Shown here: in pieces, positions 1 to 64,000 of the stretch
Layout: every line of letters starts with the position of its first letter
Position numbering within the stretch: position 1 is the stretch's first letter
Source: a virus
Lineage: Duplodnaviria > Caudoviricetes
Length of the DNA: 64,000 nt
Virus record (IMG/VR): IMGVR_UViG_3300022555_000043
Coordinates: 11,398 to 75,397 of that record
Strand: one strand, 5' to 3'
Made by a program: the position numbers and the translations under genes
The notes under the pieces: model-generated
What the model was told of the DNA's origin: nothing
The model's input: only the letters and a program-made list of their open reading frames with translations
The model's database searches: none

Positions 1-2
1 AG

Positions 3-95
3 CGCGATGGAAGCTACTACGGGAACAAAGAGTATTACATACATAGGGACAAGAAAATACGCAACGCCCTGAATATGGAGGCGAGGGATGAGTAA
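3..95 (+). CDS. 3' end of a hypothetical protein truncated by the window edge
   Basis: Open frame RDGSYYGNKEYYIHRDKKIRNALNMEARDE-stop, overlapping the ATG at 88 as seen in coupled phage genes. Confidence 0.35.
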   Translation, partial: RDGSYYGNKEYYIHRDKKIRNALNMEARDE

Positions 96-528
96 TGAAC
101 TGCTGATGGAAGCGAAGGAAGCCCTGACAAGGGCGCACGATCATTTGATTTGGTTGACATCGAAGCTCCCCATGCAGTATTTCGGGTTGGTTGACCCCGA
201 CATTGTGCAGGAGTGCGCCTACATGATCGACCGCATCGACGCCCGCCTTGCCGAGCCGCAGGACGGGGCGATGGAACTGGTCGGAAAAATACGCGATGCC
301 CGACTCGTGTCGACAAGAGATAAATCATACCGACGATTCGTCCTCACCGACTCCGAAGCCGCCGCGCTGATTGAGGCGCGGGACAGGACGGTGCCGAGGG
401 CGATGCTGGAAGAAGTTTACTGCGAAGGCTATGCGGTTGGATACATTCAGCCCATGCGAAGCACGAAATCGCAAGACATCGATCGAATCGCCGCCAAGTA
501 CCGCGTCAAAGTGGAGGCCACGAAATGA
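88..528 (+). CDS. hypothetical phage protein
   Basis: 146-aa ORF, GGAGG upstream, ATGA overlap with the next gene. Confidence 0.7.
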   Translation: MSNELLMEAKEALTRAHDHLIWLTSKLPMQYFGLVDPDIVQECAYMIDRIDARLAEPQDGAMELVGKIRDARLVSTRDKSYRRFVLTDSEAAALIEARDRTVPRAMLEEVYCEGYAVGYIQPMRSTKSQDIDRIAAKYRVKVEATK

Positions 529-815
529 AAGAGACGGCGAGGGAGTTTGCGAAGATTCTAATTGACCCACGATTCGATGAAAGCACGAAGGATTGGGAGC
601 AGTTGGGCGGGGAGTTTGCGCTAGGTAAAAAAGTAAGGCTTAGTAACATCGAAAAAGCCGCCCGAAAGATCGAGGCCCGCGACCGCGAGACGCTCAAGGA
701 GGCGGCGGATATTGCCGTAAAAGACTGCGAAGATGCGTGCAAGGTCTGCGGAATATTGAACTGTGGCGACTGTCAGGGATGTGCGAAGCTTCGCGCCGCC
801 ATCATGAAGGAGTGA
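525..815 (+). CDS. hypothetical phage protein with Cys-rich C-terminus
   Basis: 96-aa ORF, coupled to the upstream gene; CEDACKVCGILNCGDCQGC. Confidence 0.7.
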   Translation: MKETAREFAKILIDPRFDESTKDWEQLGGEFALGKKVRLSNIEKAARKIEARDRETLKEAADIAVKDCEDACKVCGILNCGDCQGCAKLRAAIMKE

Positions 816-818
816 AGG

Positions 819-1073
819 ATGCCAGAACTTAGCAAGATAGATATTGCCCTTGAGCAAGTCGATGCTTTTTTATCAGACAATCTACAGAGCATTGACCACA
901 TACCAGATTCGAGCCTTGAACTACTTGCCAACGAAGTACGAGCCAGCCGCGCCCTGCTTGCCCAGTGCAGGCGGGCGCTGGAAGCGGTCTGCGACATACG
1001 TATCTCATCCGAAAAATCGAGTGAACTTATCTACGAAGCCATAGCCGCCCTGAACGCGGCGGGGGTGAAGTAA
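819..1073 (+). CDS. hypothetical phage protein
   Basis: 84-aa ORF in the co-oriented run. Confidence 0.65.
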   Translation: MPELSKIDIALEQVDAFLSDNLQSIDHIPDSSLELLANEVRASRALLAQCRRALEAVCDIRISSEKSSELIYEAIAALNAAGVK

Positions 1074-1193
1074 ATGGAATCTGCTATTTTGTTTGAAGTT
1101 GTCACGGTGGCCATTATTTGTACCCTTGGAACATTGGGTATTTGGATGTGCTGGAACGAACTGCACAAGATGAACGGTAGGAGGAAGCCATGA
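1074..1193 (+). CDS. small single-TM protein (39 aa)
   Basis: Hand translation MESAILFEVVTVAIICTLGTLGIWMCWNELHKMNGRRKP; fills the gap exactly and has an ATGA overlap with 1190. Confidence 0.6.
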   Translation: MESAILFEVVTVAIICTLGTLGIWMCWNELHKMNGRRKP

Positions 1194-1516
1194 CTGAACT
1201 CGATGAGGCGAAGACAGTATTAGCTTGCTTAAAAGCACAGGGTGGTTGTGTGACGGTTGAAGTAGGAGACAACATTTTCAAACTATCCAAGTGCTGTGAA
1301 ACCATCCTATCCGCCCTTGAAGCATCCGAGGCGCGGTGCAAGGAACTGGAAGCGGCAGGGAACGTGTTGCGACGTACACATCTGAGAGACGACGCAAAAA
1401 TGATAGGGGCTGAAATGGCGTGGGACGCACTTACCCGTAATGAAGCCGATATCAAAGAGGTGCCCCATGCTACAGGAATTGAGTACATACAAGAGCAGAT
1501 ATATTTTGCGGAATAA
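1190..1516 (+). CDS. hypothetical phage protein
   Basis: 108-aa ORF, GGAGG upstream. Confidence 0.65.
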   Translation: MTELDEAKTVLACLKAQGGCVTVEVGDNIFKLSKCCETILSALEASEARCKELEAAGNVLRRTHLRDDAKMIGAEMAWDALTRNEADIKEVPHATGIEYIQEQIYFAE

Positions 1517-1527
1517 GGAGAATTCAA

Positions 1528-1980
1528 ATGAAATTTCGAATCTATTTTGTGTTACTGCTATCTTTATTCATATGCTCATCATCGTTGTACAAAGCCCCAC
1601 CCCCCAAGGTATTGACTGTCTACGAGAAGGCTGAACTGGTAACCGGGGCACCTGCTAAACTTTTACAGGCAATTGCCATTACAGAGTCGGATGAGCAGGA
1701 TACTGCTATTGGGGATGGGGGCAAGAGCAGGGGTAGGATGCAGCTTAATGAAAGGTTCAGGGCTGAACGGGTCAAGAAGTACGGAAATTACGATCCGAAC
1801 GATCCTGAGCAATCTGTGAGGGTTGCTGGTTTCATTTACATGGAGAATCTAAGGATTTTGAAGTCTCAGGATGCGGCAATCGCGGCTTACAGGCAGGGTA
1901 TACGTGGTATACGTAAATATGGAAGCACATCTTGGTACGTAAACCATGTCAAGCAACACATGGAGGAATTGGATGGGTGA
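1528..1980 (+). CDS. lytic transglycosylase (SLT family) with N-terminal signal/anchor
   Basis: Catalytic AIAITES, GRMQL and AIAAYRQG (AYNAG-like) motifs; hydrophobic N-terminus. Confidence 0.85.
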   Translation: MKFRIYFVLLLSLFICSSSLYKAPPPKVLTVYEKAELVTGAPAKLLQAIAITESDEQDTAIGDGGKSRGRMQLNERFRAERVKKYGNYDPNDPEQSVRVAGFIYMENLRILKSQDAAIAAYRQGIRGIRKYGSTSWYVNHVKQHMEELDG

Positions 1981-2107
1981 CTATTCTTGGCAGTTGGTGC
2001 TTGGTTGGATTGTTGGTTTGTGGCTTGTGCTTGCAGGTTTGTTGCTTTTTATGAATTATAAGCTTCATACACCACCGAAAAAGCTTGACAAAACAAAGGA
2101 TAAATGA
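1973..2107 (+). CDS. small single-TM protein (44 aa)
   Basis: Hand translation MGDYSWQLVLGWIVGLWLVLAGLLLFMNYKLHTPPKKLDKTKDK; GGAGG at 1962-1966. Confidence 0.6.
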   Translation: MGDYSWQLVLGWIVGLWLVLAGLLLFMNYKLHTPPKKLDKTKDK

Positions 2108-2114
2108 TTATAGT
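2085..2114 (+). promoter_or_regulatory. sigma70-type promoter
   Basis: TTGACA-N18-TATAGT upstream of 2138. Confidence 0.65.
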
Positions 2115-2137
2115 ATAGCATCTATGCGGAGGCATCA

Positions 2138-2629
2138 ATGTTCAAAAAAGGTGATTACGTCTATTGGGCGATGAAGATAAAGGGCGGATTGGTTGAAAGG
2201 GCGGGTATTGTCGAAATTGTTGTTCCGGCTTTCACGAACCCCAAACCTTTCATTCCTGCGGATACTTTCTTCACAGGTAAATTCTATGAGCGCAACACGG
2301 TATCCTTCATCGTAGGAATCCCCGGGGTGAAGAGATTCTACTGGCCCCTCTTGGAGTCCCTGCAGCCGCTTCAGAAAGATCAGTGGCACATTCTGTACGA
2401 CCAACAAATTTTCAAGACTGGGGAAATACCCGCCTCGGTCAATCAGGATGACCGTATCAAGATACGGAAGACCTGTCAGTTGGTTGCTGGCGCTTTCAAT
2501 GAACGGATATATGAGAACGATAGTTTTATTGTGGTTCCTTCGTGGGGTCGCAGGTTCTGGTTCAAGGTGGCTGATGATGTGGAATTCGTCTATAAGGTCG
2601 AAGATTTCAAACCGATAAAGGGAGTGTGA
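2138..2629 (+). CDS. hypothetical phage protein
   Basis: 163-aa ORF, GGAGG RBS. Confidence 0.7.
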   Translation: MFKKGDYVYWAMKIKGGLVERAGIVEIVVPAFTNPKPFIPADTFFTGKFYERNTVSFIVGIPGVKRFYWPLLESLQPLQKDQWHILYDQQIFKTGEIPASVNQDDRIKIRKTCQLVAGAFNERIYENDSFIVVPSWGRRFWFKVADDVEFVYKVEDFKPIKGV

Positions 2630-2630
2630 C

Positions 2631-2930
2631 ATGGCATATCCAGTAAAGGCAGAAAAGGATTTTGAACATCTCATCCACCAGCAATTTGGAGAGCTTGGGA
2701 TGAATGGGAAGTGGGTCAAGGAACTGAATATCATCGAATGGGGGTTCACCAATGAACCTAAGTTTGATATTCATAGTTGGGACTCCACTTCAGATTATAC
2801 AAGATCGGCTAAAGGTTTGACGTTTACCCTTGACGAGATGAGGGCTTTGAAGAGTATATTAGAGCATGTAGACTTGGATGACTTCGTGATGCCTGATAAG
2901 AAGTTGATTCCTAAGTTTGAAGTGGTGTAA
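2631..2930 (+). CDS. PC4/YdbC-like ssDNA-binding protein
   Basis: KELNIIEW...PKFDIHSW...KGLTFTLDEMRAL matches the YdbC/PC4 pattern. Confidence 0.75.
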   Translation: MAYPVKAEKDFEHLIHQQFGELGMNGKWVKELNIIEWGFTNEPKFDIHSWDSTSDYTRSAKGLTFTLDEMRALKSILEHVDLDDFVMPDKKLIPKFEVV

Positions 2931-2940
2931 GGAGACTTAA

Positions 2941-3552
2941 ATGGAAGAATTCAAAGAGTTCGGAAAAATTGCCCGCATGTCTAGGAATATGGTGATTACC
3001 GAAAAGATTGATGGGACGAATGCTCAGATTTACATCAAAACGTTGGAAGGTTTACCCGAAGATGATCTGAATTGCCTTGTTCAGAAAGATGGTCTTGCTA
3101 TGTTTGCAGGGTCAAGAAATAGGTGGATCACCCCTGAAGCAGACAATATGGGTTTCGCTAGATGGGCCAGAGAACATGCAGAAGAATTATTCCTGCTTGG
3201 TGAGGGTAGACATTTTGGGGAGTGGTGGGGGAGGGGAATTCAAAAGAGATACTCCCAAACGGAAACTGAAAAGCATTTTAGTCTATTCAATACCAAGAAG
3301 TGGCTTACGGATTTCGACAATACTAAGCCTTTGTGCCCTAGTTGTTGTCGGGTAGTGCCTGTATTGTATCGAGGTCTGTTTAACACACAAAAGATGCAGG
3401 ACATTATGGATTGGCTACTTCTCGCAGGTTCTGCAGCTTCCACGGGTTGTCATAATCCTGAAGGTGTAGTAATTTATCATGAAGCCCGGGACTGCTTCTT
3501 CAAGAAGACCTATGAGAATGATGCAGGAAAGTGGGCGGAAAAAGAAGTTTGA
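2941..3552 (+). CDS. RNA ligase (Rnl2-like nucleotidyltransferase)
   Basis: Motif I TEKIDGTN, plus FGEWWG, FSLFN and EGVV, and a terminal FKK. Confidence 0.8.
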   Translation: MEEFKEFGKIARMSRNMVITEKIDGTNAQIYIKTLEGLPEDDLNCLVQKDGLAMFAGSRNRWITPEADNMGFARWAREHAEELFLLGEGRHFGEWWGRGIQKRYSQTETEKHFSLFNTKKWLTDFDNTKPLCPSCCRVVPVLYRGLFNTQKMQDIMDWLLLAGSAASTGCHNPEGVVIYHEARDCFFKKTYENDAGKWAEKEV

Positions 3553-3557
3553 TATAC

Positions 3558-3639
3558 GCCAAGGTGGGATAATTACGAACTAGCAGAGTTTACGGACTCA
3601 AAATCCGTTCCCTTGAGGGTGCAACTCCCTTCCTTGGCA
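3558..3639 (+). tRNA. atypical or degenerate tRNA-Leu(CAA)
   Basis: Acceptor GCCAAGG/CCTTGGC+A; anticodon stem ACGGA-CTCAAAA-TCCGT; T stem GAGGG-TGCAACT-CCCTT; non-canonical D region. Confidence 0.6.
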
Positions 3640-3677
3640 GATTGTGCAGTTTGGCAGGTATTGTAAGTAAGAATTTC

Positions 3678-3748
3678 CGGGGTGTCTTCTAGTGGTAGGA
3701 AAACAGGTTTTGATCCTGTCAACAGTGGTTCAATCCCACTCGCCCTGA
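3678..3748 (+). tRNA. tRNA-Gln(TTG)
   Basis: Full cloverleaf: acceptor CGGGGTG/CGCCCTG, D arm TTCT-AGTGGT-AGGA, anticodon ACAGG-TTTTGAT-CCTGT, T arm AGTGG-TTCAATC-CCACT; no encoded CCA. Confidence 0.9.
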
Positions 3749-3770
3749 GTATCGCATTTTTCAAAGGAGA

Positions 3771-4304
3771 ATGAAAATGGGAATGATCATCAAGTACGTT
3801 TACAGCAAAAGTAAGCGCACACTGGTACGGAAGGCGAAGGGTAATCTGCTGACCACCAAGATTACTTTGGGTACTATGGAAGCGCAGATAGAATGCAAGC
3901 TCAACACCAAGGAGCGTGTATGGGAAACCTATGCTCCTGACCTTATTGGGGTTGTCGTGGCTATCGGCCCGGACAAGATCGGTTGGTCGAAGGTCAATGA
4001 ATCGGAACCCAAGAAAGTGACAGTGATGACTTATGGTGTAGACGCTGCTGGGCAGCATGTTTTAGTTCCTGTCATGACTAAGGTTTACGATAATAAAATA
4101 GACCTTATTCGTGAGGTTCCTCTGGAATATACTCCCGATATTGCCCCCGACAGATTCAACAAGAGAAGGGGCGTGAAGCTGGCTATTGAACGTGCCCAGA
4201 GTGGGAATATTGGCTTGATCCCCAAGAAACTCAAGACAGACTACGATTGGGTGGTTGCGCAGGCCCAGAGGAAGGTTTGGGCCAAGGATGCACAAAATGC
4301 CTGA
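3771..4304 (+). CDS. hypothetical phage protein
   Basis: 177-aa ORF, AGGAG RBS. Confidence 0.7.
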   Translation: MKMGMIIKYVYSKSKRTLVRKAKGNLLTTKITLGTMEAQIECKLNTKERVWETYAPDLIGVVVAIGPDKIGWSKVNESEPKKVTVMTYGVDAAGQHVLVPVMTKVYDNKIDLIREVPLEYTPDIAPDRFNKRRGVKLAIERAQSGNIGLIPKKLKTDYDWVVAQAQRKVWAKDAQNA

Positions 4305-4608
4305 GTTCACCGACGACCTCAACTTGGTGATCTTAGAAGGCGAGATAGCCTACGATCCACAGGTTCAAATTCGCAATGGAAAGACAGCTTACAACTTCGT
4401 TGTGATCCAGCGAACCCATTCAGCCAGTTTCAAATACCCTGTAGTCTATTGGGAATTCCCCGATAGCACCCCATACATCAAGGAAAATCTGATAAGGGGG
4501 CGGGTTGTTCGTATTCGCGGTCACCTGCAGTCTGGTTCGGAAGAACTTCCTGAAAAGGTGGTGGTTACCTGTAAGGTTTGTGTGGATGCAATTGTATTTG
4601 CCCAATGA
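4297..4608 (+). CDS. SSB-like OB-fold protein lacking an acidic tail
   Basis: NLVILEGEIAYDP...RGRVVRIRGHLQS resembles the bacterial SSB N-terminal OB fold; start reassigned to ATG 4297. Confidence 0.6.
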   Translation: MPEFTDDLNLVILEGEIAYDPQVQIRNGKTAYNFVVIQRTHSASFKYPVVYWEFPDSTPYIKENLIRGRVVRIRGHLQSGSEELPEKVVVTCKVCVDAIVFAQ

Positions 4609-4650
4609 TCATATTTATTTTTGCAGTCATATCTTTTGTAGATATGTGGA

Positions 4651-5550
4651 TTGAAACGCACAATGAATACATTAGCGATACTTAAAGACTATGGTATCCC
4701 GTTATCTCTTGGCGGGAAGAACGTTGGCCGAGGATGGATAGGAGTAAATTGCCCCTTCTGTGGAGATTCATCGTTCCACGGGGGCTTTCCTATCTCCGGG
4801 ATACCAGCCTTTACATGTTTCAAATGTGGGGGACATCCATTCAGGGAAACGCTCAAGGAATTGCTTGATGTTGGTTGGGGTGAATTCAACCAGATCATGG
4901 ATGGGTACATTGACCCCGATAGCTATGTTCGGGTAGAGAAGAAGGAAGCTAAGGCTGAATCCATCACTCTACCCGGGGATGAAGCCTTAAACGTAATTTC
5001 AATCGCTTATCTGAAAAAGCGAGGGTTTGATCCAGTATACCTGCAGCAGAAATATCACATCAGGGCTACCGGAATGGAAGGTTTTTACAAATATCGTATC
5101 ATCATCCCTATTTATTTCGAAGGAAGAGTAGTAAGTTTCACAGGACGGGATTACACGGGGCAGCAGGAAGAACGGTACAAGACCCTGAAGATTGAAGAGT
5201 CGGTTGTTAATGCCAAGCATGTCTTGTATAATGAACAGTTTGTGCGGGATGATCGAATCATAGTGGTAGAAGGCCCGACTGATGCTTGGCGATTGGGTGA
5301 TGGAGTAGTCGCTACACTGGGAACGAAAGTATCTGAGCAGCAGGTTCGGAAGATTGCCCAGTACCAGACACGGTTCCTTGTGTTCGACCCGGAAGTGGAA
5401 GCGCAGGAAAGAGCACAGAAGCTTTCTGATCGGATCAGTGCTATGGGTGGTGCAGTCACTATCGTGGATACGGAACTTGATCATGACCCGGGTGATATGA
5501 CCGAAGAAGAAGTTCGGTGGTTGAGAAAAGAATTAGGATTCAAGGAGTAG
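4651..5550 (+). CDS. DNA primase (Zn finger + TOPRIM)
   Basis: CPFC...CFKC zinc finger; VEGPTDA and DPGD TOPRIM motifs. Confidence 0.9.
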   Translation: MKRTMNTLAILKDYGIPLSLGGKNVGRGWIGVNCPFCGDSSFHGGFPISGIPAFTCFKCGGHPFRETLKELLDVGWGEFNQIMDGYIDPDSYVRVEKKEAKAESITLPGDEALNVISIAYLKKRGFDPVYLQQKYHIRATGMEGFYKYRIIIPIYFEGRVVSFTGRDYTGQQEERYKTLKIEESVVNAKHVLYNEQFVRDDRIIVVEGPTDAWRLGDGVVATLGTKVSEQQVRKIAQYQTRFLVFDPEVEAQERAQKLSDRISAMGGAVTIVDTELDHDPGDMTEEEVRWLRKELGFKE

Positions 5551-5553
5551 AGC

Positions 5554-5754
5554 ATGGACAAGCAGAAAGCGAGAATTAAGAACTGGCGTGTTGTGGATAT
5601 TGGCGGTATATTCTGGCTTGAAGGGGATATTTACGGGCATCCTAATACAAGTAGAGTTTCCGAAGGTGGGATGGCACACACTTCCAAATTGCTGAGTATT
5701 GACTTTGAGCATGGAATTGCTGTAACACTGAACACCATTTACACATTGGAGTAA
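5554..5754 (+). CDS. hypothetical phage protein
   Basis: 66-aa ORF, GGAG RBS. Confidence 0.6.
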   Translation: MDKQKARIKNWRVVDIGGIFWLEGDIYGHPNTSRVSEGGMAHTSKLLSIDFEHGIAVTLNTIYTLE

Positions 5755-5756
5755 TC

Positions 5757-5948
5757 ATGAAGCCAAGGGATATTCCCCCGGGTAAGACTTGTCGATTCAA
5801 TATCGACGAGGAATGTGTACACTATATTGCGTATGCTGATCCAAGCAAGGGATTATGTCTGAAGCTGATGAAACCTATAGTGGACTGCACAAAACTCTGT
5901 GGGATCAATACAGAGGAAGTTGTCCCTTGTGAACTGTGTGCATCATAG
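5757..5948 (+). CDS. small Cys-rich hypothetical protein
   Basis: 63-aa ORF tightly packed between its neighbours. Confidence 0.55.
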   Translation: MKPRDIPPGKTCRFNIDEECVHYIAYADPSKGLCLKLMKPIVDCTKLCGINTEEVVPCELCAS

Positions 5949-7493
5949 ATGAAAACATTTGAAATAATTGGTGACCACATCCACATAAAATTCTCAGGTG
6001 GGAAGGACTTCCCCGCTATGCTGGCGCTCATGAAGACACTGGAAGGGCGTTGGTTTGATGGGGTGAATAAGCAATGGGTCGCCAAGAATACATCCCAGAA
6101 TGTCCTCTATCTCATTAACAATTCCTTTGTGTCTACCAGTAGTGAGCCTTTATTGGTTCCAGTAAGGGCTGTTCCACCGATTACCCCTACTCCACAGGCT
6201 CCCATCAACGAAGTTTTACTGCCCAAGGGGATTCGTGACTATCAACGGATAGGTGTGCAATTCCTTGAAGCCAGAAACGGAAATGGGATCGTCGCAGATG
6301 CCCCCCGCTTGGGTAAATCACTGCAGGCTTTAGGCTATTGTATGCAGCATCCTGATCAGACTAAGCACCTGATTATATGCCCTTCGAATGTAAAGATTGT
6401 TTGGCGCGATGAAGTGGAGAAGTGGCTACATGAGAAAGCTGTGATATTGGACAGCCGCACACCCTATGATCTTAGAGATACCCCTTCAAAGTTCTTCATA
6501 ATCAATTATGATATTCTCGCTGATTGGCATCCTTCCTTGATGAAAATCAAATCAGATGTAATCATATGCGATGAGTTCCATTATCTAGGGAACACAACGA
6601 GGTATGACCCCAAAGAACACAAGAAGGTAACCGTTCAACGTAATGGAGCATTCCGTAGCCTTGCTAAAAAATCCCCTCATAACATTCTATTAAGTGGAAC
6701 CCCCTTACGATCTAATCCATTGCAGTTCTATGTTCCGCTTCATGTTGTCGCTCCTGAAGTATTCCCGCAGCAATGGGGATATAAGCAGGAATTTTGTGGC
6801 CCGAAGATGACCAACTATGGGTGGTCTTTTTCAGGGGCTTCAAACATCGAGTTGCTCTATTCCTTGGTATCCCCATACATGATTCGAAGACGGAAAGAAG
6901 ATGTCATAAAAGACCTGCCATTGAAGCAACGAATTATTGTCGCTATGGAGAATCGAGCTGATCCTGTGAAAGAATTGCAGGACAAGATAAGTTGGATCAG
7001 GGATTATCTGGAAGAAGAAGCCAAGTTGGTGGTATTCGCGTGGAACCGAGATGTCTGTGAAGCCGTATACCAAGCCTTTAAGAAAGAAGCTGTGCTTATA
7101 TATGGTGGAATCACGGCAACCAAGCGCGACCAATTAAAGAAATCCTTTATGAACGATCCAAAGATAAAACTCTATGTTGGGCAAGTCATCAGTTCGAACG
7201 TGGGTATTGACTTATCCGTATCAGATACAGTAGTTTTCGTCCAGTTGCCTTTCAATCCCGGGGATGCCGAGCAAGCGGAAGAACGGGTATTCCTTCCCGG
7301 GGATGGCAAAGAGCGAATCACGATCTACTATTTGATCACTGCAGGCACCAAGGAAGAGGATGCCGCTTTGCGCATCGAGACTAAGGGGGAAGTTGTAAGC
7401 AAGGTAATAGATGGAAAGGCACCGGAAAAGATGTTTGGTGGCAAAGATTTCTTGACCGCTATGGCAACAGAAACCCATAAAGGAAAAATATGA
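5949..7493 (+). CDS. SNF2-family (SF2) helicase
   Basis: ADAPRLGKS, ICPSNVK, DEFH, LSGTP and QAEERV motifs. Confidence 0.9.
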   Translation: MKTFEIIGDHIHIKFSGGKDFPAMLALMKTLEGRWFDGVNKQWVAKNTSQNVLYLINNSFVSTSSEPLLVPVRAVPPITPTPQAPINEVLLPKGIRDYQRIGVQFLEARNGNGIVADAPRLGKSLQALGYCMQHPDQTKHLIICPSNVKIVWRDEVEKWLHEKAVILDSRTPYDLRDTPSKFFIINYDILADWHPSLMKIKSDVIICDEFHYLGNTTRYDPKEHKKVTVQRNGAFRSLAKKSPHNILLSGTPLRSNPLQFYVPLHVVAPEVFPQQWGYKQEFCGPKMTNYGWSFSGASNIELLYSLVSPYMIRRRKEDVIKDLPLKQRIIVAMENRADPVKELQDKISWIRDYLEEEAKLVVFAWNRDVCEAVYQAFKKEAVLIYGGITATKRDQLKKSFMNDPKIKLYVGQVISSNVGIDLSVSDTVVFVQLPFNPGDAEQAEERVFLPGDGKERITIYYLITAGTKEEDAALRIETKGEVVSKVIDGKAPEKMFGGKDFLTAMATETHKGKI

Positions 7494-8908
7494 AACAGAC
7501 ACATGTATCGCTGGATCAGGAACGGAACCTTATCATAAATTTGATCACCAACACGCAATTCTGTACACGTATTGTTCCTATTCTGCAGCCGAAACAGTTG
7601 AAAAGCAAGTATGGGAAGATTGTAGCTCAATGGATCATCGAATACTTCAATGAATATAAAACGGCTCCCAACGAATTGATCCAGAACATTTATAATGAAC
7701 GTAAGAATTCTATCCTCGATGATGAGGTGGGCCTGTCAGTTCAGGAGTTCTTGATTTCCCTGTCTGAAGAAAGCGATAAGCAGCCGCTTCGAAATGTCGA
7801 GTATGTTGAGAAACAGGCAGAGACATACCTGAAAATACGTTCCTTGGAATTGCACGAGGAAGAGATAAAGGCGGCTATTGTAGCAAATGATCCAATCAGG
7901 GGTGAAGCCGCAATCAGCAATTATAATAGGGTTGGGATGCCCAATGACGAAAGCGTTTCCATTATGGAAGATAAGGGAATGATTATCGACAGTTTCATTC
8001 AGGAGAATGAATACCTGTTCACATTCCGAGGGGCTTTGGACACCACTATTGGAAAACCTATGCGGGGAGATTTGTTTACCTATCTGGGAAAGCCCAAGGG
8101 TAAGAAGTCATTTGCCTTACAGTTCACTGCAGAAGAGGCAGCCTATGGGGGTAACAACGTCACCTTCGTGAGTCTGGAAATGCGCCGACCACAGTTGCTT
8201 CGAAGAGCATGGACAAGTTTGAATGGGCGCTCCCTCTACGATAGGGAAGTGGACATTCCGTACTTTGACCAGTCGGTGCGTGGGGCCACTCCCAAAGATG
8301 ATATGTTTACTGTAGAAAGAAAAGTTCAGACCATCAAGGGGTTGGATTTGATGGATATAGACAAATTCCAGATAGCCCAACAGCGGTTGGCAAATGGTGG
8401 GGGTATCCGCTATGTCACCTTCCCCGCATACTCTGCCACTGTAGAAGATATCATTGCCTACTTGGATGTTCTGGAACATTTCGACGGATACCTGACCGAT
8501 GTGTTGGTGGTAGATTATGCAGACCTTATCAGGCCGGGAAAGAATGCCGGGAATGAGTATAGGCACCAGATAGATTATATCTGGAAGTCCCTTAGAGCAT
8601 TGGCACAGGCAAGAAACATTCTTGTAGTGACCGCTTCCCAGACTAACCGGGATGGGTTGACCGGAGATATTCAGTTGGAGAATGTGGCTGAGGATGTGCG
8701 CAAACTTACCCATGTATCAATCTTGGTAGCCTTGAATCAGAACAAGGCTGAGAAGATGGCGGGGGTTATGAGGCTTTGTACGTTACTCAAGCGGGATGAT
8801 GAAACGGGCTTTGATGACGAGGCTGTGGTTCTACAGCAGTTGGCGATAGGTAAGTTTTATTTGGATAGTAAGCTTGTAAGAAATGTAGAAAGGATTGACG
8901 ATCATTGA
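7490..8908 (+). CDS. replicative DnaB/gp41-like helicase
   Basis: GKPKGKKS (Walker A), VSLEM, VVDYADLI and TASQTNR motifs. Confidence 0.88.
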   Translation: MKQTHVSLDQERNLIINLITNTQFCTRIVPILQPKQLKSKYGKIVAQWIIEYFNEYKTAPNELIQNIYNERKNSILDDEVGLSVQEFLISLSEESDKQPLRNVEYVEKQAETYLKIRSLELHEEEIKAAIVANDPIRGEAAISNYNRVGMPNDESVSIMEDKGMIIDSFIQENEYLFTFRGALDTTIGKPMRGDLFTYLGKPKGKKSFALQFTAEEAAYGGNNVTFVSLEMRRPQLLRRAWTSLNGRSLYDREVDIPYFDQSVRGATPKDDMFTVERKVQTIKGLDLMDIDKFQIAQQRLANGGGIRYVTFPAYSATVEDIIAYLDVLEHFDGYLTDVLVVDYADLIRPGKNAGNEYRHQIDYIWKSLRALAQARNILVVTASQTNRDGLTGDIQLENVAEDVRKLTHVSILVALNQNKAEKMAGVMRLCTLLKRDDETGFDDEAVVLQQLAIGKFYLDSKLVRNVERIDDH

Positions 8909-8923
8909 GAATAGTAGTATATT
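8895..8923 (+). promoter_or_regulatory. sigma70-type promoter
   Basis: TTGACG-N17-TATATT. Confidence 0.55.
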
Positions 8924-8941
8924 AGAAACAAGGAGAATTAT

Positions 8942-9118
8942 ATGAAGATATTGAAATGGATAGGTTCTTATGCTTATGCTATCTGGTTGGGAGTGGGTAC
9001 GGGTATACTGGGATACCACACGGATAATCCTAAATGGTGGATTATGTGTGTGCCGATGGTACTACTTGTGAGTCTGGCAACTGGTATTGCTCGTCATGAA
9101 GGCCGTAAAAACCGATAA
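8942..9118 (+). CDS. small membrane protein (58 aa)
   Basis: Hand translation MKILKWIGSYAYAIWLGVGTGILGYHTDNPKWWIMCVPMVLLVSLATGIARHEGRKNR; AGGAG RBS. Confidence 0.6.
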   Translation: MKILKWIGSYAYAIWLGVGTGILGYHTDNPKWWIMCVPMVLLVSLATGIARHEGRKNR

Positions 9119-9129
9119 AGAGGTATTGT

Positions 9130-9594
9130 ATGAAAGAATGCAGCGAAGTTATTTGTGATCCAGACGACCCTCGTATAAAAGATTTGCTGGGGAAGTACGT
9201 TTGGGCACATAATTCTATAAAATTATTGGGTAGAGTGGACATACCTCGAAAGTTGGTGAATGTACGTTACAATACCCAGTATGCTTTTGAAATGGAAGAT
9301 GGGTTACGGTTTCAATTCATCAAACGGTGTCCTATAACTATGGCAGATATTGATGTATTACGAACACAGATAGCCGTTGATGCTTGGGAAGATTTTTTCA
9401 ATGGTTTTAAGAATCCCGACACGCAAAGATTTATACGTGAACTGGTCAATAAGCAGCGAAAATATGGATTTGTGAATATGCCAGAACAAGTACGGAATGA
9501 TGTCCTGCAGAACACTTTGGAAATGTTGCGGGGTCTGCCTGAAGGTAGGCAAATGCTGGAAAGTTTTGAAGAGATATATAAGGATGGTGTATGA
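9130..9594 (+). CDS. hypothetical phage protein
   Basis: 154-aa ORF. Confidence 0.65.
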   Translation: MKECSEVICDPDDPRIKDLLGKYVWAHNSIKLLGRVDIPRKLVNVRYNTQYAFEMEDGLRFQFIKRCPITMADIDVLRTQIAVDAWEDFFNGFKNPDTQRFIRELVNKQRKYGFVNMPEQVRNDVLQNTLEMLRGLPEGRQMLESFEEIYKDGV

Positions 9595-9848
9595 AAATAA
9601 TAGGTAAGTTTGGCATGCCAATAAATGATTTTGTTGATGTTGGAATGCCGGAAAATGCCAAGATTCTTACGGTGCAGTTACAGGATGGGGAACCAAAAAT
9701 TTGGGCAGTCATCGATACGAGTTTGCCGTTGGAAGCAAGACATTTTCGCTGGTTTGGTACAGGGCATCGGTTTTTGGATAATGAATACAAGCAGTATGTG
9801 GGCACTGTACAAATGGGCTGTCTCGTGTTCCATTTGTTCGAAGTATAA
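9591..9848 (+). CDS. hypothetical phage protein
   Basis: 85-aa ORF with ATGA coupling. Confidence 0.7.
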   Translation: MKIIGKFGMPINDFVDVGMPENAKILTVQLQDGEPKIWAVIDTSLPLEARHFRWFGTGHRFLDNEYKQYVGTVQMGCLVFHLFEV

Positions 9849-9864
9849 GAGATAAGGAGTTCCT

Positions 9865-12444
9865 GTGGGCTTTTATCCGGCAGAAGAAAATAAGAAAGCC
9901 CCTAAAGAAAAGCCCGCAGCCAAGACCCCCTGTGAATTGTGTGGTCGTTGCAATGCCGTAGGAGCGACCAAAACGCGCTTCGTGGGTGAGGGCAAGAAAG
10001 GCATTCTCATTGTAGGTTCTTATCTTACGATGGAAGAAAGCACTACTGACATGCTTGGCAAGAATGAAGGGATGAAACACCTTCGGTATGCCCTGTCAGG
10101 TATTGGCATAGACCTTTTCGAAGACTGCTACTATACCACTGCTGTGAATTGCGCCGGGAAAACACCCACCAGCAAGGAAGCCGGATACTGTGTCCCGAGA
10201 CTTCTTTCGGTTATCAAGAATCTAAAGCCGAAGTCGATTATTCTTCTAGGGGAAACACCCTTTCATTCCCTCATCTACCCCAAGATATCGGGAAGATTGA
10301 CCGGGACACCGTGGACAGACTTTGTGGGGTTCACCGTACCGGATCAGGAATACAAGACTTTCATTACCACTGTCTGGCACCCCGATTATCTGCTGGAAAC
10401 CAAGAAGTACAGTGACAATTATGTAAGCCCTCCTCTCTACAAACGTGATCCCTCTGTCATGAAAATGTGGCAGAATCACCTTAGAACGGCTTGCAATCCC
10501 CAAGCATTCTATGAAGCTTCTTATGATGATCATTGCATCGAATTGCATTCGGAAAAGGAAGCAATTGAGATACTGGATAAAGCGTGTTCATGGGATAAAG
10601 CAGCATTTGATTATGAAACCACTGGAATAAAACCTCAACGAAAAGGGCACACTATCACCGACATGTCCCTCAGTGATGGGATGTTTTCCTATAGCTTTCC
10701 GTTCTTCAAATCGGAAGCATTCACGGCTGCTGTCAAGCGGTTCTTGCTGAGTAACTGTAGGAAAATAAGCCATAACCTACAATTCGAAGCAATATGGACA
10801 CGGGTGCTTCTAGGCTATTGGCCTAAGAATTGGTTTTGGGATACTATGCTCGGGCAGCACTGCCTACATAATCAAGCTGGTGTCGGCTTGAAGTTGCTGA
10901 CGTATTTGACTTTCGGTATCATTGGATACGACGATTACATTGACCCGTATATTAAATCATCCGAAGCAGAAGAATTAAAATACGGAAACAATGCTTTTAA
11001 TGATATGCTCAATCCAGACATAGACGAAACCAAACGTCTCCATTATAATGCCTTGGACTCCTTATTCACCTTCAAGCTCTATGAACATCAGGAAGGGCTA
11101 CTCGACGACTTCATGATGCGGGGGTTCAAGTTCTTCGTAAAGACAGCCCAGACACTAGCTAAGACCAGTTTTAATGGCGTTTCTGTCAATATGGCGCAAT
11201 TAGAAAAGCAAAAAGCTGAGTTAAAGCTGCAAGTAGACAGTCTTGCTGCGACAATTATGCAATCAGAAGATGTGAAGAAATGGGATGGAGAAGAAGCATT
11301 CAACCCGGATGCACCACAGCAATTAGCCCACCTTCTGTTCGATATCATGAAGATCAAACCGAAAGCCTATACAGAAGGTGCCGATCCTATACCCTCTGTC
11401 GATAAAAACAATCTGCCCAAGTACAAAATTCCATTGATTGACGCAATCATAGAGTACCGGGAAGTCGCAAAAGTTTACAGCACCTATATTCTGCAGTACG
11501 AGCGCGAAGTGGTAGATGGAAAGGTTTATCCATGGTTCTATCTGCATCGTGTCAAGACCCATAGAACGGGTGCAGGCAACCCCAACATTCAGAACACGCC
11601 CAAAAGAGATGAGGATACCAAGCAGATAGTGCGGTCATTCATTACTGCGTCCTTGGGGAGAAAGCTAAAGGAGTATGACTTCTCAGGGCTGGAAGTAGTC
11701 ATAGCTGCCTGTCACCACCACGATCCGAACATGATCAGCTACATCATGGATGAAAGCAAAGATTTTCATTCTGAAGTTGCTATGGATATGTTTATACTGA
11801 AACCAGAGCAAATGACAAAAAAGATTCGTAGGGCTATCAAGGGTGACGGAACCTTTGCCATGCAATATGGATCATATTACGTAGTTATGTCGGTAAATCT
11901 GTGGGAAGACGCCAAAGAATTGGGTTTAATGGGGCATTTCAAATCCGTAGGGTTGGACAACTACAAGAAATTTGAAAAGCATGTCCAGCAAGTAGAGATT
12001 GATTTCTGGGAGAAGCGGTTTCTCAAGTATGCAGAATGGCGCAAGTGGGTTTTCAACACATATAAGCAACGGGGATTTATTGAACAGTTCTCAGGATTCC
12101 GTTGTTACGGGCCAATGTCACGCAACAACACATTCAACTCACCCCCCCAAGGGGATGCGGCGCATGTGCTGCTACTGCTGCAGAATTATCTGCAGGATCA
12201 AATCGAAGCAAGGGGGTGGCACACTTCTATAATTGCGGAAATCCATGATAGTTTGCTATTAGATTTGGTTCCTGAAGAGGAAGAAAAGATCGACTACTTA
12301 GTCTGGGATTTCATTACCCACCGGATTCCGAAGATTTGGCCTTGGGTAGATGTTCCCTTGACAATGAAATGTGAAAGTAGTAGTATAGATGGTACGTGGG
12401 CTGATATGGGCGATGAAGTAAAACTTTCATTCACGGAGGAATAA
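9865..12444 (+). CDS. polA: family A DNA polymerase with N-terminal uracil-DNA-glycosylase-like domain and 3'-5' exonuclease
   Basis: Exonuclease motifs FDYETTG, HNLQFE, YNALDS; polymerase motifs DFSGLE, R..IKGDGTFAMQYG, IHDSLL; N-terminal Cys cluster with TTAVNC, IILLGE and WHPDY. Confidence 0.92.
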   Translation: MGFYPAEENKKAPKEKPAAKTPCELCGRCNAVGATKTRFVGEGKKGILIVGSYLTMEESTTDMLGKNEGMKHLRYALSGIGIDLFEDCYYTTAVNCAGKTPTSKEAGYCVPRLLSVIKNLKPKSIILLGETPFHSLIYPKISGRLTGTPWTDFVGFTVPDQEYKTFITTVWHPDYLLETKKYSDNYVSPPLYKRDPSVMKMWQNHLRTACNPQAFYEASYDDHCIELHSEKEAIEILDKACSWDKAAFDYETTGIKPQRKGHTITDMSLSDGMFSYSFPFFKSEAFTAAVKRFLLSNCRKISHNLQFEAIWTRVLLGYWPKNWFWDTMLGQHCLHNQAGVGLKLLTYLTFGIIGYDDYIDPYIKSSEAEELKYGNNAFNDMLNPDIDETKRLHYNALDSLFTFKLYEHQEGLLDDFMMRGFKFFVKTAQTLAKTSFNGVSVNMAQLEKQKAELKLQVDSLAATIMQSEDVKKWDGEEAFNPDAPQQLAHLLFDIMKIKPKAYTEGADPIPSVDKNNLPKYKIPLIDAIIEYREVAKVYSTYILQYEREVVDGKVYPWFYLHRVKTHRTGAGNPNIQNTPKRDEDTKQIVRSFITASLGRKLKEYDFSGLEVVIAACHHHDPNMISYIMDESKDFHSEVAMDMFILKPEQMTKKIRRAIKGDGTFAMQYGSYYVVMSVNLWEDAKELGLMGHFKSVGLDNYKKFEKHVQQVEIDFWEKRFLKYAEWRKWVFNTYKQRGFIEQFSGFRCYGPMSRNNTFNSPPQGDAAHVLLLLQNYLQDQIEARGWHTSIIAEIHDSLLLDLVPEEEEKIDYLVWDFITHRIPKIWPWVDVPLTMKCESSSIDGTWADMGDEVKLSFTEE

Positions 12445-13362
12445 ATGATCATAGGAATTTGTGGCCCGATGAGACATGGTAAGGATACAATAGGTAATTT
12501 CATTCAAGATATTGCGAACACTGAACATTTAGGAATTGTGGTCAGACATTCATTTGCGGCTCCCATGAAACGCGCAGTAGAGGCTATGTTCGGATGGACT
12601 CCAATGCATCTTGAATTGAATAAGGACAAGGTTGATCCCTTGTATGGGATCACTCCACGATTGGTGTTACAATTGATCGGCACAGAATTTGCCCAGATCA
12701 TGTTGCCCGAGAAGTGCCCTGAATTTGCTGAGAAAACGGGACGCGCTCTATGGGTAAAAAGAACTCTTGCCGATTGCCCGCATGATGCTATCAACGTCAT
12801 TACCGATGTACGATTCCTTCATGAAGCGAAGATGTTACGAGAAAGCGGACAGCCCTGTTCGATTGTTCGGGTGGTTCGTGATACTGCCCCGGTCAATATG
12901 ACCCATGCTTCCGAAGCAGAAATCATGAGCATTCCTGTAGATTATTCCATTTGCAATGATGGAACGCTGTATGATCTGAAGAAACAAGTCTATGAGTATT
13001 TAAAAACACTGCCATTCTATGTCTTGAAAGAAAAGAAAATGTATATCTCCGGGCCAATGACGGGATACCCTAATTGGAACAAAGATGCTTTCGTGAAAGC
13101 CAAGGATGATGTCAAGAAGATGGGATTCAAACCCTATACCCCATGCGACATCACCGATCTTCCCCCGGATGGTACGGAGATAACCGCAGAAGCCTATCGT
13201 GGCTACCTCACTGACGACATCAATGTTCTGTTGAAAATGGATGCCATCTATATGCTTCGTGGTTGGGAAGGAAGTCGAGGCGCTCTTTTGGAAAAACATG
13301 TTGCCGAAGCACTAGGAATGTCAGTATACTATGAAAACAAGGAGTACCCCAATGGCTGGTGA
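12445..13362 (+). CDS. dNMP kinase fused to a DUF4406 / nucleoside deoxyribosyltransferase-like domain
   Basis: N-terminal GICGPMRHGKDT and ITDVRF (T4 gp1-like); C-terminal YISGPMTG...DAIYMLRGWEGSRGALLE. Confidence 0.85.
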   Translation: MIIGICGPMRHGKDTIGNFIQDIANTEHLGIVVRHSFAAPMKRAVEAMFGWTPMHLELNKDKVDPLYGITPRLVLQLIGTEFAQIMLPEKCPEFAEKTGRALWVKRTLADCPHDAINVITDVRFLHEAKMLRESGQPCSIVRVVRDTAPVNMTHASEAEIMSIPVDYSICNDGTLYDLKKQVYEYLKTLPFYVLKEKKMYISGPMTGYPNWNKDAFVKAKDDVKKMGFKPYTPCDITDLPPDGTEITAEAYRGYLTDDINVLLKMDAIYMLRGWEGSRGALLEKHVAEALGMSVYYENKEYPNGW

Positions 13363-13663
13363 ACCTGAGAACAAAGACTTCCATTTCATTCAGGAATTTG
13401 ACAAGGCAATGCAGGCTACAAACCACGATCTGTCCATAGAAATGCGGAGAAGCAATATGCTTACCGCAATGGCAGCGATGCGAAAACTTGTGATGGATAT
13501 GTTCGATACCAATGCATATCTTTCGAAGGAAGAAAGCCTTGCGTATGCACAGGATTGCGTGGCTAACAATTCGAAGGTACGATACGACAATCTTGTGCGT
13601 GTCTGGTATACCTTCTGGGAAATTTCCCAACTGCCTGCGCCCTTGGGCGGGAAGAAACGGTAG
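13352..13663 (+). CDS. hypothetical phage protein
   Basis: ORF with GGAG RBS before ATG 13352. Confidence 0.65.
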   Translation: MAGEPENKDFHFIQEFDKAMQATNHDLSIEMRRSNMLTAMAAMRKLVMDMFDTNAYLSKEESLAYAQDCVANNSKVRYDNLVRVWYTFWEISQLPAPLGGKKR

Positions 13664-13669
13664 GATGGT

Positions 13670-13960
13670 ATGGATATACCATATTGCTTCGAAGGACTGG
13701 CAAAACCTACCTGCACCAAATGCAATCGTAGCCATGAGATTACTTTCAGTGGTGATGAGGGGACTACGCCGGAAGCGGCAATAGTGGAATCCTTGACACT
13801 GGATGGGTGGGATGCTAAAAGACTTATTTGCCCAGAATGCTACGATCCCAATGATGACCCTATTGACGAAGATGAAGATTCAAGCGATAATGAGTTCGAT
13901 GACGATTTTGACGATATAGGTGATCTTGAGACACAAGACGCCGAAGGAGTGGACGAATGA
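13670..13960 (+). CDS. Zn-ribbon protein with very acidic C-terminus
   Basis: CTKC...CPEC followed by a D/E-rich tail. Confidence 0.7.
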   Translation: MDIPYCFEGLAKPTCTKCNRSHEITFSGDEGTTPEAAIVESLTLDGWDAKRLICPECYDPNDDPIDEDEDSSDNEFDDDFDDIGDLETQDAEGVDE

Positions 13961-14265
13961 AGCGGATTAGGATCGAAGAAGATGCTCTGGTCGAGGAACT
14001 GAGGAAGCTGGATGCGGAAAACGCCGCTATCCATTCCCTTCTGGCGGAAATCGGACAGAGGCGCAACAATGTCTGGGGCAGACTGCAGGAACTGTACAAG
14101 TTCGACATCCATCAGCCCGCTGGTGTGGACATTTCCACAGGCGAACTGGTACTGCCGGAAGCCAAGCCCGATGAGCCTGTAGCTCCGGTAGATGCAGACC
14201 CCGCTACGGTGGTTGTTCCGCCCCCCGAAGATGAAGCCGTTCCTGTCGAGGAAGAGGCAGAGTAA
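13957..14265 (+). CDS. hypothetical acidic protein
   Basis: 102-aa ORF with ATGA coupling. Confidence 0.65.
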   Translation: MKRIRIEEDALVEELRKLDAENAAIHSLLAEIGQRRNNVWGRLQELYKFDIHQPAGVDISTGELVLPEAKPDEPVAPVDADPATVVVPPPEDEAVPVEEEAE

Positions 14266-14765
14266 TGAGAACTTTTGGGACTGATTTTCGGCAAGACTGT
14301 AAGATTGACAAGTTCAGTCTGGATGATGAAAACGCTGTCCAAGCAGAAATGTACGCTTACTGGACATCGGAACTGCCTGCTTTGCGCAGAGCCAAAGATC
14401 AGGCAGCGGACAGGTTGCGGCAAATCATGTCCCAAAGGATTCTTTTCTACAAGCGCAACCCCCCGGAAGATTTGGTGGGCAAGACCACCGACAAGTTGCT
14501 GACCGATCTTGTCAACATGGATACGGAAGTTTTGAACGCTACGGAAATACTCAGGCAGGCAGAATTCACCCTGAACACCTGCTATAATGCGATGAATACG
14601 TTGGATCAGCGGAAAGACAGCTTGGCTAATCTGACGAAATTGCATGTCAATCAGTATTACAACAACCGTAGCAATATCACCGAAGGTCAGAGAGAGGAAT
14701 TCGGTGAACAAATGACTGGACGGATAGCTGAGAATCTTAAAGGTTCTCAAGCCCAAGGAGTATGA
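14265..14765 (+). CDS. UvsY-like recombination mediator
   Basis: Helical 166-aa protein (KIDKFSLDDE...YAYW) directly upstream of the gp32-like SSB and RecA. Confidence 0.55.
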   Translation: MRTFGTDFRQDCKIDKFSLDDENAVQAEMYAYWTSELPALRRAKDQAADRLRQIMSQRILFYKRNPPEDLVGKTTDKLLTDLVNMDTEVLNATEILRQAEFTLNTCYNAMNTLDQRKDSLANLTKLHVNQYYNNRSNITEGQREEFGEQMTGRIAENLKGSQAQGV

Positions 14766-15745
14766 GGATGCCTAGCAAGTATGATTTTGGTGCGGATTAT
14801 GATGATTCGTACAATACGAGAAACACGGTTTCCAAGGGAGTCTTGAACTTCAACAAGAGCAAGAGTGGTTCCAAGGTCGTATTCTTTACCGTGAAGGACG
14901 GGGATTTCCCCTCGTTGGATATCATTCCGTTCGTGATCAAGTCCGCGAACCATCCCAAGGTCGCTCAGGGAAAGAAGCGGATTGGCGGCGTGGACTACCA
15001 TCTCGATGTGTGGGTTCACAGGAATGTCGGCCCCGGGGAACTTACCGTTGTCTGTCTCAAGAACAACTACGGAAAGGCTTGCCCCCTGTGCGAAGCTGCC
15101 GAGCATTACAAGGAAGGAGGTGACAAGCAGGCTTTCGACAACACGAAGGCCAAGCGTATCTGCTACTACAATGTCATCGACCATGACCATCCCGAGAAGG
15201 GTTTGCAGGTCTTCCAGTACAGCCACTACCTCTTCGAAGCCAAGTTGATCGATCAGGCATACAATGGCAACAAAGACGGCTCCCGCACGGACTTTGCTGA
15301 TCCCACCAATGGGTGGACTGTTGAATTCCGTGGCAAGAAACAGCTGTTGGGAACCAATTCCTGCACTGCCTGCGAATCTCTGGTGTTCAAGAAGCGAATG
15401 GAAAACCTCGAAAAGTACGTGGCACAGGCAGTGTCCTTCGACGAGGTACTGCAGGTTTACACCTACGAGGAACTGGAAACCATCATGGCTGGTGGTATGA
15501 TAGGAACGGTAGAGGATACTGGCGAACCGGGAGATGAAGAAAATACCGAATACGTCAGGGCAGACGCAACCGAGCCTCGCACCGCCCCCCAACCCGACGT
15601 AGATTCCGTACAGGCCACACAGGTTCCCCCGAAGGCCGACAATCCCTGTCCCAAGGGTCACGATTTCGGTATCGACAATGACAAGTTCCCAAAAGATTGC
15701 GATGGGTGCCCGAACTGGAAACCCTGCGCAAAAGCCTCTCCGTGA
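14762..15745 (+). CDS. T4 gp32-like single-stranded DNA-binding protein
   Basis: HRNVG...CLKNNYGKACPLCE Zn site, KRICYYNV, acidic linker, Cys-rich C-terminus. Confidence 0.8.
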   Translation: MRMPSKYDFGADYDDSYNTRNTVSKGVLNFNKSKSGSKVVFFTVKDGDFPSLDIIPFVIKSANHPKVAQGKKRIGGVDYHLDVWVHRNVGPGELTVVCLKNNYGKACPLCEAAEHYKEGGDKQAFDNTKAKRICYYNVIDHDHPEKGLQVFQYSHYLFEAKLIDQAYNGNKDGSRTDFADPTNGWTVEFRGKKQLLGTNSCTACESLVFKKRMENLEKYVAQAVSFDEVLQVYTYEELETIMAGGMIGTVEDTGEPGDEENTEYVRADATEPRTAPQPDVDSVQATQVPPKADNPCPKGHDFGIDNDKFPKDCDGCPNWKPCAKASP

Positions 15746-15751
15746 GGAAGG

Positions 15752-15778
15752 AAAGGGGGGCTATAAAGCCCCCCCTTT
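15752..15778 (+). terminator. GC-rich hairpin after the SSB gene
   Basis: AAAGGGGGGCT-ATAA-AGCCCCCCCTTT. Confidence 0.6.
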
Positions 15779-15784
15779 ATCATT

Positions 15785-16891
15785 ATGAATACCAAACAAC
15801 TACGGAACATAGAGGAGTCATTGATGGCACCAACTGAAGAGGCTAAGAAGCCTTTGTTCTTTACGACAGGTAGCACCTTGCTTGATCTTGTTGTAGGTGG
15901 TGGCGAGAAACTGAATCCTATGCAATTCGGTATGGGTTATCGTGCCGGGGACATTGTACGGGATTGGGGCAATACCTCGTCATCCAAATCATTCAAACTG
16001 TGCGAGGCTATATCGGCCAACCACTACCGCTTCAAGGACAAGTTCAAGTGGGTCTATGACGATCCTGAAGCCGGAAATAAGTTCGATTCCATGAAGCTTT
16101 ATGGATTCGATATCATCCCCAAAGACCCCGCCAAGGTTGTCCGTTCTAGGACGGTTGAAGAGTGGTATAACAACCTGAGAGATTTCTGCAACAGTCTTAA
16201 AGATGATGAGTGCGGAATTTACGGGTTGGATTCACTGGACAGCCTTAGCTCCGACGAAATGGAAGAGCGCAAGGATGAACGCTATGCCATGCACTTGAAA
16301 GGCAAGGAATTCGACGCAGGCTCCTACGGAATGGCTTCCGCCAAGTTCCTGTCCCAAGAATTCTTCCGTGGGTTATCTATTGATCTGGCAAAGAAAAATG
16401 TGTTGCTCTATGTCATCTCTCAGGAGCGCGACAACGTAAATGCTTTTGGTTTCGCCAAGAAGAACAAGTTAGGTGGTGGCCGCGCAGCAACTTTTTACGA
16501 GACTGTGCGGGTTTACAGTCAGTTGAAGCAGAGAATAGAGGTCAAGGATCGCGCAATCGGTGTCGTGATCAAGGTTGTCGCAGAAAAGACCCGTCACCCT
16601 CGTCCCTTCAGGGAATGCCTGATCCCCATCTTCTTCGAATACGGAGTTGATGACATAGGCCAGAACATTGACTTCCTATACAATCTCCGCACCCCCGAAG
16701 GAGAAATGAAGGACAAGAAAGCAGGAAAGCTACAGTGGGATAACGAGGAGCCAATGGTCAGGGATGTGTTGGTCACATACATTGAACAGAAGAGGCTCAA
16801 GGAAGAACTGCGGAATCGTGCAATCGAAAAGTGGGAGGCTATAGAGGCGGAAATCGCAGTCCAACGCCCTTTCAAGTATGAGGATGCATGA
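15785..16891 (+). CDS. RecA/UvsX-like recombinase
   Basis: TTGSTLLDLVVGG, GNTSSSKS, GLDSLDSL, SQERD and GGRAATFY motifs. Confidence 0.88.
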   Translation: MNTKQLRNIEESLMAPTEEAKKPLFFTTGSTLLDLVVGGGEKLNPMQFGMGYRAGDIVRDWGNTSSSKSFKLCEAISANHYRFKDKFKWVYDDPEAGNKFDSMKLYGFDIIPKDPAKVVRSRTVEEWYNNLRDFCNSLKDDECGIYGLDSLDSLSSDEMEERKDERYAMHLKGKEFDAGSYGMASAKFLSQEFFRGLSIDLAKKNVLLYVISQERDNVNAFGFAKKNKLGGGRAATFYETVRVYSQLKQRIEVKDRAIGVVIKVVAEKTRHPRPFRECLIPIFFEYGVDDIGQNIDFLYNLRTPEGEMKDKKAGKLQWDNEEPMVRDVLVTYIEQKRLKEELRNRAIEKWEAIEAEIAVQRPFKYEDA

Positions 16892-17295
16892 TGCGTGTGG
16901 CAAAAGTGCATGCTCCTCCCCCGGCCCCGTACACCATAAAGGAGTACGAGGCCAGCCCGTACTGGAAGAAGAAGTCGGCTACCTTACTGGATGATAAAGC
17001 CTGTACCTGTGAAATGTGTCATAGGAAACGATGGAAACATTTGCCGAGAAAAAATGCATGGAAGAAATTGCGATTCTCGGTTCACCATACGACCTACGAC
17101 AACATCCCCAACGAACAACCGGGGGATTTGCAGGTGCTGTGTTATGTCTGTCATCATTATAGTCATGTACTATTACAGCTACGGAATATATCCGAGATGT
17201 TCGAAAAGATAGCAAAGATCGTGGAGCAGTATTTCAGGTATGATAAGGACAGTTTCAAACGGCATAATGAAGATGCCAAAAGGAGGCCGAAATGA
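16888..17295 (+). CDS. HNH endonuclease
   Basis: CEMC...VHHTTY...LCYVCHHYSH. Confidence 0.75.
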   Translation: MMRVAKVHAPPPAPYTIKEYEASPYWKKKSATLLDDKACTCEMCHRKRWKHLPRKNAWKKLRFSVHHTTYDNIPNEQPGDLQVLCYVCHHYSHVLLQLRNISEMFEKIAKIVEQYFRYDKDSFKRHNEDAKRRPK

Positions 17296-17480
17296 TGTTC
17301 ACCTTATTCGGGTTTTCAGTATCTCAAGATTGGCGAACCATTGGATTGGATTTCTGTACTATATGTGGTGGAAATTTCTACGGTGGCTTGCTGTATTTTT
17401 CGAAATCAGAGTATGAACTGAACTGGGATTTCCTGTTCTTCCATTCCCTGTATAAACTTGTCAAGGCAAATCAGAGCTAA
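17292..17480 (+). CDS. hypothetical protein
   Basis: 62-aa ORF with ATGA coupling. Confidence 0.55.
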   Translation: MMFTLFGFSVSQDWRTIGLDFCTICGGNFYGGLLYFSKSEYELNWDFLFFHSLYKLVKANQS

Positions 17481-17490
17481 GGAGTGATGC

Positions 17491-18702
17491 ATGAGAGTCC
17501 CCGTAACCGGAAAAGTCTTTACCGAAGAAGACAAGCAAGCCCTCATCGACTGTATCAATAGTGGCGAGGAAATAACCTATGGTTCATATAATGTCAAGTT
17601 TGAAAAGATGCTGGCAAAGTATACCGGGGTTTCTCATGCATTCTTTGTGAACTCTGGATCAAGCGCAAATCTATTGGCTTTCGCGGCTTTCACATCCCCC
17701 GACATGTACGAGAAATGGCGAGTCCAGCCGGGGGATGAAATCATTACTTTGGCTGCCGGATTCCCTACAACTGTGGCCCCCATTGTCCAGTACGGGTGTG
17801 TCCCCGTATTCGTGGATATTGATCGGGACACGTACAACATAGACATTTCATATTTGGAAGAAGCCAGATCATCCAGAACTAGGGGTGTGTTCATTGCGCA
17901 CACTCTTGGGAACCCCTTTGCCGTAAAGACAGTAAAGGATTTTTGCACTCGTCACAACTTGTTTTTGATCGAAGATGCTTGTGACGCTCTTGGTAGCGAG
18001 TATGATCATCAGAAGTGTGGCTCCTTCGGAGATGTATCTACCTATTCCTTCTATCCCGCACACCACATCACAACGGGGCAAGGCGGGGCTGTACTGACTT
18101 CTGACCCACTGATTGCCAAGATTATCCGTTCCATGCGCGGGTGGGGCAAGGAATGCGTGTGCCCACCTAATCAGGATGATGTTTGTGGGCGTCGTTTTAC
18201 ACAGCAACACGGAAAGTTGCCTTTCGGGTATGACCACAAGTATGTATTCTCTAACTTTGGCTACAACCTTCAGGGTACAAATCTGCTGGCTGCTCTGGGA
18301 TGTTCCCAAATGAAGCACATCGAGGAATTCAGTAAGCGCAGGAGAGATAACTTTGAAGTGTTGAAATATGCTCTTCGGAATACCCGGGTCGGTATGATGG
18401 AAGCGTATGCCTCTTCCTATCCTGCGTGGTTTGGCTTCCCAATCCTATTGCCAAATTATCTAATCAGGCGTGACATAGTAAATCAACTATCTGAACGGGG
18501 AATTGAAACTCGCACATTGTTTGCTGGGAATATAATAAAACAACCTTGCTTTACTAAGAATAGTACAGTGAAATACAGACAGGTGGGGGATTTGTACAAC
18601 ACGGATTTGGTCATGGATCAAATGTTCTGGACGGGGGTGTGGCATGGACTCAGCCCCGAACAAATAGATTATCTTGCGAAGTCTTTGGTGGAGGTGCTAT
18701 GA
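17491..18702 (+). CDS. rfbH: CDP-4-keto-6-deoxyglucose 3-dehydrase (RfbH/DdhC, E1)
   Basis: DegT fold (VNSGSSANL, IEDACDALGS) with His replacing the PLP Lys (SFYPAHHITTGQGG), and the CVCPPNQDDVCG Fe-S motif. Confidence 0.9.
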   Translation: MRVPVTGKVFTEEDKQALIDCINSGEEITYGSYNVKFEKMLAKYTGVSHAFFVNSGSSANLLAFAAFTSPDMYEKWRVQPGDEIITLAAGFPTTVAPIVQYGCVPVFVDIDRDTYNIDISYLEEARSSRTRGVFIAHTLGNPFAVKTVKDFCTRHNLFLIEDACDALGSEYDHQKCGSFGDVSTYSFYPAHHITTGQGGAVLTSDPLIAKIIRSMRGWGKECVCPPNQDDVCGRRFTQQHGKLPFGYDHKYVFSNFGYNLQGTNLLAALGCSQMKHIEEFSKRRRDNFEVLKYALRNTRVGMMEAYASSYPAWFGFPILLPNYLIRRDIVNQLSERGIETRTLFAGNIIKQPCFTKNSTVKYRQVGDLYNTDLVMDQMFWTGVWHGLSPEQIDYLAKSLVEVL

Positions 18703-19193
18703 ACATACCTTCTTCGACATTCGATATAACCCAGTACACCCATTTGCGATACCATGGCAGCTTCATAATCTCAGCTTTCTGCGGTACGGGTAAGACTGAC
18801 TTCACTATCAACCACCCCCATTCCTCAATAGAACGCGAGTGCTGGAAATATCAAACCCCTGACTTCCCTCGTAATTATGTCCGCGCAATAGAAGTTTTTA
18901 TTGGGGTCAAACAGTTCATATTTATTAGTACAAACCCCTTATCCCTACACAAGCTAAACACTAAGGGTATCCCTGTACTCATGGTACTGCCTGAATTATC
19001 CTTAAAGGCTGAATACCTCGCACGATTTTTGAGGCGCGGAAGCGATATCAACTTTGTGCAAATGCTGGACAGAAATTGGGAATCGTGGCTCACTGAAGCA
19101 TACAACGAAGAAAATAACCTGCATGTTATTTTGGGTAGTGGAGAATATGTTTCCAATATTCTACATCCTATGACTCTTAGGGGGCTATTATGA
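18699..19193 (+). CDS. small P-loop kinase-like protein
   Basis: IISAFCGTGKT Walker A; start reassigned to ATG 18699 (ATGA overlap). Confidence 0.65.
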   Translation: MNIPSSTFDITQYTHLRYHGSFIISAFCGTGKTDFTINHPHSSIERECWKYQTPDFPRNYVRAIEVFIGVKQFIFISTNPLSLHKLNTKGIPVLMVLPELSLKAEYLARFLRRGSDINFVQMLDRNWESWLTEAYNEENNLHVILGSGEYVSNILHPMTLRGLL

Positions 19194-20185
19194 AACTGCC
19201 TAATCCGAAATTCTGGGAAGGGAAGCGGGTACTCGTCACTGGTGCTGAAGGCTTCAAAGGCAGGTGGATGGTTCAATGGCTTAGCAAGCTTGGTGCTATA
19301 GTTGAAACCAATGAAACTATAGATATCTGCGATTACGAAGCCATGAAAAACATCATTTTCAAATTCGACCCCGAAATTGTCATCCATATGGCAGCAGTCA
19401 GTACAGTACAGGAAGCTTTCGAGAATCCTATGGAAGCTATCAGAACCAACGCAATGGGCACAACTACGCTACTGCAAATTCTGAAAATCCACAATATGTG
19501 GAGTAGTGTGAAAGCCATCGTCAATGTAACAACCGATAAAGTATATCATGTTGTTGGGGCAGAACGAGGGTGTGAAGAAACCGATCCTTTGGGCGGTTTG
19601 GAAATGTATGCTGTAAGCAAAGTCTGTTCCGAACATATCAGCAAGGTGTACCAGAAAACATTTAAGTTACCTATCGTCACTGTCCGGGCTGGAAATGTAA
19701 TCGGGGGTGGGGATTTTAAGCGTTCCAGAATAATTCCTAACTACTATTTTGCCCAATTGGAAAACACCCCTCTGGAAATCAATGCCACAGCTATCCGTCC
19801 TTGGCAATACATACTGGATTGCTTATGCGGCTATTTGCTGTTGTGCGAAAAATTATATAATAACGACGCCTATACAGGCGCGTGGAATTTTGCATCCAAT
19901 GAATTCGAAAGCCGTTCTGTAGAATGGATTGTTAAAGAAATGAACAAATATTTTGATCATCCTATAGATATTGCCCGTATCAATTCCAGATTATATTATG
20001 AAACCAACACTCTTAAATTGAACAGCAGAAAGTCTCACGATGTGTTGCAGTGGACACCCAAATATGATATGCAGGAAATGGTGCGCCGAACGGCAGAGTG
20101 GTACAGAAATTACATGATGGGGCATAGTGCAGAAGCCTTGAATGAATTCGAAATCAATGCTTATATGAATGAGGGGCAGGAATGA
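19190..20185 (+). CDS. rfbG: CDP-glucose 4,6-dehydratase
   Basis: FWEGKRVLVTGAEGFKGRW, TTDKVY, YAVSK, RAGNVIGGGD and RPWQY motifs. Confidence 0.9.
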   Translation: MKLPNPKFWEGKRVLVTGAEGFKGRWMVQWLSKLGAIVETNETIDICDYEAMKNIIFKFDPEIVIHMAAVSTVQEAFENPMEAIRTNAMGTTTLLQILKIHNMWSSVKAIVNVTTDKVYHVVGAERGCEETDPLGGLEMYAVSKVCSEHISKVYQKTFKLPIVTVRAGNVIGGGDFKRSRIIPNYYFAQLENTPLEINATAIRPWQYILDCLCGYLLLCEKLYNNDAYTGAWNFASNEFESRSVEWIVKEMNKYFDHPIDIARINSRLYYETNTLKLNSRKSHDVLQWTPKYDMQEMVRRTAEWYRNYMMGHSAEALNEFEINAYMNEGQE

Positions 20186-21966
20186 AAATCGCGGAATACA
20201 TCGCCCAAAAACTTCATGAATTAGGGATCACTCAAGTATTCTCCGTTGTTGGTGGGGGAGCGATGCATCTCAATGATGCTTTCGCCAATACTTCGGGGAT
20301 CAATGTCACCTATATGCACCATGAACAGGCATGCTCCATTGCCGCAGAGGGCTATCAGAGAGCCAGTGGCAAGACAGCCTGTGTAGTGGTGACTACAGGC
20401 CCGGGCGGATTGAATACCCTTACGGGGGTTATGGGACAATGGACAGATTCTATCCCAGTCATTTATGTATCGGGACAAGTGAATGAACTTACCACTGTCG
20501 AGGGCACAGGTCGGAGAGAACTGCGCCAACTGGGTGATCAGGAAGTCCATATAATTGATGTAGTCAAACCGTTGACTAAGATGGCTAAAACCTTAGAGAA
20601 TGATAAATATCTTGAATGGAATATTGAGAAGGCATGGTGGTCAGCACATGCTGGGCGACCCGGGCCTGTTTGGTTGAACGTCCCATTAAATGTACAGGGT
20701 GCGGAATTCAAACCTGCCAGTATCCATTATGAACCGCTCCCTCCCAAAGACATGCCGAACGAACATATCGAATTCATTCTTAGTATGATCAACAAAGCAA
20801 AAAGACCATTGATTATAGCGGGGCATGGAATACGGATAGCCAAAGCCTGCGCCGCATTTAAAAGTTTCGCATCCTTTGCAAATATACCTGTCGTTACTAC
20901 ATTTAATGGATTTGATCTGTTGACATCCAAACATTGGTGCCACATGGGTAACATCACCAACTTAGGTCATCGTGCTGCCAATTTCATATTGCAGAATGCT
21001 GATGTCATTCTCATTCTTGGAAGCCGAAACAACATTCGGCAAGTCAGTTACAAATGGGAAAACTTCGCTCCCAATGCTATTAAGATGTGCATTGATATAG
21101 ATAATTGGGAATTGCAAAAACCCACCATCCATATACAACATCAATTTCATGCCGATGTGAAATCTTTCTTGACTGGGGCATTAAACCATATGTTCCTGCA
21201 ACCTTTAGCCAAACATACAGAATGGTTGGCATGGTGCCAGAAGCTCAAAGAAAAATACCCCATCATGCAAAAGAAGTTTTCCGATGATTCGGATGGGATC
21301 AACTTGTACACTTTTTTCAATAAAGCTACCAAGAATATAAAACCTCTTACGATTGGGGTGGCAGGAAATGGTAGTGCCTGTGTAGGGTTATTCCAAGCAG
21401 GCGTGGTTACAAATGCATCCCGCTACTTCTGGAATTCTGGTTGTGCTGCAATGGGGTATGCACTTCCTGCAGCAATAGGGGCATCTATAGCAACGAAGCG
21501 TCCTGTGTGGTGTTTCGATGGAGATGGTAGTTTTCAACTCAATATTCAGGAACTCCAAACCATTGTCCAGCATAAACTGAACGTTACCATATTCTATCTC
21601 AATAATGACGGCTTTTCTTCGATCAAACAAACCCAAGATAATTTCTTTCATAGACGCGCAGGCTGCGATCCTGCTAGTGGGATTACATTTCCTCGTTTGG
21701 AAAGTATTGCCCAAGCTTACGGCATTACGTATATTAAATTGTACAACCATAAAGATGTCGCATATTGGACAAAAATGGACATAAAAGGCCCGATTATCTT
21801 TGAAGTAATGCTCCAAAAGGACTATTCTTTCGAGCCTAAACTAGCACCAAAGATGCTGGAAGATGGTACGATAGTAGCTCCATCATTCGAAAACATGTAC
21901 CCGTTTCTTCCCCAAGAAGAAATTGACGCGAATATGATAGGAGGGAAGAATGAAAAACCCGTTTGA
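20182..21966 (+). CDS. thiamine-diphosphate-dependent carboligase (ALS-like, YerE-like)
   Basis: HHEQA, TTGPGGLN and the GDGSFQLNIQEL...NN ThDP motif. Confidence 0.88.
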   Translation: MKIAEYIAQKLHELGITQVFSVVGGGAMHLNDAFANTSGINVTYMHHEQACSIAAEGYQRASGKTACVVVTTGPGGLNTLTGVMGQWTDSIPVIYVSGQVNELTTVEGTGRRELRQLGDQEVHIIDVVKPLTKMAKTLENDKYLEWNIEKAWWSAHAGRPGPVWLNVPLNVQGAEFKPASIHYEPLPPKDMPNEHIEFILSMINKAKRPLIIAGHGIRIAKACAAFKSFASFANIPVVTTFNGFDLLTSKHWCHMGNITNLGHRAANFILQNADVILILGSRNNIRQVSYKWENFAPNAIKMCIDIDNWELQKPTIHIQHQFHADVKSFLTGALNHMFLQPLAKHTEWLAWCQKLKEKYPIMQKKFSDDSDGINLYTFFNKATKNIKPLTIGVAGNGSACVGLFQAGVVTNASRYFWNSGCAAMGYALPAAIGASIATKRPVWCFDGDGSFQLNIQELQTIVQHKLNVTIFYLNNDGFSSIKQTQDNFFHRRAGCDPASGITFPRLESIAQAYGITYIKLYNHKDVAYWTKMDIKGPIIFEVMLQKDYSFEPKLAPKMLEDGTIVAPSFENMYPFLPQEEIDANMIGGKNEKPV

Positions 21967-23038
21967 AAACCTCTTTGTGTTGGAAATGGCAAACAACCAT
22001 CTTGGTAGTGTAGAACGAGGACTGGCTATCATCAATCAATTCGCCCCCATCATTCACTACAACAATGTCAAAGCCGCCATCAAACTTCAATTCAGGGATG
22101 TAGATCATTTCGTTCATGAAAAATTCAAGGGTAACAAAGATATTCGATACATCAAGAAAACGGAAGATACCCGACTCACCACAGCAGAATACGGTACTTT
22201 GGTACAGGCTATTCGAAGGGTCGGGGCAATCCCTATGGCAACCCCATTTGATGAAAATTCCGTTGATCTGTGCGTGTCTTTGGGAATGGATATCATCAAG
22301 ATCGCCAGTTCCGATATCAACGACTGGTTCCTGCTCAAGAAAATAGCTTCAACACGGTTACCTGTTATAGTGTCTACGGGTGGAGCTTCGGAAAAAGACC
22401 TTGATGCGATAGTAGATTTCTTCGATAACCGTAGCATTCCCATTGCCATCAACCACTGCGTTTCGCTCTATCCTTCGGAAGATTGGGAATTGGACTTGGA
22501 TCAGATCGACTATCTCAAACAGCGGCATCCCGGGCATGTTATTGGCCTATCCACCCATGAATACCATGATTGGGCGGCTTCCATGTTGATTTCCTATGCC
22601 AAGGGTGCCCGTACATGGGAACGGCATGTTGACATTATTACCGATGATGTCACACCCTCTCCCTATTGTTCCATGCCTGCGCAGATAGATGTATGGTTCA
22701 AGGCTTTCCATAAAGCTAGGGAAATGTGTGGTGGGAAAAATATATCCCGGCGTTTCATCCCACAAAAGGAAACGAAGTATCTGGATGCTTTAGTTCGTGG
22801 TGTTTACGCGAAACGGGACTTGGAACCCGGATATGAATTCTCCAATGAAAAAATGACCGATGATTTCTACTTGGCAATTCCCTTGCTGAAAGGTCAGCTT
22901 TCCTGTAGGGAGTTGGTCAATAATGAAGTCTTAGTCAATCCTATCAAAGCCAATGAACCCCTCATGCTTGGACATGTGGGGGGTGTGTATCGAGACAACG
23001 AGCAACTTAGGGCACTAATAATGCAAAGGGGACTCTAA
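21950..23038 (+). CDS. NeuB/PseI-family PEP-dependent ulosonate synthase
   Basis: EMANNH, ATPFD, KIASSD, STGG, HCVSLYP, GLSTHE and ERH motifs; C-terminal SAF-like RGVYAKRDL. Confidence 0.88.
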   Translation: MKNPFENLFVLEMANNHLGSVERGLAIINQFAPIIHYNNVKAAIKLQFRDVDHFVHEKFKGNKDIRYIKKTEDTRLTTAEYGTLVQAIRRVGAIPMATPFDENSVDLCVSLGMDIIKIASSDINDWFLLKKIASTRLPVIVSTGGASEKDLDAIVDFFDNRSIPIAINHCVSLYPSEDWELDLDQIDYLKQRHPGHVIGLSTHEYHDWAASMLISYAKGARTWERHVDIITDDVTPSPYCSMPAQIDVWFKAFHKAREMCGGKNISRRFIPQKETKYLDALVRGVYAKRDLEPGYEFSNEKMTDDFYLAIPLLKGQLSCRELVNNEVLVNPIKANEPLMLGHVGGVYRDNEQLRALIMQRGL

Positions 23039-23709
23039 TGCGGACACTTATTCTTGGTGGAACAGGAGACATCGGCAGTAGTATTTGTTCTAAACTCGAA
23101 ACCTTTCTTGGTGCGGATATCCAAGCCGTAGGCAGCGCAGATTTTCGCCTACAGGAGCCTTCAGAGATAGAAAGCTTTTTCAATAAAAACGGCAACGATT
23201 TCGACACCATTATTCATGCAGCAGGCTATAACAAGGTGCTTCCCATTGAAGATATCGATTATTTTGAATTCCAGTATTCTTGGGAAGCCAACGTACTCGG
23301 ATTCTTGCAGACTGTACAAAAATGCCTCCCCTACTGGAAACAACGCAAACATGGACGCATTATAGTTATCGGTTCTTTATATAGCGAGATTGCGCGAAAG
23401 AACCGCTTACCTTATGTCATGGCGAAGCATTCATTATTCGGGGCTGTACAGGAACTGGCTTTGGAATTGGCCCCTTATGGGGTAACAGTTAATATGGTAT
23501 CCCCGGGATATATTGACACTGGACTGACACGCCAGAATAACGATCCCGAAACCTTAGCGGATATTATCTCTCGCATCCCTTTAAAGCGACTGGGAACCCC
23601 GGAAGATATTGCCGAAGTAGTTGCTTTTCTAGCCTACAATGGATATTATATCACAGGACAGAATATCGTTGTAGACGGTGGCTATTCAGCCGGGGGTTTC
23701 CAGAAATGA
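23038..23709 (+). CDS. short-chain dehydrogenase/reductase
   Basis: GGTGDIG, YVMAK, VNMVSPG and ITGQNIVVDGG motifs. Confidence 0.9.
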   Translation: MRTLILGGTGDIGSSICSKLETFLGADIQAVGSADFRLQEPSEIESFFNKNGNDFDTIIHAAGYNKVLPIEDIDYFEFQYSWEANVLGFLQTVQKCLPYWKQRKHGRIIVIGSLYSEIARKNRLPYVMAKHSLFGAVQELALELAPYGVTVNMVSPGYIDTGLTRQNNDPETLADIISRIPLKRLGTPEDIAEVVAFLAYNGYYITGQNIVVDGGYSAGGFQK

Positions 23710-24851
23710 CGTTTCAAGTGGATGATGTAGAGTTCCCGGTAGACCATGATTGCCTCAGTCCCATTGCATCCATTCCAAAAGAATACAAGGTGCAAATACT
23801 CCCTATTCAAAACATGATTCCGCGAATTACTACAGACATAATTTCTCGCGCCCACCCCGTCATTCTGGTTGATTCTTTCATCTACGATAGATATAATACC
23901 TTACTACCTTTCGATAAAATCCCCACGTTCCTTATAGAATCAAAGGAACAGAATAAAAATCTCGATTCGGTGTTGGACATCATGCATTTCTTCAATAAAC
24001 ATAAGGTGACCAAGGGATCAACTGTATACGTCATTGGCGGGGGTATCACTCAAGACCTTGGAGCATTTGCATGTGCTATTTACAAACGAGGTATTCCGTG
24101 GGTGTTTGTACCCACCACCTTGCTTTCCCAAACAGACAGTTGCATTGGTGGCAAAACAGCCCTCAATATTGGGGCTAACAAAAATCTACTGGGCCTGTTT
24201 TCCGCCCCTTCAGAAGTGATTATCTGCCCATATTTTTTAGACACACTACCTATGAATGCCATATACTCAGGTTTAGGAGAAGCTTTCCGACTGAGTATTA
24301 CGGGAGGATATGAACTTTTTAAAATGTTTGACCGACACGCCAGATATGTGATAAAAGAAACTGATTTTGTTGCTCTGGAACGCATTATTTCATATGCATT
24401 ATCTGTCAAGAAATCCATCATTGAATATGACGAATTTGAAACAAACGTTCGTAAAGTAATGAATTACGGGCACACAATCGGTCATGCTCTGGAAGCCGCA
24501 ACTCGATATGAAATTCCCCACGGTATTGCTGTGACAATAGGCATTATGGTAGAAACAGAATTGAGTACCAGATTAAAACAGTGCCCTTCTAATCATCAAG
24601 ACATGATCATTGAACTGGGTTGTGCCCTCGTTCCCGAACAAAAAACGAACATGTTACGAACTATTACAGCGGATATGCTGGTTCCGTTTATTCTCCAAGA
24701 CAAAAAAGCTGTCGGAAGTATTATCAAAATGCCTATGTTTTATGGATTCGGAGAAATGCATATTGATGATGTAGAATTTAATGAGGCCACAATGATTGAA
24801 TTACGCCAAGCATGGAATTATGTTTTGTGCCGTTTAGGAGTGCCGGAATGA
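23706..24851 (+). CDS. 3-dehydroquinate-synthase-like sugar-phosphate cyclase
   Basis: GGGITQDLGAF, PTTLLSQTDSCIGGKT, NYGHTIGHALE and HGIAV motifs. Confidence 0.85.
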   Translation: MTFQVDDVEFPVDHDCLSPIASIPKEYKVQILPIQNMIPRITTDIISRAHPVILVDSFIYDRYNTLLPFDKIPTFLIESKEQNKNLDSVLDIMHFFNKHKVTKGSTVYVIGGGITQDLGAFACAIYKRGIPWVFVPTTLLSQTDSCIGGKTALNIGANKNLLGLFSAPSEVIICPYFLDTLPMNAIYSGLGEAFRLSITGGYELFKMFDRHARYVIKETDFVALERIISYALSVKKSIIEYDEFETNVRKVMNYGHTIGHALEAATRYEIPHGIAVTIGIMVETELSTRLKQCPSNHQDMIIELGCALVPEQKTNMLRTITADMLVPFILQDKKAVGSIIKMPMFYGFGEMHIDDVEFNEATMIELRQAWNYVLCRLGVPE

Positions 24852-26077
24852 ATGTATTATTGTTGGATTTGGGCGCTAGTAGAATCAAAGCCTGCTTGTA
24901 TTCCGCACATAAAGAAGAAATACACATGTCTTGCGAATTTGAGACTCCTCAACCTATGTACCTTCCTAAAGGTAAAGTCGAGGTAGACCCTTATGCATAC
25001 ATCCCTATTTTAAATGCTATTATAGAACAGGCACAACCATTTGGCATAGATCGAATGTGGTTGTGTTCCGAAATGCACGGAGTAATTCTTTTGGATGGCG
25101 ACAACCATCCCATTACCAACTACATCAGTTGGAAAGATTCTCGTGGTTCCACTAAAGGAATCGACGCATCCATATTTAAAAACATAACTGGAATGACCGT
25201 ACATCAAGGATTACCAATTCTCACAATAAGGTATATGTGCAAACATAAACAGCTACCCGAAACATTCCGTATGTGTTCTTTAATTGACTGGTTGTTGATT
25301 GAATATGGTAATGATGTAGCTGCAGCAAATGCTACTATGCTATTAGGCACAGGATTGTACGGGCTACACTCACAGGCGTATGCCCCATATCTATTCCACA
25401 TGATGGGCATTAAATGTAGTCAGATCAAATCCTCTCCCATAGTCCCTCTTGGCACTCGTCTAGGATTGATTCGCGGAATTCCTGTTTATGGTGGTATAGG
25501 AGATTTGCAAGCCGCAATTGCTGGATCAGTGCAAATAAATCATAACATCCTTATTAACTTGGGAACAGGATCGCAAATCATAACGCCTCAGCAGATAGGC
25601 TCTCCTTTTACGGAACTTCGCCTTGGTGCGAGAAATGAATGTTTTTCCGCAATCACGCACATTCCTTGTGGAAGAGCATTAAATGTTTTCGCTAAGTTCA
25701 TAGGGGAAGAATTATTTTGGAAATGTATGCCTGACTTGGAACCGAAGAATATTTTAGCCGCTAGTATAGGAGTAGGTTTGGATGTTGGTTCTGGGCAGGG
25801 TGTCATATATCATATCAAGGAAGGAGAATTTAATCTCAATAATCTCATGCATGGTATTGCATTAAGTTGGCTAAAGCAATATACTGATCGAATAGAGACA
25901 GTTGACCCCTTGTGTCAATGCCCAACTATATATGTGGCAGGAGGTCTAAGCCGCAAATTACCATTTGTGGTTCCTGTGTTGGAAGCATTAACGAATAGGC
26001 AGGTTGGTTTAGTGCGCCCAATGACTGGCGAAGAAACCCTTGATGGTCTGCTGTTTTTGGCAAAGGAGAATATGTGA
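24848..26077 (+). CDS. FGGY-family carbohydrate kinase
   Basis: LDLGASRIKA, SEMHG, ISWKDSR, GDLQAA and NLGTGSQ motifs; start reassigned to ATG 24848. Confidence 0.8.
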   Translation: MNVLLLDLGASRIKACLYSAHKEEIHMSCEFETPQPMYLPKGKVEVDPYAYIPILNAIIEQAQPFGIDRMWLCSEMHGVILLDGDNHPITNYISWKDSRGSTKGIDASIFKNITGMTVHQGLPILTIRYMCKHKQLPETFRMCSLIDWLLIEYGNDVAAANATMLLGTGLYGLHSQAYAPYLFHMMGIKCSQIKSSPIVPLGTRLGLIRGIPVYGGIGDLQAAIAGSVQINHNILINLGTGSQIITPQQIGSPFTELRLGARNECFSAITHIPCGRALNVFAKFIGEELFWKCMPDLEPKNILAASIGVGLDVGSGQGVIYHIKEGEFNLNNLMHGIALSWLKQYTDRIETVDPLCQCPTIYVAGGLSRKLPFVVPVLEALTNRQVGLVRPMTGEETLDGLLFLAKENM

Positions 26078-26727
26078 ATTACCGATTGTATATCAAAACT
26101 ATGTTTTCCGTCATCAAAGCATACGGTGTAAACATTCCGATAATGGATAAAGCAGGAGTAGGATATGGGCATTTGGAAGCCATAACCTATGACTACAAAT
26201 ATAGTCGCCCGTGGCTACCAAAATTGCTGGGCGATTGGAGAAGGGCAAACCCTTCATTATCAGCCAGTCAATTCGAAATCACCGAAGCCAACACGACAGC
26301 ATGGTTGGATAAACTTGTACTGTTCCGACCTGACCGAATCCTGTTCATGATCATTGATAATGAAGGAAACCAGATAGGGCATATAGGATACTCCTCATTT
26401 GATTTCGAACATGGAACTGCCGAAATAGATTGTGTTCTAAGGGGTCAGAAAACCCCATATCCTATGATGACGTATGCACTGGACTGTTTAATAAAATATG
26501 GATATGATAAACTAAAATTGAGGATCATCAATCTTTCGACAATGGCAGACAATACAAAATCTACACAACTCTACCAACGATGCGGTTTCAAAATCATGAG
26601 GGACATCCCTTTATTCAAGCACACACTTCCGACAGGGGAGATTCGTTGGGACGAAGACCTTACAAAAAATTCAAGCGAAACAGATAAATGGGGTGTATAC
26701 ATGTGCCATATTAAGGAGTCAACATGA
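26074..26727 (+). CDS. GNAT N-acetyltransferase
   Basis: IGHIG...AEIDCVLRG...NTKSTQLYQRCGF. Confidence 0.8.
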   Translation: MNYRLYIKTMFSVIKAYGVNIPIMDKAGVGYGHLEAITYDYKYSRPWLPKLLGDWRRANPSLSASQFEITEANTTAWLDKLVLFRPDRILFMIIDNEGNQIGHIGYSSFDFEHGTAEIDCVLRGQKTPYPMMTYALDCLIKYGYDKLKLRIINLSTMADNTKSTQLYQRCGFKIMRDIPLFKHTLPTGEIRWDEDLTKNSSETDKWGVYMCHIKEST

Positions 26728-27836
26728 ACAAGAAGATCAGTTTTGCAGGCCCATGGATTACCGACAAAGAGATAGACTTCGTACTGGAAGCTGCCCGGGA
26801 CGGGCATTACGAAATCTTCGACAAGTACATCAAGAATTTCGAAGCGGAAGCCCGAAAGTATTTTGGTGTCAAGTATGCCATAGGCACCCACTGCGCAACA
26901 CATGCCCTGCATCTTGCCTGTGCCGCTATTGGATTGAAGAAGGGCGATGAAGTGATTGTCACCGATCACAGTTGGTCGGCCACAGCCTTTGCCGTCACCT
27001 ATACGGGTGCTACCTGCATCTTTGTGGATATTGATCCTGTCACACTGTGTATCTCCCCTGACGCTATCGAAGCGGCAATTACTCCCCAAACCAAAGCTAT
27101 CATGATGGTACACAATTTCGGAGTTCCTGCAGATATGGTGGAAATCATGTCTATTGCACAGAAATACAACCTTCGTGTCATCGAAGATGCCGCGCCCGCA
27201 TTAGGTTCCTTGTACTACGGTCAAAAATGCGGAACCATTGGAGATGTCGGCTGCATCAGTTTCCAAGGAGCGAAAATAGCGATCAGCCAAGAAGGTGGCC
27301 TGCTCATCACCAATAATAAGGAAATCTATGATCGTGCATTGCTTCTTTCTTCTATGGGACGCACAGACAGCGAAGCCCCTTTCTGGTGCGATGAAGTAGG
27401 ATTTCAGTATACCATTGGGAGCCTTCCTTCCGCTATGGCAACCATCCAGTTACAGCGGATTGACGAATTGATTGACAACAAACGCAAAATCTATTCGTGG
27501 TACAAAGCTCGTTTGGAAGATAGCATATATTGCCATATGGTGCATGAAAAACCGGGAACCTTTGCCAACTACACGTATCCTTCCATCTGGCTGTATGATC
27601 ATGTCGGAAAATCCAATACGCGAATCATTGCCGAATTGAAAACCCTGAATGTCCATTGCAGGCCGGGATTCCCCCCTATGAGCCGCTTCCCAATGTACAA
27701 AGACGATCAGCGGTTTGAAAACCCCGTAGCCTACAAATTCTGGAAACGTGGAATTGTGCTTCCTGCAGCGCACAACCTTGTCAGGGAAGACATTGATTTT
27801 GTCTGTGATAACCTTAACCGTATTGTAAGGGGGTGA
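26724..27836 (+). CDS. DegT/DnrJ/EryC1/StrS sugar aminotransferase
   Basis: IEDAAPALGS and SFQGAK with the PLP Lys intact. Confidence 0.9.
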   Translation: MNKKISFAGPWITDKEIDFVLEAARDGHYEIFDKYIKNFEAEARKYFGVKYAIGTHCATHALHLACAAIGLKKGDEVIVTDHSWSATAFAVTYTGATCIFVDIDPVTLCISPDAIEAAITPQTKAIMMVHNFGVPADMVEIMSIAQKYNLRVIEDAAPALGSLYYGQKCGTIGDVGCISFQGAKIAISQEGGLLITNNKEIYDRALLLSSMGRTDSEAPFWCDEVGFQYTIGSLPSAMATIQLQRIDELIDNKRKIYSWYKARLEDSIYCHMVHEKPGTFANYTYPSIWLYDHVGKSNTRIIAELKTLNVHCRPGFPPMSRFPMYKDDQRFENPVAYKFWKRGIVLPAAHNLVREDIDFVCDNLNRIVRG

Positions 27837-27837
27837 T

Positions 27838-28554
27838 ATGACCTACAACTTCCGCATCTACATCTCATTTGCCAGAAATATGGAACTGCTGAACAAATGC
27901 ATTGATTCCGTAGTTCCCCAAATAAGGGAATTTTCTACATGGAAAGGTAAGAAAATCGTAGTGATCAATGATTCCGGGGAAGACATCCGTGGACAATGCC
28001 ACTTTCCCGATGAAGTTGAAATCTACGAAATGCCCTATCGAATCAAACTCAGTCCCGCCATTATGGGAGATTGGGTTGTAAAGGATGCCTTCTACACCAA
28101 TCAGCCGTTCGCCATGACCCTACATACCGATGCCGAACTGTTGCCCGGAGCAATGAAGGATATCCTCGATAAAGCCAAGGAGATAGAAGGAACCAAATGG
28201 GGAATGCTCTTCGGTGGTGCTGGATGGCAAGTATTCGCCCTTTATAACCCACGCTTCTTTGTGGATGAAAATGTCTGGCATGATCCCTATCTCTTCCCTT
28301 TCTACTATCAGGATAACCACCTCTACAGGATCATGACCCTGAGAGGGTGGTATGTAACACAATCTGATTCAAAAATCCCCACTATTATCCACAAAAGTAG
28401 CCATTATCTCAAAGAAGACCCTATCTTTAAACGCAAAAATGATATAGCATTCCCAGCACATGGTTGGATTTACGCACAGATTTGGGGAGGCTTGCCCGGG
28501 TATGAAACATCTGTCGATCCCTACGCAGCGGGCACGTTGCCGAAAAAGGTCTGA
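27838..28554 (+). CDS. putative GT-A fold glycosyltransferase (GT2-like)
   Basis: LLNKCIDSV, VVINDS, LHTDAE and FYYQDN motifs; cluster context; no TM segment. Confidence 0.6.
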   Translation: MTYNFRIYISFARNMELLNKCIDSVVPQIREFSTWKGKKIVVINDSGEDIRGQCHFPDEVEIYEMPYRIKLSPAIMGDWVVKDAFYTNQPFAMTLHTDAELLPGAMKDILDKAKEIEGTKWGMLFGGAGWQVFALYNPRFFVDENVWHDPYLFPFYYQDNHLYRIMTLRGWYVTQSDSKIPTIIHKSSHYLKEDPIFKRKNDIAFPAHGWIYAQIWGGLPGYETSVDPYAAGTLPKKV

Positions 28555-28557
28555 CAC

Positions 28558-29346
28558 ATGATCTGCGAATGTTTCTACTTCTGGAACGAACTCGACCTCT
28601 TGGATGCCAAACTTCACGAACATAGTGGAGTAGTGGATCGGTTCGTCCTATTGGAATTCCCAACATCCTTACGGCATATCCCACAACGTCTGCAATATGA
28701 GGAGAACAAAGAAAGATTCAAAGAATTTCAAGACAAGATATTCCATATCGTAGGCCCAAACGATCATCCAGAATTGTACGGGCTGAATTTATTGTTCGCC
28801 AGACATAAGAATTATCTCACTGGATTGGCAGATTGCGCTCCCAATGACATCATCATCCTATCTTCTCCTGATGTGATATGGAAAGCCTCTACGCTGGAAC
28901 AATTGAAAACAATAGACATGGAAAATTCCAGTGTTCAATTCGTTGCCGATTGGTATAGTTACTACATGGATTTTTTCTGCACCGAAATTAAATATGATTT
29001 TGATGGGGCTTGTCTATACAAACATCTGAAATACCACAATTCAAACAATCGCCCCCTCATTCCTGTAGGAACCAGAATTACCGATGCGGGATGACATTTC
29101 TCCCATCTTGGTGGTGTGGATAAAATACTTGCTAATCTTCATGGGCACCCACACACGGAAATGGATAATGAGATAACCCGAGACAGGGCTACTATGATCA
29201 TGAAAATGGGACAAGGATTTGCTTGGGGAGCGAGTGGGGGATATAGAAAGGTAATGCAGTATGTACCTCGCAACCCACAAAACTATCCCGCTTACATCAA
29301 CGACCATCCCGAAATCTTCGGAAAATATTTCAGGAACAAGGAGTAG
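28558..29346 (+). pseudogene. GT17-family glycosyltransferase interrupted by one in-frame TGA (29092-29094); pseudogene, readthrough or sequence error
   Basis: N-terminal CFYFWNELDLL...VDRFVLLE; the frame continues DAG-TGA-HFSHLGG, matching the family GWHFS motif, and stays open to 29346. Confidence 0.75.
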
Positions 29347-29349
29347 ACA

Positions 29350-30729
29350 ATGAAGACTAAGGTTCTGTGCTGGCTTGATTCTCCCACCTGTGCAACAGGT
29401 TTCGGACAGGTCGCCAACAATGTCCTGAAGCGACTTTATGCCACGGGACTGTATGAATTCGACATCATAGGGATCAACCATGCGGGCGATCCTTACGACA
29501 CCACTCAGTACCCCTATCGCATCTTTCCCGCAGTTGCCCCTCTTTCTGGGGATGACAAGATGCGCACGGATGTGTATGGATTCCAAAAGATGCTGTTGTT
29601 CGCTGGTATGGGGCGCTACGATATCGTGTTCATCCTCAATGACACCTTCGTCATCAACGCTATTATAAAACCCCTTCTTGAAGCACAACAGAAGATGCCC
29701 AAGGACAAGAAATTCGAAATCATCACGTACTTCCCTGTCGATTCTCCTCTCAAGAAAGAATGGGTAGACAACGTGGTATCTTCCATTTCATTCCCGGTCA
29801 CTTACACCAACTACGCTTTCAAGGAATGCCTCAAACACGACCCCGGACTCAGCAAGAACCTCAAAGTCGTTTACCATGGAGTAGACAAAAACATTTTCTT
29901 CCCCATAGGAGAACCTGCCAAATTGAAGAGGGAAATCCTTGGGCCAGATCACTGCCAGAAATACGTTGTTCTCAATGTAAACCGCAACCAGCCCAGAAAA
30001 GACCTGCACAGGACATTTGCAGGCTTCAAGATTTTCCATGAAAAGTACCCCAACACCCTACTGTTCATTCTGGCACAATCGCAGGATGTGGGAGGCGATC
30101 TGATGGAAATTGCCAAGAGTTATGGCTTGGTTTGGGACAAAGATTGGGTTTGTCCTGCCCCGGGAAGCTATGGTGCCAACCAAGGCTATCCTATTGCAGT
30201 AGTCAATAAAATCTACAATGCTGCCGATGTCGTCATTTCCAGCACTCTGGGCGAAGGATGGGGACTGAGTATTTCCGAAGCCTTCGCTACCATCAAACCC
30301 GCTATTTTCCCCGACAACACCAGCCTCCATGAAATCATTGGGGAAAATTCGGAACGTGGTTGGTTCATCAAATCCGGGGAAGACCTCGACCATTTCACCT
30401 GCCTTGGATCGGCTGACAACAACCAAGTTCGCCCAACCATCAACGTCTTCTCTCTGGCCGATCAACTGGAATATGTATACACCCATCCTGAAGAAGCGCA
30501 GGCCAAAGCAGAGAGGGCGTATAGTGAAGTATGGGTTTGGGATGACCTGTGCAAGACTTGGGCCGAAATATTCGCTCAAGCCAGCAAGAAAGTAGTTACC
30601 ATGCGCTCGGACATCAAAGTTGAACGCAACGCCCCGTGTCCTTGTGGTTCGGGCGAGAAGTGGAAGCATTGCTGCGGAGCTTCCTACGTACGATCTGCCA
30701 CTGGGGAACTCAAAAAGATTGTAGATTAG
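29350..30729 (+). CDS. GT4-like (GT-B) glycosyltransferase with C-terminal SEC-C motif
   Basis: [21 protein letters not shown] and [10 protein letters not shown] motifs; [18 protein letters not shown]. Confidence 0.88.
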
Positions 30730-30730
30730 C

Positions 30731-30788
30731 TTGACTCAAATCAGAACATATGATATATTAAAGGCAGGTCGCAAGGCTTGCCTTTAAT
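30731..30788 (+). promoter_or_regulatory. sigma70-type promoter whose -10 overlaps a 14-bp hairpin
   Basis: TTGACT-N17-TATATT with extended TG; hairpin ATTAAAGGCAGGTC-GCAA-GGCTTGCCTTTAAT at 30757-30788. Confidence 0.65.
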
Positions 30789-30802
30789 ATCTAGGAGCTA
30801 AG

Positions 30803-32038
30803 ATGCTTAAAACCGTCGATATACAGAACTTCCAGAGCCACAAAAACACCCATCTGGATTTAACAAACGGTGTAAATAGCATCATTGGAATTTCGAACCA
30901 CGGGAAAACATCCATACTCAGGGCGATCAACTGGGTCATTACCAATCGTCCTTCGGGGGAAGCTTTCGTATCCAACTTCGTGCGCGATGAAAAAGGCAAC
31001 CAGAAAGAAGACTGCATTGTTACCTTGACCACCGATACTCATGTTGTATCCAGAGTGCGCGGTGCCAAGCGAAACCTCTACATCTTGGATGGCAAAGAAT
31101 TGGAAGCCATAGGAATGGCCGTTCCCCAAGAAATACAGGATGCTCTCAATTTCTCCACCGTGAACATCCAAGCCCAAATGGAAATGCCCTTCCTCTTAGC
31201 AAGCACTGCCGGAGAGGTCGCTCAGTTCTTCAATCGAATCGTCCACCTCGACACAATAGACACCTATCTTTCCGATATTGAAAGTAAGAAGCGGGCAACA
31301 AAAAGTGAGTTGGAATTAGCCCGCACCAATTTAAAAAGCACTGAAGATGATCTAGCCAAATATGATTGGGTAGATCGTGCGCAAGAACTTATGGCAAAAC
31401 TCAAAGATGCCAAAGAACGATCCACGGCTCTCTTCGCGCAATACGAACAACTGCGCCAATCCATCAAAGCATATCAGGAATACGCTGAAATCATTGAACA
31501 GTCTTCTGTGGTTGACAAAGCCATAACCATACTGGAACATGTAAAAGATTGCAAAACTCGACAGCAAACCTATCTCCAAGAATACCACATCCTTCACGAT
31601 TCCATTTCCTCATACAAAGAATTCGATAAGTTCCTACAATCCATTCAATTCATAGACAAGGCTGTACTCCTGTTGGGATCATTAGAAACCTTACAGAAAA
31701 GACGGGATGCTTTACGAACCACCGCAAATAATCTAGCCTCTCTTATGAATGATTTCATTCGCAACCAGAAAGACATTGAATCTGCCTCATGTGTGACATA
31801 TGCCGAAAAACTGATCAAAAAAATCAGTGGTTTGCAAGCCAATAAGGTAGGATTAAAGCTAATGCACAGTAATCTGTGGGCATCCATTGAAGAATACAAA
31901 CTCTACCAACAAACATTGGATGCTTTCGAAGGAGAATTCGCTGTATTGAAATCACAACTTCCTGCAACATGCCCTTCTTGTGGGCAACCCCTATCAGCAG
32001 ACTATCTCGCGGAACATGTAGGAGCTTCTCATGGATAA
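30803..32038 (+). CDS. SbcC/Rad50/gp46-like ATPase, N-terminal half
   Basis: IQNFQSH, Walker A GISNHGKT, Q-loop IQAQ, coiled coil, and CPSCGQ zinc hook at the C-terminus. Confidence 0.85.
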   Translation: MLKTVDIQNFQSHKNTHLDLTNGVNSIIGISNHGKTSILRAINWVITNRPSGEAFVSNFVRDEKGNQKEDCIVTLTTDTHVVSRVRGAKRNLYILDGKELEAIGMAVPQEIQDALNFSTVNIQAQMEMPFLLASTAGEVAQFFNRIVHLDTIDTYLSDIESKKRATKSELELARTNLKSTEDDLAKYDWVDRAQELMAKLKDAKERSTALFAQYEQLRQSIKAYQEYAEIIEQSSVVDKAITILEHVKDCKTRQQTYLQEYHILHDSISSYKEFDKFLQSIQFIDKAVLLLGSLETLQKRRDALRTTANNLASLMNDFIRNQKDIESASCVTYAEKLIKKISGLQANKVGLKLMHSNLWASIEEYKLYQQTLDAFEGEFAVLKSQLPATCPSCGQPLSADYLAEHVGASHG

Positions 32039-32918
32039 ATTCATCAATACGAGCGATTGGCATTTGCGGGAGGACAAACCCCTCTGCTTCATTGGTACAG
32101 ACCGCCAGTGGATGGAAGCGCAGGAAAACGCTATCAATTTCATTGTTGACGAAGCCAACTTCTATAATGCAGATATAATTCATAATGGGGATTTGTACAA
32201 CACTCCAAGAGTCGCCCCGGCAGTCAGCAATATGTTTCTAAGAACTGTCCAAAGGCTCAGGGGCAGGTTCTACATAATCGCAGGGAACCACTGTTTGCCG
32301 TGGCATAAGCAAGAAAACCTCATGGATAGTTCCATTGGGGCTTTATCCGCACAAACTACGGATACCAGCAAGATCGTTTACCTAACATGCCAAGAATCCA
32401 ACAATGCGGGTAGATTTGAACACAGTGTTGCACTCAATGACGAAATTCTTATTGTCCATACCTTAGCATTCCCAACCGCAGAAGATATTCCATTTGGTGC
32501 CAATGCTGTAACAGGTAAGAACTTGCTGGACAAATACAAGGAATACAATACTATTCTAGTTGGTGATTACCACGAAGCCTTCCAAGTTCATGAAGGAAGT
32601 CGCCACCTCATCAATCCCGGTTGTATGATGATTCAGGCAGCCGATATGATCAAATACCAACCGAGAATTGCTTATGTGGATTATGGTGCTGACCTGTTCA
32701 TGTGGATTGATATCCCCACTGATTATACATTGCTCTCAGACAACCACCTCGTACTGAAGGCAGAACGAGACAGCCGCATCAAAGCTTTCGTTGAAACCAT
32801 AAAGAAAAATGGAAAGTTGTCCTTGTCTTTTATCGACAATTTGGATAAATTCCTCTTGGAAGGAAATCTCGATCAGGATGTTCTGAACATCTTCATAGAA
32901 CTGAAAGGAGCAAACTAA
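32031..32918 (+). CDS. SbcD/Mre11/gp47-like nuclease
   Basis: SDWH, GDL, GNH, GDYH and NPG metallophosphoesterase motifs. Confidence 0.88.
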   Translation: MDKFINTSDWHLREDKPLCFIGTDRQWMEAQENAINFIVDEANFYNADIIHNGDLYNTPRVAPAVSNMFLRTVQRLRGRFYIIAGNHCLPWHKQENLMDSSIGALSAQTTDTSKIVYLTCQESNNAGRFEHSVALNDEILIVHTLAFPTAEDIPFGANAVTGKNLLDKYKEYNTILVGDYHEAFQVHEGSRHLINPGCMMIQAADMIKYQPRIAYVDYGADLFMWIDIPTDYTLLSDNHLVLKAERDSRIKAFVETIKKNGKLSLSFIDNLDKFLLEGNLDQDVLNIFIELKGAN

Positions 32919-33160
32919 TGGACGATAGAACACTGGCGAACATCACCAGCAAGGTAGAGCAACTCAAGCAGAAGAAAGCCCGGGCGGAAGGCGGAATGGA
33001 AACAGTCACCAAGGATTGGAAGGCCCGTTACGACCTCAATACCCTTGAGGAAGCCCAAGCGAAGGAAGTCTCGGTCAACGAACAAATGGTAGCCGTAGAT
33101 AAAGAGACGGAGGAGTATTTCGCAGAACTGGTTGGACTGGCTAACTGGAACTTGATATGA
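32918..33160 (+). CDS. coiled-coil protein, possibly the middle segment of the split SbcC
   Basis: 80-aa helical ORF coupled to both neighbours. Confidence 0.6.
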   Translation: MDDRTLANITSKVEQLKQKKARAEGGMETVTKDWKARYDLNTLEEAQAKEVSVNEQMVAVDKETEEYFAELVGLANWNLI

Positions 33161-33801
33161 ACATAGAACTCTACTCATCCATCCTCAACCAAGCCATAGG
33201 AAAGAAACATGCCTTGGAGGATGCCAAGACTAAGTTCACTACCTTGGTCGAACAACATCAACGCCGCAGTCTTGCCATAGAGAAAGCTCAGGTGATCATC
33301 CAGAACGTAGCGAAGGACACACAGCAGGCTTTGGTGTTCCAGATCAACGATGTAGTCAACACAGCCCTACAGACCTGCTTTCCTGATGAATACGAGTTCC
33401 ATGTCGAGTTTGAAATCAAACGCAACAAGGTGGAATCTCGATTAGTATTCACCAAGAACGGTTTTGAAATCAACCCTATGGATGCTTCTGGTGGCGGGGT
33501 AGTCGATGTAGCAGCTTTTGCTCTCAGGATAGCTGCATGGTCATTAGGAAGCACCGAAAACACCCTCATCATCGACGAAGGATTCCGTTTCCTTTCCAGA
33601 GACTTACAACCCAGAGCAGCCGATATTCTTTCGGAAATCAGTAAGGAATTGAATCTGCAGATCGTTCAAGTCAGCCACTCACCTGACATAATAGAAAAGA
33701 GTGACCGCATATTCACGGTCACCCTTGTCAAAGATATTTCCAAAGTGGAACTAAAAGCGGATCAAGCAAACTGGCTTAGGAATTCAATTCAGCCCACTTA
33801 G
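33157..33801 (+). CDS. SbcC/Rad50-like ATPase, C-terminal half
   Basis: Signature ASGGG, Walker B IIDEGF, H-loop VSH. Confidence 0.85.
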   Translation: MNIELYSSILNQAIGKKHALEDAKTKFTTLVEQHQRRSLAIEKAQVIIQNVAKDTQQALVFQINDVVNTALQTCFPDEYEFHVEFEIKRNKVESRLVFTKNGFEINPMDASGGGVVDVAAFALRIAAWSLGSTENTLIIDEGFRFLSRDLQPRAADILSEISKELNLQIVQVSHSPDIIEKSDRIFTVTLVKDISKVELKADQANWLRNSIQPT

Positions 33802-34054
33802 CTTGAATATAGGCTTTTTCAGCGGGGAAGTCATCAAATGACACGGGAGTAATTTTACCCCCATCTCCTATCCATTGACAGGGAAGTGCCAAACTAAAGT
33901 CAAAACTTGGATCAATAAGGCACCTCCATACACTCGTTTTAAGGATTTCACCATTTAAGACAAGTAACTTTTTAACAATCAAACTACCATTTATCGGAAC
34001 CTCAAACGGGTTAATCTGTATGACAGTATCCATAATGTGCTCCTTATACGTCAA
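33776..34054 (-). CDS. hypothetical protein downstream of the fibre gene
   Basis: 92-aa ORF overlapping the fibre stop. Confidence 0.55.
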   Translation of the reverse strand: MTYKEHIMDTVIQINPFEVPINGSLIVKKLLVLNGEILKTSVWRCLIDPSFDFSLALPCQWIGDGGKITPVSFDDFPAEKAYIQAKWAELNS

Positions 34055-35108
34055 ATTCTAGCGAAAACTCTATCCGTGATGTATCAATAAACTTAGCCTC
34101 TGTCATATTTATATGCCCTGTCGTACCTTGCACAAAAAAGTCTACTATAGAACTTACAGCTATACGTGCAAGTATAGCGCCACCTGTAACTAAACCAGTC
34201 ATTTGTTTGCCAGAGAAAATATCGAAGTATGTAAGTCCTTCACTACGCGAAGTAGCTGAAAATGAATTCCCAGTAATACTCACAGACCCAGTTCCAGCAC
34301 CCTTTGTCAGCGTTTCTATATAACCACTTATGTATACATGACGCCCATTTTTAGTGTAAGTTCCTATTTGGCTAGTATAGGCCGCTACTTCAGTGGCCCC
34401 AAACCACAATCTAGGTGTCCACGCCCCTTCTTCATAATCATCCATTGCATTGGGATCAGAAGAAGCTACTTGAGTGGCGGAGAAAGCAATAGCATCCACA
34501 TTCAAAGCAATTGCCCCACCCACACTCGCATATTTAGGTAGATATCCTGCCACTTTGTTACCAGTCGTTGCTGCACGCACAAGTGTCAATAACCTATCTC
34601 CGGTAGTTACCCCCGAAGCGGCTACTATATTATTTACATCTACAGAACCTGAAGCCGAAACACGTTTATATACACTACCATCAGCAATAGCATCAATACC
34701 AGATGCAACTATTGCAGTAACCTTTTCTGCCTCTGCAATTAAAGTTCGTTTGTATACTCCACCATTAGCAATAGCATCAATACCAGATGCAACTATTGCA
34801 GTAACCTTTTCTGCCTCTGCAATTAAAGTTCGTTTGTATACACTACCATTAGCAATAGCATCAATACCAGATGCAACTATTGCAGTAACCTTTTCTGCCT
34901 CTGCAATTAAAGTTCGTTTGTATACACTACCATTAGCAATAGCATCAATACCAGATGCAACCACCTGTTCAAGCTTCAACAGTTCATTATCAGTCGTCCC
35001 CAGTAAAGTCTGGATTTTATGGTTCGTATCTGCGCCAACAGCAGCACCAATATCATTAGCAGCACTTGCACCAGCCACACTAAGGTTGTTTACAATTATA
35101 TTACTCAT
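34044..35108 (-). CDS. putative tail fibre with 28-aa tandem repeats
   Basis: VASGIDAIANGSVYKRTLIAEAEKVTAI repeats; C-terminal DDYEEGAWTP...YTKNGRHVYI motif typical of fibre tip domains. Confidence 0.7.
   Translation of the reverse strand: MSNIIVNNLSVAGASAANDIGAAVGADTNHKIQTLLGTTDNELLKLEQVVASGIDAIANGSVYKRTLIAEAEKVTAIVASGIDAIANGSVYKRTLIAEAEKVTAIVASGIDAIANGGVYKRTLIAEAEKVTAIVASGIDAIADGSVYKRVSASGSVDVNNIVAASGVTTGDRLLTLVRAATTGNKVAGYLPKYASVGGAIALNVDAIAFSATQVASSDPNAMDDYEEGAWTPRLWFGATEVAAYTSQIGTYTKNGRHVYISGYIETLTKGAGTGSVSITGNSFSATSRSEGLTYFDIFSGKQMTGLVTGGAILARIAVSSIVDFFVQGTTGHINMTEAKFIDTSRIEFSLEFDV
34669..34960. repeat. 84-bp in-frame tandem repeat, about 3.5 near-identical copies
   Basis: Units start at 34669, 34753, 34837 and 34921. 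Confidence 0.95.
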
Positions 35109-35118
35109 ATTGCACCTC

Positions 35119-35640
35119 TCAGAAGAAGAATAAGTTCTTCCCAGTTATAGCATGATAAGCACGTTCCGCCACTAAAGTCAATACAACGCCCCGCCACACC
35201 CAAAGCTCAAGGTTTTTTTGCCCCAAGATCAATGCCGTATCTTTTTGCAAATTCTTCAAGTCGTTTGGTAAGGTTTGCATAGTCAACTGCATCGAGTCCA
35301 AGATTATTTTGGATTGTTCCGATATCGCCCGTACCTGCTGAAAGTCGCTTGTCAATCCCGGCAACGAGTCCCCTAAGTTTTGCAAAATCGGCATTATATT
35401 GCTCAAGTCGCTTGTCAATCCTGTCCATGTAAACAGTAGACTTGCCATAGTTGTCATTGAGTTGCCGTTGCGCTTCTGTAATTGCGCTAATGTCTGTGCG
35501 AATAACTGCAAAGTCTCGCTCAAGTAAGCGTCGTTCGACTGAACCATTAACGGAGAAGCCGATGCTGATTGCTGCGAGTACGCAGGCAGTGAGAGGCAAC
35601 CAACGAGCGCGAACAAAATCAAATATCTTTTTCCACACAA
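35119..35640 (-). CDS. putative lipoprotein/o-spanin-like protein
   Basis: TTG start; KR + hydrophobic stretch + LVGC lipobox; heptad-like body; hydrophobic C-terminus; lies in the lysis block. Confidence 0.5.
   Translation of the reverse strand: MCGKRYLILFALVGCLSLPAYSQQSASASPLMVQSNDAYLSETLQLFAQTLAQLQKRNGNSMTTMASLLFTWTGLTSDLSNIMPILQNLGDSLPGLTSDFQQVRAISEQSKIILDSMQLTMQTLPNDLKNLQKDTALILGQKNLELWVWRGVVLTLVAERAYHAITGKNLFFF
35207..35638 (-). CDS. putative i-spanin-like protein (N-terminal TM + coiled coil)
   Basis: GTG start 10 nt after AAGGAG; TM WLPLTACVLAAISIGFSV followed by a long helical region. Confidence 0.55.
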   Translation of the reverse strand: MWKKIFDFVRARWLPLTACVLAAISIGFSVNGSVERRLLERDFAVIRTDISAITEAQRQLNDNYGKSTVYMDRIDKRLEQYNADFAKLRGLVAGIDKRLSAGTGDIGTIQNNLGLDAVDYANLTKRLEEFAKRYGIDLGAKKP

Positions 35641-35900
35641 TCTTTCTTCTCCTTATCTTCAACCAAACCATGATTGAAGAATTTACCCTTGACACCGTTA
35701 TCCGCCACAGACAAACCTATGAAACCCACGGAGATTACCTGTATGGCAGTTATAATCTGAGGGGCTATCGCAGCTATCAATACATGCAACGTGGTATCGT
35801 CAAACAATAGTGTAACTATATATATAAGCAACAAAGTAATGAGGGAAAGCAAGAAAGCGTTCCCCTTAGTCACCATGAACGGCTTACCACCGACCTTCAT
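35619..35900 (-). CDS. putative holin
   Basis: 93 aa from ATG 35900; hydrophobic segments and a highly charged C-terminal tail EDKEKKDCVEKDI. Confidence 0.6.
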   Translation of the reverse strand: MKVGGKPFMVTKGNAFLLSLITLLLIYIVTLLFDDTTLHVLIAAIAPQIITAIQVISVGFIGLSVADNGVKGKFFNHGLVEDKEKKDCVEKDI

Positions 35901-35937
35901 ACAAACCCCCTTAAATATACGATGCGTAACATGCAAC

Positions 35938-36870
35938 CTACAAATAAACGAAAGCATACCCATAGACACTATGCCTACCATAACCATGTTTGGCAACACG
36001 ACAAATATATGTGGCAGGAATATGAAGCCTCCTACTAGCTTCCTGCAGGCCACATATGTCTTGTGATATTCCTGTTCGCAAATCTGTACAATGTATCCAT
36101 TTACTACGAGGGTTGTTTTCCCCTAACTTACCTTTCATGGGATTATTATCCCCTCGCTTAGAAGCACTCTTTTTTATCTGCCTTATAATACGTGGTTTCT
36201 TAGTCCCCGTACTACGGACAAACTGATCCTTCGATATATCAGGATAAGCCTTAGCCTTGGCGACATCTATAAGTCTTTGCATAGGCCACAGCACACCCTT
36301 TTTAGCTTCTGACAATTTTCTGCGGTGCTCGGGCGTATGTTTTATACCTGTACGTGATTTACTCAGAGCTGAATTACGCCGCAGTTTGGTTTCGTCCGTA
36401 GCAGTAGCCCACCATGATCTCATTGCGGCATTCAGGGTATTGACCACCAATTGCTTCTGTTCGGGGCTATACCTTTCCCATTGCTGTGAAGATTTGAAAG
36501 ATAACTTTTTGTTTATTGCTTGCCTTTCTTCTGGGGTTTTACCAGCGAAATTATTACCATTGGAACCCCCAGAAGCACAATTGTAACCATGCTTGTGGCA
36601 TAAAGCACCGTACTTTTCTATGTAGAAAACTTCTTTCTGGTTTAACTCTTCCCGCGAAAAGGCATAGTCACAAACTTCCCAACTAAAAGCATCCTCTCCG
36701 TATTTCCGAATAGCTCTATAGAGATGCAGATCATAACGTAAAGCCTTTGCATCTTTCAAATGCTGTCTTTTGCGTACATCAAGCCCCTGAATAGTTTGCC
36801 CCACATAGCGTTTACCATTAACCAAATTTGTAATGGCGTATATAATTCCATAAGGGGCACCAGTATTCAT
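35938..36870 (-). mobile_element. free-standing GIY-YIG homing endonuclease (NUMOD-type DNA-binding repeats)
   Basis: GIIYAITNLVNGKRYVGQT, conserved R, E and GYN; HTPEHRRKLSEAKKG (NUMOD3-like). Confidence 0.85.
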
Positions 36871-36872
36871 TT

Positions 36873-37880
36873 TTATTCCCCATTCCTCAATTTAGCATAT
36901 TCTAGGGCATCATCTAAACAGGGGAACGGAATCATCCTATGTTGTGTAGCATCAATTACAATTGCACCATCCTTATCTGCAGTGAAATAACTAAAACCTC
37001 GTTTTGCATAACCATCATTTTGTTTCAATGTACCCAGCACCATAAAGATTTGATACATGCCCCGTTCAAATGCAACCTCCATAGCAGGTATATGATAGTG
37101 CCCTTCAATGTAAATGTCTGCGTCGGATATTTCCTTTCTGGCTAATTGCTTTAATCCATGCGTCAAGTTCATTGTTGAATGCTGCGGTGTTTTGTGTGTG
37201 GCGACCATCTTGTATACTTGATCATTGAGTTTCAAAGTACACACGCCAATACCATTGAAATAAATCATACGCCTGTTCAGGAGCGTCTTCCCGGCATTCT
37301 TGCCAGAAACTCTCTCCTCAAAAGCCCCATGGTTCCCCCACGAAGCAAATAGCATTTTATCCATGACTTCTGCCAACCACGATTCCAAGAAAATATCCTG
37401 CTCTTCAGGACTCATTATTTGCTGCAGTACAGCCAATTGATTCTTGAAGGATACAAAGTTGTCGGTTTCATCCCCTATCAAACTGCCATACAAATAAGGA
37501 ATTTCTAAAAATAAATCTGTAAACTTCATAAAGGATTCATAATTTGTCCCTATCGACCCCAAGTGAAAATCAGACATAGGCTTGTACACTATACAAGGAT
37601 ATGTAGTTGACAATTCAATTGTAGCTTTATCTTGCGACCACGAAGCTTTTTCATGTAGTGCTTGGTGGTTCTGCAACATAGCACTCCATTTCCGCCAATC
37701 CACAAAACCTGTTTTCTTTGTACTCGCCACAACAGCAATTTTACTGCATTGTTTGAAAACCCGGAAATAACGATGCAATGTTTCATATGTAAGCATATAC
37801 TCTTTTAGAGTTTCTTCCTCGCTGTGTATTTTTGAAAATGCAACTATCTCTGCAATGCGTTCTTTACCTGTGGGCATCAT
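36873..37880 (-). CDS. calcineurin-like metallophosphoesterase
   Basis: SDFHLGS, GD, GNH and GHYH motifs. Confidence 0.8.
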   Translation of the reverse strand: MMPTGKERIAEIVAFSKIHSEEETLKEYMLTYETLHRYFRVFKQCSKIAVVASTKKTGFVDWRKWSAMLQNHQALHEKASWSQDKATIELSTTYPCIVYKPMSDFHLGSIGTNYESFMKFTDLFLEIPYLYGSLIGDETDNFVSFKNQLAVLQQIMSPEEQDIFLESWLAEVMDKMLFASWGNHGAFEERVSGKNAGKTLLNRRMIYFNGIGVCTLKLNDQVYKMVATHKTPQHSTMNLTHGLKQLARKEISDADIYIEGHYHIPAMEVAFERGMYQIFMVLGTLKQNDGYAKRGFSYFTADKDGAIVIDATQHRMIPFPCLDDALEYAKLRNGE

Positions 37881-37886
37881 AACTCC

Positions 37887-38369
37887 TTATGCAACTTCCA
37901 GTGTCACCGCTTCTGTACATAGTTTCGTCTCAATTATATATGCTAAGGCAATCACTTGTCTTGAAGTGTTATTCCCCACTCTCCCACAACCCAAGGTAGT
38001 ACGAGAAAATTCACTCCAATGCAAATCATAACCAGAATCGTCCACCAATACAGTCAATCCATGATCATAGCCCCCTTTATCATCCAACGCCCATAACTGA
38101 ACAAGCTGGTGGGCATCTGTCTTGATCTTAACTGGGGCAAATTCTGGATCGTTCGTGTATTCTATCTGAGTGATATTCCACTTTCCTTTGGGGAAAGGTC
38201 TAGGCATGTATGGGCCAGCATAAATCCCGCGAACTATCGCTTTCACCACTTCTTTTGGATCGTGTAATTTCCGCTGACCATTCAATTCGTTGCGTATTTT
38301 ATTGGTAACCAGAAAGGGAATATCATTGACAATGAGTATATCCTTATCTTGCTGCCAAAGTAAATTCAT
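37887..38369 (-). CDS. candidate endolysin of L,D-transpeptidase-like type
   Basis: LHWSEFSRTTLGCGRV resembles the YkuD/DUF5675 H...GC catalytic motif; lysis-block position. Confidence 0.45.
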   Translation of the reverse strand: MNLLWQQDKDILIVNDIPFLVTNKIRNELNGQRKLHDPKEVVKAIVRGIYAGPYMPRPFPKGKWNITQIEYTNDPEFAPVKIKTDAHQLVQLWALDDKGGYDHGLTVLVDDSGYDLHWSEFSRTTLGCGRVGNNTSRQVIALAYIIETKLCTEAVTLEVA

Positions 38370-38806
38370 ACAATCTTCCCAACGAACACACCCGCCAATG
38401 TAATCAATGCAACAAAAATGGTCACCAAATTCGTGCGACGAGCCTTCTTCATGTCATTTGCCATAGCCAACATTGTTAGTTGGAATTGTTTCTCCAATGC
38501 CATGTTAGCCTCCTTCTCTTTCTCTTTTTTATCTAATTCAGCCCGTAACGTCGCAACCAATTCGGCACCATAACAAGTGTCTCTACGTCCTTTATACATG
38601 TATTCCTGAAAATTCCTAGTGAAATCAGCAACGGATTCAGAAAGATTTTTCATATCCCCCCGCACCCCATTCCGACCCCTATCCCCAATCAAAATAAACT
38701 CAATACGCTTTATTTCTTGATTCATTGTAGTGAATTGATCATTATTACTTTTGCGATCCTGTTGAACTTGAGATTCCAGTGCTTGCACAGCTTCTTCGCA
38801 ATCCAT
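38366..38806 (-). CDS. coiled-coil protein with C-terminal TM (holin/antiholin-like)
   Basis: RRTNLVTIFVALITLAGVFVGKIV tail; ATGA coupling. Confidence 0.55.
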   Translation of the reverse strand: MDCEEAVQALESQVQQDRKSNNDQFTTMNQEIKRIEFILIGDRGRNGVRGDMKNLSESVADFTRNFQEYMYKGRRDTCYGAELVATLRAELDKKEKEKEANMALEKQFQLTMLAMANDMKKARRTNLVTIFVALITLAGVFVGKIV

Positions 38807-38882
38807 GTGGCACCTCTTCTATGTAAACGTTTTACCTTATTTTAGTGCTTTATTGCACAAATCGGGCCTCATAAAACAGGGT

Positions 38883-38912
38883 ATTATACCCACAAAACCC
38901 TGTAAAAGTCAA
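38883..38912 (-). promoter_or_regulatory. sigma70-type promoter for the lysis block
   Basis: TTGACT-N18-TATAAT on the minus strand. Confidence 0.6.
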
Positions 38913-38922
38913 TCCAAGACGA

Positions 38923-39069
38923 TCATGAATGATGTTTTTCCTTCTTCTCATGCTTGCCTGCTTCGCTCATAGCTATGGCAATTGCTTGCTTCCGAGGCTT
39001 CCCTTCATGAACAAGTTTGGAAATGTTTTTACTCACGGTCTTTTCACTCTTACCTTTGGATAATGACAT
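38923..39069 (-). CDS. small basic phage protein (48 aa)
   Basis: Hand translation [48 protein letters not shown]; GGAGG RBS. Confidence 0.75.
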
Positions 39070-39088
39070 AATGGCCTCCTGTCTATTA

Positions 39089-42000
39089 TCACATAGATAC
39101 TGAAATGCGTCTTGATGTTCTTACCCCGCTAGTCGCTACCACAGTCAATAAAGTAATAGCATCTGTTATGCTGATCCCATAAAACGATATAGTGTTGCTT
39201 GCAGATCGCGCTATTTGAGACACGTTCACCAAATTATTCCCATTATACTGTCCCGTAGCCATCCTAACATCCCCAACATCAGGTAGATGCGTCGCAAAAA
39301 AAGCAAATATTTGGTCTTCCGTATATGTCCCATGTAGATTTGAAGGTAGTATACCATGCTTATGATATATCTCCTCACCGACAACAATACCATTTCTGAA
39401 ATATTGGTATCCATAATGGTTTGTGTACGAAGAAACCACAGAGAATTGTATTTTGTGTTCTGTAATATACGTACTTAAAGTCGCGGCAGGTATCGCATAA
39501 CTCCCACTTGTGTTGTTGATAAGATCAATATTCCAATCATTCATACCAGCCGTAACACCTATAGTGTAGTGGACATATCCACTATTATCTGTCCAACGAT
39601 CCAACCACCCTGTTAGATGTGTGTGTTCCCCGGGAAACGGGTATACAAATTCTGTCATTTCTGGTTGTCTGGCAACAGCATAAATTCGCAAATCTGTCGG
39701 CCCCGGAGAGGTTATAGGATAACTTGTGAATAATCCAAGCATGGTATCTAATTTTGTTTTTATACCAGAAGCTGTTTCCGTACTCAAATCAATATCATAT
39801 GTCGTCCCAGTTTGAGCTTTCCACAATGTCAAATTAGGTATTTCTATATCTGTATGGAATACTCCGAAACGAGATACAATTTCACCTGTAAGAGTCGCAT
39901 CTGTAAGTTCTGCCTTAGTTGCCTTAAATAATCCATTAGCTCCCTGCCAATAACCCAATCCAGAGGTGTTATTATCTGAACCGTCTTCGTTATATCTATC
40001 ACCACCATATATTGCCGCACCCACTTTAATATATTCAGCCATTAAAGAATTTATGAACGCTAAATTGGCCCCCAAAGTTTCAATATAAGTAACCCCAGTA
40101 CCCACATAAGCTTGTATTTTTTCAGAAGGGGTGCCCGAAGTGGGGAAATTATTATTTGCAAGAGCTGTCACATCTGCCCAAGCTTGCGCAATCATATATG
40201 ATTCGGGCGGGTATTGTTTTGTCCACGTACTCTCCACCATCTTATATATACCACACTGACCACTTATAGTAGCGTAAGCAACTACGGTATCCCCAACATT
40301 TCCCGCAGTAACATCCAAATCAGCATATGCTACGGGATTCCTATACACAGGGGCATACACGGGAATCTGCATAATAACATGTTCTGCCACACCCTGACGA
40401 ATTTTAGTAACGGTACACCGTAAAGTGCGGGAAGTATAATTATTCTTGCTAAAAGTAAACTCTAAATACCCCACATCTGTATCAATCCTAGTAATTGTAT
40501 ACGTGCTACCTATCAAAGTACCAGCCACATTTGATCCTATCACATCAATCACCCAATTACTCGTATCATTCGCGCCATTCAATAATACTTGGGCGGTAAT
40601 AAAAGCATCGGTCAAGATAGGATTGTTTCCATCATAATCTGATCGCACGCTGATAGCATACTTGTCCAACCCTATAGACACCACATCCGGGGTGGTGTCA
40701 GACATTGTTTTAGTAACCCCCGTACTTATTATAGATGCATAATTTATACTGTATCCCTTGCATCGATAAGTATAGTATCTTGTTTGTTCATCGTATATTT
40801 TCTGAACAACTATACACAAACAATCAATTATATCCCCAGCTTGTATCTGGATGAATGTTCCCAAAGCTACATCAACATCACTCTTAATTGTGTAGTAACT
40901 ACCACCAACAGAATGTTCCGCCATTAAACCCTTGGCAAATAAAGACGCTGATTCATTTGTATACAAATAGGCACTTTTATACTCGTCTATTTTCTTTGTC
41001 CCACTAACTGTTGTAACGACGATTTTTGAATCCGAGTCTTTGTACAGCACCGTACCACGAATATTCGCATAGTATATATAATGTCCTGAAGCCGTCACAT
41101 CCTGATTCTGCCACAATAATTGGGCTTTACGATTATAGTACTCTCCCGAGACAAGCGTTAAACCTGAGTAACTGGCTTCCAGCGCCCAATCAGAAGTGGC
41201 GACAATTGCGCTATAGTTGGATTTGAAAATACCCAGTGCTGTACGTGTATCGAAATCAAGTTTGTCCACGATACCCTTATTGGTCAACGCCTTAATTCCG
41301 TTTTCCGTATATTCCTGAAACACCACAGTACGCGCTGCGGTTTCGTCGTCAATAACATTGGCTTCTATGGGATAGTAGTATCCTGACGGCACCCAATAAC
41401 CAAGATATGTCCCATCAGAATTATAAGGCAAATTTTCCCGATAAAGGAGAACCCCCGACATTGTAGACAAATGATTATAAATGACTCGGACTCCCTCATA
41501 AACAGGGAGTACCTCTTCGGTTTCAACACCGATCAAACAATTGGTGTCATCGAAAACCTGTGTGGGTGTTGCAGAAACATCCAGCCATTTGATGGGGGAA
41601 ATTTTGTCCTCATTATTCATATGCAGACAATACCCATTCTCATACAGAAGAGTGTCCAACTGAGCAAGAATGGAAGAGGATGAGAAGTTATTGGAGAACC
41701 CAGAAAACGTAGTCAAGATAGAAACCGTATCATCAACATCTGCGTCAGTCTTCCCAGCCAAATATGCCAACTGGTGTACCAACGACAATGCTTTGTTCGC
41801 AGGATTCATAATATAACAATCACGGAGTACAAATTCTGTGGGATCGGTGTCTTTATCGAAATCAACATCTAAATCTTTTATTGAATCGGTAGCTTCCACA
41901 GCTACTTGCAAAGAGGATATTTTGCCATCAAACGAATATTTCGGACGCTCAACTATCTTTCCTTGGAACATTTGGGTGGTATCGTTCATGATTTTGACTT

Positions 42001-42577
42001 TTAAATTAGAAGTAACCACCATTCTATCGAAATTGGAAACCCACGATCCATTTCCTACATACAACTTTTTCCACGTAAGATTGACCCGGGCATCCCATAT
42101 AAAACCTAACCCAGTATATGTTTCGGGATTGTTTACTATGAAAGTAGCGATGGATTCCCCACCAGCCAATGCAGATACTCCAATAACTTCGAAAGAATTG
42201 TCGGCTTTCTCCCCAACCAACGCCACTTGTGTGGTTCCTGTTGCCACAGCTTTAAGCCGAATCATGTATTCCTGATTACCTGAAATAGTGACAAAATCCC
42301 GTTTATAAACACCACCTCGTAAGGACGTAGCTATGGATTCCGACAAAGTTTGTGTCCAACCATCTTCAGTAGCCCAATCGTCAATATAGTAATATTGGCC
42401 TGCAGGATCATCAGGGATTTCGGGCATGTCTTGCACAAAAACTGTGAAATTAGCCACATTTTGCGCATAGCGATATGTATCAGAACACATGCGTTCAGTG
42501 ATCACTATATCATCGCGTACATACGTTGTCGCGTCTTCCCATCCCAACCCATAATCGAAGTATATCTTTCGACTCAT
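39089..42577 (-). CDS. tail-tip hub / host-specificity protein
   Basis: 1162 aa directly after the TMP; hub-like MFQGKIV...[10 protein letters not shown] region; beta-rich C-terminal domains. Confidence 0.75.
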
Positions 42578-45500
42578 GTTACATACCCCCGCACTTTCCG
42601 CTTTTGCAGATTCTTATGTATGGTATCAGCCAAATCATTCTCAGAAGTCACACTACCGTACACGTTAATGATGATCGGTTGCGCAGTACCTCCTGTAGCC
42701 CCATTACCACTCATGACCAAATCTCCGCTTCTCAACGAATCTGCAAATGTCTTAGGAACAACAATCTCTCCCTTATGGAGATTAGCTGGCATATCTGAAG
42801 GTATGTTTCCAGCACCGATAGCAAGTCCAGGGCTGCCCTCCCCCCAACCCCCAGGACTCTCAAAACCCGTATAAGGAGTAGCCTCCGAAGTAGGAGGTGC
42901 CGTGGGCGTCGCAGTGCCCATTGCCGACAAAATACTGTCTATCTGACCCTGTATATTCTGCAAAGCTAATGTGGCCGCAGAATCATTCATCACCAATCCG
43001 AACGAAGTAAGTATAGCTTGCTTCTGTGCATCAGTATAGGCTATCACAGCCCCCGTGGTCTTGTCAATGATGCCTTGAGTCAAGGAATCCTGCAAAGCCA
43101 CCAATGTTTGAATACGTGTAGCCAAGTCAGAAACACTTGTCAAAGCCTTGTCTGCTGCGGAAACCAACTTATCCTGCCCGGGAATCTGTGCGTTGGCTTC
43201 CTTAACCTTCGCCGCATATTCCGTAGCATTGATCAACCCCGCCTCATACATATCCTTGTATGTGGTCAGTTGCTTATCAACCTCTTCCTTTAATTTGGCA
43301 TTGAGATATGCAATAGTGTCCGTCAGCGAACTCTGCCCCGTCGCCAATGTCTTAGCGTTTTCTGTAACCTGTTTCACAGTCTGCAGGTGATCAATGTATG
43401 CCAGATTCATGAACGGCAACAGATTGATAATCTTGAACAACCCATTGATCAGGTCTATGATGCCATTACCAACAGGAACAAACACAGAATCGTGTAACCA
43501 ATTAAACACCACACCAATTAAGCGAATTGCAGGAAGTAACAAGGAACCCATTATTTGCCCCGTCTGAGTAAGGATATCCACTAACGGTTTCAAAGCGCCA
43601 TTAAGCGCGGGGCCAACTACAGACATAACTCCCTGCAACATGGTACTCATGGGATTCATCAGCTTATTCACGTTGTCCACAGCAGCGATCAATCCTGCAA
43701 AAGAATTCACAGACGGGCCGATAGAAGCCAACAACCCTTGAAGAGTGGACACCCCCCCACCACCTTCAGCTTTACTTGCCGTAGCTGCGGCAAAACGACC
43801 TACTTCAGTACCCTTCATAGCATACTTGGCGACATCAGCAAAAGTTCCCAACTGAGCATCTGCCGCAGCAACACCCGCCCCGAAACTTTGCAAACTAGCC
43901 GAAGTCTGAGTCTGTACACTTACCTGAGTTTGTAATTGCTGAGTGTATTCCTGAATGGCCCCGGTCAAAACATCACTATACTTAAGTAATGCCGACTCGC
44001 CATAGGATTGGGTAGAACCGTTGGATGGAAGTCCCGCATTGAAACTTGCTTGCGCTGACGGTTCCCAAGCAGCCCCTTCACCATATCCACGCATATTCTT
44101 TAGAACATGGTTTGGAACAACCGTTTCCCCACCTTGCATGTACACAAGTTCCGGGCCTTTTTCACCAACCAGAGCAACACCTTTCTTCGCACCTTGTGTT
44201 CCAGAAACGTAACCACCAATTTGTGCATACTTTTCCAAAACTTGCCCAACATAGGAAGCAGGATTTGTAACATACGCATCCAAGGCAAGACCAGCAACAC
44301 CCAATTTACTTCTGGCCGTCAATAAAGCTTCCAACGTCCCGGGAACCGAAGCCTCCATTCTGGCGAACATGGGAGCCTTGTCCTTATATTGCTTCGCAAA
44401 TTTTGCATATATTGGGGACGATATGACATTGTTAAGAGGTTGAGTTTGCGCCGAAACGAACGTGCTTCCGAAAATACTGTCCAACAATCCCTGCGGTTTC
44501 TGTAAAGCCTTCACTGCCCCAAGTAAAGCACCCTTTGACCAATTACCAACTGTGGACAAAAGACCAATACCCCACTGCACGGGTTTCGTGAACATAGCCA
44601 ATTTGGTGCCCAAATGTCCCGCAATATCATACGTGTTCAGCCGACCCAAAAGCGCCGCCACATCATTTTCTGTGGAAGCGTTCTTCAAGAAATTGATGAT
44701 GTCGGAATTAGAAAGAGCCGAGGCACCTACCGTACCATCTTCATATCCCTGAATATGCTTCAGAGCATAATTGGGAATGACTGTCTCCCCCCCGCGCATG
44801 TATACAAGTTCTGGGCCTTTCTCTCCTACAAGTGCAACACCCTTCTTAGCCCCCTGTGTTCCTGAAGCATACCCGGACATACCTAATGCCGTAGCAGCCT
44901 TCAGAGTCAGCTTGCTCCAATAAGCCTCGTTCCCCGATCCTTCAAGGAACTGTTTCGCCTTGGTCAACGCTATCTGGTCTTGCAAATTTTTCCGTTCCAA
45001 ATCACCAGTCTTCACAGCCCAGTTATATTGTTGCTGGGCACCCGCCGACTGCTCATTGTTCAGGTCTATGGCAACTTGTATCTGTGCAAGCTTGGCATTC
45101 AACTCCAAATCAAACAACGCCAGCTTGTTCTCTTCAATCGCGTATTCATCTTGACTCAATACCAACTTGGCGTATTCCAATGCATAGGTCTTTAAAGCAG
45201 CCAGATTTTCACGTTTCACCGTATCATTGATTTTTGCTATGTTGAAATTATATATCTGTTCCAACAACTTCTTGTAGGCATCTATCTGCTCTTTAGTAAG
45301 AGGCGCTCCAAACAAAGCCTTGCCCATGTCTTTTTCTATTGCGTCTATAGTTGTCTTGTATTCGGCAGTGAGTTTTTGCAATTCAGAAGGATTGAATCCA
45401 AGCAAGGAATTTGTAGTAATCTGATCCTGCAATTTCAGCATAGCATCTTGATACTTCTCAATAGCCTTAGTTAAATCGGCAAGCGCTTGTTTTTCCTTAT

Positions 45501-48048
45501 CAATCCGGGCTAATTCAGTAACAATCGCCTTTAGGCGATCCACCAACACATCATAGGCACCCGTGTCTCTCGGGCTTATATCCTTATCTAACATCTCATT
45601 ATACAACCCAATCTCTTTGTCCATTTCCTTTTCCAATGCTTGACGATTCGAATCATCAGTCCATTTTTGCCCAATAGCAGTCGCAAGCTTTTTATCGGAC
45701 ACCATCTTCTTCTCGAAACTATCAATATACAGTCGGGCAGCATCCTTGCCCATGACATCGTATCCAGAAATATACTGATAAGGAACCATTATACCACTTG
45801 CATTACGATACTGAGCTTCTTTATAAAGAGCCGTGCTAAACGCTGCGGCGTCCAATCCAGCATACTCAGTGAAAATATTCATCAAGTCGGTAGGGGACGC
45901 ATTAGGAACCTTTACCCCTTCTGCCTTGGTTCTAGCCGCATACATATCCATATACTCTTGAGCCTTCCTAAGAGTACCAGTAAGTTTAGCGGAGAATGTC
46001 TTCGAATCTTCCAACATAGTCAAAACAGCGTCAGCTTCCAGATCGTACTTCTTAGCCACCGACTGCACAAAACTCATATACACCGCTGTTGTTTGCATTC
46101 CGACATCTTGCATTTTGGCAGTTGCCTTACCTTGCAAAACATCCTCAATACTGACGCCACTATATTTGAAAGTCTTCTCCGCTTCCTTAACTACTGTACC
46201 TTGGGCCACGGCACGATCAGTTTTAATCAACTCCATCTTCTTTCGGTTTGCTTCATCAAATCCCTTGATTATCACAGGTACCAACGCCACAATTGCAGTA
46301 AGCGCCAACAACAAAGGATTAGACGCAATAGAAACAAACAAAGCTTTCAAGGATGTCGCTAAAGTAGCCGCAGAGAAAGTCGCCACTGTCATGGAAGTTC
46401 CAGCCAATAACGCCGCCTGAGATGCAGCCGCAAAAGTTGCCGCTAACACACCCACAGAGTTTTTCAACAAATTGAATATGGGAACCGCAATCTTATATGT
46501 CAACATAATCGACAGAATAATCTGAAGCGGTATGCGCCACGCAATAAGGAATTGCGCAACCCCAATCAAAGCCTCAACCAACAACCCCAAATTCTGAGCC
46601 ATAGACTGCACAAACTGTGCAAATGCAGGGGAGGAAACCATGAGGATCAATTCATCGACCACTCTCTTCACATTATCGAATACACGACCCAGCAATTCCC
46701 CACCAAATTTCTGCATAATATCATTAAGCATGGACATCTTTCCTTCAAGGGTGCCCATCCACTTTTCGAGCATCCCATCAAAACGTCCACCAGAACTTGT
46801 CATGTTAATGAATGCTTTTTCAACTTCGGCAAAACCAATTCGTCCGTCAGCAGCCAACTTCTGAATCTTGGTGCTGCTAACCCCCATCACCTTCGCCAAT
46901 TCCTCATAAATAGGAATACCGCGCATACCGAACTGCATCAAGTCTCTGCTGTATGCGCGACCCTGAGAGCGCAGAGTACCATACACATAAGCCATATCCT
47001 GCATCGAAGAACCAACAGCCTTTCCAACCGTACCCAGCAATTCCATGGTATCCACCAATTCACTGGCTTGGAAACCATAAGCCATCAATTGCTTGGAAGC
47101 TTCCGCAGTCTCTCGGAAAGTCAAAGGACTCTTAACAGCGAAATCATACATGTCCTGCATGAGATTCTTAGCACCAGTGGCACTATTCATCATGACTGTA
47201 AATGCCGTAGTGCTTTCTTCCACGAATTTATTGAATCCCATACCCGTTTCAACAATATTCCGTATCATAGACACAACAGCGAACAAACCCAAATATTGGC
47301 GAACAATGAATCCTAACTGCGCCCCCAAATTGGTATAATGCTGGAACATGCGTGAAGCATTGGACTGCTCCAATTCAGAGGAGCGACGGGTGACTTCTTC
47401 CGCTTGTTTTTTTGCAGCGTTTACCTTCGCTTCTGCATTGATACGTGTACGGGCGGTTTTCTCTGTTTCTTCCGCATAGAGTAATTCAGCTAACCGCATC
47501 TTCTCAGCGTTAGTGGTGCCTTGGGCATTCATCAAGTTTTGAATGACTGCTGTTCTTGCCAAGGCTGCCTGTTTTTCGTTTTCCGATATCAAGAACATAG
47601 CTGTCCACTTGGTTTCTTGCATGGACTTGGCATTCTCAGCGCTAATGACAGAAGCAATAGCTTGGGATTCCATAGCCATCGCTTTCTGTACTTCTGCGGT
47701 GTATTTCTGAAGAACATCACTGTGGCGTAACTGCGCCAGAGACAGTTTATTTGTGGACTCTACATTACGAGCGTTTTGCAGGGCAAGTTTAGCTTCGCTC
47801 AACTGCACCTGATCCACTGTCTTAGCATGGGAAGCCATCACAGCTTGGGCACTATTGAAACTAGCGGCCATCTTGTCGAGAGCCGGGGCAATATTGCCTA
47901 TAATCGCTTGAACCTTATCCGTCTGTCCTGCGAGGGTACTGATGAACTTATTGGTAGCAGATTGGCATTCCTGAATACCTTTAAGATAAGCGGCATTGTC
48001 GGCTATAAATCGTACAATTACTTGTTCAGCAACAGACTCACCAGCCAT
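42574..48048 (-). CDS. tape measure protein
   Basis: 1824 aa, Ala-rich and helical; tape-measure domain FAVKSPLTFRE...KQLMAYGF; GEKGPELV motifs; follows the tail chaperones. Confidence 0.92.
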   Translation of the reverse strand: MAGESVAEQVIVRFIADNAAYLKGIQECQSATNKFISTLAGQTDKVQAIIGNIAPALDKMAASFNSAQAVMASHAKTVDQVQLSEAKLALQNARNVESTNKLSLAQLRHSDVLQKYTAEVQKAMAMESQAIASVISAENAKSMQETKWTAMFLISENEKQAALARTAVIQNLMNAQGTTNAEKMRLAELLYAEETEKTARTRINAEAKVNAAKKQAEEVTRRSSELEQSNASRMFQHYTNLGAQLGFIVRQYLGLFAVVSMIRNIVETGMGFNKFVEESTTAFTVMMNSATGAKNLMQDMYDFAVKSPLTFRETAEASKQLMAYGFQASELVDTMELLGTVGKAVGSSMQDMAYVYGTLRSQGRAYSRDLMQFGMRGIPIYEELAKVMGVSSTKIQKLAADGRIGFAEVEKAFINMTSSGGRFDGMLEKWMGTLEGKMSMLNDIMQKFGGELLGRVFDNVKRVVDELILMVSSPAFAQFVQSMAQNLGLLVEALIGVAQFLIAWRIPLQIILSIMLTYKIAVPIFNLLKNSVGVLAATFAAASQAALLAGTSMTVATFSAATLATSLKALFVSIASNPLLLALTAIVALVPVIIKGFDEANRKKMELIKTDRAVAQGTVVKEAEKTFKYSGVSIEDVLQGKATAKMQDVGMQTTAVYMSFVQSVAKKYDLEADAVLTMLEDSKTFSAKLTGTLRKAQEYMDMYAARTKAEGVKVPNASPTDLMNIFTEYAGLDAAAFSTALYKEAQYRNASGIMVPYQYISGYDVMGKDAARLYIDSFEKKMVSDKKLATAIGQKWTDDSNRQALEKEMDKEIGLYNEMLDKDISPRDTGAYDVLVDRLKAIVTELARIDKEKQALADLTKAIEKYQDAMLKLQDQITTNSLLGFNPSELQKLTAEYKTTIDAIEKDMGKALFGAPLTKEQIDAYKKLLEQIYNFNIAKINDTVKRENLAALKTYALEYAKLVLSQDEYAIEENKLALFDLELNAKLAQIQVAIDLNNEQSAGAQQQYNWAVKTGDLERKNLQDQIALTKAKQFLEGSGNEAYWSKLTLKAATALGMSGYASGTQGAKKGVALVGEKGPELVYMRGGETVIPNYALKHIQGYEDGTVGASALSNSDIINFLKNASTENDVAALLGRLNTYDIAGHLGTKLAMFTKPVQWGIGLLSTVGNWSKGALLGAVKALQKPQGLLDSIFGSTFVSAQTQPLNNVISSPIYAKFAKQYKDKAPMFARMEASVPGTLEALLTARSKLGVAGLALDAYVTNPASYVGQVLEKYAQIGGYVSGTQGAKKGVALVGEKGPELVYMQGGETVVPNHVLKNMRGYGEGAAWEPSAQASFNAGLPSNGSTQSYGESALLKYSDVLTGAIQEYTQQLQTQVSVQTQTSASLQSFGAGVAAADAQLGTFADVAKYAMKGTEVGRFAAATASKAEGGGGVSTLQGLLASIGPSVNSFAGLIAAVDNVNKLMNPMSTMLQGVMSVVGPALNGALKPLVDILTQTGQIMGSLLLPAIRLIGVVFNWLHDSVFVPVGNGIIDLINGLFKIINLLPFMNLAYIDHLQTVKQVTENAKTLATGQSSLTDTIAYLNAKLKEEVDKQLTTYKDMYEAGLINATEYAAKVKEANAQIPGQDKLVSAADKALTSVSDLATRIQTLVALQDSLTQGIIDKTTGAVIAYTDAQKQAILTSFGLVMNDSAATLALQNIQGQIDSILSAMGTATPTAPPTSEATPYTGFESPGGWGEGSPGLAIGAGNIPSDMPANLHKGEIVVPKTFADSLRSGDLVMSGNGATGGTAQPIIINVYGSVTSENDLADTIHKNLQKRKVRGYVT

Positions 48049-48049
48049 A

Positions 48050-48813
48050 CTATGCCCCCTGTCTCAAATGTTCAAGCCCATTCCCTCCGGTACTCGGTTT
48101 AGGTTGTCCTGCAGTCGCATGTTCATTTTCGATTTCTCGTTGTTCCATTTCCAAAGCTGTGATTGCTTCCATACAACAGGCGTCTTCGGTAGCCCACCCA
48201 TTGGAACCATGTGGCAAACCCCACAACTTCACTGTCTGGAACACATTCAGATAGTATATGAATATAGGATCATTCACGTAACCTTTGACCTGATCGCGGG
48301 TTACGTGAACAATCTCTTCGTCCTTGCCTTCCCCGAATTTACGCGAATAAACAATGACGCCACCCTTCTCTTTTCGGTACTTATCCTTGTGCCTACCATC
48401 AGCTAAAAGACGATAGGCTATTCGGAGTTTTTTTCGTTCACCTTTGCATTCAGCAACCCTTGGAAGTAGGTGTAAATCTCGTCGATCAAACCATCGTACT
48501 CCGTAGGAGCCGAGAACAGGTCATCAACCGACTTGACCTTGATCACATGATCCTTCTGGTCGTCCAGCTGGTAACCTATATTGATGAGGCCGGAATCCAG
48601 AATGAAAGCACTCAACATCGCTTTGCGATCCACAGACATAGTTCCCGTAACATGACCATCAGCCCCGTAGGAGAACGTGCGAGGATACAGCTTTTCCTTG
48701 ATTTCAATCGTAGCGGCCTTGTGCAGAATCTTGATCTGTTCAGCCGCAGGGGCCTTGTCGTTTCCGTTGAACTTGGGAATGAATTCCCTCTTCGTAGCAA
48801 TCGTCAATACCAT
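48050..48813 (-). CDS. tail assembly chaperone frameshift product (G-T)
   Basis: A AAA AAC slippery heptamer at 48433-48427; the -1 frame is open to the stop at 48050. Confidence 0.8.
48418..48813 (-). CDS. tail assembly chaperone (G)
   Basis: 131-aa ORF between the tail tube and TMP genes. Confidence 0.8.
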   Translation of the reverse strand: MVLTIATKREFIPKFNGNDKAPAAEQIKILHKAATIEIKEKLYPRTFSYGADGHVTGTMSVDRKAMLSAFILDSGLINIGYQLDDQKDHVIKVKSVDDLFSAPTEYDGLIDEIYTYFQGLLNAKVNEKNSE

Positions 48814-48843
48814 GATAATCTCCTTTATAAAAGATGAGATATA

Positions 48844-48875
48844 ACCGAACCCCCAGCAATCGTTGGGGGTTCGGT
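48844..48875 (-). terminator. hairpin terminator after the tail tube gene
   Basis: ACCGAACCCCCAGC-AATC-GTTGGGGGTTCGGT. Confidence 0.7.
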
Positions 48876-48885
48876 AAAATCAGGA

Positions 48886-49530
48886 TTAGGCGTTATCCTT
48901 GAAGTACACCATCGGATCGTTACCCACGAAGCGGACACCCGATTCGTAAGCCTGCGCATCACCGATAGCCGCACCAAGGTTGTAACCATACAGGTCGATC
49001 TGGCCGAACAGGAACACCTGAGTCTCGCCAGAAGTCGCGCTGTCATTCATGAAGAACTGCCCATAGAGAGCCGTTTCGGACAGAGCATTGAACGTGGGCA
49101 CATACGCCGAAGTCATCGCTACCGTGCGCAGGAACCTATTCAGGAAGGAACCAGTCTTGCGCATTTCGCTGATCGTGTTGTTGCCCTTGATTGTACCCGT
49201 CAGATCGATCTTGCCCTTGCGATACTTCTTCACGTTATCGCTCAAGGTCGTGACTTCAACTTCAGCACCGGAGAACTGGCAGTTGAATTCCGTGCAGTCG
49301 GAGACGAGCGTGGCGGTGCCCAAGGCAGCGGAGTTAGTGGCACTGAAAGCCTGACCATTGCCGATAACCAAGTCACCAGCCGTATAACCAGCAGGGAAAA
49401 CAGCCACACCAGAAACAGTGGCGATCTTGTACCAAGAACCGGAAACAGCATTACCCGTAACAAGGGCAGCGCCAAAAGCCATCGACCAAATACTTCCATC
49501 AGCACCAATCAGTCTATCAACCACAGCCAT
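48886..49530 (-). CDS. major tail tube protein
   Basis: FSGAEVEVTTLSDNVKKYRKGKIDLTGTI siphoviral tube-like segment; gene position. Confidence 0.75.
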   Translation of the reverse strand: MAVVDRLIGADGSIWSMAFGAALVTGNAVSGSWYKIATVSGVAVFPAGYTAGDLVIGNGQAFSATNSAALGTATLVSDCTEFNCQFSGAEVEVTTLSDNVKKYRKGKIDLTGTIKGNNTISEMRKTGSFLNRFLRTVAMTSAYVPTFNALSETALYGQFFMNDSATSGETQVFLFGQIDLYGYNLGAAIGDAQAYESGVRFVGNDPMVYFKDNA

Positions 49531-49551
49531 ATTAAGCCTCCTTACCTTCTA

Positions 49552-49950
49552 TCATATTGATTCTACAAAACGCATACTCGCGGTAAAACTGTACTTATGA
49601 ATTCCGCCGACTCCATAAGACAAACCTACCGAACCGCACACAACATCCAAATCCGTCACATCGTACATTGATCCTCGCAAAAAGTCAAGTACGCGCAATG
49701 CTTTATCAGCTATCACCCTTCCTTGTTTCTTCTGATCTGGGCCTGCGTTTACTGTGATTTTTATCCTATTATTTTGCAACACTTTATGTTTCGCAATTTT
49801 ATTTCTAACCCCGGGAAATATATCAATGACCACATACGGCATCTTGGCGGTTTGGGAAATTACCCCACCCAAATAAATCCCAGAAGCGGGGATTACCGCT
49901 ATCAATCCAGAAGCTGTTTGCATGTAGTTCAACAAATCCCCGTCTAACAT
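49552..49950 (-). CDS. tail terminator protein
   Basis: 132 aa with PYVVI motif, directly upstream of the tube gene. Confidence 0.65.
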   Translation of the reverse strand: MLDGDLLNYMQTASGLIAVIPASGIYLGGVISQTAKMPYVVIDIFPGVRNKIAKHKVLQNNRIKITVNAGPDQKKQGRVIADKALRVLDFLRGSMYDVTDLDVVCGSVGLSYGVGGIHKYSFTASMRFVESI

Positions 49951-49959
49951 ATCTGTCTC

Positions 49960-50550
49960 CTATATAGCCAATGACGCCCAGAAATTCTGTTCCTTCACCA
50001 ATAACACTGACAACCCCATTTTCTGAATCTCATCCACTGAAGTAAGGGCAAACGGTGCGGCCTCTGTTCCGTGTTCCCTGATCTTAGCCAACAATCTGGA
50101 AAAGCGCCACATATTTACAAAGTTTCCGTAACTATCCATCGCATCAGGATCAAAATTCAGAACAATCCTGCACCACTCTTTCAAATTCTCTATGAAGTAT
50201 TCCGTCTTATAATCGGTAAGATGTGCCCCTGATCCCAGTTCCCTATAGACAGCATATTCCAGTGCCGATCCCATATCCACAATACCAGCCATAGGAGGGC
50301 TGGCTATTTCAGAAACATCTGCCCCGGATTCCCCGGAAATACTATCCATCGCGCCACGATCTTTGAATGTCGCCCACATAATGGAATTGGTCAAGTCACC
50401 ACTGAAATCATGAGGCTCCGTTTTCTCCCGCATAATCCGCACACCACGACGACCTATCTCCCTCAATGCCGTATCAATATGTACGGAAATCATATCAGGA
50501 GTCAATTTAAGAAATCTTCCTGTTACCTTAACTTTTGCACCGACATTCAT
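49960..50550 (-). CDS. neck/tail-completion protein (HK97 gp10-like)
   Basis: GDLTNSI, YAVYRELG and GTEAAPF patterns; gene position. Confidence 0.65.
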   Translation of the reverse strand: MNVGAKVKVTGRFLKLTPDMISVHIDTALREIGRRGVRIMREKTEPHDFSGDLTNSIMWATFKDRGAMDSISGESGADVSEIASPPMAGIVDMGSALEYAVYRELGSGAHLTDYKTEYFIENLKEWCRIVLNFDPDAMDSYGNFVNMWRFSRLLAKIREHGTEAAPFALTSVDEIQKMGLSVLLVKEQNFWASLAI

Positions 50551-51251
50551 GATACCATCTCAAACTGTGTTCTTTCCAGAACAGCTTCAACATGGGGGAA
50601 ATCGCCCTTGTACACTTCGGGCTGTCCCAAAATCTTTCTTTGAATCCCATCGACATCAACAACTGCGTCCCCACCGCGCAAAACCAATTTGTAATCAATA
50701 GGGCTATACAAACGGTCTGAAGCTGTACTGAAAGTCTGCTGATTCCTCAAAGAATCAAAAGAACTGACAGGTTCCACACGACCTGCGACATCCTGAATAT
50801 ATTTCCAAATTCCATCCATGTAACCATCATTTCTTTCTACATAGGATTTATCTCCAACATACACATACGAAACTAAACCAGAAACCCCCGTACTGAAGAT
50901 GATCCCTAAGCCAGTGTAAAACTTTGTACCCCTCAATGAATAGGAAATCGTGTTCAATCCAGAAACCGCCACGAAAGTTTCTAATGGACAATACACTCCC
51001 GTCTCATCTTCCGCACAAAGTATTAACGAAGAATCCCCTGAAAGGTTGATGCCTATTTCAATATTCGCATTACATTCTCTGAAGAAATCAGATTGGTATA
51101 TGCCCCCACTTGTGGATATGCCTTCATATCCGACAGTCAATGACCATCCAGAATCCGTAGCCCATGTGTCTTCTAGATATATGTTTGTGGGAGGTGTGAA
51201 ACGCCACAATGCCAAGGTTTCTTGCTGTTCTTCAAAAAGCATATCAACCAC
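50547..51251 (-). CDS. head-closure (stopper) protein with an inserted beta-rich domain
   Basis: Position after the adaptor; stopper-like C-terminal half; ~115-aa insert shared with the tail hub. Confidence 0.6.
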   Translation of the reverse strand: MVDMLFEEQQETLALWRFTPPTNIYLEDTWATDSGWSLTVGYEGISTSGGIYQSDFFRECNANIEIGINLSGDSSLILCAEDETGVYCPLETFVAVSGLNTISYSLRGTKFYTGLGIIFSTGVSGLVSYVYVGDKSYVERNDGYMDGIWKYIQDVAGRVEPVSSFDSLRNQQTFSTASDRLYSPIDYKLVLRGGDAVVDVDGIQRKILGQPEVYKGDFPHVEAVLERTQFEMVS

Positions 51252-51609
51252 CTAAACATTGATCATAAATATCCAACGCAGAAACCGCAACGCCCGGGCG
51301 AGTGTGTATCAGATCATACAACTGTGCCCCATAGGAGGTTGTCTGCAATTCACTCTGCAGTTTGCCAAACCCACCAAAGGACTGACTCAATCGTCCTTCG
51401 ACTTTCTGGGTCACAAATCCACTGGCACCACCACGCTTTGCATTCACAGTATACTGATGGGCAGCACGTAAGGCGATTGCCAGTGAATAATTGGCCCCGA
51501 AGTACCCGGAAGAAGTTAGACTGGTAGCCAACTCAATATAGACTGAGTATCCAGAAGTTGCTACAAGAGAAGGGCATATCACAGCCAAAATTTCTTCCGG
51601 GGTACTCAT
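51244..51609 (-). CDS. head-tail adaptor (DUF4054-like)
   Basis: AAHQY, EGRLSQSF and TTSYGAQL motifs. Confidence 0.75.
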   Translation of the reverse strand: MSTPEEILAVICPSLVATSGYSVYIELATSLTSSGYFGANYSLAIALRAAHQYTVNAKRGGASGFVTQKVEGRLSQSFGGFGKLQSELQTTSYGAQLYDLIHTRPGVAVSALDIYDQCLGG

Positions 51610-51610
51610 A

Positions 51611-52066
51611 TTACTTTACCGCCTTCGAAACCTTATCCAAGGTTCCAACCAACTGCATCTTGTGCTGATCAGCATTCCCCTTGTCTACGTCAACCAATTG
51701 CTTCATGATAGCAATCCGTATGTCTTGGCGCGTATCTTCTTCCAGCAACTTCTCAAGAGTGGGCACATGGAAGGTGTTCTTCACCAACTCCAAGGCTTTC
51801 GCACGGTTAAGGTTCATCAAGGTGGCCGGAGCGTACCACGTTTTGTCATCCTGCTTGACCAGCGCAAAATCAATCTTTTGTTCAGGGGTGATCTTGTTCC
51901 ATTCCTCAACGATCTTGCCGCTATCAATCTGCGCCAAAACAAGACTTCGTGCCTTGTTCCAGTTAGCATCTTCGATATAGGTGTACCCCGGAGCCAAAAT
52001 TACCATACCCATGCCATCGGTCTTGGCAATTACTTTGATCCTGTCTTCATTCCATCTTACTAACAT
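51611..52066 (-). CDS. hypothetical virion-associated protein
   Basis: GGAGG RBS before ATG 52066; lies between the capsid and adaptor genes. Confidence 0.65.
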   Translation of the reverse strand: MLVRWNEDRIKVIAKTDGMGMVILAPGYTYIEDANWNKARSLVLAQIDSGKIVEEWNKITPEQKIDFALVKQDDKTWYAPATLMNLNRAKALELVKNTFHVPTLEKLLEEDTRQDIRIAIMKQLVDVDKGNADQHKMQLVGTLDKVSKAVK

Positions 52067-52121
52067 ATGATCCTCCCCAAACAAAATTGCCATGCCCATA
52101 CGGACATACGCATAAAATAAA

Positions 52122-52159
52122 ACCCTATAAGGTATAACCACCGTTATGCCTTATAGGGT
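52122..52159 (-). terminator. Rho-independent terminator after the major capsid gene
   Basis: 17-bp stem ACCCTATAAGGTATAAC/GTTATGCCTTATAGGGT followed by a T-rich tract on the minus strand. Confidence 0.75.
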
Positions 52160-52197
52160 ATACTTTTCAAAATAGCCTACAGTTCACATACTGCCTG

Positions 52198-53130
52198 TTA
52201 AATCCCATCCACGTAGGACACGGACAACGGGTAGTAAATTATGATACCGCCAGTCCTAGCCAAGCAGGGAATCTCATAGGCGAGAGCCTTCTTGTCGGCT
52301 TCGAACTGTTCGAAAGGAACCGGGAGTTCCAACGAAAGATGCTTGATGTCGTTGGCGAACACAATCATCCTTGCGGTACTGGTATTGCCAGCAGTGGCAA
52401 GTTCCGTCAGCCACTCAATCCGCTTGATGTAGACGTTGTTCTCAAGGAAGTACTTCATAACCGTCTTGCCATCGGAATCCGAACCGATCCTCTTGCGAGA
52501 AATCAGGAGATACTGGGCAAGGGGGAGAAGCATGGTATCGGGAGACTCAATACCATTGGTCGCTGTGAGAATGCCTTCGACAACGCCGTTCATATCGGCC
52601 AGAATCTCGTCGGCAGTCTTCAGCGCCCACGTCTTGCCACCGACACCGGAAGTCAGGGTGAATTCGATAGTGCCGGGATAATCGAGGAATCCCGCGATGT
52701 TGGCAGAAGCATCGCCATTCATCACAATGTCATTGAGCTTGTTGTCAATGGCATCGCGGCAAGTGGAAGCCCTGCGCATCTCAAGAGGAACACCCGCTTT
52801 CTGGGCGCGGCGAATCTCCTGTATGGAGTAACCGTAGGAGGCACCGATGTCATGCAACGAAATGCGGTTCTCCGTCCCGTAGATATCCACACGGGGGAAG
52901 TCCTGCGAATAGTCGGCAACCAGACGAGCAAGACCTACCTTGCTGTACGAGCGCCAAACAATTTCCGTGGCAGCGGGGCCAGCTTCAGTCGAGACAGGGA
53001 AGAGTCCCAGTGCCTTATTGGGGGCATACTTCACATCGTAGGTTCCAACCTTGATATACTCAAGTTGTCCTTTGAAGAAAGCGGACTCATTCGCGTCAAG
53101 ATGATACTGATCAATTTTGGGATTGTCCAT
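52198..53130 (-). CDS. major capsid protein (DUF2184 type)
   Basis: YGYSIQEIRRAQ, GDASANIAGFL, DTMLLP and RTGGIIIYYP motifs. Confidence 0.9.
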   Translation of the reverse strand: MDNPKIDQYHLDANESAFFKGQLEYIKVGTYDVKYAPNKALGLFPVSTEAGPAATEIVWRSYSKVGLARLVADYSQDFPRVDIYGTENRISLHDIGASYGYSIQEIRRAQKAGVPLEMRRASTCRDAIDNKLNDIVMNGDASANIAGFLDYPGTIEFTLTSGVGGKTWALKTADEILADMNGVVEGILTATNGIESPDTMLLPLAQYLLISRKRIGSDSDGKTVMKYFLENNVYIKRIEWLTELATAGNTSTARMIVFANDIKHLSLELPVPFEQFEADKKALAYEIPCLARTGGIIIYYPLSVSYVDGI

Positions 53131-53141
53131 TTCTTACCTCC

Positions 53142-53588
53142 TTACGCAACGAGCTTCGGGCCGTTCACTTCAAGAACAACAAGACCGGAAATTGTAGTCT
53201 GATCATTCCTGAACATACACCCAACGTTATAGTTTCCAGAAGCCGTAGTGTGGAACAGACCACCCGCAGTGGCATAAGCCGCAACAGGAGCAGTCGCCAC
53301 GGCAACAGCCGCTTGAACCCAAATCTTTCCCTTCGTCAGCACGTTCACCACATCGTAGGTCTTGTACGTACCAACGTCAGCGAACTTCGATTGCTGAGTC
53401 GCAACCGCAATACCCACGAACACATTACCCAACACATAGGTGGGGTGTACCGTAGTGGGAGTACCCGGGGTCTGATAAACGGGCCTACCCGGGGTTACAT
53501 CAGCGGAGCAAGGGAAGCTCTCGATCTGACTGTCAAACCCATACAGAAGTCCAAGAATAGCGTAATCCATAGCACCATATGCACTCAT
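53142..53588 (-). CDS. capsid decoration/cement protein
   Basis: 148 aa, VNVLTKGKIWV, directly upstream of the MCP. Confidence 0.7.
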   Translation of the reverse strand: MSAYGAMDYAILGLLYGFDSQIESFPCSADVTPGRPVYQTPGTPTTVHPTYVLGNVFVGIAVATQQSKFADVGTYKTYDVVNVLTKGKIWVQAAVAVATAPVAAYATAGGLFHTTASGNYNVGCMFRNDQTTISGLVVLEVNGPKLVA

Positions 53589-53599
53589 GAATTCCTCCT

Positions 53600-54784
53600 T
53601 TATTTCTTATTCACAAGACGATCACGATACGCTTGCCTAGCCTTTTCAGCGGTAAGGGAAGACTTGGTATCTTGTCCGTCAGCATGCGATCCTTCATCAG
53701 CACCCAACTCACGGTTTGCACCATCGTTGTTTGCTTCCAGAGTCTCGACAGCACCGTCGAAACGAGCGTCGATATACACCTGATCCCTGCCATCCAGCGT
53801 GGCTTTCGGGAACACCTTGAGAATGACAGCTTTCTGCATCTCAAATTCACTGGCACCGTCAGCTACCTCAACCTCAGCATTACGCACGGCATCCACGATT
53901 CGGAATCTGCGCTCCACAGCCTTGGCAATCACAGCTTCGTCCATCTTCACTGCTTCCAGTTCTGCGATCTTCTTGTTGGCGGTTTCCACCGTATCAGTCA
54001 GCGTATCAACCTTGGCTTCAAGCTGCGTCTTCTCAGTCAGAAGATTGGCATGCTCTACCGCAAGGGTTTCCTTCTCAGCCGCCAACGCATCCATCTTTTC
54101 CTTGGTAAGCGTATAGGCTTCGATGACCTTAGCTTCAGCGGCGTAGTCAACACCATCCAGCTTTATAGTCTTCATGTTTTCAGGCATGATTACCCCCCTC
54201 TTCACTTCATCAATTTCTGATGCGTCCAAAAGCACACCATCGGCGGAATCCAAATGATCTAAACGAATACGGGCAGTATCCCCCGCCCGTGCCTTATCGA
54301 CAATCGCCAAATGATTGTACAAGATATTCTCTTGCACAGCGTCATACTCCACACCCAACCATCGGCCATGCTCGGGGCGAACTTCACAGGTATACCCACA
54401 GGAAAACTCTCGTTTACCATTCTGGACATCCTGAATTGCAGCAGGATCAACAATAGTGGTATCTGCAGACACATATATATTGTCGCCCAATATATTTTGT
54501 CCGACAGAACCCACTTGATACTGGGAGATGTTATCCGCAGTCACTTTTTCTTTAGGGTGACCATTGACAATCGGCATTCCCGCAAGTGTCGCCAGCGATT
54601 CCGCCTTGAACACTTCTTTCGGACTACGCAACTCCCTAACAACCGTTCCGTCACCACGCAAATAAGTGAAAACTCCGATATTCGTAATCGTCGCACGACC
54701 AACCAAATGACCTTCGGGGGTGATCATAAACTTGGAAGCTAACCATTCGGGAACTTCTACTTGGTCAAGCCTGTTCACACCCAC
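53600..54784 (-). CDS. prohead protease/scaffold (DUF2213)
   Basis: GHP, REFSCGY and YNHLAIVDKARAG motifs; C-terminal coiled coil. Confidence 0.88.
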   Translation of the reverse strand: MGVNRLDQVEVPEWLASKFMITPEGHLVGRATITNIGVFTYLRGDGTVVRELRSPKEVFKAESLATLAGMPIVNGHPKEKVTADNISQYQVGSVGQNILGDNIYVSADTTIVDPAAIQDVQNGKREFSCGYTCEVRPEHGRWLGVEYDAVQENILYNHLAIVDKARAGDTARIRLDHLDSADGVLLDASEIDEVKRGVIMPENMKTIKLDGVDYAAEAKVIEAYTLTKEKMDALAAEKETLAVEHANLLTEKTQLEAKVDTLTDTVETANKKIAELEAVKMDEAVIAKAVERRFRIVDAVRNAEVEVADGASEFEMQKAVILKVFPKATLDGRDQVYIDARFDGAVETLEANNDGANRELGADEGSHADGQDTKSSLTAEKARQAYRDRLVNKK

Positions 54785-54823
54785 GATACACCACCTCTAT
54801 CTGCGCGTTAAAACACGAAAGTC

Positions 54824-54852
54824 ACTATATCTGACTCTTTTAAAAAAGTCAA
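54824..54852 (-). promoter_or_regulatory. sigma70-type promoter for the capsid operon
   Basis: TTGACT-N17-TATAGT on the minus strand. Confidence 0.65.
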
Positions 54853-54871
54853 GTAGAGACAGGTTTTCGAC

Positions 54872-55042
54872 TCAGCCCTGATGATACGGGGGTTCGTCTG
54901 AAGTTTTGGCTATTCTCGTTTTCCGTTCAGTGCTGATTTCGGTATACGGGCCGTCTTTGTTTACCGTAATCTTAACCACACCAAAATCAATAGCCTCAAT
55001 TTCTTCGCGGATAATCCGCATTAACTGTTGGGATGCTTTCAT
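54872..55042 (-). CDS. small hypothetical protein (56 aa, DUF2292-like)
   Basis: Hand translation MKASQQLMRIIREEIEAIDFGVVKITVNKDGPYTEISTERKTRIAKTSDEPPYHQG. Confidence 0.6.
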   Translation of the reverse strand: MKASQQLMRIIREEIEAIDFGVVKITVNKDGPYTEISTERKTRIAKTSDEPPYHQG

Positions 55043-55051
55043 AGGACTTCC

Positions 55052-55993
55052 TTATGTCGCATCTGCTTTTGCAATCGCTGAACCCCACGAAGGTAGGGGT
55101 GTGCAGCGGCAGGCAATAGCCATGCCAACGTGAAGGGGTTCTTGGATACCCTGCTTGGGTTTCCATGTAACCCCGTTATCAGGAGAGAACACAGACATAT
55201 CCGACCATTTCATCGTCAATCCATGCATCACGAAGTGAGAAGGTACAGCCTTGGGATACTTACCTGTGGGATTCCCGCGCACTCGCTCATCCTGCCAAGT
55301 ATGCCAAATGTACTCATCCAACCCAATCTCGGCATACTGATTAGCCCAAATAGCCGCATTTAGGTTCCCTGTCTGATCACGGGCAATCAACGAACTGCGA
55401 TACCCAAGGAAAACGTTGGAAAGTTTTATGAGCGCCTCATCTATCTCTTTATAATTCCACATTGACTGAATAGCGGTGGTCAGTAATACATTTGTTTTAT
55501 TTATAAATTCAATGGATAAATTTCGAATCAGTTGGTAGTTAATCTGCACCCATTGTTCTTGGACACGCAACCACCAATCATCAACCGTAGCCCACGACAT
55601 CCCCAGTATATGACTAAGTTGACGATTCCACTGTTCTTTGTCAAAACCATAAATATTAGAGGCAATCTTTTTCAGGTCTTCCACAAATCGACTACCCCAA
55701 AAGAATGTAGCCCCATACAAAGTCACCAGTTCCTCATCCATCTCATTCTTGTAATTGTTTATGTCGTCACCAAATGAATCCATATGCAACCAAGACTTCA
55801 GCTTACCCCGTATCTTTGCTAATGCCTTCTCGATGAACTGATTCTGGATTGCTTGGATCATCATGAAGTAGTCATACTCATACGAAACGGGGTATTGGGT
55901 AATCAAGGGCTTGGGAACACGACTCTTCTCTGTCTTAGACAACTGCTGCCTATGCAGTTTCAGAAGAAGTTGGAATTCATTCTGGCGATTCAT
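55052..55993 (-). CDS. minor head protein (MuF / SPP1 gp7-like)
   Basis: IARDQT, YIWHTWQDERVR, H and CRC motifs. Confidence 0.88.
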   Translation of the reverse strand: MNRQNEFQLLLKLHRQQLSKTEKSRVPKPLITQYPVSYEYDYFMMIQAIQNQFIEKALAKIRGKLKSWLHMDSFGDDINNYKNEMDEELVTLYGATFFWGSRFVEDLKKIASNIYGFDKEQWNRQLSHILGMSWATVDDWWLRVQEQWVQINYQLIRNLSIEFINKTNVLLTTAIQSMWNYKEIDEALIKLSNVFLGYRSSLIARDQTGNLNAAIWANQYAEIGLDEYIWHTWQDERVRGNPTGKYPKAVPSHFVMHGLTMKWSDMSVFSPDNGVTWKPKQGIQEPLHVGMAIACRCTPLPSWGSAIAKADAT

Positions 55994-57382
55994 TTATTTC
56001 TTACCTTGGGCAACCCTGACAGGCTTCTTGACGGCAGGAACTTTGGGTTCCCCGGGATTCCCAGCCGCAACAGGATTGGGAGATTGCAGTCCCTTCTTGA
56101 TACGCAACTCTTCGGCATTGGTAACATCAATATCCACATAGACCTTCTCAGTCTCTGCCTCAATCTTGGCTGTCTCAGCTTCCAACTTGGTGACTTCTGC
56201 CTTTTCCTTCTCGTCCAACTGATACAGGCTGTTGAAGGTGATCTTGGGAACTTGTACCCCCAAGAACTTGCAAAGGATATTCGCCAAACGACGAATCTGA
56301 GGCATGAGCCTATTACGCTGATTGGCCTCGATCAAATCGTAATAGTTTCGAAGGTCGTTTTCACCAGTAGCATTCAAGCCTGCAGGCGAACGGCCAAACA
56401 ATCGAGTAACCGGGATGCTAGTGGAACCTGAAAGCTTCAGCATGAAACGGTCAATGACTTCAGGAAGCCCCGCAACCGTAGCGTAGTCTCGGGTATACTC
56501 TTCATCCTGATCCAACAGAATTGCATTCAAGATGCTCTTGCTCATCTCCATGATCTGCATTCGCTCGACCAGCAACCGTTCCTGTCCCTCGGCAAGCATC
56601 TCAGAAAGATGCGTCAGTTTATATTTACCAACGATAAATTCATAAAGGATATTGACTGTTGATTGGGTAACCCCACCCAAATCACGAAGGTCTTCATAAA
56701 TGCGTTGTAAAGAAGACATTCCCCAATATCGGGCAGCGTAATCAACATGACTCTTCATGTAAGTGGGTATAGGATCATTGAAAAAGGGGATACACCGCGA
56801 AGCATGCACCATCTGGGTTTTCTGTTCCTGCCCAACGGAATACTGAATCTTGTAAACCAATACCTGCCCAAACGTGGGGGAATTTAAATCGGTATCAAAT
56901 GTACTCTCTCCCAACATAATAGCAGTCTTATCGAAAACCTTGAGATACTCGATACTCCGAATACGATTAGGGTTGAGTTTCTTATCGGGAGTTTGCCCAT
57001 CCATGATACCCATGACCAACAACGATCCACCGTACAACCGTTGCCACTTCAAGGCTTCGTTGATCTTTTCCTCAGCATCCAAACGAACAAATTCCGCCTC
57101 AAGCTTCGTAGCCCCGGCCCCTTCCAACGAAACCCACTCTCGGGTCATATCGTCAGCAACAATGTCTATGATACGACCACCAAGCCCGTCGCCCATATAA
57201 ATGTTGCCGAGTTCCTCATCTTGGATAAGGGTGAGGGTGCCATACTCAGTATACTTACTCTTGTCTTTCGTGCCGTTCAATCCAGCAAAAAAGTTGCTCC
57301 AATTGTCCTGATGATAGTATATTATTCGTGAAGCATCGGTTTTACTCTTTACATCTTTCGCAGAAATAGGCTCGTCAGCCAT
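55994..57382 (-). CDS. portal protein (DUF1073 type)
   Basis: IIDIVADDMTREW, RLYGG and IPVTRLFGRSPAGLNATGEND...YYD motifs. Confidence 0.9.
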   Translation of the reverse strand: MADEPISAKDVKSKTDASRIIYYHQDNWSNFFAGLNGTKDKSKYTEYGTLTLIQDEELGNIYMGDGLGGRIIDIVADDMTREWVSLEGAGATKLEAEFVRLDAEEKINEALKWQRLYGGSLLVMGIMDGQTPDKKLNPNRIRSIEYLKVFDKTAIMLGESTFDTDLNSPTFGQVLVYKIQYSVGQEQKTQMVHASRCIPFFNDPIPTYMKSHVDYAARYWGMSSLQRIYEDLRDLGGVTQSTVNILYEFIVGKYKLTHLSEMLAEGQERLLVERMQIMEMSKSILNAILLDQDEEYTRDYATVAGLPEVIDRFMLKLSGSTSIPVTRLFGRSPAGLNATGENDLRNYYDLIEANQRNRLMPQIRRLANILCKFLGVQVPKITFNSLYQLDEKEKAEVTKLEAETAKIEAETEKVYVDIDVTNAEELRIKKGLQSPNPVAAGNPGEPKVPAVKKPVRVAQGKK

Positions 57383-57424
57383 ATGAGCCTCCTAATAGTC
57401 TATCCTGAAGAGCGAGACTGAAGT

Positions 57425-57453
57425 AGTCTATACGACTCACAGCTTCTTGTCAA
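57425..57453 (-). promoter_or_regulatory. sigma70-type promoter upstream of the portal gene
   Basis: TTGACA-N17-TAGACT on the minus strand. Confidence 0.55.
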
Positions 57454-57462
57454 GTATGGGCA

Positions 57463-58779
57463 TTACCAGCGCCACAGACCAGAGTTCCAAGTCTTGGTAG
57501 CACTGAAATTTGCCTCACGAATCAAAGAGGCCGCAGAATCGGGGGCATCGTCTGGTTCCATCTTTGGTCGCCAGTCAATGCACTGTTCCAGATATTCAGG
57601 ATCAGTTTCCATAGCCCACTCAATATCCTTCCACACCTCATGCAAATAAGTGGCAATCTTCAGTTCCTTCTGCATACTTTCATGATACGTGTCAATCCAA
57701 ATATGATTCTGCTTTACGATTGGATTAGTTTTAAGTATGTCGGCTGTGTACCCTTTATCTGCGTTCTCTTCCATGCACAGGCGTGTACCACCATAGTGGG
57801 CAATTTTCTGGGCAATAAACCCCAACCACTCCTTCACGTTCCCGGGATAGGCGAAACCTACAGCATTCAACTTGCCGTCACTCTTCCGACGACCCATGAT
57901 CGTCAACGCGCAGAAATGTTCGCCATCAAATGCAGCATCTACATGTGCCCGGATATTCGTCAAGTCATCGGAATGCCATTTACCCATGTAGGGATCGCGG
58001 AACAACATATCAGACTCGTTCTCAAATTCAAGCTTATAGTTGACAGCAAACAAAATAGGTGTGGTTCTACTTCGGATCAGGGCTTCCTGCTCGGGGGTGA
58101 TCAAACCTGTCGTACCCAAAGGGAACTTCAAAGCTGGGGGGAGAATGCTGAACATATCGTGACGATCCCACGGAGTCCCAATATGAACCATGTGTTTCCC
58201 ACGATCCATGATGTTAGAACGAAATTCCTGAATGACCAGTTTCGTCTTCTCGCGCTCGGATTCGGAAATGCGGTCTTTCAAGTCGCAAGCATCATCGGAT
58301 ACAGCCCAATCATAGTGCTGACCAGTGATACCGCTATCGATTCCCAAAGCAGTGACCGATACTTCCTTGGTCTGGGTTTTCTTTACCGAAAGTTCAAGTT
58401 TACCTTCGCGGCGAATAGTGAAATGCCACGGCTCACCCCATGCAAACGTCAACAGATCATAAATTTCAGGAGTCATCATGAGGTTGGCTATGGTGCGGAC
58501 TATGGCTGCGGCATCTGTATAGGTTTTTCGAATAATTGCGACACGGGCATTTGGATGGAACATGAGATACCAGATTACACCTATCTCAGATATAGCTGTA
58601 GTCTTAAATGCTCCACGATGGGCCTGCAGAACCCGTTCTTCAGTGGAGTCCAGAAGGTAACGCATCCACTTGGAATGCATGGGAGTAAGCAGGTCTTTCC
58701 CTGCCAACAAACCCAATAGGTGAGGCTGCATGCGAATTCGCTTGACATGCTCCCAGTTGTAGACATTTACGTTTGACAT
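57463..58779 (-). CDS. terL: terminase large subunit
   Basis: HRGAFKT, TGQHYD...SDD, IGTPW and the nuclease DDAPDS motif. Confidence 0.9.
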   Translation of the reverse strand: MSNVNVYNWEHVKRIRMQPHLLGLLAGKDLLTPMHSKWMRYLLDSTEERVLQAHRGAFKTTAISEIGVIWYLMFHPNARVAIIRKTYTDAAAIVRTIANLMMTPEIYDLLTFAWGEPWHFTIRREGKLELSVKKTQTKEVSVTALGIDSGITGQHYDWAVSDDACDLKDRISESEREKTKLVIQEFRSNIMDRGKHMVHIGTPWDRHDMFSILPPALKFPLGTTGLITPEQEALIRSRTTPILFAVNYKLEFENESDMLFRDPYMGKWHSDDLTNIRAHVDAAFDGEHFCALTIMGRRKSDGKLNAVGFAYPGNVKEWLGFIAQKIAHYGGTRLCMEENADKGYTADILKTNPIVKQNHIWIDTYHESMQKELKIATYLHEVWKDIEWAMETDPEYLEQCIDWRPKMEPDDAPDSAASLIREANFSATKTWNSGLWRW

Positions 58780-58786
58780 AGAGAAA

Positions 58787-59074
58787 TCAACAACTCCTGA
58801 ACAGGATTGGATCGAGCCTCTTCATCACACGAATGACGGACTTTTTCATCTCGTTGTATTCCCACTCGCCACTGAATCTAAGAACCACTGATTCCATGAC
58901 CAAACGAATATACTCAGGCATCAAAGATGGTCGCCAACCCCCGGAACTAGCCAAACGCCCGAACACTTCGTCCACCAAAGCCTTGGTCACATACTGCTGC
59001 GCAAACGAATCGTACAAGACAGCCCCCCACTCGATAAGATATGTCAGCCTAGCACAAAACCCCCCTGTTGTCAA
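58787..59074 (-). CDS. hypothetical protein upstream of terL (true start probably downstream of 59040)
   Basis: ORF in the small-terminase position but with no recognisable motif; the listed TTG start coincides with a -35 box. Confidence 0.35.
   Translation of the reverse strand: MTTGGFCARLTYLIEWGAVLYDSFAQQYVTKALVDEVFGRLASSGGWRPSLMPEYIRLVMESVVLRFSGEWEYNEMKKSVIRVMKRLDPILFRSC
59046..59074 (-). promoter_or_regulatory. sigma70-type promoter for the packaging genes
   Basis: TTGACA-N17-TAGGCT on the minus strand. Confidence 0.55.
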
Positions 59075-59163
59075 TGGCAGAGGGGTGTCTGTTCTTGCGT
59101 CAGCAAGAGAAGTCTTTCTGAGTATTCGAAGAAAGAAGAAGAGAATATATTACATAAGAGAAT

Positions 59164-59211
59164 GTGTGCTGTAATGCGACACACCCCGTGTGCTGTTTTA
59201 CGACACACCCC
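59164..59211. repeat. two tandem 24-bp imperfect palindromes
   Basis: GTGTGCTGT-AATG-CGACACACCCC followed by GTGTGCTGT-TTTA-CGACACACCCC. Confidence 0.85.
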
Positions 59212-59311
59212 CCCCCTATACCACTGTGTTATTTTGATACAACAAGGCGTATCATTTCCACACATGAAAAAGCCTCTTGACATTTTTAGGTAGCTATGCG
59301 TAAATAGGGGT

Positions 59312-59614
59312 ATGCGAACGACCTTTCATACTTTCGATATGGATGTCCGATACTTGCTTCCGGTGACTACCAATCCCGGCAATTTCGGCTACTGCCTCAC
59401 CAGAAGCCCATACCGATATAAAATATGTGATTACTGCAAACGTAATATACATCTTTATCATTTATGGCAAGGCAGAATCAGCCTTATATCATGGGGCAAG
59501 GATACGGCACGACCGATTGTGTGCCCCCACTATCTGAAACTTCTGGATTCCCCGGCAAATTATCTTTCTGCGATGAAAGTGAACCCGGAACGTAGACAAG
59601 TGAAGAAGAAATGA
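59312..59614 (+). CDS. hypothetical protein
   Basis: 100-aa ORF after TTGACA at 59277. Confidence 0.5.
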   Translation: MRTTFHTFDMDVRYLLPVTTNPGNFGYCLTRSPYRYKICDYCKRNIHLYHLWQGRISLISWGKDTARPIVCPHYLKLLDSPANYLSAMKVNPERRQVKKK

Positions 59615-59653
59615 GTACACTATATGGGCACGTGAAAGCCAAAGGAGAGAGTT

Positions 59654-59854
59654 ATGGACGATGAAGCCCTGAATGCTGCTGAAGTTCAAGAGGTAGTTGA
59701 CAACACTATCGCACGAATTAAGAAGGGTGTTATGTTGGCTGGTGACGTAAACCTGACCAATCATTTTGAAGCAAAGGCTATTGGTGGCATAATCCATACC
59801 CGTCCCAATGGGGTACATACAGTTCATCTGCGAATTACATGGAGAGACAAATGA
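59654..59854 (+). CDS. hypothetical protein
   Basis: 66-aa ORF, AGGAG RBS. Confidence 0.6.
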   Translation: MDDEALNAAEVQEVVDNTIARIKKGVMLAGDVNLTNHFEAKAIGGIIHTRPNGVHTVHLRITWRDK

Positions 59855-60234
59855 GTGTGCGAGTGTTCGATGAGAAAGGGAACGTACAGCATGTCCGTCT
59901 TGGGCGTAAGGTGAGTCTGGTTCTCATGGTCAGGCCGGGGGATAAGATTTGGTTCAAGGGTGAAGCCCAATGCTATACTGTGAGGGTACGCAGTGACCGC
60001 TATGTAATCTGCACTAAATCCATGAATGTTCATGCCACAGTAGTGTACACAATTATAGACATCCAAGAGAAAGAGCGTGGCCCAGAAGATACCATATTCG
60101 GATATGTGGCAGAAACGGATATGCAATGCCGGGAAATGCTAATACGATTGGAACATGGAAATTCCGCTATATCGAGGAGAAATAAGATTCCCCTTGACAT
60201 AACCGACATACGGAGGAAACTCGATGCTCGATGA
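59851..60234 (+). CDS. hypothetical phage protein
   Basis: ATGA-coupled ORF. Confidence 0.65.
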   Translation: MSVRVFDEKGNVQHVRLGRKVSLVLMVRPGDKIWFKGEAQCYTVRVRSDRYVICTKSMNVHATVVYTIIDIQEKERGPEDTIFGYVAETDMQCREMLIRLEHGNSAISRRNKIPLDITDIRRKLDAR

Positions 60235-60481
60235 AGCTGCAGAGAAAGCTTTAGCATCCCAACTCAGGGCTGAGTGGGGTTTTGGACTGGGGGATCAGTT
60301 TGGAACCTATCGGCATGGTTACCGTGTGATCACGATAGTGGGGATGCGGAAAGACTTGGAACACCCGGAATTGTCAAAGGTCGAAGTAGAGAATTACTAC
60401 ACAAAAAAACGTTCTAAGATATTGGTATCCCGTTTACAGATTGGTAGGAGAAACGGATACTTTCATGGGAGGGTACGATGA
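60224..60481 (+). CDS. hypothetical protein
   Basis: 85-aa ORF, GGAGG RBS. Confidence 0.6.
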   Translation: MLDEAAEKALASQLRAEWGFGLGDQFGTYRHGYRVITIVGMRKDLEHPELSKVEVENYYTKKRSKILVSRLQIGRRNGYFHGRVR

Positions 60482-60609
60482 TAGGAATTTATATAGTTAT
60501 CGCTATCTTTTTTGTGGCATTTATCGAGATACGGGGGAATCTCAAAAGGATCATCGCTAATCAGTTCGTGTTGGCGAAAGCACTTAGCGAAATCAAGGAG
60601 TTGATATGA
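60478..60609 (+). CDS. small single-TM protein (43 aa)
   Basis: Hand translation MIGIYIVIAIFFVAFIEIRGNLKR...; ATGA overlaps at both ends. Confidence 0.6.
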   Translation: MIGIYIVIAIFFVAFIEIRGNLKRIIANQFVLAKALSEIKELI

Positions 60610-60860
60610 ACACGGCACAGACCAAAACCGAATTTCCTCGTGTGATGATAGGGCAGGTTTGGAAAGAAGAGGATTCCCGTTTTATCCGTTTTGTGGAGAT
60701 TATGGGTATTGATGGTGAAAAGGTAAAAATCAAGGCTATTCGTTTTGTCAGGCAAGGTGAAGACTACCCCGCCACCAACCGTATAACTACTGCATCTATA
60801 AAGAGATTCAACGGAAAGCATGGAGGGTATAGCCTCACGTTGCTATATGGCAAATCATGA
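60606..60860 (+). CDS. hypothetical protein
   Basis: 84-aa coupled ORF. Confidence 0.65.
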   Translation: MNTAQTKTEFPRVMIGQVWKEEDSRFIRFVEIMGIDGEKVKIKAIRFVRQGEDYPATNRITTASIKRFNGKHGGYSLTLLYGKS

Positions 60861-61114
60861 CTGTGATAGAAATTGTCAAGGAGTATCTGAAGTCCAATGG
60901 CTTCGATGGGTTGTGTGGGGATGAATGCGGCTGCGGATTAGATGATCTGGTTGCTTGTGATGGGGATTTTTCCCAGTGTAGTCCTGCATACAAGCATAAG
61001 TGTCTGGGAGAGCAGTGTACATGCCAATGTGATGCTTATGATGGAGATGACAGTGTAAAATGTTTTTCTGAAACCAAACCTGTTGTGCTTGACACTTCTG
61101 AAAAACTACAGTAA
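60857..61114 (+). CDS. Cys-rich hypothetical phage protein
   Basis: GFDGLCGDECGCGLDDLVAC. Confidence 0.7.
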   Translation: MTVIEIVKEYLKSNGFDGLCGDECGCGLDDLVACDGDFSQCSPAYKHKCLGEQCTCQCDAYDGDDSVKCFSETKPVVLDTSEKLQ

Positions 61115-61137
61115 CGTATCTAGGTAAGGAGTTGGAT

Positions 61138-61296
61138 ATGAATGACAATGTGCTTTGGTTGGTCATCGGAATGTTCAGTGTGGGTTTCTTCTGCGGAACT
61201 ACCTTCGGAATGTACATCATCTCTCGGGAACTGAGGATTCAGGCAAAGATCGACAAGGAAAAGAGGAGTCATAGATATGTTGCAAGCAAGGGTTGA
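61138..61296 (+). CDS. small single-TM protein (52 aa)
   Basis: Hand translation MNDNVLWLVIGMFSVGFFCGTTFGMYIISR...; AAGGAG RBS. Confidence 0.6.
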   Translation: MNDNVLWLVIGMFSVGFFCGTTFGMYIISRELRIQAKIDKEKRSHRYVASKG

Positions 61297-61474
61297 ATTC
61301 TGGTTGCTACTGCTTTGTGTGATCAGTTTCGTTGTCTATATATTCTTTCGGATGCAATGGAAAAATCCGATTAGGTTTGGGATTTGGAAGCTGAAGCAAC
61401 TCAAGGGTATCTGGGAAATGCACAAGGAGCGCAACCAATCAATTCCCCCTAAACAAGATAGGCGGAAAAGATGA
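61277..61474 (+). CDS. small single-TM protein
   Basis: FWLLLLCVISFVVYIFF hydrophobic segment. Confidence 0.6.
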   Translation: MLQARVEFWLLLLCVISFVVYIFFRMQWKNPIRFGIWKLKQLKGIWEMHKERNQSIPPKQDRRKR

Positions 61475-61644
61475 TCAGGTTCTTCGCTCAAGTATGCATC
61501 CTCGGTTGCCTGATAGGTCTACTGGGGAATGGTGTTGTACTGCGCAATGAGTACAGTGCCCCCATAGAATTTGAAAGCCGGAAATTTATCACTCAAGCTG
61601 TGGTGATGTCCCAAATCAACAGATCGAAAAGGAAGGTTGTATGA
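61471..61644 (+). CDS. small protein with hydrophobic N-terminus (57 aa)
   Basis: Hand translation MIRFFAQVCILGCLIGLLGNGVVLR...; ATGA overlaps at both ends. Confidence 0.55.
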   Translation: MIRFFAQVCILGCLIGLLGNGVVLRNEYSAPIEFESRKFITQAVVMSQINRSKRKVV

Positions 61645-61970
61645 GCCAGTTCACGGTAGGAGAATCGGTCGTTTGTATAGACGCTGCAGACATTCCTCCT
61701 CCGTGGAAGCCCTTGAAGGCTGGGGAATGTTATACGATCCGCTCCATTGAACCCATCCCCGAAGATGATGGGAATTATGATAAGAATGTTCATAAAAAGG
61801 CGAAGTACCTTGTCCGGTTATGGGGGGTACATAACATCAACCATCCGGCGACAGGAACCAACTGGAGTGTTTTTGGGAGAGAATTGGGGTATGCCGAGAC
61901 TCGTTTCGAGCATATTGAGGGTGAGAATTCCGAGATTGAAGTACGGGAAACTGTAGATATAGCCGCATAA
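61641..61970 (+). CDS. hypothetical phage protein
   Basis: FTVGESVVCIDA...YTIRSI, SH3/KOW-like small protein. Confidence 0.65.
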   Translation: MSQFTVGESVVCIDAADIPPPWKPLKAGECYTIRSIEPIPEDDGNYDKNVHKKAKYLVRLWGVHNINHPATGTNWSVFGRELGYAETRFEHIEGENSEIEVRETVDIAA

Positions 61971-61980
61971 GGAGTGCTAG

Positions 61981-62268
61981 ATGAAAATGTACATGATTGA
62001 CCGAAGTTCTTACAACAACGAGATATACACCGTAGAATTGGTACGGGAAACTGAGAAATCAATTACTGTCCTTGAAATGCGAAATTCCGACACACCGCGC
62101 CAGTCTCGTTATATGGACAAACCGTTGTTCTTCAAAACGTGGAACGAGGCCAAGGCTGCGAAGATGGCATTATATGAAGCAAAGATTGCCCAGCACAAAG
62201 CCTCGATAGTATATTTTGAAGATAAAACCAAAGAGCTTTTTATGAAAGAAGCCCCCAAGGAAGAATAA
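61981..62268 (+). CDS. hypothetical phage protein
   Basis: 95-aa ORF, AAGGAG RBS. Confidence 0.65.
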   Translation: MKMYMIDRSSYNNEIYTVELVRETEKSITVLEMRNSDTPRQSRYMDKPLFFKTWNEAKAAKMALYEAKIAQHKASIVYFEDKTKELFMKEAPKEE

Positions 62269-62269
62269 T

Positions 62270-62388
62270 ATGCCGGAAAACGACCTGTATGTATTGGTTT
62301 ATCAGACGTACTGGCGGAAAAACGACAATTATCTGCAATAGTAATGCGGAAAAGGTAGAATCATAATGCCGGAAAACGACCTGTATGT
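62270..62388 (+). repeat. 23-bp direct repeat of a gene start, 96 bp apart
   Basis: ATGCCGGAAAACGACCTGTATGT at 62270 and 62366. Confidence 0.9.
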
Positions 62389-62626
62389 TAGAAATGCAGA
62401 TAGATACTGGATAGAAATCGCCCATGATCCAAATCCGGTCTATGTGATCCATGCACCTTATGGGGGAGGAATGATTCGATTCTATGAGAAGCAGTTCTAT
62501 GCAGAGAGGTTCTGCCGTGAGAAGAACGTAAATCATAGTATGTACGTACAGCTACAAGCAGACTGGTTGAAAGAGTTTTTGGGTGGTTTCAATAAGGACA
62601 GAGATGTTCGTAAAGCTACGGAGTAG
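62366..62626 (+). CDS. hypothetical protein
   Basis: 86-aa ORF. Confidence 0.6.
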   Translation: MPENDLYVRNADRYWIEIAHDPNPVYVIHAPYGGGMIRFYEKQFYAERFCREKNVNHSMYVQLQADWLKEFLGGFNKDRDVRKATE

Positions 62627-62710
62627 AATGTGTACAAAAAAGACCAGATTTTGTGCAGATCATGCTTGACCTGTACAATATTTGGGCTTATCTTAACATG
62701 AGAGGAATAT

Positions 62711-62920
62711 ATGACCCACGATGAATCAATAGCTTTTCTGGACGACCTTATAGAAAAAACCAAGAAAATGTCCAAGGAAGAATGGGCAGCCAGAGAGAAA
62801 GAACTTGGGGTAGACAAAATTCGCTACAACCCCTATGAATATCTGGGCACATTCCACGAGAAAGTGATATATTTCCTCAAAGACATGTTGAATAGGTTCT
62901 CGTGGTGGATACGATCTTGA
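62711..62920 (+). CDS. hypothetical protein
   Basis: 69-aa ORF, GAGG RBS. Confidence 0.6.
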   Translation: MTHDESIAFLDDLIEKTKKMSKEEWAAREKELGVDKIRYNPYEYLGTFHEKVIYFLKDMLNRFSWWIRS

Positions 62921-63017
62921 AAGAATATGCATACTTTATTGCATATGGATACAAGAATATGAAAAAGACAAGCCAGTAGAATTTTGAAACGCATAAACAG
63001 TGCATAAGGAGTAGAAA

Positions 63018-63416
63018 ATGGAGCTTACCTTGGATGTTTCCCGTCTGAATGAAGGAACTGCAGACCCGTGGTGGATGATTCTTGATCCCGGGCAGAACAT
63101 GAACTGTGATATTTTCATCCTCGCAGAGATGATCACAGGCCCCTTTTTCTCAAGGGAAGAAGCCAATCAGGTACTCAAGGAACGAAAACACCATTATTCT
63201 AACAGGGCACGGGTATTCTGCGCTTCAGGCTGCTACACCCACCAGTATTCCGAGAAGTACAGGCAGGCAGAAAGCACCCAGCCCCTGAGTAGGAGAGATA
63301 AGGAATTGTTCGACAGCCTCCAAGAAGGACTTCATATGCTGTTCGAACCTAGACCTGCCACCATAAAGAACGACACTGGCAAAGATATAGATGAAGGTGA
63401 TGTAATTCGCGTATAG
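63018..63416 (+). CDS. hypothetical phage protein
   Basis: 132-aa ORF, AAGGAG RBS. Confidence 0.65.
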   Translation: MELTLDVSRLNEGTADPWWMILDPGQNMNCDIFILAEMITGPFFSREEANQVLKERKHHYSNRARVFCASGCYTHQYSEKYRQAESTQPLSRRDKELFDSLQEGLHMLFEPRPATIKNDTGKDIDEGDVIRV

Positions 63417-63893
63417 AGTGTTTTTTCTGTGCAAATTTTGGAAGTGGTTTTGAAAAAGACTGAATTCTTAGTGTGGAAGGAGAAGCTCCAAAAAAGCATC
63501 CTGTGAAAGAGCCATTGCCAGATTACCTAGAGGAAAGACTGCAGAACATTGAGAAGCTACTCCGTATACTTTGAATACTCCCTACCCGGACAAGAAAGCG
63601 GACATTGTAGCCGGATGAGAGGAATATAATACGAACTCCTGACAATTTCTGTTGGTAGTTACGCATGAATGATACACAAACAGGCTTTCGTCTCACTTTT
63701 TGATGATTCTGAGGTATAAGACGTATACACTACCATACCTGACGATTGCCTGACGATAAACGGCATAAGGTCTGGCACTTAACATGATAACCGCCATATG
63801 CAAGCTTTTTACGTATCTGGTTTCAAAAACTTGTTCGCGGCTGGCGGGGGTGAGTCTCTGCCCGGGAGGGGGGGTAGGGGGGGGCGAATTCGC

Positions 63894-64000
63894 GGCTCTG
63901 CCCTAGGCTCTGCCCTAGGCTCTGCCCTAGGCTCTGCCCTAGGCTCTGCCCTAGGCTCTGCCCTAGGCTCTGCCCTAGGCTCTGCCCTAGGCTCTGCCCT
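63894..64000. repeat. perfect 12-bp tandem array (GGCTCTGCCCTA)n, about 9 copies, running off the window
   Basis: Direct reading; preceded by poly-G tracts at about 63864-63884 and a degenerate copy at about 63854-63866. Confidence 0.97.

Follow-up and report, generated by a model that had tools for sequence, protein, structure and literature searches.

The genome of a complete, uncultured tailed phage carries a cluster of 13 genes which most likely builds a rare carbon-branched sugar and transfers it to an acceptor within the infected cell, the phage particle being the probable recipient. Within the window, i.e., the whole 64,000-nt stretch of DNA analysed, the cluster spans positions 17491-30729 and encodes, as the earlier note on this DNA had maintained, a long pathway towards an activated rare sugar together with soluble transferases. 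The best explanation taken as a whole, namely a glycan island whose soluble transferases would coat virion proteins with a caryophyllose-type branched sugar, is given somewhat less than an even chance of being right.

Organisation and integrity of the island

All 13 genes are co-oriented on the + strand and, as anticipated, tightly coupled, neighbouring genes either overlapping by 1 to 17 nt or lying at most 3 nt apart. With their flanks, they are as follows:

15785..16891, +, UvsX/RecA-like recombinase, left flank (Pfam RecA; position kept in relatives L168-L173 and L192)
17491..18702, +, RfbH / E1-type CDP-6-deoxy-4-hexulose 3-dehydrase (NCBIfam RfbH equivalog 551 bits, cut-off 423)
18699..19193, +, small P-loop kinase, substrate unassigned (Walker A AFCGTGKT, invariant in 9 homologues)
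19190..20185, +, RfbG-like CDP-glucose 4,6-dehydratase (TIGR02622 276.8 bits, cut-off 278.45; Pfam GDP_Man_Dehyd and Epimerase)
20182..21966, +, YerE/JanthE-like ThDP carboligase (three TPP domains; JanthE PDB 8RPH 340 bits, full length)
21950..23038, +, NeuB-family PEP-dependent synthase, distinct subfamily (Pfam NeuB 121 bits)
23038..23709, +, short-chain dehydrogenase/reductase, SDR (adh_short_C2 136 bits; member of a conserved five-gene operon)
23706..24851, +, DHQS-like sugar-phosphate phospholyase or cyclase (DHQ_synthase plus DHQS_C)
24848..26077, +, FGGY-family sugar kinase (FGGY_N 52 bits; co-occurs with NeuB in the operon)
26074..26727, +, GNAT N-acetyltransferase (Acetyltransf_3, Acetyltransf_4, Acetyltransf_1; weak PseH match)
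26724..27836, +, DegT-family sugar aminotransferase (DegT_DnrJ_EryC1 307 bits; closest LegC and PseC)
27838..28554, +, small soluble GT2-like (GT-A) glycosyltransferase (238 aa; ESM Atlas features and structure)
28558..29346, +, GT17-like glycosyltransferase with in-frame TGA at 29092-29094 (Glyco_transf_17 E = 3e-13)
29350..30729, +, GT4 (GT-B) glycosyltransferase with C-terminal SEC-C zinc motif (Glycos_transf_1 plus SEC-C)
30803..32918, +, SbcC-like ATPase and SbcD-like nuclease, right flank (AAA_23/SMC_N and Metallophos; conserved in relatives)

Two starts differ from the list of open reading frames, i.e., the ATG at 18699 is preferred to the GTG at 18639 for the P-loop protein, and the ATG at 24848 to the start at 24812 for the FGGY kinase, each forming an ATGA overlap with the stop of the preceding gene (RfbH and DHQS-like, respectively); the 421-aa kinase starting at 24812 is not on record. 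Profile scores confirmed the families previously assigned to RfbH, RfbG and the ThDP, NeuB-like, SDR, DHQS-like, FGGY, GNAT and DegT proteins, while the identities of the GT2-like (ESM Atlas and structure), GT4 (Glycos_transf_1) and P-loop (Walker A and kinase-like fold) proteins are supported.

The source phage has a 75-kb, siphovirus-like genome with direct terminal repeats and is probably virulent, as it encodes its own replication machinery and no integrase was found in its genome. The cluster is a stable part of this genome, not a chimera, since 14 to 16 independent contigs encode its proteins, compared with 13 to 16 for UvsX, SbcC, the capsid protein and the portal, and its G+C content is that of its flanks; the chimeric host insert once envisaged thus finds no support. 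Its neighbours in the replication/recombination arm are UvsX, SbcCD, the polymerase and a dNMP kinase fusion. While the UvsX/RecA-like and SbcC/SbcD-like flanks agree with the placement first proposed, the segment then called 'HNH' (16888-17480) gave no match in a family search. A promoter-like site lies at 30731-30759, near the right flank.

The GT17 gene, formerly listed as a plain transferase gene, needs correction. Its homologues are uninterrupted, with 259-262 aa and W or Y at the site of the TGA, whereas 15 contigs carry a 178-aa form and the records contain no version read through the stop; this transferase is possibly inactive. As such, one transferase in three is nonsense-interrupted, which counts against the best explanation. 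Together with the missing RfbF cytidylyltransferase and E3 reductase, the in-frame stop could suggest a bacterial cassette of recent acquisition that has lost its function. Such decay is scarcely credible, considering the 12 intact overlapping genes, identical across 14 to 16 independent contigs, and the retained catalytic hallmarks; moreover, the loss of RfbF is a feature of viral versions rather than decay, because it is the rule in 80/80 viral loci.

A putative route to an acyl-branched sugar

RfbH is, by its active-site residues, a true E1-type enzyme: in alignment, a His replaces the PLP lysine which its DegT paralogue keeps (Lys184), and the four Cys of the spacing C164-X57-C222-X-C224-X7-C232 are kept in bacterial homologues. 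Together with RfbG, it should yield CDP-4-keto-3,6-dideoxyhexose. In the complete genome, neither an NTP_transferase domain nor the FNR-type NAD_binding_1 domain required of an E3 reductase was found; RfbF and E3 are, as stated before, not encoded. Reliance on host CDP-glucose is likewise predicted here, but the need for E3 was overstated, as general host reductases may serve. The P-loop protein has no Pfam match; its model (pLDDT 90) suggests an NMP/gluconate-kinase-like fold, with weak matches (TM about 0.5) to adenylate, guanylate and gluconate kinases, and the ESM Atlas gives phage 'nucleotide kinase' clusters.

The NeuB-ThDP-SDR-DHQS-FGGY genes form a conserved operon, present in about 60 loci from bacteria and 60 from viruses, which would provide a caryophyllose-type branched sugar with its keto-acid side chain. 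The DHQS-like protein served as seed for collecting 160 related loci. The GNAT stands outside this operon, with no match in any of the 160 loci. The best solved relative of the ThDP enzyme is JanthE from Janthinobacterium sp. HH01 (PDB 8RPH, 8RPI, 8RPJ), matched over its full length including the C-terminal extension, whereas acetolactate synthase scores 230 bits. JanthE is a YerE-like enzyme accepting ketones (PMC12188165, PMC12247030), which converts keto acids and ketones into tertiary alcohols, but it has a CDG ThDP motif where the phage enzyme has the usual GDG. The NeuB-like synthase falls far under the PseI and NeuB equivalog cut-offs, has an SpsE-like protein (3g8r, 217 bits) as best PDB match rather than NeuB (72 bits), and shares 64-68% identity with its operon counterparts, both bacterial and viral. 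As for the DHQS-like protein, it scores below two equivalog cut-offs (TIGR04425, 295 bits for 400; aroB, 263 bits for 305) and is by PDB matches nearer true DHQS (141 bits) than cyclitol synthases (DOI synthase, 91 bits). In variant loci, an HpcH aldolase replaces NeuB and FGGY while DHQS, SDR and ThDP are retained, and HAD phosphatases, present in some loci, fit phosphorylated intermediates.

This gene content recalls the 'unifying scheme' for acyl-branched sugars, i.e., a keto sugar, an aldolase-made keto acid, a ThDP enzyme and a reductase, which covers the LPS/LOS sugars yersiniose (YerE/YerF), erwiniose (ErwE/F/I/J) and caryophyllose (MMAR_2331-2333) (Steitz et al. 2022, PMC9306805). Shared with these pathways are the CDP-glucose 4,6-dehydratase, the E1 3-dehydrase, the YerE-like carboligase, a reductase and an enzyme making the 4-hydroxy-2-keto acid donor, and one phage relative (L176) has the canonical aldolase version. 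Unlike them, the phage would make the donor with a NeuB-family PEP synthase, an FGGY kinase and a DHQS-like enzyme instead of a pyruvate aldolase, lacks the cytidylyltransferase and E3, and joins a virus-encoded pathway to soluble transferases rather than to envelope export. No published description of YerE-like sugar cassettes in viruses was found, and a tblastn search of 50,697 deposited phage records with the ThDP and DHQS-like proteins returned only apparent contaminating host ilvB and aroB.

From these assignments, we infer the following order of steps and product. RfbG would (i) 4,6-dehydrate host CDP-glucose, which RfbH would 3-deoxygenate with electrons from a host reductase, giving the CDP-4-keto sugar. 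In parallel, (ii) the NeuB-like synthase would condense PEP and a small aldose into a 3-deoxy-2-ulosonic acid, (iii) the terminal hydroxyl of which would be phosphorylated by the FGGY kinase; (iv) the DHQS-like enzyme would then strip the phosphate by oxidation, elimination and reduction, and (v) the SDR would reduce the ketone, leaving a polyhydroxy 2-keto acid with a terminal methyl group. The ThDP enzyme would (vi) decarboxylate this keto acid and join it to C4 of the keto sugar, producing a caryophyllose-type acyl-branched sugar, after which (vii) DegT and GNAT may tailor this sugar or make a second, acetamido sugar. Finally, (viii) the GT2-like, GT17-like (possibly inactive) and GT4 transferases would assemble a short glycan on a cytoplasmic acceptor, most likely a virion protein, so that particles would exit the cell already coated.

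Counted against the proposed pathway are the single SDR available to the phage for two proposed ketone reductions and the chance that the DHQS-like enzyme is a genuine cyclase. In the latter case, the product could be a glycosylated cyclitol or other soluble metabolite acting on the host or competitors; a kinase, a sugar-phosphate cyclase, an aminotransferase and an acetyltransferase follow an aminocyclitol-like logic, and the best cellular fold matches of the GT4, MshA and BshA, glycosylate small molecules. It is nevertheless rather improbable, given the proximity to DHQS and a bacterial operon whose ties to RfbF-RfbG-RfbH and Gtr-type export point to a surface glycan.

Membrane parts and candidate acceptors

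A Kyte-Doolittle 19-residue scan, which is a crude test, found no TM-like segment in the 13 proteins, the highest value being 1.74 in a single GT4 window; the cluster is thus, as first described, devoid of membrane components. Outside it, the sole small multi-TM protein gave no GtrA match, and the phage lacks GtrA, membrane GT2 and GT-C. Phage and bacterial loci share the core pathway, but membrane parts lie on the bacterial side: a protein with at least four TM segments occurs in 50/79 bacterial loci vs 3/80 viral ones, and GtrA, a two-TM GtrB-like GT2 and a 13-TM protein accompany the core pathway only in bacterial loci, where the operon is contiguous with RfbF-RfbG-RfbH. By this comparison, the Gtr-type membrane parts which bacteria use for the sugar have consistently been lost from the viral versions. 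The phage resembles the GtrA/GtrB/GtrX serotype-conversion systems of temperate phages in carrying glycan modification, for which bacterial versions of the pathway use GtrA/GtrB-like parts, and differs from them in lacking these parts as well as an integrase.

The contrast strengthens the cytoplasmic acceptor proposed earlier. Even so, proteins without TM segments may still serve a host surface glycan, because the transferases of O-antigen and core synthesis are for the most part soluble or peripheral and use lipid-linked intermediates as substrates. On the one hand, the transferases could decorate lipid-linked precursors of O-antigen, core or capsule with the rare sugar on the inner side of the membrane, host flippases and ligases exporting the product, and the altered surface would, e.g., block superinfection or keep progeny off debris. 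The pathway stems from bacterial surface-glycan loci, its nearest relative being proteobacterial; GT4 and GT2 enzymes of LPS synthesis normally lack TM segments; PimA and PglA, two enzymes with lipid-linked acceptors, are among the fold matches of the phage GT4; and its SEC-C motif is known in SecA for binding membranes, as well as partner proteins. On the other hand, the probable virulence of the phage, the loss of Gtr-type parts and the frequent location of GT4 homologues within head modules, expressed late, speak against such envelope remodelling, which is deemed unlikely, though to be taken seriously.

Phage DNA, the other acceptor named in the earlier note, would be glycosylated against restriction or CRISPR. 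The neighbouring replication and recombination genes would suit this, and DNA glycosylation employs soluble GT-A and GT-B enzymes. It is, though, highly improbable and finds no support as the acceptor, because the complete genome holds no thymidylate-synthase-type hydroxymethylase, TET/JBP dioxygenase or C5-methyltransferase, i.e., the types of genes with which known DNA sugar pathways cluster, and five relatives (two complete) also lack the hydroxymethylase; T4 beta-glucosyltransferase is not among the fold matches listed for the GT4.

Virion glycosylation is tentatively favoured, with a likelihood just below even, on gene neighbourhoods and a fold match. Of the two acceptors initially considered, virion proteins are the best remaining option, if unproven. 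The GT4, for which more than 1190 homologues were counted and over 528 stretches in viral contigs, is by its conservation the anchor of the island, and its model (pLDDT 91) best matches the chlorovirus NY2A transferase 3OY2, ahead of MshA, BshA, PimA and PglA. A GT4 homologue lies at most four genes from the portal gene in 19/80 viral loci; in S-CBS4 it stands between the portal and protease/capsid genes, and in Mae-JY09 it directly follows the capsid gene. The family also adjoins exonuclease or helicase genes in at least 17 loci, and it belongs to the replication arm in the source phage. This position and the fold matches with small-molecule or lipid acceptors count against the virion reading, as does the lack, in structural proteins, of a Ser/Thr-rich tail of the mycobacteriophage kind.

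Viral relatives and viral glycosylation systems

Relatives retain the GT2-like and GT4 genes between UvsX and SbcCD with a different sugar cassette, and in L176 a textbook RfbH-RfbG-aldolase-ThDP-reductase set adjoins TerL and the portal gene. The GT2-like protein has no Pfam match, but matches GT2-like clusters in the ESM Atlas (feature score 0.98, TM 0.74-0.81), its feature matches being mostly viral, and shares 39-52% identity with the product of the gene that precedes GT4 in relatives. The island is best explained as a swappable sugar-synthesis cassette next to conserved soluble transferases.

Virion glycosylation by soluble virus-encoded enzymes is reported for chlorovirus capsid glycans, mimivirus fibril sugars and mycobacteriophage capsid/tail-tube glycans (Freeman et al. 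2023). The likeness lies in virus-encoded cytoplasmic transferases, self-made rare bacterial-type sugars and the chlorovirus-like GT4 fold; unlike these systems, the phage shows no C-terminal acceptor tail and carries its island in the replication arm. No mycobacteriophage match was found for the GT4 at E = 1e-3. The T4-like cyanophages P-SSM2, S-SCSM1 and S-SCSM2R carry cell-wall or LPS gene clusters (PMC12801897), the usual reading of which is envelope remodelling, a point in favour of that rival. Although the source phage is siphovirus-like rather than T4-like, these clusters resemble its island in that epimerases, dehydratases and numerous soluble transferases are grouped into large blocks in lytic aquatic phages.

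The Sugar Island and Its Genes

All 13 genes that the earlier note had read in the island, which lies between the UvsX/RecA and SbcC/SbcD-like genes, are present and their family assignments hold, with one correction concerning the GT17-like transferase. The genes are tightly packed, each junction being either an overlap or a gap of at most 3 nt, and ATGA overlaps at 18699 and 24848 provide better starts for two of them. The P-loop protein is small and of kinase fold, with no substrate assigned, and the 238-aa protein, for which there is no Pfam match, resembles small, mostly viral GT2-like proteins in its ESM Atlas features and structure. As for the GT17-like gene, it does belong to this family but its reading frame is broken by an in-frame TGA at window 29092-29094, a site occupied in uninterrupted homologues by Trp (in three) or Tyr (in one). 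On record, the protein occurs solely in a truncated 178-aa form, on 15 contigs. No suppressor tRNA for this TGA was found, the sole tRNA gene being a tRNA-Gln(UUG) at window 3678-3748. The gene may thus yield a stably truncated protein, a full-length one by read-through, or an enzyme in two pieces.

The membrane-free character attributed to the system was borne out by a Kyte-Doolittle scan, where no transmembrane (TM)-like segment appeared in any protein of the cluster. The earlier note had also raised a chimeric host insert as a possible undoing of its reading; since the island proteins are found on 14-16 contigs, i.e., the same as for UvsX, SbcC, capsid and portal, a chimeric assembly is rejected. 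In a near-DNA search against deposited phages, the island returned no match.

Enzymes, Operon and a Candidate Route

According to the biosynthetic scheme published for acyl-branched sugars, CDP-4-keto-3,6-dideoxyglucose and an aldolase-made 4-hydroxy-2-keto acid are joined by a YerE-like enzyme, and reduction follows (PMC9306805). Along this scheme, the CDP-glucose 4,6-dehydratase is represented by RfbG, which scores 276.8 bits against TIGR02622, 1.7 bits below the curated cut-off, the dTDP- and GDP-specific models scoring far lower. RfbH scores 551 bits against its NCBIfam equivalog (cut-off 423) and exhibits the hallmarks of an E1 3-dehydrase, namely (i) a His aligned with the PLP-lysine (Lys184) of its DegT paralogue, and (ii) four conserved cysteines with the spacing C-X57-C-X-C-X7-C, which we take to be the E1 [2Fe-2S] iron-sulfur motif. 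Among proteins of solved structure, JanthE is nearest to the ThDP enzyme (340 bits, full-length), acetolactate synthase reaching 230 bits; this similarity, together with bacterial synteny with RfbF-RfbG-RfbH, suggests a YerE-like carboligase. JanthE itself has been described as a YerE-like enzyme coupling keto acids to ketones, the physiological substrates of which are unknown. Pyruvate aldolases of the HpcH and BphI types were not found in the phage, where the NeuB-like synthase occupies their place; aldolase versions of the cassette are present in one relative of the phage (L176) and in 26 viral loci. The earlier note had reported a glucose-1-phosphate cytidylyltransferase and an E3 reductase to be missing, and they are indeed so, NTP_transferase and FNR-type NAD_binding_1 being absent from the complete genome.

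Two familiar pathways were considered and rejected. For a pseudaminic/legionaminic-type (Pse/Leg) nonulosonic acid, the scores for PseI and NeuB were 103 and 100 bits, where the cut-offs are 340 and 400, respectively, partner genes are missing, and CTP_transf_3 (CMP-synthetase) had no match among the scanned proteins. For a shikimate 3-dehydroquinate synthase (DHQS), aroB stayed below its cut-off of 305 with 263.5 bits, and other shikimate genes were unseen among the scanned proteins.

Single-protein scans of viral contigs with the GT4 or DHQS-like protein returned nothing and profile queries were needed. A profile built from DHQS-like homologues yielded 80 viral and 80 bacterial loci, which were compared by tblastn and ORF clustering. 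In cultured phages, tblastn of the ThDP and DHQS-like proteins gave solely matches of about 30% identity annotated ilvB or aroB, on records that look like host contamination. In the viral and bacterial sets alike, the genes for the NeuB-like, ThDP, SDR, DHQS-like and FGGY proteins constitute a conserved operon, which in bacteria directly adjoins genes for a nucleotidyltransferase, RfbG, RfbH and a 294-aa protein that is either a reductase or an epimerase. In part of the viral loci, NeuB and FGGY are lacking and an HpcH aldolase accompanies the SDR, DHQS and ThDP genes. HAD phosphatases are present in some loci.

The conservation of this operon, its bacterial contiguity with RfbG and RfbH, the HpcH variants and the HAD phosphatases together point to a route in which the NeuB-like enzyme would form a 3-deoxy-ulosonic acid, the end of which would be phosphorylated by the FGGY kinase; the DHQS-like enzyme, the nearest family of which is true DHQS, would then eliminate this phosphate and the SDR would reduce the resulting new ketone. 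The donor so obtained would be a trihydroxy, methyl-terminated keto acid of the kind proposed for the caryophyllose donor. An aldolase accepting an already phosphorylated aldehyde needs no kinase, which fits the HpcH variant loci devoid of NeuB and FGGY. As the main alternative, the DHQS-like enzyme would truly cyclise its substrate to a carbocycle. DegT and GNAT stand outside the conserved operon and probably provide either a second, acetamido sugar derived from the RfbG product or the tailoring of the first sugar.

With respect to chemistry, the phage cassette can be grouped with the pathways to yersiniose, erwiniose and caryophyllose, from which it differs in (i) the donor branch, (ii) the lack of the first activating enzyme, and (iii) being virus-encoded. 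If the elimination route holds true, it would represent an uncharacterised branch of rare-sugar biosynthesis, where a ThDP carboligase is fed by a sugar kinase together with relatives of sialic-acid synthase and dehydroquinate synthase. YerE-like enzymes are in demand for the catalytic synthesis of chiral tertiary alcohols, and viruses were viewed in a 2025 review as unexplored territory for them.

In bacteria, companions of the operon include a 313-aa GT2 with two TM segments (38 loci), GtrA-family proteins and an 836-aa protein with 13 TM segments. None of the 80 viral loci exhibits the two-TM 313-aa GT2, GtrA, the 13-TM protein or a nucleotidyltransferase, and proteins with at least four TM segments were encountered in 3/80 viral loci versus 50/79 bacterial loci. 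As such, the absence of membrane components appears as a general property of the viral copies. If so, viruses capturing a bacterial surface-sugar pathway would lose membrane export together with the first activating enzyme, and link what remains to soluble transferases specific to phages.

The bacterial loci (L084-L163) originate from Elusimicrobia, Spirochaetes, Proteobacteria (including Legionella and Coxiellaceae bins), Actinomycetota and Lachnospiraceae, and may represent the physiological context of JanthE-type enzymes. At one of them (L119:5251-20960), the operon runs RfbF-RfbG-RfbH-reductase-SDR-DHQS-FGGY-NeuB-ThDP and is followed by GtrA, the two-TM GT2 and the 13-TM protein. The operon ranges over Proteobacteria, Elusimicrobia, Spirochaetes, Actinomycetota, Firmicutes, tailed phages and giant-virus bins.

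In a tree of the five proteins, the phage groups with a proteobacterial locus (SH-aLRT 99), apart from a viral clade of 19 rows and a second one of four rows; the labels of this unrooted tree would fit a capture of the pathway by viruses on at least three separate occasions. The 80 viral DHQS loci were rejected as relatives of the phage, having no other genes in common with it. Among the other viral DHQS records are large tailed phages encoding terminases, records of very low completeness and three giant-virus bins. On the latter (GVMAG contigs L013, L041 and L054), the DHQS-like gene is accompanied by ThDP and SDR partners, and a further viral clade (L004-L007) comprises records rated 2-16% complete; the sources of both are probably very large viruses.

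Relatives, Transferases and the Acceptor

Homologues of the GT4 transferase number more than 1190, the nearest of which also bear SEC-C, and a GT4 profile retrieved more than 528 viral stretches. Among the contigs sharing the UvsX-SbcCD site (L168-L173 and L192), gp32, UvsX, SbcC, SbcD and an ATPase are common with the phage and conserved in order, and GT2-like and GT4 genes occupy the equivalent site. In the complete, 73.6-kb genome L170, the only sugar genes at this site encode an RmlD-like reductase and a UDP-GlcNAc 4,6-dehydratase-type enzyme. In L176, RfbH, RfbG, an Fe-S protein, an HAD phosphatase, an HpcH aldolase, a ThDP enzyme, a reductase, a methyltransferase, GT2 and GT4 are encoded immediately 5' of TerL and portal. 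Comparison of these relatives shows the transferase pair to be the constant anchor, with a sugar cassette that varies. A fixed pair with a swapped cassette within one lineage is the pattern expected for a surface-exposed, selected glycan. The L176 stretch (68-11254) constitutes a canonical acyl-branched sugar cluster, the LdpA-like Fe-S protein of which could replace E3; the portal of L176 is 58% identical to that of the phage.

As acceptor, the earlier note had proposed either phage DNA or virion proteins. The first does not agree with the gene content, a ThyA-like hydroxymethylase (PF00303), TET/JBP (PF12851) and a C5-methyltransferase (PF00145) having no match in the complete genome; PF00303 is likewise absent from all five relatives searched. 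Known DNA sugar pathways cluster with hydroxymethylase/TET-type genes (Pyle preprint). The T4 beta-GT was not among the fold matches listed for the GT4 model. This model (pLDDT 91) has as its top fold match a transferase of chlorovirus NY2A, followed by MshA, BshA, PimA and PglA.

Regarding virion proteins, the three transferase genes encode proteins devoid of TM segments, i.e., soluble and virus-encoded. In Synechococcus phage S-CBS4, the capsid, protease and portal of which are 31-35% identical to those of the phage, a GT4 homologue lies between portal and protease/capsid genes and is followed by a "galactosyl transferase" weakly matching the GT2-like protein. In Microcystis phage Mae-JY09, the GT4 homologue is found downstream of the capsid gene with one gene intervening, and in Tetrasphaera phage TJE1 (45% identity) it comes last in a small sugar cluster, four hypothetical genes separating this cluster from the terminase genes downstream. 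Within 80 viral GT4 loci, a portal gene is at most four genes away in 19, an exonuclease gene is adjacent in 17, and about 18 are located just past tail genes. The phage itself lacks such linkage of transferase and structural genes, and no Ser/Thr-rich C-terminal acceptor tail was found in its structural proteins. By analogy, the three phage neighbourhoods and the chlorovirus fold match are indirect evidence for a virion protein as the acceptor.

A host lipid-linked glycan is a serious rival acceptor, because the transferases for such glycans are normally soluble. Regarding Gtr-type serotype conversion, GtrA, a membrane GtrB and a GT-C enzyme are missing from the cluster, no protein of which has a TM segment; GtrA, membrane GtrB-like and GT-C-type parts all three occur in the bacterial loci.

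Taken whole, the following picture is tentative and, in our judgement, rather unlikely: an uncultured siphovirus-like lineage would coat its particles with a glycan, the outer sugar of which is swapped between relatives by means of a "serotype"-like island. Here, the sugar would be a caryophyllose-type branched one of about 12 carbons, its side chain supplied to a YerE-like ThDP ligase by an undescribed route combining a NeuB-family synthase, an FGGY kinase and a DHQS-like enzyme acting as terminal deoxygenase or cyclase. Such a route would also account for a surface-sugar operon, as yet uncharacterised, that is shared by several bacterial phyla, and perhaps for what JanthE-type enzymes do physiologically. 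Were it true, a glycan coat on the virions would have a bearing on the stability and adsorption of the phage, on grazing and on recognition by immune systems. In its presumed biology, the island is similar to the virion glycosylation of chloroviruses, mimivirus and mycobacteriophages, and likewise to cyanophage "LPS" clusters, the target of which is unresolved.

Genome and Lifestyle of the Phage

The window corresponds to bases 11398-75397 of a 75,397-bp IMG/VR record, which is rated 100% complete and has direct terminal repeats of 91 bp. Its structural and replication genes are as follows:

About 39-59 kb, minus strand: tape-measure protein, major head protein, protease, head-morphogenesis protein, portal, large terminase
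Plus strand: primase, two helicases, DNA polymerase, dNMP kinase-DUF4406 fusion, UvsY, gp32-like protein, UvsX/RecA, SbcCD-like proteins

On account of this gene content, of the absence of a tyrosine integrase from the phage when searched for, and of a portal only 34% identical to that of the nearest cultured phage, the virus is an uncultured, probably virulent, siphovirus-like phage. Host assignment through portal relatives was rejected, the hosts being mixed at this level of identity and none nameable.

The gene for a dNMP kinase fused to DUF4406 (nucleoside 2-deoxyribosyltransferase-like) sits immediately 3' of the DNA polymerase gene (window 12445-13362); a modified-base pathway was not found. 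At window 14265-16891, a T4-type recombination set, namely UvsY, gp32-like and UvsX, is present within this siphovirus-like genome. A strong terminator-like hairpin separates the gp32-like gene from UvsX (15755-15774), and a scan for promoters and terminators gave counts not above those of shuffled sequence. On the minus strand, a GIY-YIG-type homing endonuclease gene adjoins a DNA-repair exonuclease gene (window 35938-37880). Beyond the window, at L003:5655-6092, the genome encodes a 145-aa protein that has several TM-like segments, matches no Pfam family, GtrA included, and may be holin-like. The SbcC-like ATPase seems split, its N-terminal half being encoded at 30803-32038 and the SbcC C-terminus being matched by a 214-aa ATPase at 33157-33801; SbcD (32031-32918) sits between the two parts, a layout kept in the relatives L168-L171 and L192.
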